This document shows, piece after piece, positions 1 to 39,997 of a DNA stretch of 39,997 nt. Source of the DNA: a virus. Lineage: Duplodnaviria > Caudoviricetes. Position 1 is the stretch's first letter, and each line of letters starts with the position of its first letter. The position numbers and the translations under genes are program-made. Below the pieces are notes generated by a model. The model was not told the DNA's origin, did no database searches, and saw only the letters and a program-made list of their open reading frames with translations. The stretch covers positions 1 to 39,997 of the IMG/VR virus record IMGVR_UViG_3300037515_000242; one strand, written 5' to 3'.

Positions 1-136
1 ATGCGCGATGGCTGGCCGTTACCACATGATGTTTCACATGTTGTGCGGTATCGGTTGCGTAACGGCAGCTCGGTTTATCGGATGTATGTGTATGGAGAGA
101 GGGAGAGGGAGAAGTGGGAGAGGGAGAGTGGAGGGA

Positions 137-355
137 ATGATGGATCGTGAGAAAGGACTTATCACTACGCACATGCCGGAATCTTTGCAAGTGGATTATG
201 TGACTTTGAATGGCGAAGTGGTGTGTAATGTGGTTGCGGTAGATGATAGGGAAGGGTGGGTGGAGATTTTGTTGATTCATGGTGATTTGGTGGGCGCACC
301 AGAACGTGCCCGGATCTACGGTCGCGTTGAAATTCATTGGCTTGAGTGGGAGTAG
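137..355 (+). CDS. hypothetical phage protein
   Basis: In-frame ATG at 137 after GGAGGG within track ORF 8..355; 72 aa with plausible globular composition. Confidence 0.55.
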   Translation: MMDREKGLITTHMPESLQVDYVTLNGEVVCNVVAVDDREGWVEILLIHGDLVGAPERARIYGRVEIHWLEWE

Positions 356-735
356 TAGATTGTTCAGGTTTTCGCGTATGCGGGGTGATTTTTGGTGCTA
401 TCCTTTTGAATGTTGTTGTGGCACAACAAGTTGCAAGGTGTCTACTGGTGGTGTGGGGTATAAACCCGCCCATACGGGGGTAAACACGTCCAAATCCACG
501 CGACTAGACGGACACACAGTACTGTATATTAAACTCCTTATATTATTATACTAGGTACAGTCTTGTGTTGGATTTGCTGGAGATCTTTGTGAAAGGATGT
601 ACTTATAACTGTTATATGATTGTTCATTGAGGTAATGATTGGAGGTAGACTGGAGGTAGATTTGGGTGAATAGAGGGGTGGATGGGGGTGAATGGGGGGT
701 GAATGGGTTGATTAGCTATCGGATTGGAGGGTGCT

Positions 736-1182
736 ATGGCTGGACGGATGAGTAGGAACAAGGGTGGCAGGGGGGAACGCGAAGCGATTGCGTTACTTCA
801 GCCTGTTATTGATAGGGTTTGCGAAGTGCTTGGGACTGTGCGCTTTGAACTTAGAAGGGATTACAGACAGAGGTTTGAGGCAAAGCGGTATGATATTGTC
901 GGATTGCCTTGGTTTGCGTTCGAGATTAAACGGCATGAAAATCACAGTGGCAGGGAGGGGTGGTGGAGACAAGTCATGGCCAGTGCAAGAGAAGGGCAGG
1001 TCCCGGTGTTGATGTACAGGAAGAATCATGGTCCTTGGATTGTGCGCACTCGTGTGCCTATCCGTGTGGTCAAAGGAGGTGTCGCTGTGCGCTGTACTGT
1101 TGAAATGTGTTTGGAAGACTTCCTGGTCTACCTAGAACAGTTCTTGTTAGATCGGTTGAAAATCACATCTGAAAATCACTAA
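736..1182 (+). CDS. Holliday junction resolvase-like PD-(D/E)xK nuclease (Hjc-like phage family)
   Basis: SRNKGGRGEREAIALL...YDIVGL..FAFEIKR...WWRQ...VPVLMYRKN pattern typical of phage Hjc-type resolvases; GGAGG precedes ATG 736. Confidence 0.75.
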   Translation: MAGRMSRNKGGRGEREAIALLQPVIDRVCEVLGTVRFELRRDYRQRFEAKRYDIVGLPWFAFEIKRHENHSGREGWWRQVMASAREGQVPVLMYRKNHGPWIVRTRVPIRVVKGGVAVRCTVEMCLEDFLVYLEQFLLDRLKITSENH

Positions 1183-1349
1183 GGCAGGAAAAGTTTACGG
1201 AACATTCAGGAGGGACCCCTGCGCAGGGTTTCCTGCGGATCAGGCGCACAAGCACACGTTTTTTCCAGTTTCCCGGCAAGGGATCTGAAGCAGAAATCAG
1301 GCGCAGGAGCACCATGCGGACCTTATGAAGCTTGGTTGGTGCGCACCTC

Positions 1350-1379
1350 TTGACTGATCCCGTGAGCATGTGGTACCTT
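1350..1379 (+). promoter_or_regulatory. sigma70-like promoter
   Basis: TTGACT-N18-TACCTT with TG upstream of the -10; leader and RBS follow before ATG 1412. Confidence 0.6.
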
Positions 1380-1411
1380 TTAGGTATGATCAACACCACC
1401 TGGGAGCAACC

Positions 1412-1597
1412 ATGATCAGGAAAAAAGTCGTCGACCTCCGCACCGGGCTCATGCATCCGACGCGGGATGCAAGCGGCAGGCGTGTGTCCTACAAGCGAGC
1501 CGCAGTCATCATGCGCGTATGGGAAGAGTGGGCGGACACGCGCCCCTGCACATGGGTCGGTTGGGTGCAGAGCCTGTGTCGTATGCGGATATGGTGA
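1412..1597 (+). CDS. small early hypothetical protein
   Basis: GGGAG RBS then ATG 1412, in frame with track ORF 1370..1597. Confidence 0.6.
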   Translation: MIRKKVVDLRTGLMHPTRDASGRRVSYKRAAVIMRVWEEWADTRPCTWVGWVQSLCRMRIW

Positions 1598-1604
1598 AGG
1601 TGGG

Positions 1605-1634
1605 TTGACTGCGCCTGTACCCTCATTTTATACT
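1605..1634 (+). promoter_or_regulatory. sigma70-like promoter
   Basis: TTGACT-N18-TATACT. Confidence 0.7.
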
Positions 1635-1715
1635 ACATCATACCCAAACTGGGAGGGAGCATGTTCACCGTGGAGTGGATGGACGTGAGAGCAGACGCCC
1701 TGCTCAAGTTCGCAA

Positions 1716-1940
1716 ATGGGTGATCTTGCTCTGCGTTTGCTGGCCAAGTGGCGCAGAGAAGGTGGTACGTGGCGGGTTACTGTCAGGATCGAAGGATACG
1801 ACATGTCCTTTACTTACGCACTACCGGGCAAGATCAGCAAGCGTCGAGCGGAGGGCGCCGCGCGCAGACTGTGCGCAAACGAGACAGACGAGAAGATGAA
1901 ACATATCTTCGTAGTGGACACCATTAAAGAAGGGGGTTGA
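1716..1940 (+). CDS. small early hypothetical protein (coupled to, or frameshift-fused with, a 20-codon ORF at 1661-1723)
   Basis: The strong RBS serves ATG 1661, whose frame stops at TGA 1721-1723; ATG 1716 overlaps it in the +1 frame. Confidence 0.55.
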   Translation: MGDLALRLLAKWRREGGTWRVTVRIEGYDMSFTYALPGKISKRRAEGAARRLCANETDEKMKHIFVVDTIKEGG

Positions 1941-1965
1941 CAGATTCAACCAGAGGTGGTACCTT
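1937..1965 (+). promoter_or_regulatory. sigma70-like promoter
   Basis: TTGACA-N17-TACCTT with extended -10 TG; the -35 overlaps the upstream stop codon. Confidence 0.7.
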
Positions 1966-2008
1966 GTATCATAGCAGTTCGACCTACCCAACCCAAGGAG
2001 CATCGAAA

Positions 2009-2449
2009 ATGAGCACCGAGACCATCGACCGCACCACCATCCGCGACCGGCTCAAGAGCACCACGCCGGACGAGTTCCAGCGTGCACACACCAAGGCGGT
2101 CCTGATCGAGATGGCGGTCATCCTGGGGCTCGCGGAGCCTGCCGGCACGAAGCCGGAGCTGTACGACCTGATCGTGGGAGCGGCCAACCTCCCGGATCCG
2201 TCGCTCCGTGGCAAGTCGTCCGTCGAGGATCCCGTCGCCTACGTCTGGTACAAGGCCGACGAGATGACGGCTCGCGAGGGCGCGCGTCGGAAGGACGTCG
2301 TGGAAGCGTGCATCGCACAGGGGGTGGCGTACCACACCGCGCGCACGCAGTACCAGTCCTGGTTCACAGCGACGGATCGCGGCAGCAAGCGTCTGTCGGA
2401 GCTGGACCCGAAGGACATCCCCGCGGCGCTGCGTCCCGCGGCGGAGTAA
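2009..2449 (+). CDS. early protein with conserved phage S.VE.PV..VW...GVAY.TARTQYQ.W domain (putative DNA-binding)
   Basis: AAGGAG RBS, ATG 2009, strong GC3 codon bias; paralogous to 4165..4488. Confidence 0.75.
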   Translation: MSTETIDRTTIRDRLKSTTPDEFQRAHTKAVLIEMAVILGLAEPAGTKPELYDLIVGAANLPDPSLRGKSSVEDPVAYVWYKADEMTAREGARRKDVVEACIAQGVAYHTARTQYQSWFTATDRGSKRLSELDPKDIPAALRPAAE

Positions 2450-2459
2450 GCGTGGGACC

Positions 2460-2494
2460 GGGGGTCCGGGTCCTCTCCCGGGCCCCCTTCTTCT
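2460..2494 (+). terminator. intrinsic terminator-like hairpin
   Basis: GGGGGTCCGGG-TCCTCT-CCCGGGCCCCC then TTCTTCT, just after a stop codon. Confidence 0.65.
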
Positions 2495-2513
2495 GCCTAG
2501 GAGCTTGCCTATC

Positions 2514-2738
2514 ATGACGACGTATTACGACGACAACTTCGGACACTGGGACATCGAAGACGACGAGGATCTGGACTTCTACCGTCGAGTCCAAAACGAG
2601 TCCGTCGACAAGAAGTGCAAAGGCTGCTGCCGGGTAGTGCGGATCCGACCCGACTACGCCTACTGCAACAGATGTGCTGACATGCTCGAGCACGGGATGG
2701 ATGTGTATTGTGACGATGACGACGAAGGTCTTGACTGA
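2514..2738 (+). CDS. acidic small protein with CxxC...CxxC zinc-finger motif
   Basis: TAGGAG RBS, ATG 2514; CKGC and CNRC pairs; D/E-rich termini. Confidence 0.7.
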   Translation: MTTYYDDNFGHWDIEDDEDLDFYRRVQNESVDKKCKGCCRVVRIRPDYAYCNRCADMLEHGMDVYCDDDDEGLD

Positions 2739-2760
2739 GCCTGGGGTGGGGTGGTATACT
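2731..2760 (+). promoter_or_regulatory. sigma70-like promoter
   Basis: TTGACT-N18-TATACT with extended -10 TG; overlaps the upstream stop codon. Confidence 0.75.
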
Positions 2761-2794
2761 ATAGGGTAAGGTCACACCAACCCAAGGAGCATCC

Positions 2795-3031
2795 ATGACC
2801 AACGCAAAAGCAACAAGGCTCTATGCACAATTGGAGCACGACATCGAACACCATGGTCTTGAGGGCGTGCTCAACATGCTCGCCGGTGTGTGCTACGACA
2901 AGGCTGAGCACCTCCGCAGCATGTGGAACGAAGGTGCTGTGGCGGACGCCTGGACCGAAGTGGGGGACGCGCTCACGGTACTTGAGGTCGACTCACCCGT
3001 TCGCTCCATTTCACCGATGCGGAGGATTTGA
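2795..3031 (+). CDS. small early hypothetical protein
   Basis: AAGGAG RBS and ATG after promoter; helical composition. Confidence 0.75.
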   Translation: MTNAKATRLYAQLEHDIEHHGLEGVLNMLAGVCYDKAEHLRSMWNEGAVADAWTEVGDALTVLEVDSPVRSISPMRRI

Positions 3032-3222
3032 TGGACGAACCCATCCTGCGTCTCACCCGTGAGGGTCTAAGGCTCACCCTCAGCCAGTACGTGCGCCACA
3101 GGAATATCTATGTGCAGTCAGGTCGCGCGTTGGACACGCGTGTCAGATCCAGGGAAGCATTTGAAGCACTCGAAGAACTCCTCTGGGACATCATGAACAA
3201 CGGGAACATACCCAATGACTGA
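3031..3222 (+). CDS. small hypothetical protein
   Basis: GGAGG RBS; TGATG stop/start overlap. Confidence 0.65.
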   Translation: MDEPILRLTREGLRLTLSQYVRHRNIYVQSGRALDTRVRSREAFEALEELLWDIMNNGNIPND

Positions 3223-3514
3223 GATCACTGGCGTAGGATACGACGGTCGACCCCGATACTTGGTGGACGCTCATGGAAAGCGTGTCCACATGAACTCGGC
3301 GCACACGACGTTTCGGGGGGAAGCGTGCAAGGTGGTCGGCGGCAGCCCGCCGCACAAGCCAGGGAGCACCGGCCGAGTCTGGCTCGAGTTCAAGCGTCAC
3401 AAGCAGGAAGTGTTCCCCAGTGTGGTCAATCTTCAATGGGAACGCCCGTTGAGGAGCAGCCAACCGGAAGCCGAGCTGCAGCATCGCCAGGCTGAAGCCA
3501 AGAGGCTCAAGTAA
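3215..3514 (+). CDS. small hypothetical protein
   Basis: Overlaps the upstream stop; TTFRGE..KVVGGSPPHKPGSTGRVW looks like a conserved phage beta-rich domain. Confidence 0.65.
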   Translation: MTEITGVGYDGRPRYLVDAHGKRVHMNSAHTTFRGEACKVVGGSPPHKPGSTGRVWLEFKRHKQEVFPSVVNLQWERPLRSSQPEAELQHRQAEAKRLK

Positions 3515-3687
3515 TGGCAAACGCAATGTCACTTTCGCACGCACAGGTTCGGGCGCTGACGAAGTTCCTGGAACACGCTCTGGAGCATGTCAGTCTGGAC
3601 ACACTCACAGAAGCCATCGGGCTTGAGGAAGCCTACCGGGTGGCGCGGCTCTATACTCGTTTGCAAGAGCGGAAAGACAAGGAGTAA
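3514..3687 (+). CDS. 57-aa hypothetical protein (below ORF-track cutoff)
   Basis: TAATG overlap; translates MANAMSLSHAQVRALTKFLEHALEHVSLDTLTEAIGLEEAYRVARLYTRLQERKDKE; followed by a terminator. Confidence 0.7.
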   Translation: MANAMSLSHAQVRALTKFLEHALEHVSLDTLTEAIGLEEAYRVARLYTRLQERKDKE

Positions 3688-3694
3688 GTACATC

Positions 3695-3718
3695 GGCGCC
3701 CAAACGGGCGCCTTTGTT
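3695..3718 (+). terminator. intrinsic terminator
   Basis: GGCGCCC-AAAC-GGGCGCC-TTTGTT. Confidence 0.7.
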
Positions 3719-3741
3719 CCGGCTATGAATTGCTCCTGACG

Positions 3742-3844
3742 AAAATCCCTGAATATGCGGATGCGCCTGCGTTTACGAAAATCGCAAATCCTGCGCCTGC
3801 TCCTGCGGTTGGATAAAAATCGCAAATCCTGATCTTGCGCCTGC
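3742..3844. repeat. three degenerate ~37-bp direct repeats (AAAATC...TGCGCCTGC)
   Basis: AAAATCGCAAATCCTG at 3778-3793 and 3816-3831; TGCGCCTGC at 3762, 3792 and 3836. Confidence 0.8.
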
Positions 3845-4164
3845 GCTTGCGCGGAACATTGCGGTGACGGCAGGTTTGACCGGCCTCAAAAGGCGCCGGA
3901 CTCAAAAGAGGACAGTGGTGTCCTGCGCCAAGGAATGGACCACAGAATATGTCCACTTGAGGTGACGTTGGCGATATACTCCAACAAGTGTGGCGGAGTT
4001 ACTCCAAAGCCAAGAACTGGACCACAACTCGACTAGAGTGGTAGTTCCTTGTAACTCGTTGCGGTATAAGCACTTACGGCGTTGGTCCAATCGGTGGTCT
4101 GGTTCCTGTAGTATAGGTAGGTCCTGGTCCCACCCATGAGGACCACCACCAAAGGAGCCATACC

Positions 4165-4488
4165 ATGGCCAGCAAGAAGACCAAGTCCCAGCCCGCCGCC
4201 ACCCCCGCCGCCACGTTCGTGGCGCCCGTTACGGTAGCCAAGGCGGACCGGAAGGGATCCAGCACCGTGGAGAACCCCGTGGGCGCCACGTGGGTGATCT
4301 GCTGGAACGCCACCGCCAACGCGGGTGGGACGCCCCCGGCCCGCGCCACCCTCCACAAGCTCGTTTGGGACACCGGGGTCGCCTACTACACTGGGCGCAC
4401 CCAGGTGCAGAAGTTCCTCCAGTGGTTCGCGGCCGGCCAGCCCGCCGCCGGGCTCCCGCGTGGGGTCGTGTTCCCCACCATCCTGTAG
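4165..4488 (+). CDS. early protein, paralogue of 2009..2449
   Basis: AAGGAG RBS; STVENPVGATW...GVAYYTGRTQVQ motif. Confidence 0.75.
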   Translation: MASKKTKSQPAATPAATFVAPVTVAKADRKGSSTVENPVGATWVICWNATANAGGTPPARATLHKLVWDTGVAYYTGRTQVQKFLQWFAAGQPAAGLPRGVVFPTIL

Positions 4489-4581
4489 GCTCGGGGAGGG
4501 GGCGGTGCCGCGTAGGCTGCGGTGCCGCCTAACCCGCGGCCTGGTCCCAAGCCCAGGCGCCACCCACCTAGGAGCAACCCC

Positions 4582-4962
4582 ATGTTCACTACTGTCGTCG
4601 CCACCACCAAACTCGGCGCTTACGTCGCCAGCGATCCGGATAACCTGCGTGCGGTCGACCGGCTGCCCACCCATGTGCTCGCCAACATGGCCGGGGCGGC
4701 CAGCGAGGGTTATGGCCGTGAGGGGCGCGACAACGACTATCCTGCGGAGTACTGGGAGCACTACTACCCGCGCAGCATACTCGTCATCGTCGTTGCGGAT
4801 ATGTACCAGAACGTGGAGCCATACGGCGAACGGCGTGCCGACGACACGTTGCGCCAGGCGGTCGACACGGTGCGCGCCGCGGCCACCGATGAAGACCTGT
4901 TCGAAGCGCTGCTGGATAACCTGCGGGCGATGAACCCCAACGGGGTCGGCACAGCGTCGTAA
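4582..4962 (+). CDS. early hypothetical protein
   Basis: TAGGAG RBS then ATG 4582, in frame with track ORF 4522..4962. Confidence 0.7.
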   Translation: MFTTVVATTKLGAYVASDPDNLRAVDRLPTHVLANMAGAASEGYGREGRDNDYPAEYWEHYYPRSILVIVVADMYQNVEPYGERRADDTLRQAVDTVRAAATDEDLFEALLDNLRAMNPNGVGTAS

Positions 4963-4974
4963 GCTGCGCACATC

Positions 4975-5005
4975 GGCGGCACGGCTCGCACAGCGTGCCG
5001 CCTTT
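4975..5005 (+). terminator. intrinsic terminator-like hairpin
   Basis: GGCGGCAC...GTGCCGCC-TTT after a stop; shares ACATCGGCG...CGCCTTTG flanks with the 3695 terminator. Confidence 0.6.
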
Positions 5006-5122
5006 GCTGCGCACTGCGGAGGAGCATGAGGGGGTATCCCGGAAAAAATCGTGCGCCGGCGCCTGCGGCGCGGGAAGGCCCGCACGCTTTTAGATTTTCA
5101 AGTGATTTCACTTCTACTCCCC

Positions 5123-5152
5123 TTGACAGGTCCTTGAACACTCCACTATATT
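5123..5152 (+). promoter_or_regulatory. sigma70-like promoter driving the 5.2-10.3 kb operon
   Basis: TTGACA-N18-TATATT with AT-rich upstream sequence. Confidence 0.7.
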
Positions 5153-5198
5153 ACTCTATACCCCAAGACCGACCACCTTCTACCCCTGTGGGAACCCC

Positions 5199-5480
5199 AT
5201 GAAAGAAATCTATGACACCCGACGCATCAATCGCGAGGAATTCATTCTCGCGGAGCATCTCGCCAACCGGACCGAGGCCGAGTTCGCGGCTTTCGTGTAT
5301 CGCGCCGAAGGCTGGAAGGCTCGTATAGAGCCACGGGACTCTGAGGAGCTCTACTACATTTGGGTCGGCGGCGAGCGCAAGAACAAGGTGCATCTCCTGC
5401 CGAACGAGAAACCGCCCAAGCGCCGTAGCAATCGTAGTCTCAACCACAAGCGCAACCGCCATCTGCAACTGACCGCATGA
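5199..5480 (+). CDS. hypothetical protein with basic C-terminal tail
   Basis: First ORF after the promoter; ATGA-coupled to the next gene. Confidence 0.65.
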   Translation: MKEIYDTRRINREEFILAEHLANRTEAEFAAFVYRAEGWKARIEPRDSEELYYIWVGGERKNKVHLLPNEKPPKRRSNRSLNHKRNRHLQLTA

Positions 5481-5650
5481 CACCTGATCAATGGGCCCTC
5501 GTGTGGACAGTGGCTCTTGTCGCCCCGGTTCTCTTTACTATGGGATACCTATGGGGCCGTTGGCACGAATCGCGTAAGAAACGGTGGAGCATATCATTTG
5601 AGTCAGCACATGATGTGCTCACAATTCGTTCAATTCGGAGGCATCCATGA
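5477..5650 (+). CDS. 57-aa single-pass membrane protein (below ORF-track cutoff)
   Basis: ATGA overlaps at both ends; MTPDQWALVWTVALVAPVLFTMGYLWGRWHESRKKR... Confidence 0.7.
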   Translation: MTPDQWALVWTVALVAPVLFTMGYLWGRWHESRKKRWSISFESAHDVLTIRSIRRHP

Positions 5651-6171
5651 CTAAACTTACCTTGATCGCATTCGCGGTCGTGTTGCTGGGGTGTGCGGTG
5701 ATGCTCGTCGCCAAGAAGATGGAGGGCATTCTCGGAGACGCGTGCGAATTCATTGCTCATCCCGAGAACAGTGTCTTCGTAGTGCGTGATGACGACCACT
5801 CTACGGGCCTCTTCGGCGCGCACGATGACGACGCACTCGCCACCTTGCTACACGAATTCCTTCGCGCCCCCACGGGAGACGATCCAGACAGGGCAGCAGG
5901 GGCGTGGCACGTCATCTACGATCCAGACAGGGCAGCAGGGGCGTGGCACGTCATCTACGATCGCCCTGATCTCCCGCGAGAGGTGACGATAACGCCTGTC
6001 AACGCTGACACGGCAGCGGAGCTCGTAGCCGCCGACGAGATCGAAGCTCTGCACGCTGCCCTGCGGAAGATCGCCAAGGCGGAAGGAGTGTACAATCGTG
6101 ATCCTCTGGAACACGCTGAGAACATAATCAAAAACATGATTGCGATTGCTGAAAAGGAGCTGGACCGATGA
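5647..6171 (+). CDS. hypothetical protein with N-terminal hydrophobic segment and internal 13-aa duplication
   Basis: GGAGG RBS, ATGA coupling; DPDRAAGAWHVIY x2. Confidence 0.7.
   Translation: MTKLTLIAFAVVLLGCAVMLVAKKMEGILGDACEFIAHPENSVFVVRDDDHSTGLFGAHDDDALATLLHEFLRAPTGDDPDRAAGAWHVIYDPDRAAGAWHVIYDRPDLPREVTITPVNADTAAELVAADEIEALHAALRKIAKAEGVYNRDPLEHAENIIKNMIAIAEKELDR
5879..5962. repeat. perfect 39-bp in-frame tandem duplication
   Basis: GATCCAGACAGGGCAGCAGGGGCGTGGCACGTCATCTAC at 5881 and 5920. Confidence 0.95.
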
Positions 6172-6518
6172 GTGACAGTGGATTGCTGATCGGGGCGACT
6201 ACGATCTCTAACCGTTTGAGGGGCTTCGACGGTGATCTTGAGGCACGTACCCGCTACGCCTTTAGGCGAGCGCTCACAGATGATACGTGGTACACCGGCA
6301 ACGAGGAGGAGAAGTTCCGAGCGGCGCTGGGCGCCGTGCTGCTATCGCTTGCACTTGTGGGTAAGCGTGAGGAATACGACCTTGTGGAGCGCTCCATGCG
6401 TGCGCTACATTCGCTAAGCGCGGCCATGTCCGGAATCCCCATTGACTGGTCTTCGGCTTTTTCGGAGGAGGATCTCCTTCCGTTGCTGGGCTGGTGGAGT
6501 GAAGTATGCCATGAGTGA
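6168..6518 (+). CDS. hypothetical protein
   Basis: AAGGAG RBS, ATGA overlap. Confidence 0.7.
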   Translation: MSDSGLLIGATTISNRLRGFDGDLEARTRYAFRRALTDDTWYTGNEEEKFRAALGAVLLSLALVGKREEYDLVERSMRALHSLSAAMSGIPIDWSSAFSEEDLLPLLGWWSEVCHE

Positions 6519-7698
6519 TAACCTACCTCCCGGCGTCACCGAAGGCATGATCCCTGGAAACACACCCGAGGACGCGGAGTGGGACAGCTTGTACGACTGG
6601 ATAGCGGAGCTTGGTATGGAGCCGAGTGAGATTCGCCACGTGCTCACCGCCAGTCAGCCGTTCATGCGCGGGGGCGAGCCCGTGCGTGGTACCCACCTAC
6701 GGCCCGGCGACGGCAAGTGGTGCGAGTATCTCCACAACGGCAAGATCTGCAACAAGTGCGGCTTCTCCGCTCCCGCCCAACGAAGCGTGGAGAACGCTCC
6801 CGCGGAATCTCCTGATCTCGTGACGGCCGTGAATGAGGTGCTGGCGGGCGCGAGACGCTCGGCTCGTGGTTCCCGAGACACGGCGTGTGTCGACCTCACC
6901 GATCGCTGGTTTACTTCCATCGCGAACTGGTGGCGAGTGCCCGCGCCAGTCGCTCCCGAGCCCGCCGAGACGGAGGAGGGGGATAGATGCGTGATGGTAC
7001 CGATTCAACTTCTTCGCACCGAGTGGCCGCCAACACCGCAACTCGCCCCCGGACACAAGCGTTTTGATGCGGTCTACGAGAGCCTGTTGGCGGGTGCCCC
7101 CATCTGTGAGCCGGTGACTGTCCGGTATGACACATGGACCGTCATCGACGGCCATCACCGCATCGCAGCCGCGAGGCTTCTGGGCATTGATGTTGTGCCG
7201 GTTCGGTTCTGGACGGGCGCAGCGTGGGTTCCGTCCGGGGGACCCGCCCCCACGGCAGCGGACCCCGATCACGTCGCCATGGTCAACGACATGGACGTGG
7301 TGCCCGAGGACGTGCGAGGGGCCGACGTGAGTGCTCTGATTAGAGAGGCCAGCGAGTTCGATCATGGCTACCTCAGAGACGGTATTCCGAGCGGTACACT
7401 CAACGATCACATAACCAAGGCCCACCGACTCATCGGTCTGTTGGTCGCCGCGCTCCGCTCCCCCGAGGACGTGCGCCGGGTTGGGGGCGAGAGGCGTAGT
7501 GTCGATTTACCAGACCACCAACGGTTGGCGTGGGAGAGGCTCGTCGGTACAAACCCCCGCGGCACCGACCGTCGCCGCTCCCCCGGGCGCCCCGACCCGA
7601 GCGTCGAGCAGCGCGACCACGAGGAGCAGCAGGTCGTTGCGTTGTGCGGGGGGTCATGCAGATCGCGTCTGAGGCGTGGGCCAAGAAGGACCCCGTAG
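6511..7698 (+). CDS. mosaic multi-domain protein with a Cys-rich (zinc-binding-like) segment and a ParB/Srx-like domain
   Basis: ATG 6511 overlaps the upstream gene end; CEYLHNGKICNKCG; EPVTV...VIDGHHRIAAARLLGIDVVPV is the ParB-N signature; repeat-encoded linkers. Confidence 0.7.
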   Translation: MSDNLPPGVTEGMIPGNTPEDAEWDSLYDWIAELGMEPSEIRHVLTASQPFMRGGEPVRGTHLRPGDGKWCEYLHNGKICNKCGFSAPAQRSVENAPAESPDLVTAVNEVLAGARRSARGSRDTACVDLTDRWFTSIANWWRVPAPVAPEPAETEEGDRCVMVPIQLLRTEWPPTPQLAPGHKRFDAVYESLLAGAPICEPVTVRYDTWTVIDGHHRIAAARLLGIDVVPVRFWTGAAWVPSGGPAPTAADPDHVAMVNDMDVVPEDVRGADVSALIREASEFDHGYLRDGIPSGTLNDHITKAHRLIGLLVAALRSPEDVRRVGGERRSVDLPDHQRLAWERLVGTNPRGTDRRRSPGRPDPSVEQRDHEEQQVVALCGGSCRSRLRRGPRRTP

Positions 7699-8366
7699 GC
7701 GCGCTCATCGTGGGCACGTGTCGCGGCCTTCTGCCGTGTAAGGAATGCGGCCAGTCGCTCTCTGGAGACGCGCCGCGCGAGCGACGGAGGGAGCGTCCCC
7801 GGGGGGAGCGTGACCCGGACGTCCGACACGCGGCCGAGGCTGCTGCAAGCGGACGCGTGTGGAATCGCACCGGCACCGACCGTCGCCGCTCCCCCGAGGA
7901 CGTACGGCCCGAGCCGATGGCCGCGGTCGGTGAGATCGCCGCGCCGACACGTCATGAGCCAGATCCCGAGCCCGCCGACTTCCCCGACTACGACGACGCT
8001 TTCCTAGCGATGGTCAACGACATGGACGTGGTGCCCGAGGACGTCGATTCGGACGAGTCCGTGAAGAAGGATGTACAAACGCGGATCCGAAAGATGGACC
8101 TCTGCGGGGCGTTCTTTACGGACGGTTGGGGCCAAGAAGCGATGTGCATCTTACCAACACCGTGCGAACGACACGCCTCCGAGGACGTGCGAGGGGCCGA
8201 CGTGGGGGATGCGCTTGCCGAAGCCAGGAAGGCACTCCGGTGCCTGTACATAGCGGTCGACGAGTCTGTCGCACGTGATGTCGAAGCGAAGGCCGAGGCC
8301 GCATTCGCCGCGCTCCGCTCCCCCGAGCCCGCAGCCGAGCCCCGCGACATGGGGGACGGACAATGA
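7656..8366 (+). CDS. mosaic hypothetical protein sharing linker peptides with 6511..7698 (possibly its frameshifted continuation)
   Basis: ATG 7656 is in frame with track ORF 7530..8366; repeats AMVNDMDVVPEDV, GTDRRRSP, AALRSPE and EDVRGADV. Confidence 0.65.
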   Translation: MQIASEAWAKKDPVGALIVGTCRGLLPCKECGQSLSGDAPRERRRERPRGERDPDVRHAAEAAASGRVWNRTGTDRRRSPEDVRPEPMAAVGEIAAPTRHEPDPEPADFPDYDDAFLAMVNDMDVVPEDVDSDESVKKDVQTRIRKMDLCGAFFTDGWGQEAMCILPTPCERHASEDVRGADVGDALAEARKALRCLYIAVDESVARDVEAKAEAAFAALRSPEPAAEPRDMGDGQ

Positions 8367-8611
8367 GCGTGGCCGAGAGGTGCCCGTGTTGTGGCCAGAT
8401 AGGGGTTGTGACTCGCCGACCCTCGTGGGCGTTCACGGAGAGATCCTCCGAGCCCCGCTACACGCTCACGGAAGTGATGGACGCGTTCACTGGCGCGTGG
8501 AGTGATTGGTCCCGGCCCTGGCACGCGCGTACGCTAGCAGAACTCTTTTCCTTTCGGCTCCGCTCCGGGGGCGCCACGACAGATACGGGAGAAGCAACCA
8601 GTGACGCCTAG
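8363..8611 (+). CDS. small protein with CPCCG motif
   Basis: ATGA coupling. Confidence 0.6.
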   Translation: MSVAERCPCCGQIGVVTRRPSWAFTERSSEPRYTLTEVMDAFTGAWSDWSRPWHARTLAELFSFRLRSGGATTDTGEATSDA

Positions 8612-8834
8612 TGACCGAGATATGAGCCTCGACGCCATCGAGGCGCGCATCGACCGAGCGTGGGATATGGTGTCCGCGCTGTGCAAGCCGAGAGGCAGGG
8701 AGGGCTCGCGCGAGTGGGTCATGTCGATTCCGGCACGCCCGAACCACGACCCCGACCTCGTGATCGGAGTCGCGCTGCGAGACGCCCGCGACCTACTCAA
8801 ACGTCTCCGCGCCGCACCCGAGGAGAAATCATGA
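8601..8834 (+). CDS. small hypothetical protein
   Basis: GGGAG RBS, overlapping start; ends in the APE junction motif. Confidence 0.6.
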   Translation: MTPSDRDMSLDAIEARIDRAWDMVSALCKPRGREGSREWVMSIPARPNHDPDLVIGVALRDARDLLKRLRAAPEEKS

Positions 8835-9031
8835 CCGAGAAGCATCCGATTGAAAAGCTTTGGGATCTCGTGACGAGAGAAGCCGTAGACGGATCCATGA
8901 CCGGCAAGCACGACGTACCCAAGGACGGAGCGGCCACGGGGCGGATGACGTTCGACCTACCCGATGGCACGAGGTGGTCTGTGTACGTGGATCGAGTCGC
9001 ACCCGAGGGGAGGGGAGGTAATGAGCCATGA
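8831..9031 (+). CDS. small hypothetical protein
   Basis: GAGGAG RBS, ATGA coupling at 8831, in frame with track ORF 8660..9031. Confidence 0.65.
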   Translation: MTEKHPIEKLWDLVTREAVDGSMTGKHDVPKDGAATGRMTFDLPDGTRWSVYVDRVAPEGRGGNEP

Positions 9032-9396
9032 GGGTGATCATCGCCGGTTCCCGCGACCTCAACAGCTACACACTCGTGGTGAAGGCCGTGGAGGAATCGG
9101 GCATCTTGCCCACGGTCGTGCTGTCCGGTGGCGCTCGTGGGATCGACAGGCAGGGCGAGAAGTGGGCGTCACAGCGTGGCATCCCAGTCGAACGGTATCC
9201 GGCCGAGTGGAAGTTGTGGGGGAATTCGGCGGGCGTGCGGCGCAACCAGAAGATGGCTGATAACGCCGACGCTCTGATCGCGGTGTGGGACGGATCGAGC
9301 CGCGGCACCAAGCTCATGATCGAAGCCGCGCTCAGGCGGGGCCTGACAGTTTACGTGCACGACGCGCGTCGCGACGAGCCTAAGGAGGTGGAATGA
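9028..9396 (+). CDS. SLOG-superfamily (YspA/DUF2493-like) nucleotide-binding protein
   Basis: MRVIIAGSR...VLSGGARGID...AGVRRNQKM...ALIAVWDGSSRGT motifs. Confidence 0.85.
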   Translation: MRVIIAGSRDLNSYTLVVKAVEESGILPTVVLSGGARGIDRQGEKWASQRGIPVERYPAEWKLWGNSAGVRRNQKMADNADALIAVWDGSSRGTKLMIEAALRRGLTVYVHDARRDEPKEVE

Positions 9397-9599
9397 CTAA
9401 TCGCAGCGTGACCGCGAGTCTCGTGCATATCAGGGAAGGCGCGCTTCAGGCAGTCGAGCAGGTCGAGGCGCTCATGGACGAGATGGGACTCCTCAAGCGT
9501 CGTACGGTGGCGGGCACACTCAACCCTGACCGAGTACTTCGTTCGATCGAGTTTGATCGAGAAGGCGCACCCGAGGGGACGGGAGGGAACAAGCCGTGA
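9393..9599 (+). CDS. small hypothetical protein
   Basis: AAGGAGG RBS, ATGA coupling. Confidence 0.65.
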   Translation: MTNRSVTASLVHIREGALQAVEQVEALMDEMGLLKRRTVAGTLNPDRVLRSIEFDREGAPEGTGGNKP

Positions 9600-9835
9600 G
9601 GGGGCCTATCTACAAGACGCAGCTCAACCATGGGACTACGTCCATTTCCGGGAAGGTGATCCACGCCGCCGAGCAGCAAGGCGTGATGATGGCCTGGTAC
9701 GAAGAAGACGGCTTCTACCGCGAATACGTCATTGTGGCGACAGGGCAAGCGCCGCCGGACACCGCGGAGCACGTGTGCACACTCCTCTCCGACGAACAGA
9801 CTCTTGTGTGGCACATCTACCGTGTGTACCCGTGA
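9596..9835 (+). CDS. conserved-looking small phage protein (IYK..L...Q....W...TG...HV.T...LVWH pattern)
   Basis: GTGA coupling; the motif pattern resembles a widespread uncharacterised phage family. Confidence 0.7.
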   Translation: MRGPIYKTQLNHGTTSISGKVIHAAEQQGVMMAWYEEDGFYREYVIVATGQAPPDTAEHVCTLLSDEQTLVWHIYRVYP

Positions 9836-10068
9836 GCTGGGCCTCCCGCCGGAACCGCGCTAAATGGTTTGCCAAAAGAGTCGACCCCGAGTACGAGCGC
9901 CTCAACCTGCGCTGCCCGATCTGCGGCGCGGTGATGCCAAGCTCATTGCACCGACCTTATCATTTGGCGCTTGAGCATGGCTGGCGGCTTTCACAAGAGT
10001 TTAGTGAGGTGGCACGGCTTTCGGTGTACAAGGACACCGGGGGTAACCGCGACACACCTTGTGGTTAA
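9832..10068 (+). CDS. small C2H2-type zinc-finger protein
   Basis: GTGA overlap at 9832, in frame with track ORF 9553..10068; CPIC-x12-HLALEH. Confidence 0.55.
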   Translation: MSWASRRNRAKWFAKRVDPEYERLNLRCPICGAVMPSSLHRPYHLALEHGWRLSQEFSEVARLSVYKDTGGNRDTPCG

Positions 10069-10094
10069 GCCATTTCCAAATAAGGGTGGGTACC

Positions 10095-10274
10095 ATGCAA
10101 GGTAACAAAAGAAATATAGCCTGGTGGTTGTTTGTTATTGCTATGCTCGTAGGGGTGTCCGGGATCGCATTGATTATAAACGGTGCTTCATTCAAGGTGG
10201 CATTGGGAGTATTCTTTGTTATTTGGGCTCAGAACATAGCGCATAATGTGCGATTTATCAAGAGTGAAAGATAG
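10095..10274 (+). CDS. small two-TM membrane protein
   Basis: ATG 10095; two hydrophobic stretches; AT-richer than its neighbours. Confidence 0.55.
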   Translation: MQGNKRNIAWWLFVIAMLVGVSGIALIINGASFKVALGVFFVIWAQNIAHNVRFIKSER

Positions 10275-10282
10275 ATGGTACC

Positions 10283-10312
10283 TTGACTTCAAGTAAGACG
10301 GAGTACCATATT
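10283..10312 (+). promoter_or_regulatory. promoter for a probably leaderless terS transcript
   Basis: TTGACT-N18-CATATT, 7 nt upstream of ATG 10320, with no Shine-Dalgarno in the usual position. Confidence 0.55.
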
Positions 10313-10319
10313 TGTACGC

Positions 10320-10970
10320 ATGGCAAACGAAGAGATTACTAGAGCAACGGGAACCGTATTCAACACAATTCATCCAAAGTATAAGGCATTTGCGGATGAA
10401 TGGTTGACTGGTGAGCATACCGGAAAACGGTTCAACGGTAGAGCGGCATATGAACACGCAGGCTATACCGCAGCACCATCCAATCCATCAACTAACGCAT
10501 CGAAGCTTCTTCGGCACCCTGACGTAGCCGCTTACATCAAATCTCGTATGGACGAGATGGCGATGTCTACGGATGAGGTGCTGTTGCGTTTTTCTGACAT
10601 AGCACGGTCCAACGTTGGCAACATCCTCACGAAAAATGAGCTGTTTCAACGTGTTGAGATCGATCACGACGCCCTTCTAGCTAATAAGCATTATGTAAAG
10701 TCCTTTGGTTACGATGCTAACGGTAACATGAAGGTAGAGTTCCACGACCCGCAACGTGCTCTTGAAAATGTTGCTCGTGTTCTTGACATGTTCAAAGGTG
10801 AGTTTGGGTTCAATGGTTCAGCCGGTGCACCTATTACGATGCGTGTGCAGTTTGTTTCACCAGAAGGTGAAATAGAAGAGCACGGTCCGACTAGTGAGCA
10901 CCAAGACGCCATAGAGGATTTCTCTGAACTTGACGAGATGACGTTGGGCTTACCCGGTGATGAAGACTGA
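10320..10970 (+). CDS. terS: terminase small subunit
   Basis: FADEWL...FNGRAAYEHAGY...NASKLLRHPDVAAYI...DEVL HTH pattern (Terminase_2-like); directly upstream of TerL. Confidence 0.9.
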   Translation: MANEEITRATGTVFNTIHPKYKAFADEWLTGEHTGKRFNGRAAYEHAGYTAAPSNPSTNASKLLRHPDVAAYIKSRMDEMAMSTDEVLLRFSDIARSNVGNILTKNELFQRVEIDHDALLANKHYVKSFGYDANGNMKVEFHDPQRALENVARVLDMFKGEFGFNGSAGAPITMRVQFVSPEGEIEEHGPTSEHQDAIEDFSELDEMTLGLPGDED

Positions 10971-10972
10971 TT

Positions 10973-12247
10973 GTGGTACAGTTTTCAGCAAAATTACCAG
11001 AGTATGCGCGTGGACTTTTTGTACCTGCTCGATATAAAGTCTTTTGGGGTGGGCGTGGTGCAGCTCGTTCTTGGAGTTATGCACAGGCGATCCTTATTAT
11101 GGGAAGCCAGCGCAAGCTTCGTGTATTGTGCTGCCGTGAATTCCAGAAGTCCATTGCTGATTCTGTCCACAAGCTATTCGAAGATCAAGTAGTTCGTTTA
11201 AACCTTCCTGGATGGGATGTCGGCCAAAAAGTCATCACCCATAAAGGAACAGGTACAACAATTCTCTTCGAAGGACTGCGTTATAACACTAATCGCATCA
11301 AGTCACTCGAAGGTATTGATATCTGTTGGGTGGAAGAAGCTGAGTCTGTTACGAAAGCTTCATGGGAAATCCTTATTCCAACCATTCGTAAAGATGAATC
11401 AGAAATATGGATTTCTTTCAATCCTGATCTAGAAAGCGATCCGACGTATCAGCGATTCGTAATAGGTCGTCCACCGAACGCCATAGTGCAGAAAGTCGGG
11501 TGGGAAGACAATCCGTGGTTCCCAGAAGTACTCAAAGAAGAGAAAGACTATCTATACCGTGTAGATCCTGAAGCAGCTGAACATGTGTGGGGTGGGGTAC
11601 CCAGGAAGACTTCAGAGGCGCAAGTGCTTCATGGAAAATGGCGTGTAGAATCTTTCAAACCAGCACCCAATCAATTAGATTCATCCGGTCGTAAGATTTG
11701 GGTTGGACCTTACACTGGTGCAGACTTTGGGTTCTCTGTAGATCCAACGGCATGCACTGAGTTGTGGATTAAACGTTCATCTGAGTATCATTTCAGTCAA
11801 GGTGAATTACATGTGTACCAAGAATCTTGGAAGATTAAACTTGATACACACATGATTAAGCGTCAGTGGCTACGTGACATAGGCCGAAGGATTGTAACCC
11901 GCATTATTCGTGCAGATTCTTCACGCCCTGAAACTATTTCTTATCTAAAGCAACATGGTTTGCGTGGGATTCGTCCTGCTTTCAAATGGCCTAACTCAGT
12001 TGAAGACGGTATTGCTTACTTACGACAATTTGAAGGCATTGTGATCCATCCAAATTGTCGGCACTACAAGCAAGAAGCTATGCTGTATGGTTATAAGGTT
12101 GATGACAAGACTGGCGAGATCACCAGAAAGATTGTAGACAAACACAATCATCTAATTGACGCAACTCGTTATGCGTTGGTACCGATGATTCGCATGCGCC
12201 GCTCGGCTTCTAATTACTCTGGTCATACTTATGCCAACTCCAATTAG
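10973..12247 (+). CDS. terL: terminase large subunit, PBSX/Terminase_3 type
   Basis: RYKVFWGGRGAARS (Walker A), ICWVEEAE (Walker B), LIPTIRK, SFNP, GADFGFSVDP, ADSSRPETI, NHLIDATRYAL. Confidence 0.95.
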   Translation: MVQFSAKLPEYARGLFVPARYKVFWGGRGAARSWSYAQAILIMGSQRKLRVLCCREFQKSIADSVHKLFEDQVVRLNLPGWDVGQKVITHKGTGTTILFEGLRYNTNRIKSLEGIDICWVEEAESVTKASWEILIPTIRKDESEIWISFNPDLESDPTYQRFVIGRPPNAIVQKVGWEDNPWFPEVLKEEKDYLYRVDPEAAEHVWGGVPRKTSEAQVLHGKWRVESFKPAPNQLDSSGRKIWVGPYTGADFGFSVDPTACTELWIKRSSEYHFSQGELHVYQESWKIKLDTHMIKRQWLRDIGRRIVTRIIRADSSRPETISYLKQHGLRGIRPAFKWPNSVEDGIAYLRQFEGIVIHPNCRHYKQEAMLYGYKVDDKTGEITRKIVDKHNHLIDATRYALVPMIRMRRSASNYSGHTYANSN

Positions 12248-13973
12248 TTCACACGAGCAAAATCCAGATGAACCTGTTCAACTTGCAATTGCTCCGTTTG
12301 ATGAATGGACATACGAAGACGCCAATAATGCTTTGAAGCACTATTTGCCGGAAAAATATACAGAAGCTGAATTGTTCTCTGTATACAAAGATCACTTCCA
12401 AAAGGGAAGAGGGTGGATAGGTCCTGGTGAAGCGTTAGATAATAGAACTAACAAGATTTATCAACAATTTGCACCTGAAGATGCCATCGGTGAAGTTTTA
12501 CAGAACATTGAGAATGCTTTTTCCGAGCCACAGATTGGTACAGCGTCGAAAAACCAAGATGATTCTTCAACAACTAAGGGTGAGGAACTAGTACGCTTCT
12601 TGTCAGTGTGGTGGGACAAGCGTCGTATGCAAGAATTGGTTCAAGATCGGCAACGCACCGGAGCGTGGGCTGGCTGGGCCAATTTGCGTCTTTGGATCCC
12701 CTGGCGGTTTTTACGTCAAACTGGCGACGGAGTAACCGTTCCAACGGCACCAAGTTTTGAAGACGCTTTGAATATGATTTTTGTGTCTGGACCTTCACCA
12801 GATACTGGCGCAATGGTGATAGACCAAGCTACACAAGATGTCGCTGCTATATATCTTGACAAAGAAGTAGAATATAGTTCTGATGGTTCAACAAAAACTT
12901 TCGAACGTGCAGAACTCCATTACCTTGATCCTAACCGCAGTAGGGATGAAGACGCGTCAATGATTATGCGGTTTGTCTATTCAAATAAAGATAAGCCGGA
13001 TGTTCGTGTTGAGCTGCCTTTGCAGGGGCACTTGCTAACAAGCGAAATGCGCACCCGTGTGGTAATCACAGAACCTGTCATGCGGACACAGCGTCAGCTT
13101 AATTTCGTTGCTACCTTGATAGGCCGTATCGTCGAAACGGCTGGCTTTCGCGAGCGATATATTCACAACGCAAAGCCACAAGGTATTCGTTACTCACACG
13201 ACGAAGGTGATTCTCTACCCGATGGTGCATTTCTAGAAAGAGACGAAGAAGGTAGATTGTGGCGTGTTGTTCCTCAAGTGCGTACACTTGGTGCTGCCAC
13301 TGTTACGGAGCTCATTGGTCTACCGCAGATGGATCAGACCGGAGAGACAAGAGGCAACCAAATGCCACAAGTAACGATTGCTGAACCTGTTGATCCAAAA
13401 CCGTACACGGAAACGCTAGAGTCTATTCGTCGCCGTATTCTCAGGATGTGTCAGCAAGGTCATCTTGGTGGTACATCAAACGCCGAGACTTCTGGTATTG
13501 CATACGAACAAGCTCGTTCAGTTTTTGAGAAAGACCTAGAGAAACGGCGTGTGTCTTCAGAGGGGATGCTACGCGATCTTTTGACCGTGGTGGTATTGCT
13601 TGCTGAGTTGATTTCAAACAAGGTCGGTGAGTACAGCAATACGCTTAGAATCACTGTAGACCAGCACATCAATCCTGGTCCAAGAAGTCCTGACTTGGTA
13701 AGGCTTGATCTCGAAGCTTATGCCGCTGGTGGCATGTCCCAATTGACTCTGATTTCTAAGCTTGGTATCGAAGATACAGACGCAGAAACAAAACGCATAC
13801 GTGAGTCGTCAACATTCATTATGGGATTGATTGAGAAAGTGACAGCTTCTCAAGGATTCACCAAAGAGAGTATGATTAAAGTCATGGCACTGTTGGAAGT
13901 ACCTGCGGCTGTTGTAGCAGCGCTTGAAGTAGAGGACATTCCTGAACCAATAGCACCCCCGGTTGAAGAGTAG
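12231..13973 (+). CDS. portal protein
   Basis: 580 aa directly after TerL; C-terminal SGIA...helical...MSQLTLISKLGIEDTDAETKRI pattern seen in SPP1-like portals. Confidence 0.8.
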   Translation: MPTPISSHEQNPDEPVQLAIAPFDEWTYEDANNALKHYLPEKYTEAELFSVYKDHFQKGRGWIGPGEALDNRTNKIYQQFAPEDAIGEVLQNIENAFSEPQIGTASKNQDDSSTTKGEELVRFLSVWWDKRRMQELVQDRQRTGAWAGWANLRLWIPWRFLRQTGDGVTVPTAPSFEDALNMIFVSGPSPDTGAMVIDQATQDVAAIYLDKEVEYSSDGSTKTFERAELHYLDPNRSRDEDASMIMRFVYSNKDKPDVRVELPLQGHLLTSEMRTRVVITEPVMRTQRQLNFVATLIGRIVETAGFRERYIHNAKPQGIRYSHDEGDSLPDGAFLERDEEGRLWRVVPQVRTLGAATVTELIGLPQMDQTGETRGNQMPQVTIAEPVDPKPYTETLESIRRRILRMCQQGHLGGTSNAETSGIAYEQARSVFEKDLEKRRVSSEGMLRDLLTVVVLLAELISNKVGEYSNTLRITVDQHINPGPRSPDLVRLDLEAYAAGGMSQLTLISKLGIEDTDAETKRIRESSTFIMGLIEKVTASQGFTKESMIKVMALLEVPAAVVAALEVEDIPEPIAPPVEE

Positions 13974-13974
13974 G

Positions 13975-14003
13975 TTGTGATTTTCAGCCTAACCTCTTAT
14001 ACT
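13975..14003 (+). promoter_or_regulatory. promoter for the capsid operon
   Basis: TTGTGA-N17-TATACT in the portal-scaffold gap. Confidence 0.55.
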
Positions 14004-14070
14004 ACCTAGCAGGCAAAATGTTTCATTGAGGGGCGGGAGGCCCGCTTCTAACCTGTCAAGGTGGCAGCTT

Positions 14071-14778
14071 ATGCCAGAAATCAGTGACGCTGAGTACAGA
14101 CAGTATCTTTCCTATCAGCAGCTTGGAACTCCAACTGAGGTTTCGCGAAAAGTGAGCGACCTTGAAACGGACAACAAGAAGCAACGGGACGAAATTCGTG
14201 TTCTCAAGGAGAATGCTCCTGAGGACGGACAGATGCTTGTTTCAAAAGGCGACGTTGAGGAGCTCACCAAGTATCGGGAGCTGGGCAAACTCGATGAACT
14301 GAAGACTGGTATAGAAGTAGGTCAAAAGGCGGCTGTTGAATTGGCTGCCAAGGAAGTCCGTGAAGCTGCGGTACAGTTTGCTGCGACGGCCGGGCTTGCT
14401 CCTGAAGCAGTGGATACACTCACTGCTATCCCCGCACTCAAAGGCGCGAAATTCGAGGTACGGTCTGTGAAGAACGACAAAGGCGATGATGTAAATGTTG
14501 CCTATGTCACTCTTGAAGGTGAGAACCAGAAAGCGATGAAATACGAAGACGCTGTCGAACGTGTTCCGTCACTGAAAGGTCTTCGCACTGCTACAAAGGA
14601 AGACGACAAGAGTGGCACTAAGTTCGGTCCTCAAGGCGGACCTGGCGGTGAAAAAGGTGGACAAGAAAACGTCTACGCAAAGATCCGTAAGGATGCCGAA
14701 GATCGCAAGAAGGCGGGAGAGGGTCACACTGACTCCGCTACACGAGTACGAAAGGCACTCAATGTTGCGGTGTCGTAA
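14071..14778 (+). CDS. capsid scaffolding protein
   Basis: Charged coiled-coil with a G-rich C-terminal linker; sits before the decoration and MCP genes; ATG 14071 in frame with track ORF. Confidence 0.7.
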   Translation: MPEISDAEYRQYLSYQQLGTPTEVSRKVSDLETDNKKQRDEIRVLKENAPEDGQMLVSKGDVEELTKYRELGKLDELKTGIEVGQKAAVELAAKEVREAAVQFAATAGLAPEAVDTLTAIPALKGAKFEVRSVKNDKGDDVNVAYVTLEGENQKAMKYEDAVERVPSLKGLRTATKEDDKSGTKFGPQGGPGGEKGGQENVYAKIRKDAEDRKKAGEGHTDSATRVRKALNVAVS

Positions 14779-14811
14779 CGTTCATCTTTTCACCTTCTAA
14801 GGAGCATTTTC

Positions 14812-15222
14812 ATGCCCATGTCGGTGTCAAGCACTCCGGGCGGTGAGGTTCATCCCACTCCGTTCGTTGGGCCAGTCGAGCATTCAGTTGCCGTGCTGCT
14901 TGACGTATCCACACTGACGATCGATGAGGTCGATCAGTACGGATACATCAAGCCTGGTGTGCTCATCCAGATTAACGGTGACAAGATCACCGGAGTCTCG
15001 CAGGTCGCGTATGGCGCGGTTATCGAAGCCGCCAAGGTTGCGCCAGCTGGTTCCGATACCGCGGCACTCGGAGCTATTACGGATGATGTCGAAGTTGCCG
15101 TTGGTCTTTTTGTTCTAATCAACCGTGACATCCTTGAGGACAGCCTCGGTCGCGCGCTTAGCGCAGATGAGCTGTCTGCCGTGGACGCCGCGGGTTCACA
15201 CGTCGCCATCACGCCCACCTGA
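14812..15222 (+). CDS. head decoration protein
   Basis: AAGGAG RBS; 136 aa with a GYIKPGVL motif; between scaffold and MCP like lambda gpD. Confidence 0.7.
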   Translation: MPMSVSSTPGGEVHPTPFVGPVEHSVAVLLDVSTLTIDEVDQYGYIKPGVLIQINGDKITGVSQVAYGAVIEAAKVAPAGSDTAALGAITDDVEVAVGLFVLINRDILEDSLGRALSADELSAVDAAGSHVAITPT

Positions 15223-15260
15223 TCCGGTGAACCGGACTAACTGACAGGAGATCAGCTACA

Positions 15261-16325
15261 ATGGCAGATTTTACCTGGCTGGCGGAGGAAGACGAACTTA
15301 CTCCGACAGCACTTACAGTCAGGGCGCAGACTGTCGACCCGACTGACGAAGGACGACTCCTATGGGCAGGTTTCATGCCCCGTCGTGATGTCGAGCAGAC
15401 GAAGATTGCGTCACTGAGTACCCTTGACGTGCGAATCACTTCGGATCGCAGAGAGTGGAACACACGCGGACGATACATCCCTCTCGAGACTCCGCCCCGT
15501 TCGGAAATCGAGTGGGTGCCGGTCGAGGCTTACTTTCGCATTGCCGAGAAAGAGATCAATGATCTCTTGAACGAAGTGCGAGGTAACCAGGCTCTCTTCC
15601 GTCAAATCGTTGGTGCTCGTATTCCTGCTCGTACGGAGATGCTTGCACTCGCTAACTGGCGGCGTGTTGAGCGTGATGTGTTCTCTGCGTGGGCTACTGG
15701 TGAAATCACGGCAATGAACCCACAGACCGGCGTCACTTACACGGTCGACTATGGATTCGACGCCGCACGTTATCAAACGGCCGGGACGGCGTGGGATGAC
15801 GCTGGTACTGACGCTTACGAAGATTTCCTTGCTTGGCTTGAAGATGCCATCGAGGCTGTTGGTCCCATCGAAGGTGCGATGATGCGTATTGCGACGCGCA
15901 ATGCTATTCAAGCGGACGCACCAAACCCGATGCCTGGTGCGCAGACGGGTCTGCGGGCTACCTTGCCGCAGATCGAACAGCGCGTCTCAGACGAACTTGG
16001 AATTCCTTTCAGGTTCTTCATCAATGAACAGACCACCGATGTGTTTACAGATGGTGGTACGGCTAAGACGCGTACCAAGGTCTGGCCTGCGCAGGTCGTC
16101 GCGGCTGTTCCTCAAGGACTGACAGTTGGAACCACGGCCTTTGCACCTGTTGCGCGTGCATACGACCTTAGTTCGCAAGCTCCTGGTGCTGGTGTTGATG
16201 TCCGTGGTGTGACCATTTATCACGAGATCGAGAACGGTGGTCGTGGTTTGGTTATCGAAGGACAGATCAACCCGATGCCCGATCCTGATGAGCAGAAGCT
16301 CTTTGTGATCGATGCTGGTGTGTGA
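15261..16325 (+). CDS. major capsid protein (HK97 fold, lambda gpE-like)
   Basis: CAGGAG RBS; RRVE....A..TG.I......VDYG...TAW motif typical of gpE-family capsids. Confidence 0.85.
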   Translation: MADFTWLAEEDELTPTALTVRAQTVDPTDEGRLLWAGFMPRRDVEQTKIASLSTLDVRITSDRREWNTRGRYIPLETPPRSEIEWVPVEAYFRIAEKEINDLLNEVRGNQALFRQIVGARIPARTEMLALANWRRVERDVFSAWATGEITAMNPQTGVTYTVDYGFDAARYQTAGTAWDDAGTDAYEDFLAWLEDAIEAVGPIEGAMMRIATRNAIQADAPNPMPGAQTGLRATLPQIEQRVSDELGIPFRFFINEQTTDVFTDGGTAKTRTKVWPAQVVAAVPQGLTVGTTAFAPVARAYDLSSQAPGAGVDVRGVTIYHEIENGGRGLVIEGQINPMPDPDEQKLFVIDAGV

Positions 16326-16365
16326 GTAATACTCCAGCTTCTCTAACTATGAGGTTCTGATTACA

Positions 16366-16695
16366 ATGGCACGTAATGAAATCAAAAACACGCTGCGGCA
16401 TGGTGGTGCGCTTTTCATGCCGGGGAATGAGCAGCATGCTGACATGCTAGCTGCAGAGTTGCATGGTCGTTCTTGCCGTCGGTTGCTTGACCGTGAGGTT
16501 GTTTCGGGTCCGGCTTTCGAGAAGAAAGCAAAGGCTTGGGAGAAGGACAACAAGGAAGCAGCTGATGAGGCCAAGCGCACTGAAGAGGTAAAGGCGACGC
16601 GCCGTGAAGCCAGTTCTGTTCCGTGGGCGCATGCACCCGGTGAGGGGAACACGTCTACGAATGAGGAAGAAGAGGAAGAAGAAGACGAGCAGTAA
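16366..16695 (+). CDS. hypothetical virion-associated/packaging accessory protein with acidic tail
   Basis: GAGG RBS; follows the MCP; ends in poly-E. Confidence 0.65.
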   Translation: MARNEIKNTLRHGGALFMPGNEQHADMLAAELHGRSCRRLLDREVVSGPAFEKKAKAWEKDNKEAADEAKRTEEVKATRREASSVPWAHAPGEGNTSTNEEEEEEEDEQ

Positions 16696-17123
16696 TGGCT
16701 GTCCAACCTGATGCTCTGATTGCCCCCAACGGTCCTGTAGAGCTTTCTCTCTTTCCGGGTGAAGCACCAGACGGCGCATTGCTCGAGCGCATGGCCGTCT
16801 ATGTCGGTAAAGCAGAAGATAAAACTTCTGCATATACCTTTGCTACCCCGGAAAGAGAGGAAGCTGCTGTTGCAGCATGGGCACTCTACTTAGCGTTCAA
16901 CGCTGCTTATACACTCTCCTTGGCTCGTCCAGCTGAGCAAGATGCTGGTTTTGAGGTGTTAGGTCGTGTCCTTTATGAAGACGACCAACGGCAGGGGCTA
17001 AAAGATTTAGCCGACAAATACTTCGAAGAATGGCTTGCAGTAATTGCTGGCGCTGATGACGGATCACAGGTGCTTGGAACAGGTGTGTCTACACACACAA
17101 CTCCGCTCACTTATGACTACTAA
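16695..17123 (+). CDS. putative head-tail adaptor
   Basis: Gene order, size and helical composition. Confidence 0.55.
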   Translation: MAVQPDALIAPNGPVELSLFPGEAPDGALLERMAVYVGKAEDKTSAYTFATPEREEAAVAAWALYLAFNAAYTLSLARPAEQDAGFEVLGRVLYEDDQRQGLKDLADKYFEEWLAVIAGADDGSQVLGTGVSTHTTPLTYDY

Positions 17124-17482
17124 TGAATGCCTTATCGCGCCATAGCGAAACATTAAGGCGCATTAAAGAGCGTGGTGAGTATATAGAGTTTACAAAGGAT
17201 ACAATAACGCACGACGAAACCACTGGCGTACAAACTGAACTGTCTCTCGACGTAGTGGTGGGTTACGCAGTTCAGTTGAAAGACGAATTGGCACACTACC
17301 GTGGCATGACTCTTATTGAAAGAGATCCTGTCACGTTGCTTTTTGTACCGTCAGCGATAAACAACAGTCCTGTTCTAAATGCACGTTGCACTTGGGGTGA
17401 TGTACAAAGGTTAGTGCGGCATTTCCGTATCATACGTGCTGATGGTTTAGTCATTGGTGCAAGGATAATAGCAATCGTATGA
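17123..17482 (+). CDS. putative head closure/stopper protein
   Basis: IKERGEYIEF...HDETTG beta-rich pattern; gene order. Confidence 0.6.
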   Translation: MNALSRHSETLRRIKERGEYIEFTKDTITHDETTGVQTELSLDVVVGYAVQLKDELAHYRGMTLIERDPVTLLFVPSAINNSPVLNARCTWGDVQRLVRHFRIIRADGLVIGARIIAIV

Positions 17483-17877
17483 CTGGTATGCTATTGGACG
17501 GACCAGGGTTCAGGCGTGCATTAGCGCGCCATACAGAAAAAGTCAATCGCCGTGAAGGTGTGATGTTTCGTAACACGGTGGAACATGTAGAACGTTCTAT
17601 CAAATTCGGAAGTGAAACAACTGGCGCACCTGGACAGCCTGTTCGTTCTGGTAACTTGTTGAAGTCTTTCTTCCGTAGTGGATCGTTGCGTTCACGAAAC
17701 GTGACAATTGCAGCAGACTTGACTAAAGCTCCTTATGCACCGCTGATTGAGAACAATCCAAACGATATGCAACTTCGTTCAGAAGTTGGAGGGTTTCATA
17801 GTATCAAGATAACAAAGATCAATTTTAGGTGGATTGTTCGGTATGAACTTGCAGTGGCTAAGGCTCTTGTACCGTAA
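17479..17877 (+). CDS. HK97 gp10-like neck/tail completion protein
   Basis: PVRSGNLLKS...APYAPLIE motif. Confidence 0.75.
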   Translation: MTGMLLDGPGFRRALARHTEKVNRREGVMFRNTVEHVERSIKFGSETTGAPGQPVRSGNLLKSFFRSGSLRSRNVTIAADLTKAPYAPLIENNPNDMQLRSEVGGFHSIKITKINFRWIVRYELAVAKALVP

Positions 17878-18533
17878 TGCTTGATAATCATGCCGCGTTG
17901 CTTGCGTTGCGCAACCGTTTGTTGACAACGGTAGTTGCCACAACTGGTTCCACAACGTTAGCGTCTACTGTGGACGGCTTTACAAGAACAACCGGCTCAT
18001 TCGTGGATGATGGTTTCGTACCTGGAATGGAGGTCACTCCTTTCGGTTTCACAGACAATTCTTCAAGTATCCTGAAAACTGTCGCACCAACTGTGGTGAC
18101 AGTACAAGATTTTAGGTTAGAAGAACCGCCTACGCCTGGAGTTTCTTTAACTGTCGGGGTACCCACCATACGGGGTTGGATCAATAAAGAGATCAAACCG
18201 GATATTGGCGCTTGGCGTATCAAAGAAATGTTTCAACCAGGCGCAGGAAGGGTTGAAGGTCTTGGTTCTTTTGTTTGGATCCATTACCATCCTTCTTATA
18301 TGGTGACTTTCCATGGTCCTGATAATTCAGGTGCCTTACCAATGATGCGGATGATGGACTCCATCCTCGGCGTGTTTCCTCCCATGTTACCGTTAGTTCT
18401 TGCGGGTGGTGTGGTTCTTCGTGTACGTTCAACGGTAGTACCTTTTGCTAGTGAGCTTCTTAACGACGAGAACGGACAAGCCTATATCGTCGTCACTGTC
18501 CCGTTATGGGTGCGCACACAGAACACTATTTAG
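17877..18533 (+). CDS. tail terminator with an inserted beta-domain
   Basis: AL..RL / GWINKEIKP / C-terminal IVVTVPLW terminator pattern, interrupted by ~78 aa containing FTRTTGSFVDDGFVPG; directly upstream of the tail tube. Confidence 0.65.
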   Translation: MLDNHAALLALRNRLLTTVVATTGSTTLASTVDGFTRTTGSFVDDGFVPGMEVTPFGFTDNSSSILKTVAPTVVTVQDFRLEEPPTPGVSLTVGVPTIRGWINKEIKPDIGAWRIKEMFQPGAGRVEGLGSFVWIHYHPSYMVTFHGPDNSGALPMMRMMDSILGVFPPMLPLVLAGGVVLRVRSTVVPFASELLNDENGQAYIVVTVPLWVRTQNTI

Positions 18534-18542
18534 GAGGTTGAC

Positions 18543-19550
18543 ATGGCGCAGTCTGCAACAAATGTCCTAGTCGCACTCATGCGGGAGACCGTTTTCGGAA
18601 CTCCTGCAACCCCTGTAACGGGTGCTGATAGATTTCGTCTGATTGACAGCGCTGGTCTAAAACTTTCTCGGGCGAATATTGTTTCGCAAGAACGGCGTTC
18701 AGATCAGCTAGAGAATATCGGGCGCCTGGGTGGTATCTCAATAGAAGGTGTGATCAATTCAGAAATCAACCCTGGTGGTGACTTTGATCTACTGATCGAA
18801 GACTTGGTTCGTGGCACTTGGGGCGCTTTGGGTGAAAACACTGATATTGATGCTGGTGGTGTGGGTGTTGGAACAGAAGTGCGTGAAGTAGATACGCCGG
18901 CCACTCCTATCTATCGCTCGTACACCATCGAACAATATGACATTGATATCGATCAGTCAGAATTGTTCACAGGCATGCGGTTGACGCAAGCGGACTTCTC
19001 GCTTCAGCCTGGTGAGATGGCGAACATTTCTTGGAGATTCCAGGGTCAAAACCGTCAGGTCCTACAAACGGCGGCGTCACCATATTTTACGGCACCGGAT
19101 CTTACTGCGGGGTTGCCTTTGATCGCAGACGATGCCGTCATAACTTACCAAGGGTCACCAATCCTTGTGGCAACCGGCTTGAACTTCACTCAGCAGACTG
19201 ATGCGGCTGGCCAGCCCGTTATTGGTTCTTTCTTGTCTCCTGATGTATTCATGAACATGCACCGTATTAACGGCACTATCTCTGCCGTTCGTGAAGACCT
19301 TGATGCTTTGGATGATTTCGACGCTGAGACTGAATTCGAGCTAAAGGTTGTCATGCAGGCACCGACGGCTCCTCCGAGGCTTACTTTCGCCTTTATCATG
19401 CCTGTTGTGAAGATTCGTGATATTGACGCTAACCTTATTGGTGGTGATGCGGCTAAGGTTGAGACGCGTCAATTCGCTGCACATCCTGAGCCTAGCTTGA
19501 GTAACGCAATCCAGTATTATTCGAGCACTGAGACTCCTATTATCGTTTAG
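18543..19550 (+). CDS. major tail (tube) protein, Phage_tube_2-like
   Basis: AGGAGG RBS; ETVFGTP, SQERRSD, RSYTIEQ...DIDQSELFTGM motifs. Confidence 0.85.
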   Translation: MAQSATNVLVALMRETVFGTPATPVTGADRFRLIDSAGLKLSRANIVSQERRSDQLENIGRLGGISIEGVINSEINPGGDFDLLIEDLVRGTWGALGENTDIDAGGVGVGTEVREVDTPATPIYRSYTIEQYDIDIDQSELFTGMRLTQADFSLQPGEMANISWRFQGQNRQVLQTAASPYFTAPDLTAGLPLIADDAVITYQGSPILVATGLNFTQQTDAAGQPVIGSFLSPDVFMNMHRINGTISAVREDLDALDDFDAETEFELKVVMQAPTAPPRLTFAFIMPVVKIRDIDANLIGGDAAKVETRQFAAHPEPSLSNAIQYYSSTETPIIV

Positions 19551-19653
19551 TATCGAGGGCGGGGCAGCGGCACGGCATTCTCGGGTACTGCTCTGAGAGG
19601 GAGTTGGTGGGGACTCCTCATCCTTGTTTACCTCTCTAGAAGGATGTTTTACT

Positions 19654-20079
19654 ATGTCCGGTCTTGACATCGAAAAAGCAAAAGAAGCAACAGCGTGTGA
19701 AGATGTTCCGTCTTTTGCGCATCTTCATGGTGTTGACGGTCAACCCCTTTTTTATGACGTAAATGAACACGAGGTAAAGCCTGTTGGTATTTACGTCACT
19801 GGTGTTCAGTCAAAGCAACACCGTATAATCGAGGCACAACAGCGTAAGCGTCGTTTGTCAAAGAAAGACATGACGGCTGAGCGTGCCATTAAGGACCATC
19901 TCGCGCGTGTGGTGAATTGTACTACTGGCTGGGAAGGGATTCATGTGAATGGTGTCCCTGTTGAACCCACTAAAGAAAACATTAGAACACTCTATGTTGA
20001 ACTTGAGTGGGTTTACGATCAAGTTGTTGACCACATGAATGAGCACAGTAATTTTTTCAAGAACGGGTCGAGCGAGTAG
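19654..20079 (+). CDS. tail assembly chaperone (gpG analogue)
   Basis: LARVV....GWEGI...G..VE.TKEN...LY..L.WV.DQV......SNFF pattern; between tube and tape measure genes. Confidence 0.85.
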   Translation: MSGLDIEKAKEATACEDVPSFAHLHGVDGQPLFYDVNEHEVKPVGIYVTGVQSKQHRIIEAQQRKRRLSKKDMTAERAIKDHLARVVNCTTGWEGIHVNGVPVEPTKENIRTLYVELEWVYDQVVDHMNEHSNFFKNGSSE

Positions 20080-20477
20080 CTGAATGGCTTAGGTTTCGTC
20101 GTCGACTCGATGAACAGGTTGGAAAAGACAAGAAAACAAAAACAGAAGCTCATCTTAATCGTGCGGCAGCACGTGGTTCACAAGCTGCAATTGACTTCTT
20201 GGAAAATGAACCTGAATATCCTGAAGATGGTGATTACTTAATACAATGGGCATTTAGGCTTCATGGGCGTAGTGGTGCAACAATTAATGGTCTTGCACCT
20301 TTATCGTATACGGCTATTGAGTCTTGGAGCAACTTGAATGGTATTCTAGGATTGTTACCAGAAGAAGTGGATGCTTTAATTTATCTTGATGATATTTTGT
20401 TAGGGCACGAATCGCTTGAAGCTGAAGAGGCTGTTGTTGTAGAACGCGAACACCTTCCTTGGCCTAAGAAGAAGTAG
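19654..20477 (+). CDS. extended tail chaperone (gpGT analogue) made by -1 programmed frameshift
   Basis: Slippery T TTT TTC at 20052-20058; the -1 frame is open without stops into track ORF 20199..20477 (GLAPLSYTAIESW motif). Confidence 0.85.
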
Positions 20478-23411
20478 ATGGAATTAGCGGCACTTGGTCT
20501 TCGTGTTGATGCTCGTGGAGCCATAAGGACGCTGAACGTCTATTCTGGTTCAGCGGCTAATGCTGGCCGCGCTACAGAGAAGTTTGAAAGAACAACTAAA
20601 AACCTGACAGCAACTCTCGGAGCTCTTGGTGGGTTCTTTGGTGTTCGACAATTAGTAGAATATGCTGATACATGGACTCTCATTAATGCCCGTGTTCGCA
20701 TTGTAACGGACACGCAAGAGAAAGCTAATGCTGTTCATGAGCGATTGTTTCAGATCGCGAACCGTACACGTAACACGATGGCGGCCACTTCTGTCCTGTA
20801 CACTCGTGTTGCTCTAAATGCGGACCAACTAGGGCGCTCTCACGAAGAGCTCCTGTTGATGACAGAGAGTGTGAACGCCGCATTGCTTATCTCTGGTGCG
20901 ACGGGTGTAGAAGCTGCACAGTCTATGCGACAGCTTGCACAGGCGCTTGGTTCTGGAAGGCTTCAAGGTGATGAGTTCCGCACCGTTATGGAAGCAATGC
21001 CGCTTGTTGCCAGGGCGATTTCTGATGAGATGGGTGTTTCTGTCGGTAAGCTTAAAGACTTGGCCGCTGACGGCCTCATTGATGTACAGACTGTCCTTGA
21101 TGCTTTGATCAAGAAGAACGAAGAGTGGGTTGAGATTATTGACGACATGCCTTTTACAGTTGGGCAGGCATTCGAAATCGTCAATAATTCAATGACTCGG
21201 ATGGTTGGCATCCTCAACCAAGCGCATGCTGTAACTAGCACCTTTTCCAGAGCGATGATTGTTCTCTCCCGCAATATGGATAAGGTCGTTGCGGCTTTCA
21301 CAGCTGCATTGTCAGTTATTATAGCGTACCGTTTGGCGCTTATTGCCACTGCTGCAATATCTTCCGTGATAACTTCTGCTCTTGCAATCAAGAAATGGTG
21401 GGATTTGGTGCGCGCTGTAACAACACTCGCGCAAGCTATGAATGTTGCTAAGATTGCAGCTTTGGGCCTGCTTCCTCTCATACAAGTGCTTACGGCAGTA
21501 GGTGTTGGTCTACTCGCGTATCGTAAGATTTTAGAGGAAATCACAAAGGCTACTGATGAATGGATAGCCGCTAATGCTGATTTGACCGATCCACTTGGTA
21601 CACGTATTGATGAAATAGACGAAAAAGCACAGAAGGTTCTAAATAACATCCAAGACATGATTCGTGAAGCACACCAAGGCGTGGTCCTGTCAGCTTCAGA
21701 TGCGGAAAAAGCAGAAGAACTAGAAATCACTTTTGAGGCCATCAATAAAACGATAGAAGCACGGCGTGAGCTACAAGGTGAGCTACTTGAACAAATGGAA
21801 GCTGCCATTGCTCTTGAACGTGGTTTAAAACTTGAAGCTTTGCGTGCTGAGCGCGCCATGGAAGCTGTTGTAGACGCGCTTGAGGAGCAGGCTCGTATAG
21901 TTGAGCGGTTTCTCAAAGACTTACAACGTTCTTTTGCAGATGTATTTGAAGATATCTTTAATGATGGTGTGAAAAGATTTTCAGACTTGTTTGATGCCAT
22001 TAAACGTCTTTTTGTGGCACTGCTAGCAGAGATGGCCGCTGCGCGCGTTATGCAGCGCCTTGGACCGGCTTTTTCGAACGTACTGACTGGACTTTTTGGT
22101 GCGTCCCAAGAAGCTATTGAGCAACAAAAAACAGATTTGGCAGGTATTGCACGGGACCACATGAAGGGCGCTACTAAAGGTGTCGAGGACATTGTACCCG
22201 TGCAGATTGAAGGTATGGATGTAACTGTCTCGCGGTCTTGGGCTTCTCAGCTTGTGTCATTACTTGCGCCAGCACTTGCAGGTTTCTTTATTGGGCAGAT
22301 GATTGGGCGCACTACTACTAACCGCACCGCCGGTGCTCTTGGAGGTGCTTTGGGTGGTGCCTTGAGTGGTGCCGCCATCGGTTCAACTATTCCGGGGGTG
22401 GGTACAGGAGTTGGCGCTATTGTAGGTGGTGTGTTTGGAGCTATCGGTGGTCTTAAAGGTTCAATGGATCGCAGTCGTGAAGAAATGGTGCTTAACAGAG
22501 CGGCTTTGCTGGCTAACAATGAGCGCCTAAAGGCTTTGCGTGATGCTTTTGAAGGAACCCAGAATCAAAGACTATTCAGCACACGTGCCATTTTAAACTC
22601 CATTAACGAAGCTGAATCTGCACAGTCACTTGGAAATGCCGTATCTTTTCTTCAAGCAGTTGATCGTCTAGTTCCTGCTGCACAGGAATTAGGTATCGTG
22701 TTGCGTGATGAGGCTGGGCGCTACATTCCTGGGTCACTTGAACAGTTTAGAGAAGCTATAGAATTAACCATTCTAACATTGACGCAATGGGGTAACAACC
22801 TCAGTGATGTTAGAGCACGACAAGAAGCTTACAATAAACTATTTGATGTAGAAGACACACCTGCACAAGCACTTGAAGACGCTTATAACGCCATCAGCCA
22901 ACTTGCACCTGATTTAGTGCGTGCCCTTGGTATTGGGAATTTGAACCTTGATGCACCAGCTGCTCGTGCAGCTCTTTTAGAAGGATTGCGCGAAATCTTT
23001 CGTATGGTTGAGTCTGGTGAGTTTACGATGACACCTGAACTCTTAGGCGCCTTTGCCAATATAGATGAGCTCATTGACGCCGTGCTTCGTACCAAAGATG
23101 CCTTCGATAAGCTAAATCAGGTAATCTTCGATATTGTCACAGATTTTCCGCGTGCTATGGATATTGCTTTTTATGAGCAATTGTATGGCCGCTTCACAAC
23201 CGGCGGTGGCATTCAACTGCCTGGAGGTATTCTAGGTGGTCCACGAGGTGTGTCACAGGCGCAGAGTTGGAATATTGGTTCTGTCACTATTGTGAATGAA
23301 TCAAACGATACAGGTGAATCATTACTACAGAAGATGGAAACTGCGGTAAACCAGCGCCGCGCTCGGGGTGGTTCTGTTGATCTCGACAGGGACGGCGAGA
23401 ACCTGTTTTGA
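20478..23411 (+). CDS. tail tape measure protein
   Basis: YADTWT...ARV, QLAQALGSGRLQGDEFRTVME tape-measure domain; Ala/Gly-rich hydrophobic segments. Confidence 0.95.
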   Translation: MELAALGLRVDARGAIRTLNVYSGSAANAGRATEKFERTTKNLTATLGALGGFFGVRQLVEYADTWTLINARVRIVTDTQEKANAVHERLFQIANRTRNTMAATSVLYTRVALNADQLGRSHEELLLMTESVNAALLISGATGVEAAQSMRQLAQALGSGRLQGDEFRTVMEAMPLVARAISDEMGVSVGKLKDLAADGLIDVQTVLDALIKKNEEWVEIIDDMPFTVGQAFEIVNNSMTRMVGILNQAHAVTSTFSRAMIVLSRNMDKVVAAFTAALSVIIAYRLALIATAAISSVITSALAIKKWWDLVRAVTTLAQAMNVAKIAALGLLPLIQVLTAVGVGLLAYRKILEEITKATDEWIAANADLTDPLGTRIDEIDEKAQKVLNNIQDMIREAHQGVVLSASDAEKAEELEITFEAINKTIEARRELQGELLEQMEAAIALERGLKLEALRAERAMEAVVDALEEQARIVERFLKDLQRSFADVFEDIFNDGVKRFSDLFDAIKRLFVALLAEMAAARVMQRLGPAFSNVLTGLFGASQEAIEQQKTDLAGIARDHMKGATKGVEDIVPVQIEGMDVTVSRSWASQLVSLLAPALAGFFIGQMIGRTTTNRTAGALGGALGGALSGAAIGSTIPGVGTGVGAIVGGVFGAIGGLKGSMDRSREEMVLNRAALLANNERLKALRDAFEGTQNQRLFSTRAILNSINEAESAQSLGNAVSFLQAVDRLVPAAQELGIVLRDEAGRYIPGSLEQFREAIELTILTLTQWGNNLSDVRARQEAYNKLFDVEDTPAQALEDAYNAISQLAPDLVRALGIGNLNLDAPAARAALLEGLREIFRMVESGEFTMTPELLGAFANIDELIDAVLRTKDAFDKLNQVIFDIVTDFPRAMDIAFYEQLYGRFTTGGGIQLPGGILGGPRGVSQAQSWNIGSVTIVNESNDTGESLLQKMETAVNQRRARGGSVDLDRDGENLF

Positions 23412-26400
23412 GAACCGGACTTGACGCTACCACTCTTGCGCTTTATACTGGCGGTGTCTACGACACACATTTTCGACTTCGTGTGGAAAATGGCTCAGGT
23501 ACTTTTGTATCACTAGAAGGTAAGTACGCATCCCTCAACGTCAACTTACCTAACCCGCGAGAACCAATCGGTTCTACAAGCTTTGATTGTATCCGTGACT
23601 CTACTGCTTTCGGTGGGGTGCAATCACTGTCACCTTTAGTTGAAGCAAGTGCGTTTAATAGGCTTGATGACGGTACTACGTACAATCCGTTGCTTCAGCT
23701 AGGCCGCCAAACTACTGTTGATGTTATTCTTACGACAGTGGGTGCAAGTCGTCCTAGTGATGGTGATTCACGTTGGTACGAAATCTTTAGAGGAATCATC
23801 GTAAAAGTTGACTGGCCTAATTACGATCACCACAAGGTGTCTGTGGAGGTTAATGGTCTTGCAGCAGTCCTGCAACACGCAAAGAGTGAAGACCTATACT
23901 CTTACTCACAAGGGACTTCACTGGAGACTGTTGTAAGCCAGATCCTGAGTAATAATGGATTTGGCAGTGTTCCAGTGTTCTTTCCTGCGGCCACGGGGAA
24001 AGTTCTTCCTAATACGTATGAACCTGGATTACAGAAGACAGTTTGGAACCAACTGACGGCTGTTGCACAGTCCATGGGCTGGGTAGTCTACTATCGCTAT
24101 CGTGGCACCAATCCAGCTGAAGTCACATTCTTTGCACCGGCTAGGACCAAGGTAGTTCCGGACCAGACAGTGTTCACGTCTGACTTTAGTAATCTGTCAC
24201 TTGATGAAGAAGAAGTTCGTAACGTTGGTTATCTAGTCTATGTTGACGCCGACGGTGTTGAGCAGCTTATTGGTCCGGAAGAAGACGCGAGTAGCCTCAC
24301 TAAGTATGGTGGGTCCCTCGCAATTCGTAGGCCGTTCTGGATCAAGTTAGATATTAACTCTCCAGTTCGTGACGGCACCTCAGCCCTTGAGATGCTGCAA
24401 GCGGCTCTTTCTGACGTCGCTGATCCTGACATTGTGGCTATCGCGAACACAATGCCGCTTGTGTTTGGAGAATCAGGTATCGATCTTTACGCGATCCCTT
24501 CCCGGGACCGTTTCTTTGACACCGCACAGACCTGGGCGTTGTTTAGCAACGTGGTAGGGGTTGCCAGCAATACGGAGCCACGCAGTTCCATTGGGATAAG
24601 GGGTGTCCCAACCGCCGGGGTGAAATCGTGGCGTAGGCTGGCTACACAGCTACCACCTAACCTAAAGATCACAACTTATTTCCAACCCACAGCACCGGCG
24701 TCACCAGAGATAGCCGATGAATGGGTCGATACAGACGACTTCAATAAGCGTTACCGATGGGATGGTGCAATATGGGTTCTTGTTGAAGTTCAGAGTATTG
24801 CCGCTGAAGATGGAGGTGTTGGTGGTTGGAATATTACTGCAAACGAATTAAGTTTCGGTGCAGTCCAGATTCAAGGTCCGGCAGAAAGAATCTTGATGGG
24901 TGGGGCCACTGAGCCATTAACGGGCGTTGGTGTCTTCTTAGGTCGTGATAGTGCGGACTACGAGTTCCGAGCCGGAGACCCTGCGGGTGATTATATCCAT
25001 TGGGATGGCGCGACGCTCGAGATCGTGGGCGACCTGACGGCGACGACCGGCACCATCGGTGGGTGGACTATCGGTTCCACGCAGCTTTTTGCCTCGAACA
25101 TCTCTCTGCAGTCCGCAGCCGAACGCATTCTGATCGGTGCCGCGACGGGCGCATTGACGGGAGTCGGCATCTTCATCGGCCGTGATGGCCCTGATTATGA
25201 GTTCCGCGCCGGTGATCCCGCTGGCCAGTACATCCACTGGGATGGGACGACGCTCCAGATCAGCGGTGAGATCATCGAGAGCGCGAACATCGTAGACAGT
25301 GCAGTCATCACCTCGAAGATCAATGACGCGGCGGTTGATACCGATAAGCTTGCGAATCTCGCGGTGACCTCTGGGAAGATCGTCGATGGTGCGGTCATCA
25401 CGGACAAGATTAATAATGCGGCGGTTGATACCGCGAAGATCGCAGATGATGCGGTGGTGTTTGATAAGATCGCGGCCAACTCGGTGGGTCTGAGACATCT
25501 GTTCGTCGGGAGTTTTGACAACTTGATTCAGAACCCCGGGCTCGAGATGGGCTCATTTGATCCGCACAACGTGCAGTCAACTGGCGGGGGTGCGTTTTTC
25601 GTCGTTACTGGTAATCCTACGCTCGCGCGCAGCGGCAGTAACCGCATCCAGTACACCGCGAGCACACAATCTAGCCAAGCGCGCATCGACTTCAACGGTC
25701 CGACGACCTTGATGACGGTGCATCCGACGGCGTCCGAAGGTGATCAGTTCTACGCTGAGGGTTGGGTGCGCGCCGCCGGTGCATTTGCTTGCAACCAAGT
25801 GCAGTTGCGAATCTCTTTTCGCGACGAGGCGGGAGTTCAACAGAGTCTCGTCCAGGGTACGTTGGTCACACCGACCATTACGTATCAACGCTTTACGGTG
25901 ACGGGCACAGCACCTGCTAAAACCGCGCATGTTTGCGTAATCGCAGTAGTCGCCAACGACGGGAACAACAGCAACAACATCTACTTCGACGACTTCTACG
26001 CACGGCGCATGGTCGAGGGCAGCATCGTCGTCGATGGTACGATCACCACTCAGCATCTCGAAGCCCTGTCCATTGATGCTGGCCTGATCCAAGCTAACGC
26101 GATCGAAGCGCAGCACATTGAGTCACAGGCGATCTCGGCACGTCATCTATTCGTCGGTAATTTCGACAACCTCGTCAGGAACCCCGGCTTCGAGCAGGAT
26201 GGAGGCACTGGTGGTCTGGGTGCTGAGTGGAGTCAAGTCAACGCCGCAGGTGGGGTCTTCACCCGCAGCACCTCGATCTCCCGCAGTGGCGCCGCATCCC
26301 TACAGTATGACGCCACTTCTCAGACTGGCACGTCAGCGCGCGTGGGCAACAACTTCAGCGCGTCAGCGCCTTGGGATGACTCTCTAGCAGTCATGGAGGG

Positions 26401-27568
26401 AGACCAGATCTATTTCGAGTCTTGGATACGCGCAGCCAGTGCAGGTACCTGGAATAATATGCGCGTCTCGCTTCTCTTCCGCCAGGAAGATGGGACGAAT
26501 ACCCTCACTCAAAACAGTGCCGCTTTCGCTCCCACCACTTCCTGGCAGCGCATCAGCGTAACCGCGACGGCACCTGCGCTTACCAGCAAAGTGCTCCTAC
26601 AATTACGCGTGGATGATGACGGCAACGGAGGCATCCTCTACTTTGATGACTGTTATGCACGGCGCATGGTGGAAGGGAGCATCGTCGTCGATGGGACGAT
26701 CACGGCTGATCACCTGACCGTCACCACGCTTGATGCGGTCGCAGCTGACATGGGCATCCTGACCGCCGGGCGCATCGAGGTCGGCGGCATCGAGATCAAT
26801 GCCGACACCGAACGCATACTCTTCGGTGCCGCGTCGGCGCCGCTGACTGGCGACGGCATCTTCATGGGATTGGACGGGTCGGACTATGAGTTCCGTGTGG
26901 GCGATCCGTCGGGTGACTACATTCACTGGGACGGCAGCACCCTCGAGATCAACGCTGAGAGTTTCACGGGTGTGAATCCTGTTTTCACCGGAAGCTTGGA
27001 GGTGTGGGCTGGTGGTGGCGTTCCTGCGCATGTGCTGGAGATTACTTCTCACTTAATTCTGTATCCGTTCGGTCTGAATGGCCAGGCTAGCGGGCAGTGG
27101 GAAGTTGACGTTCCGGCTGCGCGCACACTTATGCCGTTCTCGGTCTCTTACACGGATCCGGATGTGCCAGGTACAAGTGGCAAGGTCACCGTGATGGAGA
27201 TAAGCACGGACATTAGCGGGTCGGGGCTGCTCTCCGTGTTTGAAGACCTCGACATGGGCGGGAACGACATCCTGAATGCTGGGAGCGTACCTGGACTCCT
27301 GGAAGGCACGGTAGTCTGGAACCCCGGTTCTGTTAACATCAACGCCACGGTCACCACTACCGCTACCGTCACGGGTGCTGTTGTGGGAGATCGTGTACTC
27401 TTGACGATCCCGTCATCCCTAGTTAACTCAGGACTGTGGCGCCACTTTATCTTGTACGGGTACGTGTCTGCTGCAGATACGGTCACGCTGGTGGCCACCA
27501 ACTCTCACAGCATCAGTAGTGTCGATCCCTCTTCTGTTACCGTGCACGTGCTGGTCATTCCAGTTTAG
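23408..27568 (+). CDS. fused tail hub / central fibre / receptor-binding protein with two carbohydrate-binding-module-like domains
   Basis: 1386 aa directly after the TMP; TYFQPTAP...WVDTDD.NKRYRWDG fibre motif; AVDTDKL/AVTSGKI repeats; two NL..NPG.E...YFDD modules (CBM4/9-like). Confidence 0.8.
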   Translation: MRTGLDATTLALYTGGVYDTHFRLRVENGSGTFVSLEGKYASLNVNLPNPREPIGSTSFDCIRDSTAFGGVQSLSPLVEASAFNRLDDGTTYNPLLQLGRQTTVDVILTTVGASRPSDGDSRWYEIFRGIIVKVDWPNYDHHKVSVEVNGLAAVLQHAKSEDLYSYSQGTSLETVVSQILSNNGFGSVPVFFPAATGKVLPNTYEPGLQKTVWNQLTAVAQSMGWVVYYRYRGTNPAEVTFFAPARTKVVPDQTVFTSDFSNLSLDEEEVRNVGYLVYVDADGVEQLIGPEEDASSLTKYGGSLAIRRPFWIKLDINSPVRDGTSALEMLQAALSDVADPDIVAIANTMPLVFGESGIDLYAIPSRDRFFDTAQTWALFSNVVGVASNTEPRSSIGIRGVPTAGVKSWRRLATQLPPNLKITTYFQPTAPASPEIADEWVDTDDFNKRYRWDGAIWVLVEVQSIAAEDGGVGGWNITANELSFGAVQIQGPAERILMGGATEPLTGVGVFLGRDSADYEFRAGDPAGDYIHWDGATLEIVGDLTATTGTIGGWTIGSTQLFASNISLQSAAERILIGAATGALTGVGIFIGRDGPDYEFRAGDPAGQYIHWDGTTLQISGEIIESANIVDSAVITSKINDAAVDTDKLANLAVTSGKIVDGAVITDKINNAAVDTAKIADDAVVFDKIAANSVGLRHLFVGSFDNLIQNPGLEMGSFDPHNVQSTGGGAFFVVTGNPTLARSGSNRIQYTASTQSSQARIDFNGPTTLMTVHPTASEGDQFYAEGWVRAAGAFACNQVQLRISFRDEAGVQQSLVQGTLVTPTITYQRFTVTGTAPAKTAHVCVIAVVANDGNNSNNIYFDDFYARRMVEGSIVVDGTITTQHLEALSIDAGLIQANAIEAQHIESQAISARHLFVGNFDNLVRNPGFEQDGGTGGLGAEWSQVNAAGGVFTRSTSISRSGAASLQYDATSQTGTSARVGNNFSASAPWDDSLAVMEGDQIYFESWIRAASAGTWNNMRVSLLFRQEDGTNTLTQNSAAFAPTTSWQRISVTATAPALTSKVLLQLRVDDDGNGGILYFDDCYARRMVEGSIVVDGTITADHLTVTTLDAVAADMGILTAGRIEVGGIEINADTERILFGAASAPLTGDGIFMGLDGSDYEFRVGDPSGDYIHWDGSTLEINAESFTGVNPVFTGSLEVWAGGGVPAHVLEITSHLILYPFGLNGQASGQWEVDVPAARTLMPFSVSYTDPDVPGTSGKVTVMEISTDISGSGLLSVFEDLDMGGNDILNAGSVPGLLEGTVVWNPGSVNINATVTTTATVTGAVVGDRVLLTIPSSLVNSGLWRHFILYGYVSAADTVTLVATNSHSISSVDPSSVTVHVLVIPV

Positions 27569-27610
27569 GAGTAGTGTGGTTTGGACGCGAGACAAGTAAG
27601 GTCGAAATTG

Positions 27611-27626
27611 TGTAATTTTTATCACA
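27611..27626. promoter_or_regulatory. CRP/FNR-family-like binding site
   Basis: TGTAA-N6-TCACA, one mismatch from TGTGA-N6-TCACA, in an AT-rich gap. Confidence 0.35.
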
Positions 27627-27658
27627 CGTTTTCCACCCTTGAATGGAGTAATATTCAA

Positions 27659-27883
27659 ATGGGAAAGACCTTACTTGCAATAGTGGCGCTATCCTGTAGT
27701 AGCTGCGGTCTGCTCGAACCGGAGGAGTTCTGGTGCGCGAAGACCGCGTACTGGTCTCTGACCGACTCGGTGGTCGCGGTCGACAGCGTCGGTACCTGGC
27801 GTGCGGCTGAAGCGGAGCCGGACAGCACCGTGATTGAGTGGTCGGTCGACGGTGAGTGTCTACACAATGAGGAGGGAACGTGA
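27659..27883 (+). CDS. small lipoprotein
   Basis: GGAG RBS then ATG 27659; MGKTLLAIVALSCSSC signal peptide II-like; two further Cys. Confidence 0.65.
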   Translation: MGKTLLAIVALSCSSCGLLEPEEFWCAKTAYWSLTDSVVAVDSVGTWRAAEAEPDSTVIEWSVDGECLHNEEGT

Positions 27884-28218
27884 AGAAGCTGCGCGTGACG
27901 AAGGTGGAGTACGATGAGTTTCTGTATCCTGCGGTCGCCGCCTGCCGCGACGAGGATCTTGCGCAATTGCGCCTTACTAACAAGGTGCTTGACCTGCTGG
28001 AAGCACGCGGGGTATCACCAGAGATGGAAAATGGCGTTCCAAAGAACGGAGGCCAGCCTTGGTACAAGCTGAACTCACCGGCTGTTGAGATCGAGCTTGA
28101 AGATGTGCAGGCGGCTCACGTGGTGAGTCGACTCAAGCAGGTGATTCCCACACTACAAGCGTGGCGGGCGCGGCAGATCCTCCCGCTGATCGACCAGCTC
28201 ACGAAAGAAGACATATAA
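27880..28218 (+). CDS. hypothetical protein, possibly a fibre assembly chaperone
   Basis: GGAGGG RBS, GTGA overlap; located after the fibre gene. Confidence 0.6.
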   Translation: MKKLRVTKVEYDEFLYPAVAACRDEDLAQLRLTNKVLDLLEARGVSPEMENGVPKNGGQPWYKLNSPAVEIELEDVQAAHVVSRLKQVIPTLQAWRARQILPLIDQLTKEDI

Positions 28219-28224
28219 GGTTAC

Positions 28225-28254
28225 TTGCGGTCTCCGTAACGCAACCATTATACT
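28225..28254 (+). promoter_or_regulatory. promoter upstream of the lysis/accessory block
   Basis: TTGCGG-N18-TATACT. Confidence 0.5.
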
Positions 28255-28385
28255 CAGTGGTATGATTATGTGAAGTTTTTTCATGCCTATGGTGAAGATT
28301 ATGTTTTATACCAATTTGACGTGATTGGTTTTAATGTAGTGCTGATCATGCACATCCACGAAGACCTCATCGCCTGGAGGCTCTC

Positions 28386-28808
28386 GTGAAGGAACGACGG
28401 CAGTGGAGCTTTACAAAGAACCTGGTCCCGGGCGCTAAGACGCTCGCCGTGCTCGTCGGTCTTAGCTCGACGTTTACAGCTGCCGGGATGACGTACCAGG
28501 CCAGGTTCGGTCCGCTCGAGTCGCTTCCGGACTCCGTGGGGGTGCAGAATCAGCAGATCTCAGCACTCGGCATGCGCGTCGTGACCGTTGAGGACTCCGT
28601 GGGGGCCGTCGCTGCCGAGGTGCGTGCGGTCGAGTCGGCGGTGGGGGGTAACACCGTCTCGATCGTCGCCGCGGTCGAGCGGATCGACGCCATTGAGACG
28701 TCGATCGTGCAGGTGTTCAACGAGCTGCAGCGCATCCGGTGCCTGTCGCGCCTGTCTGCATCGTCCGAGCGGTTGCTTCCCTGGCAGGTGGACGACCGGT
28801 GCCCGTGA
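28386..28808 (+). CDS. membrane-anchored coiled-coil protein in the lysis module
   Basis: GGAGG RBS; N-terminal hydrophobic segment, heptad region, two C-terminal Cys. Confidence 0.65.
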   Translation: MKERRQWSFTKNLVPGAKTLAVLVGLSSTFTAAGMTYQARFGPLESLPDSVGVQNQQISALGMRVVTVEDSVGAVAAEVRAVESAVGGNTVSIVAAVERIDAIETSIVQVFNELQRIRCLSRLSASSERLLPWQVDDRCP

Positions 28809-28827
28809 CCAAGAGGGGGGAGATTAC

Positions 28828-29091
28828 GTGACGCCAGCAATTAAGCCGGTCCAGGTCGAGGTCCGTGAGCACGACGAGGATGTCCACCCGCAAGCAATGG
28901 AGCGTGAGACAGAGGCCAGGATAAAGCAGCTCCGAGCACAGCAGCGTCTCATCGGATCGTATGCACTCGGCGCGCTCGGGCTCTGGAAACTCGCGACGGT
29001 CGATGACGTGTGGGTGTGGCTCGGTGTCGTACTCATCGCGTTCGGACTCGCGAACGTCGACCAGGTCCTGAAGGCGATGGGGCGCGGCTGA
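28828..29091 (+). CDS. putative holin
   Basis: GTG 28828 after GGGAG, in frame with track ORF 28588..29091; two TM segments; directly before the endolysin. Confidence 0.55.
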   Translation: MTPAIKPVQVEVREHDEDVHPQAMERETEARIKQLRAQQRLIGSYALGALGLWKLATVDDVWVWLGVVLIAFGLANVDQVLKAMGRG

Positions 29092-29624
29092 TGCGTGGCC
29101 TAGAACTAGTGGCCTTGGGCTGCATGCTCCGCGATGCCCACCTCGGCATGGGTGAGGAGGGTGGCAACAATCGCGGTGCATTCGTCCGGGACCTCCTGAA
29201 CAACTTGGATCCGCCGCTTGCCGAGGGGGTACCATGGTGCGCGGCCGAGATCCAGAGCGTGTTCGACGTGAGCGCAAAACAGATGGGCGTCCCCAACCCG
29301 CTCGATGCCATACGCCGCGAGGCGTACGTGCAGGACTACTTCACGTTTCTGCAGGGCGACCAGGTCGACCCCTCGGCGGCACTTCGAGGGTTCCTCGTCC
29401 TATTCTCCTTCGGCGGGGAGAGGTGGGACCACATCGGTATGGTCGTCAGGCCCCCAGTGGTCGGTTCCCCACTCTTCACCGCATGTGAGGGCAACACCGG
29501 AGCGGGTGTCGGGGCGACGACCGAGGAAGAGGAGCGCGACGGTGATGGTGTGTTCGTGAAGATGCGGCGGCTCGATCAGGGCTACCGCGTGACGTTCATC
29601 GACCCAATCGGAGTGGCGGAATGA
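29091..29624 (+). CDS. CHAP-family endolysin
   Basis: TGATG overlap; EEGGNNRG, PWCAA (catalytic Cys), DHIGMV (His), EGNT. Confidence 0.85.
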   Translation: MRGLELVALGCMLRDAHLGMGEEGGNNRGAFVRDLLNNLDPPLAEGVPWCAAEIQSVFDVSAKQMGVPNPLDAIRREAYVQDYFTFLQGDQVDPSAALRGFLVLFSFGGERWDHIGMVVRPPVVGSPLFTACEGNTGAGVGATTEEEERDGDGVFVKMRRLDQGYRVTFIDPIGVAE

Positions 29625-30715
29625 GCCTCGCCGAGATCCGCGCGGATGCGGTCAAGCTCGGGGACCTCCTGCTCGACGCCATGGTCGTGCAGCAACGCCA
29701 GGTCATGCGCATCGACGCCCTCATCGCCAGGACGCGCGGGATCTGGATCAGCCCTGACGAGCTCGCCAGGCTCCCGACGAGAGGGCCGGCGTGGGAGGCG
29801 CTCCGGGGCTACGCGGACTGGCCTCACCCGCCCCCGGCGCTCGCCGAGAACAATAGCCCCGCGAACACGGCCACGCTCGCTCGGGCGCTTGTCTACGCGC
29901 GTACTGGCGCTACCGCGTACCGCGACATGGTGATGGACGCCCTACGCGCGATCGTAGACGCGGGTACCTACAGCGGCGACGCGCTCGCGCTCGGCCGGAA
30001 CCTCGCCGCCTACGTGATCTCCGCCGACCTGGTCGGACTCCCTCGGGATATGAGCTTGTTCCGCCTGCAATGGCGCGCGAAGCTCCGGGAGCTGCGTTCC
30101 ACCCCGACGACGGGCGCCGCGGCGAACCTCGTCGACTCCCACGAGCGTCGGCCCAACAACTGGGGCACGATGGCGGGCGCGAGCCGCATCGCGATCGCGC
30201 TCTACCTCGATGACCGGGTAGACCTCGACCGAGCGGCGACCGTCTTCCGTGGCTACCTCGGCGAGCGGGGCGCCTACTCGGGGTTCGTCTTCGGCGGCCC
30301 GTTCCAGTCGCGTGACCACTCGTGGGAGGCCGACGAGTCCGCGCCGGTCGGGATCAACCCGCGAGGTGCGACGAAAGCCGGGCTCAGCATCGACGGCGTG
30401 CTTCCCGACGACCAGCGCAGGGGTGGCCCGATCACCGGCGGCATTACCCGCGAGAACTACGTGTGGGAGGCTCTCCAGGGCGCCGTCGTACAGGGCACCC
30501 TCCTGCACCGGGCGGGGTACCCTGCGTGGTCCTGGGGCGACCAGGCGCTCCTCAGGGCGCTCACGTGGCTGCACGACGTGGCCGACTTCCCGGCGGTCGG
30601 CGACGACCGCTGGATCCCGTGGCTCGCGAATCACTACCTGGGTACGACGTTCCCCGCCGAGGCGCCAACGTCACCCGGCAAGGTGATGGCCTTCACTTGC
30701 TGGACTCACTCATGA
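29621..30715 (+). CDS. alginate lyase-like (alpha/alpha toroid) protein
   Basis: LARALVY..TG...[44 protein letters not shown] motifs. Confidence 0.75.
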
Positions 30716-30725
30716 GGACGACACG

Positions 30726-31904
30726 ATGAGACGACACATGCTGTGGGCGCTCGCCCTGACGATGCTGGCGGCCGCGCCGATCGAGGCGCAGGACCGCATG
30801 TCCGACCGACAGCTCCGGCAGCGACTGACCTACGCGATCGCGCGGGCGGAGAACCAGATCGACGAGGGCCGGGAGGGCTTGGGTCACCTGGTGCTGATGT
30901 TCGACGAGGTCCACGCGCGGATCGTCGCGGACTCGCTGGCCGGGGTGGGCGACCCTGAGCCCGACCCCGAGCCGGACCCGGAACCTGACCCCCATCCTGA
31001 TCCAGAGCCGGACCCGGATCCAGAGCCAGACCCCCATCCTGATCCAGAGCCGGACCCGGACCCCGAGCCGGATCCTGAGCCCGAGCCTGATCCCGGACCG
31101 GAGCCGACGGGTGACCTGGTGTTCGACGGCTTCGAGTCGGCGGATATGTCGATTGACTCGAATGGCTTTGGTTGGGCGCGCAACAACCGGACCTCGGTCG
31201 TCCGCGACGACGACTGCGCGGTCTGGAACAACGGCACCATTGAGACCTGTGTCGATGATGCCCGGGAGTGGGAGAGCAGGCCAGGCTCGGGCGGAAGCCA
31301 CGCCCTGCGCTTCCGGTATGCCGCCGGCGAGCCGATGACCGAGCAGCGATACTCGATCGGGTCCGCGCACCGGGAGTTGTGGGCGAGCTGGTGGCTCAAG
31401 GTCCCTGTCAACTTCGAGCATCTCGACGGCCCGTCGAGCGACAACAACAAGCTGTTCATGTTCTGGATGGACGCCTACTCGACCAACGGCGACGGGTCGA
31501 CCGTCGGGATGGAGACCCGCCCGGACGGCAGCGGAGGTGCCAGGTGGTACGTCAAGGTGAGCCCCGGCCGCGGCAGCGTGCTCGGCGGCGACCAGGGATC
31601 CGTGCCGTTCATCTCCTATCCGTCGGATCAGGGACGGTGGATGAAGATCGTCGTGCGGCTCAGGGCCGAGACTTCGGCGGGTGCCGGGGACGGCTTGATG
31701 CAGGTATGGCGCAGATGGGAGGACCAGAGCTCCTTCACGCAGACGCACAACCGGACGGGTCAGCCGATCCGGGTCCCGAGCGGGGGTCCCAACGGATTTG
31801 CCGCCGGCTACCTCATGGGCTACGCCAACTCGGCGTACGGGCAGGACACCGAGTTTCTGATCGACGACTTCACCCTGTCCACCACCAGCCTGTTGAACCA
31901 ATAG
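30726..31904 (+). CDS. secreted protein: signal peptide, coiled coil, (DPEP)n linker, polysaccharide-lyase/ConA-like domain
   Basis: [21 protein letters not shown] signal; [43 protein letters not shown] motifs. Confidence 0.7.
30951..31106 (+). repeat. Pro/Asp/Glu dipeptide-repeat linker
   Basis: Encodes [16 protein letters not shown]... of about 52 aa. Confidence 0.95.
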
Positions 31905-31919
31905 AGGAGGAAGCAGTCG

Positions 31920-32216
31920 ATGATTGAGATGGGATTCTGGTGGGGCGTCGGGGTCGGGATGGCGGCAGAGTTCATAGGTCTCCTGATTCTTGGGCGAGTG
32001 CTGACCCGCAGGCATACTTCGTCCGTCACGATTCATGAGAATGGCCAGACCCGTGTGGTCAAGGCACCTCCCAAGGCGCGCCAGCCGCGAGTCAAGAATG
32101 GCGTGCGCGTCAGCCCCAATGATGTTGTCGGGGCCGGTGAGAACGTACAAGCCGTGATCCGGCGGGAAGTGCGTAGTGAGGAGGGTCATGCTGTCATTCG
32201 GAGGGAAGTACGATGA
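31920..32216 (+). CDS. small membrane-anchored protein
   Basis: GAGGAGG RBS; N-terminal TM; AVIRREVR duplicated at the C-terminus. Confidence 0.65.
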   Translation: MIEMGFWWGVGVGMAAEFIGLLILGRVLTRRHTSSVTIHENGQTRVVKAPPKARQPRVKNGVRVSPNDVVGAGENVQAVIRREVRSEEGHAVIRREVR

Positions 32217-32668
32217 CGAACGCGCTCACTAGGCGAGGGTTCTTCCGTAGGGCGACAGGGGCCAGTGCCTCACTCATGCTTCTCCCGGTCGAGGATCTCC
32301 TTCGCTGGCATGACAAGCATTTCGCCGTGGATGCCGAGGTCGGTGTGGGTCCCCGCTGGCCGATCACCTTTGAGTTGTTGGATCCGGATGGTGAGGTCAT
32401 TGATCGTAGAGTACACGCGTGGTCCGATGGCGTGGCGGACGGCCTGACGCGTCGCGCGTTCGTCTTCGCACTGCATGCGCATGAGACAGTGGAGGTCGCG
32501 GCCATGCGGTATGAGCTGATCGACAACGGCTTCTGGCAACACACCATGGGTGTGAGAACGATCCCGTTCCGTGCCATGATGACCCTGGTGGCAGGTGACA
32601 TCATCGAAGTCTCGACGTTCGTTGGTGCCGAGAAAGATTGGCGCTACATAACAGAAGGTAGCGGATGA
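32213..32668 (+). CDS. hypothetical protein with twin-arginine-like N-terminus
   Basis: MTNALTRRGFFRR; ATGA coupling. Confidence 0.6.
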   Translation: MTNALTRRGFFRRATGASASLMLLPVEDLLRWHDKHFAVDAEVGVGPRWPITFELLDPDGEVIDRRVHAWSDGVADGLTRRAFVFALHAHETVEVAAMRYELIDNGFWQHTMGVRTIPFRAMMTLVAGDIIEVSTFVGAEKDWRYITEGSG

Positions 32669-33243
32669 TCGTCCACCACGAGGCCCGCGTCATCTATTTG
32701 AGCCACCCACGCACCGCGTCGGTGGCGACAGAGAAGGCGCTACGCTCGGTCGGTTTCGTATGGGCCGGCAAGGTCAGCCGCCACGCGAGGCTCATTGATT
32801 CGGATTGGTGGCGTGCACTCCCGGCAGACGAGCGGGCGACGTACGAGATCCTGACGACGGTGAGGAATCCCTACGACGCGCTTGCTTCATGGTGGCACCA
32901 CCGCGACCTGGGTCACCCGAGACTGTCCGTCGATTGGGTGCACGCTTTCCTGGCACACGATCCGAAATACGTCATGGACGGGCGGTTGTGGGCGCTGCAC
33001 GGTGACGACGCGACGACGGTGCTTCGCTTCGAGTCGATTGCCGATGACCTCGGGCACGCGTTGTGGGGGGCGGGCCTCGAGATGCCCGACTTCCCGCCAC
33101 TCAACCGCACGTCACGCCGGATGCGTCGACCCTACCGAGACTTCTACGATGACGAGACGCGCGAGTACGTGGCTTTTCGCCTCGCCGAGGACCTGTTACA
33201 GTACGACTACGAGTGGGAGGGTAGCGCCGCCCTGACGGCGTGA
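32665..33243 (+). CDS. sulfotransferase (Sulfotransfer_2-like)
   Basis: IYLSHPRTASVA (5'-PSB), TVRNPYD..AS (3'-PB), VLRFESI..D, YRDFYD, D...Y.Y terminal motif. Confidence 0.85.
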   Translation: MIVHHEARVIYLSHPRTASVATEKALRSVGFVWAGKVSRHARLIDSDWWRALPADERATYEILTTVRNPYDALASWWHHRDLGHPRLSVDWVHAFLAHDPKYVMDGRLWALHGDDATTVLRFESIADDLGHALWGAGLEMPDFPPLNRTSRRMRRPYRDFYDDETREYVAFRLAEDLLQYDYEWEGSAALTA

Positions 33244-33275
33244 GCAGTTCATACATCACTACGGAGGGCAGTATC

Positions 33276-33854
33276 ATGTTGATCCGCAGCAGAGAGACCC
33301 GTCAGGGCATCCTCACGCGCTGGTTCCGGTCGCGCGGAGGGCTCTGGTTCCCCGACCTCGACCTGTTCGTGCCGAAGCACAACAACGTGCTCGCGGTGCT
33401 CGGTCGGCCCGAGGGTAAGTACCTGATCCCGGCCGCGAACATCGTGACCGATGCGGGCGACCTGCACTACGCGCAGCGTGCGGTCACGGAGGCGCTCACC
33501 AACGACTTCGACACGCATCTCGTGGCGACGGCGACGACGGGTCTTGGCAAGGCGACGGACCTGTCCGATTTCACCGAGGTCGCGGCGAGCGAGAAGACGA
33601 CTGATGTTGGCTATCCGGTACGCAACGACACTGACGGGGACAACACCGGTGCGGGCGTCGACATCGTGACGCACCTGGTCAGCTACACGACCGGAGACTT
33701 CAACGCCACGGCGATCAGTCACGGGCTCATCACCAACGCCACGCCGGGCACGGCCGAGCCGATCCTGACCGGATACGCGTTCGCGGCACCGTTCGACAAG
33801 ACGGCGAGCGACACGCTCAAGGTGTTCGTAAACCACGAGATGAGTGGCCAGTAA
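33276..33854 (+). CDS. virion appendage/fibre subunit-like protein
   Basis: GGAGG RBS before ATG 33276; NIVTDAG...Y.TGDFNA.AI....I.NA...IL....F..F.KTASDTLKVFVNH pattern of small phage beta-sandwich structural proteins. Confidence 0.6.
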   Translation: MLIRSRETRQGILTRWFRSRGGLWFPDLDLFVPKHNNVLAVLGRPEGKYLIPAANIVTDAGDLHYAQRAVTEALTNDFDTHLVATATTGLGKATDLSDFTEVAASEKTTDVGYPVRNDTDGDNTGAGVDIVTHLVSYTTGDFNATAISHGLITNATPGTAEPILTGYAFAAPFDKTASDTLKVFVNHEMSGQ

Positions 33855-33856
33855 GC

Positions 33857-35431
33857 ATGACTCCCGCCGTGCTGGACGGACCGGGCGGCAAGCGCACCAT
33901 CGCCGGTAGGGTGATCGCGGGCGGCGATAACTTCGACCCCGATTGGCAGCTCGGTACGGGCCACTACTTCGACGCAGAGGCAGCCGACGAGGAGCTAGCA
34001 CTGTACGTCGTCTATCCGCGACCTGATGCGGAGACGAGCAGCTACGCGCGTCATCGCTGGGCATTTCCGGGGGTTCTATTCGAGGTTCCGATGGGCGTGC
34101 AGTTCGGCGGGTGGCCGTACTGGTATACGAAGATCAGCGGCCCGTCCTGGCTAGACATCGTGTACGAGACGCTGATGCCCGTGGGCGATCATAAGGAGCC
34201 GTTGCCCGGCTACGGAGTGCTGGCAGGTATTGCCCCGGCGACGCCCCAGGCTGCGGAGAACGTGGTGGTTCGCGTCACGGATCAGACTGGGGCATTCATC
34301 GACGTGGAGTTCTCCATCACCGTGAGTGCAGACCCGTTCGTATTTCTCGATCCGGTGAACGGGGATGACGGCACGGCGGACGGTACGATCGACCTGCCCT
34401 ATAAGGAGCTTTCTGCACTACAGGACGCGGCTCTTGGCGAGACGATCTGCTACATCCGCGCGGCCACAGACTATCGGCCGAACCCACCCCGTCAATTCCG
34501 CGTGGGCACCGCAAACGAGCCTCGCGCCTACATAAACTTTCCGGGCGAGACGGTCGTCATCAACTGTGCAGACCAGACGGGGTTCAGCAACGGCTCGAAC
34601 GACGACACGTTCTTCGGTACCCTTACGATCAAGAACGTCAATCGAACGGACGAGAATGCCAGCAATGTGAAGGCGATTGCGCGTCTCGGTCAGGTGGAGC
34701 GCGAGACGCTTTGGCGGCTAACTTGCGAAAACATGTTCGCCGGTACTGCGTCCAACGATAACAGCGGGTTCGCAATGTACATGGCGGTCAGCGGGAGCAC
34801 GGACGACCCGACGCCCGGCCACTGGCACATATACATGACGGAATGTGTCGGGGATGAGTTGAACCCGGAGGGCGTGGGATCGAACGGCGCGAGTATGTTT
34901 CAGGCTTACATGGGACGACACTTCCTCATAGAACACACGACGGTCAAGAACAGCGAGATCATCAACAACGAGTTGCTCGGGCCGAAGGAGTCAGAGAAAC
35001 ACGGTGAGGTGCGCAACTGCAACGCCGTTGAGAACAACACGGGTAACTATCAGTTCCGCACGTTGTGCTCTTCGGAGCGGGGCTTCCCGAAGTGGCTGCT
35101 GTTCCGCCATAATTTTAGTAGCCCGGCATACGGGGGAGTGATCGGTAGCGCAGCGGCGGCGGAGAACCGAGATAGTGTGGACCACGGCCCCATCATATTC
35201 GCACGCAACAATTTCGGCAGCGCGGGCTTGGGAGCCCTGCCCGCCGTCACACCGCCGTATGACGGTGACTATCGCGCGGTCGACAACGTTGCCGGGTCCT
35301 TGAACGGCAATTACCCCACGTCTGAGGGCAACGTGATTGATAGTGTGGGCAACCTATTCGATGCGGACATGAAGCTTACCGGGGCCGCCCGGACGGCGAA
35401 CCTAGGTATCAAAGGAGCGGAGGTTGCATAA
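33857..35431 (+). CDS. Ig-like plus pectin-lyase-like beta-helix protein (putative depolymerase/adhesin)
   Basis: VVVRVTDQTG..IDVEFSITV Ig strands, FVFLDPVNGDD..ADGTIDLPYK motif, Asn-rich beta-helix-like C-terminus. Confidence 0.55.
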   Translation: MTPAVLDGPGGKRTIAGRVIAGGDNFDPDWQLGTGHYFDAEAADEELALYVVYPRPDAETSSYARHRWAFPGVLFEVPMGVQFGGWPYWYTKISGPSWLDIVYETLMPVGDHKEPLPGYGVLAGIAPATPQAAENVVVRVTDQTGAFIDVEFSITVSADPFVFLDPVNGDDGTADGTIDLPYKELSALQDAALGETICYIRAATDYRPNPPRQFRVGTANEPRAYINFPGETVVINCADQTGFSNGSNDDTFFGTLTIKNVNRTDENASNVKAIARLGQVERETLWRLTCENMFAGTASNDNSGFAMYMAVSGSTDDPTPGHWHIYMTECVGDELNPEGVGSNGASMFQAYMGRHFLIEHTTVKNSEIINNELLGPKESEKHGEVRNCNAVENNTGNYQFRTLCSSERGFPKWLLFRHNFSSPAYGGVIGSAAAAENRDSVDHGPIIFARNNFGSAGLGALPAVTPPYDGDYRAVDNVAGSLNGNYPTSEGNVIDSVGNLFDADMKLTGAARTANLGIKGAEVA

Positions 35432-35907
35432 TGGCACTCAAGCGATACACCGGAACCCTCACCTGCACGCTCGCGTCGCTGGCCGATGCCGCCGCCAGGC
35501 AGAGCGCGGCGCTGAGCCTGGAGGCGGGCGGTGGCGTGCTCTCCGCTGGTGAGGTCGCGCTTAACGCTTGGATCAGTGTTCAGGTCCAGGCCGGGACGAC
35601 GCCGGACAGTAAAGCCGAGGTCTATGCTGCCGCCGAGATGAACGGCAACTGGCAGGACGGCGCGACGGGGTCGGACGCGGCATTTACAGCGAGCGACATC
35701 GACAACCTACCGCTACTCGGTGTCATCGACTTCGACGACACGGCGGACGCGATTCGGATGATGGCTCCGGCCAGCCTCCGAGATGCCTTTGCGGGTGCTA
35801 TGCCCGACCAGGTCAGCGTCGTTGTGCTCAACGAGAGCGGAGCTGCATTCAATGCCGCAGCTACCGAGATGGAAGTCTACTACGTTGTAGAAGCGTGGGA
35901 GGCTTAG
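35431..35907 (+). CDS. small beta-sandwich virion appendage protein
   Basis: GGAGG RBS, TAATG overlap; LASLADAAARQS...VVVLNESGAAF pattern, adjacent to a LamG-like gene. Confidence 0.6.
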   Translation: MALKRYTGTLTCTLASLADAAARQSAALSLEAGGGVLSAGEVALNAWISVQVQAGTTPDSKAEVYAAAEMNGNWQDGATGSDAAFTASDIDNLPLLGVIDFDDTADAIRMMAPASLRDAFAGAMPDQVSVVVLNESGAAFNAAATEMEVYYVVEAWEA

Positions 35908-35908
35908 G

Positions 35909-36790
35909 ATGATCTATCCGGTCACGTCGCCGCATCGGGTCAGACATTCAGCCCCGATCCCCGTCGAGGCAGGGGCGGAACGTTGGCAGGTGGGTACCGA
36001 TTCTCGCTTTGACGATCTGGCGTCGTTTACGTTGGTCCTCGTCTGTGACATCCTCAACACGGGCGTGTATGATGGCACGGTCAACAGACTCATGCTTAAG
36101 ACGCAAACGACCCAGGCTCGTCAGCTCATAGTCAAGGGATCTAATGCATCCGCACCGGACGAGAACCTCTTTTTCTACGTTCAGCGCGACACCACACCAG
36201 CCCAAGCCATCCAGGTAGACAAGGGAATCTCTGGTGGCGGTAAGTATGTCATCGCGGTCACCTACGATGAGAGTGACGGTCCTCGCATCTACACGATGCC
36301 GTGGGGCGCGAGTGTCAGGCATCTCCAAGAGGTCAGCTACGCCACCCGCACGGTCGGTGCGGGAGCGACGACCGCCGACGCAGCGTCCAGTGAGTGGATC
36401 ATCTGGAATGCTGCGTCGTTCGATGACGCGGTGCCCCTGAGACACGCGGTTTTTGTTGGCCTACTCAACGCCCGTCTCGACGTTCACGACCTCCGACACC
36501 TAGTCCAAAATACATGGCTGTGGCGCAGTGACCCGCGAGTGTTGTTCGCGCTGTCTCCTAGTGGTCAGGGTGCATACCATGAAGGTGCTGCCTCGTTGGT
36601 AGACTACGGGCCGCTCCAGCTCCAGGCCCCAACCGTTGATGGCTATGGTGTGGGCAGCTTGGGGTGGCGTCGGAAAGCGCCGTGGGGGCTTCGGCTCACG
36701 CGCCAGACGGACTGGTGGCTCGATGATACGGTGGCATCGCCTTCCGGTTCCGTGACCCGTAAGATCGTGGCCGTCGTGGGGGCGCCGTGA
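35909..36790 (+). CDS. LamG/concanavalin A-like domain protein
   Basis: FDDL.SFTL...YVIAVTYD....RIY...WII.N...LL.ARL pattern. Confidence 0.6.
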   Translation: MIYPVTSPHRVRHSAPIPVEAGAERWQVGTDSRFDDLASFTLVLVCDILNTGVYDGTVNRLMLKTQTTQARQLIVKGSNASAPDENLFFYVQRDTTPAQAIQVDKGISGGGKYVIAVTYDESDGPRIYTMPWGASVRHLQEVSYATRTVGAGATTADAASSEWIIWNAASFDDAVPLRHAVFVGLLNARLDVHDLRHLVQNTWLWRSDPRVLFALSPSGQGAYHEGAASLVDYGPLQLQAPTVDGYGVGSLGWRRKAPWGLRLTRQTDWWLDDTVASPSGSVTRKIVAVVGAP

Positions 36791-36924
36791 CCGAGTGGGA
36801 GGTCCTCCTCGTCGGCGGTATGACGCACGATTCGTCGCGGCACACGTGGAACGACGTGCCTGACGGTGTGCTCGTCGTCTGGTACTGGGGGCCGCGTAGC
36901 AAGGGGAGTGAGGATCTGATCTGA
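36787..36924 (+). CDS. 45-aa hypothetical protein (below ORF-track cutoff)
   Basis: GTGA and TGATG overlaps fill the gap exactly; MTEWEVLLVGGMTHDSSRHTWNDVPDGVLVVWYWGPRSKGSEDLI. Confidence 0.6.
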   Translation: MTEWEVLLVGGMTHDSSRHTWNDVPDGVLVVWYWGPRSKGSEDLI

Positions 36925-39179
36925 TGGCCGTCAACGGACTCACCGGCTGGTCGACCTCCGATTTCCTGTCGGTCGCGGCGGCCATCGTGACCGACGGCTC
37001 GCCGTTCGGTATCTCCGCGTGGGCGCATGACGGAGACGACTGGATAGCGGGATCGATCGCGGTCTCGGGCGTCAGCGCGGGCACGAACCAAGCGCACCGC
37101 CTGACCACGGACGACGGCGGGACCAGGATCCTGAGCGCCACCGCGCGCACGACCGCGACCGGCGCGGCGCTGGCGGCGAACGCCTTCACGGCGAACGCGT
37201 GGTTCCACGGCTTCGGAGCCTTCGTCGCGGACAACCTGCGCGAGTCACGAATGAATGGCGGCTCGCTCGGTACGAACACGAACAACCGCAACGTGTCCGA
37301 GCCGGACATCTTCACCATCGGCGCGCGCAACGGGGGTAGCACGCCGTGGACCGCCGCAGGCGGCATCTGCTCGGTCTCGCTGTGGGACCTGACGGACTTC
37401 GACGAGACGGAGCGGACGGCGCTCGCCTCACTGCTCGCAACGCTCGACGGCGGGGTCGCGCCCGACCCGAGGGACGTGGACGCTCAGGTCGGGCAACCGT
37501 GGAGCGGGATGCTGCTTGCCTACTGGCGGCTCGCTGACAGCACCGACCTCGACGACCTAGTGGGCGCGAACGACCTCACGATGCAGGGGACGCTGACCAC
37601 GTTCGGCACGGCGTCGCCGGTGGGGGACGCGGACGAGGCGGGCAATATCCAGATGATATCGGAGGCGGTCGGCATCACCGAGGCGACCGTCACGACTCGT
37701 GCCATGGCACGCATCGCCGCCGAAGCAGTCGGCATCACCGAGGCGGTAGCGCGTGCTCGCACGCTGGCCCGCTTGATCGCTGAAGCGGTCGGTATCCCCG
37801 AGATGGTTGTACGCTTTCGCGCACTGGCCCGCACGACTTCCGAAACGCTCAACATCTCCGAGACGGCTGTACGCTTCCGTGCACTGGTCCGGATCAAGAC
37901 CGAGGCCGTGGCCGTCATCGAGGCGATCGTCGACATTCTCGCTCTTGGCACCATCGTGCGCGTGATAGACGAGGTAGTCCAGTTTGGTGAGTCCGTCACG
38001 CGCTCGCGTACGCTCGTCAGGTTCCGCGCTGAGACGCTCGACGTGGTCGAGGCCGTGACCCGGTCCCGCACGATGGCGCGCATCAGTGACGAGTTGGTCC
38101 ACGTCCGCGAGGTTGGTGGTTCCGTCGAGTCGCGGATCTCGGCGGTTGTCGACGAAGCTGTGCAGGTCGCGGAGACGATTGTTACCGTGCTTCCTGCTGC
38201 GCTCATTCGGGTGATAGACGAAGCTGTATGGGTCACGGAGACGATCGTTACCGTGCTTCCTGCTGCGCTCATTCGGGTGATAGACGAAGTTCTTTGGATC
38301 GTCGAGGAAGGCGGCGTGGGCACTGCGGTGGCCTACGTGCGTCGGATCAACGAGGTGGTGCAGCTCGCCGAGAGCGCGATCAACACCCTCGTCGGCAACG
38401 TGCTCATCCGCGTGATCGACGAGGTGATCCAGATGTCCGAGACGATCGCCAGGGCGCGTACGCTCGCACGTTCGATCACGGAGACGGTCGACGTGGTGGA
38501 GGTCCGAGCACGTGCCATGACGCTCGCCCGAGCGGTCGCCGAGGCCGTGCACGTCATCGAGACTAAGCTCGGCAAGCTGCCGGGAGCAATCATCCGCGTC
38601 ATCACCGAGACACTCGGCATCGAGGACGCGGTAGCGACCGCCCGGACCATGGCTCGTTCGATTATCGAGGCGGTCACGGTCCTGGAAGTTATTGCCCGTT
38701 CGCGTATGATGGTCCGCGCACTAACTGAAGCACTCCTGCTTGATGAAGCAGTTACGCGTGCCCGGACGATGGTCAGAAGTGTTGGTGAGGCGGTGCGCAT
38801 CTTGGAGGCACAATTGGGTGTGCTCCCGGGGGCACTGGTGCGTGTAGTTTCCGAAGCTTTGCGCGTGGGTGAAGTGATTGGGCGGGTGCGTAGTCTGGTG
38901 CGCACGGCAGCAGAAGTTGTTGCTATTGCAGCAACCACATTCTACTCCCTCGTATCAACTAATCTTGTGCGTGCGGTGAATGAGAACTTGATTATTACCG
39001 AAAACATACTTCGGTCACGCATCATGGTTCGTGTTATTCAAGAAACTATGGGCATTATCGAAACTGCAATTGCTTTAGTGAATATCGTGCGTGGACGTGT
39101 TCTTTCAGCAGTACTAACGTTGCGGACCACAGTGCATGCTATATTGACGTTACATACTACTGACCACAAGGACATCTAA
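36924..39179 (+). CDS. LamG-like head domain plus ~23 tandem 20-23-aa repeats (filament/fibre protein)
   Basis: ISAWA, NAWFH, FTIGAR, VSLWD, LLAYWRL LamG motifs; repeat consensus RxxxExVxIxExxxRxRxLx. Confidence 0.75.
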   Translation: MAVNGLTGWSTSDFLSVAAAIVTDGSPFGISAWAHDGDDWIAGSIAVSGVSAGTNQAHRLTTDDGGTRILSATARTTATGAALAANAFTANAWFHGFGAFVADNLRESRMNGGSLGTNTNNRNVSEPDIFTIGARNGGSTPWTAAGGICSVSLWDLTDFDETERTALASLLATLDGGVAPDPRDVDAQVGQPWSGMLLAYWRLADSTDLDDLVGANDLTMQGTLTTFGTASPVGDADEAGNIQMISEAVGITEATVTTRAMARIAAEAVGITEAVARARTLARLIAEAVGIPEMVVRFRALARTTSETLNISETAVRFRALVRIKTEAVAVIEAIVDILALGTIVRVIDEVVQFGESVTRSRTLVRFRAETLDVVEAVTRSRTMARISDELVHVREVGGSVESRISAVVDEAVQVAETIVTVLPAALIRVIDEAVWVTETIVTVLPAALIRVIDEVLWIVEEGGVGTAVAYVRRINEVVQLAESAINTLVGNVLIRVIDEVIQMSETIARARTLARSITETVDVVEVRARAMTLARAVAEAVHVIETKLGKLPGAIIRVITETLGIEDAVATARTMARSIIEAVTVLEVIARSRMMVRALTEALLLDEAVTRARTMVRSVGEAVRILEAQLGVLPGALVRVVSEALRVGEVIGRVRSLVRTAAEVVAIAATTFYSLVSTNLVRAVNENLIITENILRSRIMVRVIQETMGIIETAIALVNIVRGRVLSAVLTLRTTVHAILTLHTTDHKDI

Positions 39180-39595
39180 TGCCGACGTATAAAGGGGTGG
39201 TTACCGATTTTGTTCCAGGTGACAATATTAGTTTGCGCCGAACAATTGCCCGAGATGGTGGCGGTGTGCCTGATGAGGTACTACCGGACGGGGCAACCAT
39301 TGTTAAAGCATGGTTTACCATCAAAGAAAAAGTTTCAGACGCTGATGGTGATGCCTTGATACAGAAAGAAATCACAACACTTGCGTCAGCTGGTATTGGT
39401 GAGATCGAAAACGATGGTTCAGGAGACACTGATCCTGTACTGCGTTTTGATCTTGTTCCAGCAAATACACTTGTAATCGGGGTCTTACCGAAGCGGTATG
39501 ATGTACAAGTATTGACCAGTACTGGAGAAGTCTATACACCCGAGGTCGGCAAGATTTATGCGTCGACTCAGCAAGTAACGATAGCTTCTTCCTAG
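39179..39595 (+). CDS. BppU-N/Ig-like structural adaptor protein
   Basis: GDNISL...GATIVKAWFTIKE...LRFDLVPANT...RYDVQV..TGEVYTPEVGKI pattern; TAATG overlap. Confidence 0.6.
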   Translation: MPTYKGVVTDFVPGDNISLRRTIARDGGGVPDEVLPDGATIVKAWFTIKEKVSDADGDALIQKEITTLASAGIGEIENDGSGDTDPVLRFDLVPANTLVIGVLPKRYDVQVLTSTGEVYTPEVGKIYASTQQVTIASS

Positions 39596-39708
39596 GTACC
39601 CCTGTACGGCCTGTCGGTCCCTTGGCCATACCCCCACCCCCACCCAAGACCTAGCAACCCCCTACGGGGCTTAGGGCATGTTGTGGGGGTACTTTTCCAA
39701 CTGTACTA

Positions 39709-39832
39709 GGGTCGGTGTTGGGGTATACATGGAAATGGCCTGTCTTCCGTGGGAGCTGATCCTAGTTCGCCGGGGCGACTAAGAAGCACGAAAGACAGGC
39801 CATTCCAACTCTACCCACACCAACACCTACCC
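39709..39832. ncRNA. long imperfect hairpin, candidate structured RNA or cis-element
   Basis: Nested arms: 39709-39721/39820-39832, 39731-39751/39787-39806 and 39763-39771/39774-39781. Confidence 0.5.
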
Positions 39833-39997
39833 ATGAACTATAAAACTAACATGAAGTACCCTGCGGATTCAATACCCTAGGCGTCACGTTTCTGCACTAA
39901 CCCCCAATTAGGTCCATCTTCAACATCTACTTTAACTGGCACGCTAAAACTAATCGCTGTTTCCATGATATGGTAAAGTGCTGCGAAAGCTTCTTTG

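What the first reader, a model, noticed from the sequence alone, without database searches (positions are those of the whole stretch)
6565..8458. Permuted linker-repeat network: candidate in-frame mini-domain shuffling system
Seen: two adjacent ORFs consist of unique 40-100-aa segments (a Cys-rich zinc-finger-like segment, a ParB-like domain, helical stretches) joined by exact short repeats. These are 35 bp at 7279/8010, 26 bp at 7304/8179, 23 bp at 7445/8305, 26 bp at 7560/7871, 18 bp at 7455/7886, 15 bp at 6954/7964 and 11 bp at 8335/8448. All converge on one core, CCCGAG or part of it. CCGAGGACG occurs at about 6566, 7304, 7463, 7894, 8035 and 8179, always read as (P/S)ED in the coding frame. 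Left and right flanks of the core are re-paired between copies: MDVV-PEDVRGADV vs MDVV-PEDVDS vs HA-SEDVRGADV; AALRS-PEDVRR vs AALRS-PEPAA; DRRRS-PGR vs DRRRS-PEDVRP. Their order differs between the two halves, which a simple tandem duplication does not produce. Inference: the core acts as a frame-preserving crossover point at which domain cassettes are swapped, added or dropped, giving combinatorial accessory polyproteins. No recombinase is visible in the window, so the mechanism could be phage recombinase microhomology exchange or a site-specific enzyme encoded elsewhere.
Basis: partly seen in the sequence, partly recalled or inferred. Interest (0 to 1): 0.85.

Follow-up and report, generated by a model that had tools for sequence, protein, structure and literature searches.

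The report
Phage gene shuffled at in-frame linkers
A sediment phage gene is a string of small unrelated protein pieces joined by about a dozen short, nearly letter-perfect DNA linkers that otherwise unrelated phages share and fill with different pieces, so the linkers are the swap points of a shared parts pool, likely used by the phages' own recombination enzymes; what the proteins do is untested.

Summary
The repeats are real, at the stated places and far above chance (9 exact repeats of 13 nt or more, against 0.11 in shuffles). Correction: the 'two ORFs' are one 623-aa gene; this contig alone lacks 16 nt at 7650. Eight IMG/VR phage records and about 40 database proteins carry the same ordered 20-50 nt linkers with different in-frame inserts (15 kinds in one slot, 12 in another), including ParB-like, HNH, NUDIX and ClpX-type zinc-finger pieces. 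A siphovirus and two podoviruses that share almost no other DNA share them. Synonymous divergence is 0.05 in linkers and mostly 0.2-0.9 in shared inserts. All four pairings of two left and two right flanks occur around a 10-nt core, so the core has been a crossover point. Breakpoints cluster near it but are spread, linkers form no hairpins, no site-specific recombinase is shared, and the carriers encode ERF, RecT or AAA_24 proteins. Best reading: annealase-driven homologous exchange at conserved coding linkers, with rarer slips at the core. It resembles PeSL/boundary-sequence shuffling and Ea22/DUF551 mosaics but is intragenic and multi-slot. The scan noted this kind before on other DNA.

The parts
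6511..8366 (+). Cassette polyprotein gene; 623 aa in the population, split here into 395-aa and 236-aa frames
7650..7651 (+). Place where this contig lacks 16 nt (assembly error or rare mutant); frameshift
6565..6574 (+). Lone 10-nt PED core after the N-terminal piece (piece shared with P0004)
6951..6981 (+). Linker A (APEPAET)
6994..7242 (+). ParB/Srx-like insert in slot A-B; also in P0003, P0004, and with other flanks in P0005
7243..7268 (+). Linker B (PAPTAA); allele 2 of this phage switches to another insert set here
   Evidence: P0052; X6
7276..7329 (+). Linker M overlapping linker E at the core (empty M|E site)
7330..7444 (+). Insert c1, helical, unique to this phage in the set
7445..7475 (+). 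Hybrid linker: left half of F joined to a PED core
7476..7559 (+). Insert c2
7560..7585 (+). First copy of linker D2 (26 nt); the stretch from here to the second copy is absent in frame from P0002 (514 aa)
7586..7763 (+). Insert c3 (holds the 16-nt gap; weak phrog_30107 match)
7764..7870 (+). Linker D (7764-7789) and an insert shared with G004 at 97%
7871..7903 (+). Linker D2 with PED core; empty in G004 and G003, filled with 1-2 inserts elsewhere
7904..8006 (+). Insert c4 (7 proteins, full or shortened); holds the 15-nt repeat at 7964
8007..8044 (+). Second copy of linker M with core
8045..8177 (+). Insert c5; 78-79% identical in G001 and G002, where D2 rather than M precedes it
8178..8209 (+). 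Linker E (EDVRGADVG)
8210..8304 (+). Insert c6 in slot E-F; sits before linker A in G005 and without these linkers in P0016
8305..8349 (+). Linker F (AALRSPEPAAEP)
8363..8611 (+). Second array gene (82 aa): linker H 8447-8473, insert, linker I 8555-8594; fused to the upstream gene in most relatives
8807..9602 (+). Gene-end linkers of type J (8807-8823, 8996-9034, 9563-9602) with G-rich RBS-like tails and stop/start overlap, around small genes including a SLOG/YAcAr gene 9028-9396

Best explanation
This is a non-structural phage gene cluster whose reading frames are chains of small variable inserts (median 43 aa) held between about a dozen ordered, DNA-conserved, in-frame linkers of 20-50 nt that unrelated phages of one sediment community share; inserts are replaced, added, dropped and moved at these linkers, most likely by the phages' own single-strand annealing recombinases during co-infection. 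Shown: the shared linkers, the insert variety, empty and filled sites, three alleles of the window's own gene, and the low synonymous divergence of linkers. Inferred: (1) crossovers inside two linkers swap the insert between them, and each swap also homogenises the linkers, which would keep them nearly identical and compatible with the common pool; (2) because most linkers contain the same Pro-Glu-coding core, an out-of-register pairing over 10-14 nt joins the left half of one linker to the right half of another in frame, giving hybrid linkers, duplications like the window's two half-arrays, and clean deletions; (3) the products likely act as a changeable set of host-directed or counter-defence domains (nucleotide hydrolases, nucleases, zinc fingers, a ClpX-type domain), which is the least tested step.
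For: Same linkers, same order, different inserts in 8 IMG/VR records. Genome pairs share little else: window/G002 261 of 39,997 nt, G003/G004 174 of 58,942 nt by blastn; window has tail tube and tape measure, G002 a P22-like portal, G004 SU10-type portal and Pol A. 51 proteins give 171 inter-linker segments in 98 clusters, 15 in slot E-F and 12 in H-I. Linker pS 0.050, pN 0.030; 12 of 15 insert or gene comparisons have pS 0.14-0.94. Four-gamete set around one 10-nt core in DNA. Match ends within 6 nt of the core: 39% of 163 left and 52% of 124 right ends against 13% of random positions, but spread over many offsets; 79 of 110 isolated exact matches hold the core against a mean of 21. ERF in complete G002, RecT in G003, AAA_24 plus PD-(D/E)XK in G004 and G005. 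Erf, RecT and Red-beta recombine short or diverged homology, minimal segment 23-27 bp for Red-beta (PMC3945230, passages). Exchange inside the ParB-like insert (P0048). Second linker set without the core.
Against: No annealase was found in the window's contig (53% complete), G001, G006 or G007 in the family searches run on them (not every family was tried on every record). The 10-nt core is below the 23-27 bp minimal segment, and its recurrence in many linker types and strand bias (55 on the coding strand, 2 reverse, 9.8 expected) are not explained by homology alone. AAA_24 as Sak4-like annealase is my recalled reading and G004's hit is under the cut-off. Loci were found by exact linker matches and I trimmed linker edges, which biases pS down (linkers not used as baits: 0-0.06, J 0.26); 3 of the 15 insert comparisons are as low as linkers (0.00-0.06). 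No raw or long reads were available, so no crossover was seen in single molecules, and long-range combinations in short-read assemblies can be chimeric (G004 appears to be). The deletion allele P0002 rests on one contig and was not among the joints listed for 8 runs.
Confidence: 0.7

Rival explanations
1. A dedicated or host enzyme recognises the core or its C-rich left flank (a site-specific recombinase, nickase, restriction cut or Chi-like signal) and directs crossovers there, making this an integron-like in-frame cassette system.
For: Core is the top enriched hexamer and strand-polar; kept in a different reading frame in linker K; Pro-Glu is coded CCC GAG in 47 of 63 cases against 42 of 135 elsewhere; empty and filled sites flanked by direct core copies; four-gamete set at 10 nt; 13 left match ends fall exactly at the core start.
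Against: No tyrosine recombinase in the two records rated complete (G002, G004), present only in G003 and G006; no resolvase or RT in 5 of 5 records searched; the array protein is the only family shared by 7 of 8 records; no hairpin in 11 linker folds, z -1.44 to +1.22; ends are spread; core missing in one E copy and in the second linker set. A host enzyme cannot be excluded: the host is unknown.
Confidence: 0.13
2. Linkers are kept for a protein or RNA role (flexible Pro-Glu hinges, protease cut sites that release the pieces, or binding and translation signals); shuffling at them is a by-product.
For: Always in frame in the main slots; S/T/A-P-E recurs; several linkers end in G-rich RBS-like stretches before a start codon; earlier scan notes describe protease-site linkers in T4-like phages (unchecked).
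Against: pN/pS in linkers is about 0.6 and 15 of 26 distinct changes are non-synonymous, while synonymous sites are far more conserved than in inserts, the reverse of protein-level constraint; carriers have different head types and the array lies outside the structural block; one linker reads the core in another frame.
Confidence: 0.12
3. A recently spread backbone gene took up many insertions by chance illegitimate events; linkers are just the young remnant of that backbone, and part of the variety is assembly noise.
For: All carriers come from sediment or soil samples of few years; none in GTDB or cultured phages; unitigs break at the linkers.
Against: The same inserts recur in different phages, slots and pairings; c5 copies differ at pS 0.6 yet sit in identical cores; flank switches at 10 nt cannot come from assembly words.
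Confidence: 0.05

Closest known systems
PeSL-mediated modular shuffling in T4-type phages RB49/phi1 (PMC2839356; abstract and passages read)
   Same: Short conserved elements act as linkers at which modules are gained, lost and swapped, with no dedicated recombinase found; excision between direct copies.
   Different: PeSLs are intergenic promoter plus stem-loop units moving whole ORFs in close relatives. Here linkers are coding, in frame, without hairpins, of about 12 ordered types, and shared by sipho- and podoviruses.
'Boundary sequence' model of lambdoid mosaicism (as summarised in PMC3029335, passages read; the original papers were not seen)
   Same: Homologous recombination at short conserved sequences makes mosaic joints; linkers C, I, J here lie at gene ends.
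   Different: That paper says such sequences cannot be found at most mosaic boundaries; here they mark nearly every joint and most lie inside genes.
Lambda Ea22 / DUF551 mosaic early proteins (PMC10834534, passages read)
   Same: Non-essential phage proteins built of shared and swapped blocks with portable small domains; a sister ORF in G002 has DUF551 above cut-off fused to a block that also heads an array ORF.
   Different: No Ead_Ea22 or DUF551 hit in the window's gene; the passages read describe protein mosaics, not DNA-conserved linkers or many slots.
Polyvalent proteins (PMC5512222, abstract start and passages read)
   Same: Many small conflict-type domains in one phage polypeptide, ParB/Srx among them; cassette recombination was raised as a possibility.
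   Different: The word 'linker' does not occur in that text; none of its hallmark peptidase, ART or helicase domains was found here; pieces are much smaller.
Integron gene cassettes (recalled)
   Same: Empty and filled sites bounded by a short direct core; combinatorial arrays.
   Different: No IntI, no attC-like hairpin, no single crossover base, and inserts are fused in frame rather than separate genes.

Membership tests
PeSL cassettes | Intergenic position flanking whole ORFs | tested here: not met
   Linkers A, B, D2, M, E, F, G, H are read through in frame
PeSL cassettes | Stem-loop terminator in the element | tested here: not met
   11 folds, z -1.44 to +1.22
PeSL cassettes | Early sigma70-like promoter | not tested
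   No promoter scan was run
PeSL cassettes | Excised mini-circles | not testable with these tools
   Only assembled contigs were available
Integron | Linked IntI tyrosine recombinase | tested here: not met
   PF00589 in 2 of 9 records (G003, G006), absent from G002 and G004 rated complete
Integron | attC bottom-strand hairpin | tested here: not met
   only 2 window linkers were folded on the minus strand
Integron | One fixed crossover base | tested here: inconclusive
   Ends enriched at the core but spread
Shufflon / invertase systems | Inverted sites and a linked recombinase | tested here: not met
   Repeats are direct, 55 against 2 by strand; no resolvase in 5 of 5
Diversity-generating retroelement | Reverse transcriptase and adenine-biased template/variable pair | tested here: not met
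   No RVT_1 in 5 of 5 records; variation is by block
Ea22/Ead/DUF551 mosaic early proteins | Ead_Ea22 or DUF551 domain | tested here: inconclusive
   None in the window's gene or 27 other proteins; DUF551 33.6 bits, cut-off 22, in a G002 sister ORF; Atlas lead 0.75 only
Ea22/Ead/DUF551 mosaic early proteins | Block mosaic of small domains in a non-structural region | tested here: met
Polyvalent proteins | Hallmark domains (MPTase, ART, SWI2/SNF2, DdrB-ParB and the like) | tested here: not met
   Pfam and PHROG scans give NUDIX, HNH_3, HAD_PNKP (below cut-off), zf-C4_ClpX, weak ParB
Head-protease-processed cargo polyproteins (T4 internal protein type) | Shared head protease and cut-site linker | tested here: inconclusive
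   No protease search run; carriers differ in head genes; linker amino acids are not conserved beyond their DNA

The most novel reading that the evidence does not exclude
A community-wide, integron-like domain-shuffling system without an integrase gene: unrelated phages of one host keep a common grammar of coding linkers whose strand-polar core is recognised by a host or phage enzyme that directs in-frame crossovers, so that captured enzyme and host-mimic domains (NUDIX, HNH, HAD phosphatase, ParB, ClpX zinc finger) are tested combinatorially as counter-defence polyproteins; the linkers would be DNA selected for evolvability, and would mark hundreds of candidate effector domains.
Probability: 0.15. 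Interest if true: 0.88.

Novelty: new variant of a known kind. Interest (0 to 1): 0.62.

Why it matters
The old 'linker' model of phage modular evolution lacks clear cases at most mosaic joints (PMC3029335). Here the joints are visible, ordered, inside genes, and shared across phage types, with empty, filled and hybrid sites in hand. That makes two open questions directly testable: whether short sequences are maintained because they allow exchange, and how phages build new multi-domain accessory proteins. The linkers also cut out about 100 small protein pieces that phages evidently trade, a ready list of candidate host-interacting domains.

Tried and rejected
Cultured phages: blastn of the region gave only chance matches (13 records, best E 0.02); tblastn of P0007 and P0043 gave 1 and 2 weak hits. 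GTDB: exact linker E scan 0 hits; peptide-pattern scan 229 candidates, none confirmed, so the host is unknown. A peptide-degenerate scan of IMG/VR confirmed 6 loci from 5 records already found (6 of 43 candidates), so no synonymously recoded carriers turned up, but it also missed G002, G003 and G006. One search used a mistyped pattern and is uninformative. AlphaFold of P0048 without alignment: mean pLDDT 35, uninformative; no fold search was run. Atlas hits were under 0.9, leads only. P0039 is a spurious eukaryotic hit; P0005, P0016, P0043 share an insert or style but not the linkers and were left out of the counts. Low cover of 7350-7550 in X4, X6, X12 was not used as evidence. The automatic flank graph found only 2 independent cycles because diverged c5 copies clustered apart; I rely on the DNA four-gamete set. 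Assembly chimera as the cause of the repeats was rejected; the 35-nt repeat cannot be bridged by Logan unitigs but three other assemblies give the same order. Nine literature searches of the open-licence library found no description of intragenic multi-linker arrays; subscription papers and supplements were not seen, so absence from print is not shown.

Full report
Setting. The window is a whole 39,997-nt virus contig rated 53% complete: small GC-rich genes up to about 10 kb, then terminase, major head, tail tube and tape measure genes. Near-identical DNA lies in sediment and soil metagenomes (24 runs listed, 23 studies). The host is unknown.

Observation. The two ORFs are one gene: L005, L029, the bridging contigs of 4 Logan runs and three 623-aa database proteins have 16 more bases at 7650. 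The window's contig is an error or rare mutant there.

Relatives. Exact scans with five linkers found 8 IMG/VR records and 2 metagenome contigs, one of them the same length as an IMG/VR record and one the window's own phage. Against the window most of them match only in 20-50 nt islands that keep one order: A 6951, B 7243, D 7764, D2 7871, E 8178, F 8305, H 8447, I 8555, J 9563, with further types C, G, K, M seen among them. Between the same two linkers lie different in-frame inserts. Whole-record comparison shows that these are not strains of one phage: window and G002 share 261 nt, G003 and G004 174 nt, window and G005 250 nt, though G001 and G002 share 7,298 nt. The window has a long-tail gene set, G002 (complete, terminal repeats) a P22-like portal, G004 an SU10-type portal and DNA polymerase A. 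G004 looks like two phages joined in a shared SLOG gene, so I used its two ends as separate arrays.

Insert pool. Protein searches added 15 and 34 hits. Parsing 51 proteins (40 database proteins and 11 ORFs from loci, some redundant; four hits without linkers left out) gave 171 segments of 18 aa or more in 98 clusters, 65 of them singletons; slot E-F holds 15 clusters, H-I 12, D-D2 6; median length 43 aa. Named pieces are NUDIX (P0010), HNH_3 (G004), zf-C4_ClpX (P0044), HAD_PNKP below cut-off (P0027) and weak ParB-like matches. Inserts also change slot: c6 is in E-F in the window and before A in G005, whose left half resembles F.

Alleles of the window's own gene. Besides the 623-aa form, P0052 with L002 leaves at B into another insert set and L002 rejoins at D (an X6 contig shows the same B variant). 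P0002 (514 aa, one contig) lacks exactly the 109 codons between the two 26-nt D2 copies. P0048 has the window's frame with another allele inside the ParB-like insert, so ordinary homologous exchange goes on too.

Are linkers kept as DNA? Across 11 linker families pairwise pS is 0.050 and pN 0.030, with 11 synonymous and 15 non-synonymous distinct changes; in 15 comparisons of shared inserts and neighbouring genes pS is 0.14-0.94 in 12 and 0.00-0.06 in 3. Insert c5 differs at pS 0.6 between window and G001/G002 yet follows an identical core. Pro-Glu is coded CCC GAG in 47 of 63 cases in array-class ORFs (three of the 18 were misassigned by my pattern and one repeats the window) against 42 of 135 in other GC-rich ORFs. 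Caveats: baits were linkers, edges were trimmed, copies are not independent.

Role of the core. The core hexamer is the most enriched one in the arrays (55 against 9.8 expected, 2 on the reverse strand). Ends of shared matches fall within 6 nt of it in 39% of 163 left and 52% of 124 right ends against 13% by chance, and 79 of 110 isolated matches contain it against 21; the core was chosen after the fact. In DNA all four pairings of left flanks M and D2 with right flanks E and c5 exist around the same 10 nt, which needs at least one crossover there. Site D2|E is empty in G004 and G003, has one insert in G007 and two in G001 and the window. But ends are spread over offsets -3 to +20 and 0 to +8, G005's E copy lacks the hexamer, none of 11 folds shows a hairpin, and a second linker set in the early region of G001-G004 works without the core.

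Enzymes. PF00589 occurs in 2 of 9 records and in neither record rated complete; resolvase and RT in 0 of 5. The array protein is the only ORF family in 7 of 8 records. Annealase-type genes differ by phage: ERF in G002, RecT in G003, AAA_24 beside a PD-(D/E)XK nuclease in G004 and G005; none was found in the partial G000, G001, G006, G007 in the searches run. De Paepe et al. (PMC3945230, passages) report that Red-beta, RecT and Erf recombine short, diverged homology, with a minimal segment of 23-27 bp for Red-beta, which matches the linker lengths.

Mechanism. Shown: shared ordered linkers, insert turnover, hybrid linkers, DNA-level conservation. Inferred (0.7): annealase-driven crossovers within linkers between co-infecting phages swap inserts and keep linkers uniform; rarer out-of-register pairing at the common core, always in frame because it codes Pro-Glu, creates hybrids, duplications and deletions. 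The window's gene is such a product: a partial array B-M-E-c1-F/core-c2-D2 placed before a full D-D2-c4-M-c5-E-c6-F array. A site-directed enzyme (0.13) or a protein or RNA role of the linkers (0.12) remain open. That the proteins act against host defences is an inference from the domain list only.

Comparison and novelty. It works like PeSL and boundary-sequence shuffling (PMC2839356, PMC3029335) and its products resemble Ea22/DUF551 mosaics (PMC10834534; DUF551 in a G002 sister ORF), but it fails the tested features of PeSL, integrons, shufflons and DGRs. Nine searches of the open library found no account of intragenic multi-linker arrays; that is not proof of absence. Earlier notes of this scan describe the same kind on other DNA (e1-9721602, e1-10020476) and single-linker arrays in T4-like phages; two look-ups by sequence found nothing like this DNA. 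These notes are unchecked and not counted as support.

Verdict. Real, well supported, a new variant of a known kind; interest 0.62.

Noticed in passing
G001 3314-3670; L042:12231-13017 (G002); G003, G004 early region; window 5647-6171: A second set of short conserved in-frame linkers with variable inserts, lacking the core hexamer; one G002 ORF carries DUF551 fused to a block that also heads an array ORF, and window 6058-6153 shares a block with G001 at 77%.
   Followed up: partly
window 5879-5956: Exact 39-nt in-frame tandem duplication; absent from L029 and from contigs of X2, X3, X8, X12, but a 54-nt X6 unitig spans its junction, so it may be a real polymorphism.
   Followed up: partly
window 7650: 16 nt missing against all other assemblies seen, next to a 7-nt direct repeat of period 15; assembly error or rare mutant.
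   Followed up: yes
L004 and L005 (G004 ends): Record appears to join two phages in the shared SLOG/YAcAr gene, holding the window's array at one end and its own at the other.
   Followed up: partly
arrays of 8 records: Reverse complement of the core hexamer is rare on the coding strand (2 against 9.8 expected), as if inverted cores were avoided.
   Followed up: no
P0044: A ClpX-type C4 zinc finger sits as an insert between two core copies, a possible host-protein mimic.
   Followed up: no
L042:18286-19395 (G002): TnpB/IS605 OrfB gene in the complete podovirus record.
   Followed up: no
window 10000-25000 against 1-10000 and 29000-39997: Structural block is 44-52% GC while flanks are 57-70% GC, a sharp module boundary at about 10 kb.
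   Followed up: no
window 38181-38289 and 30963-31090: A 43-nt direct repeat (38181/38247) and a Pro-Glu/Asp low-complexity repeat in late genes.
   Followed up: no
P0005, P0016, P0043: Inserts of this pool (ParB-like, c6) occur in mosaic proteins with other joints, suggesting other linker vocabularies in other phage groups.
   Followed up: no
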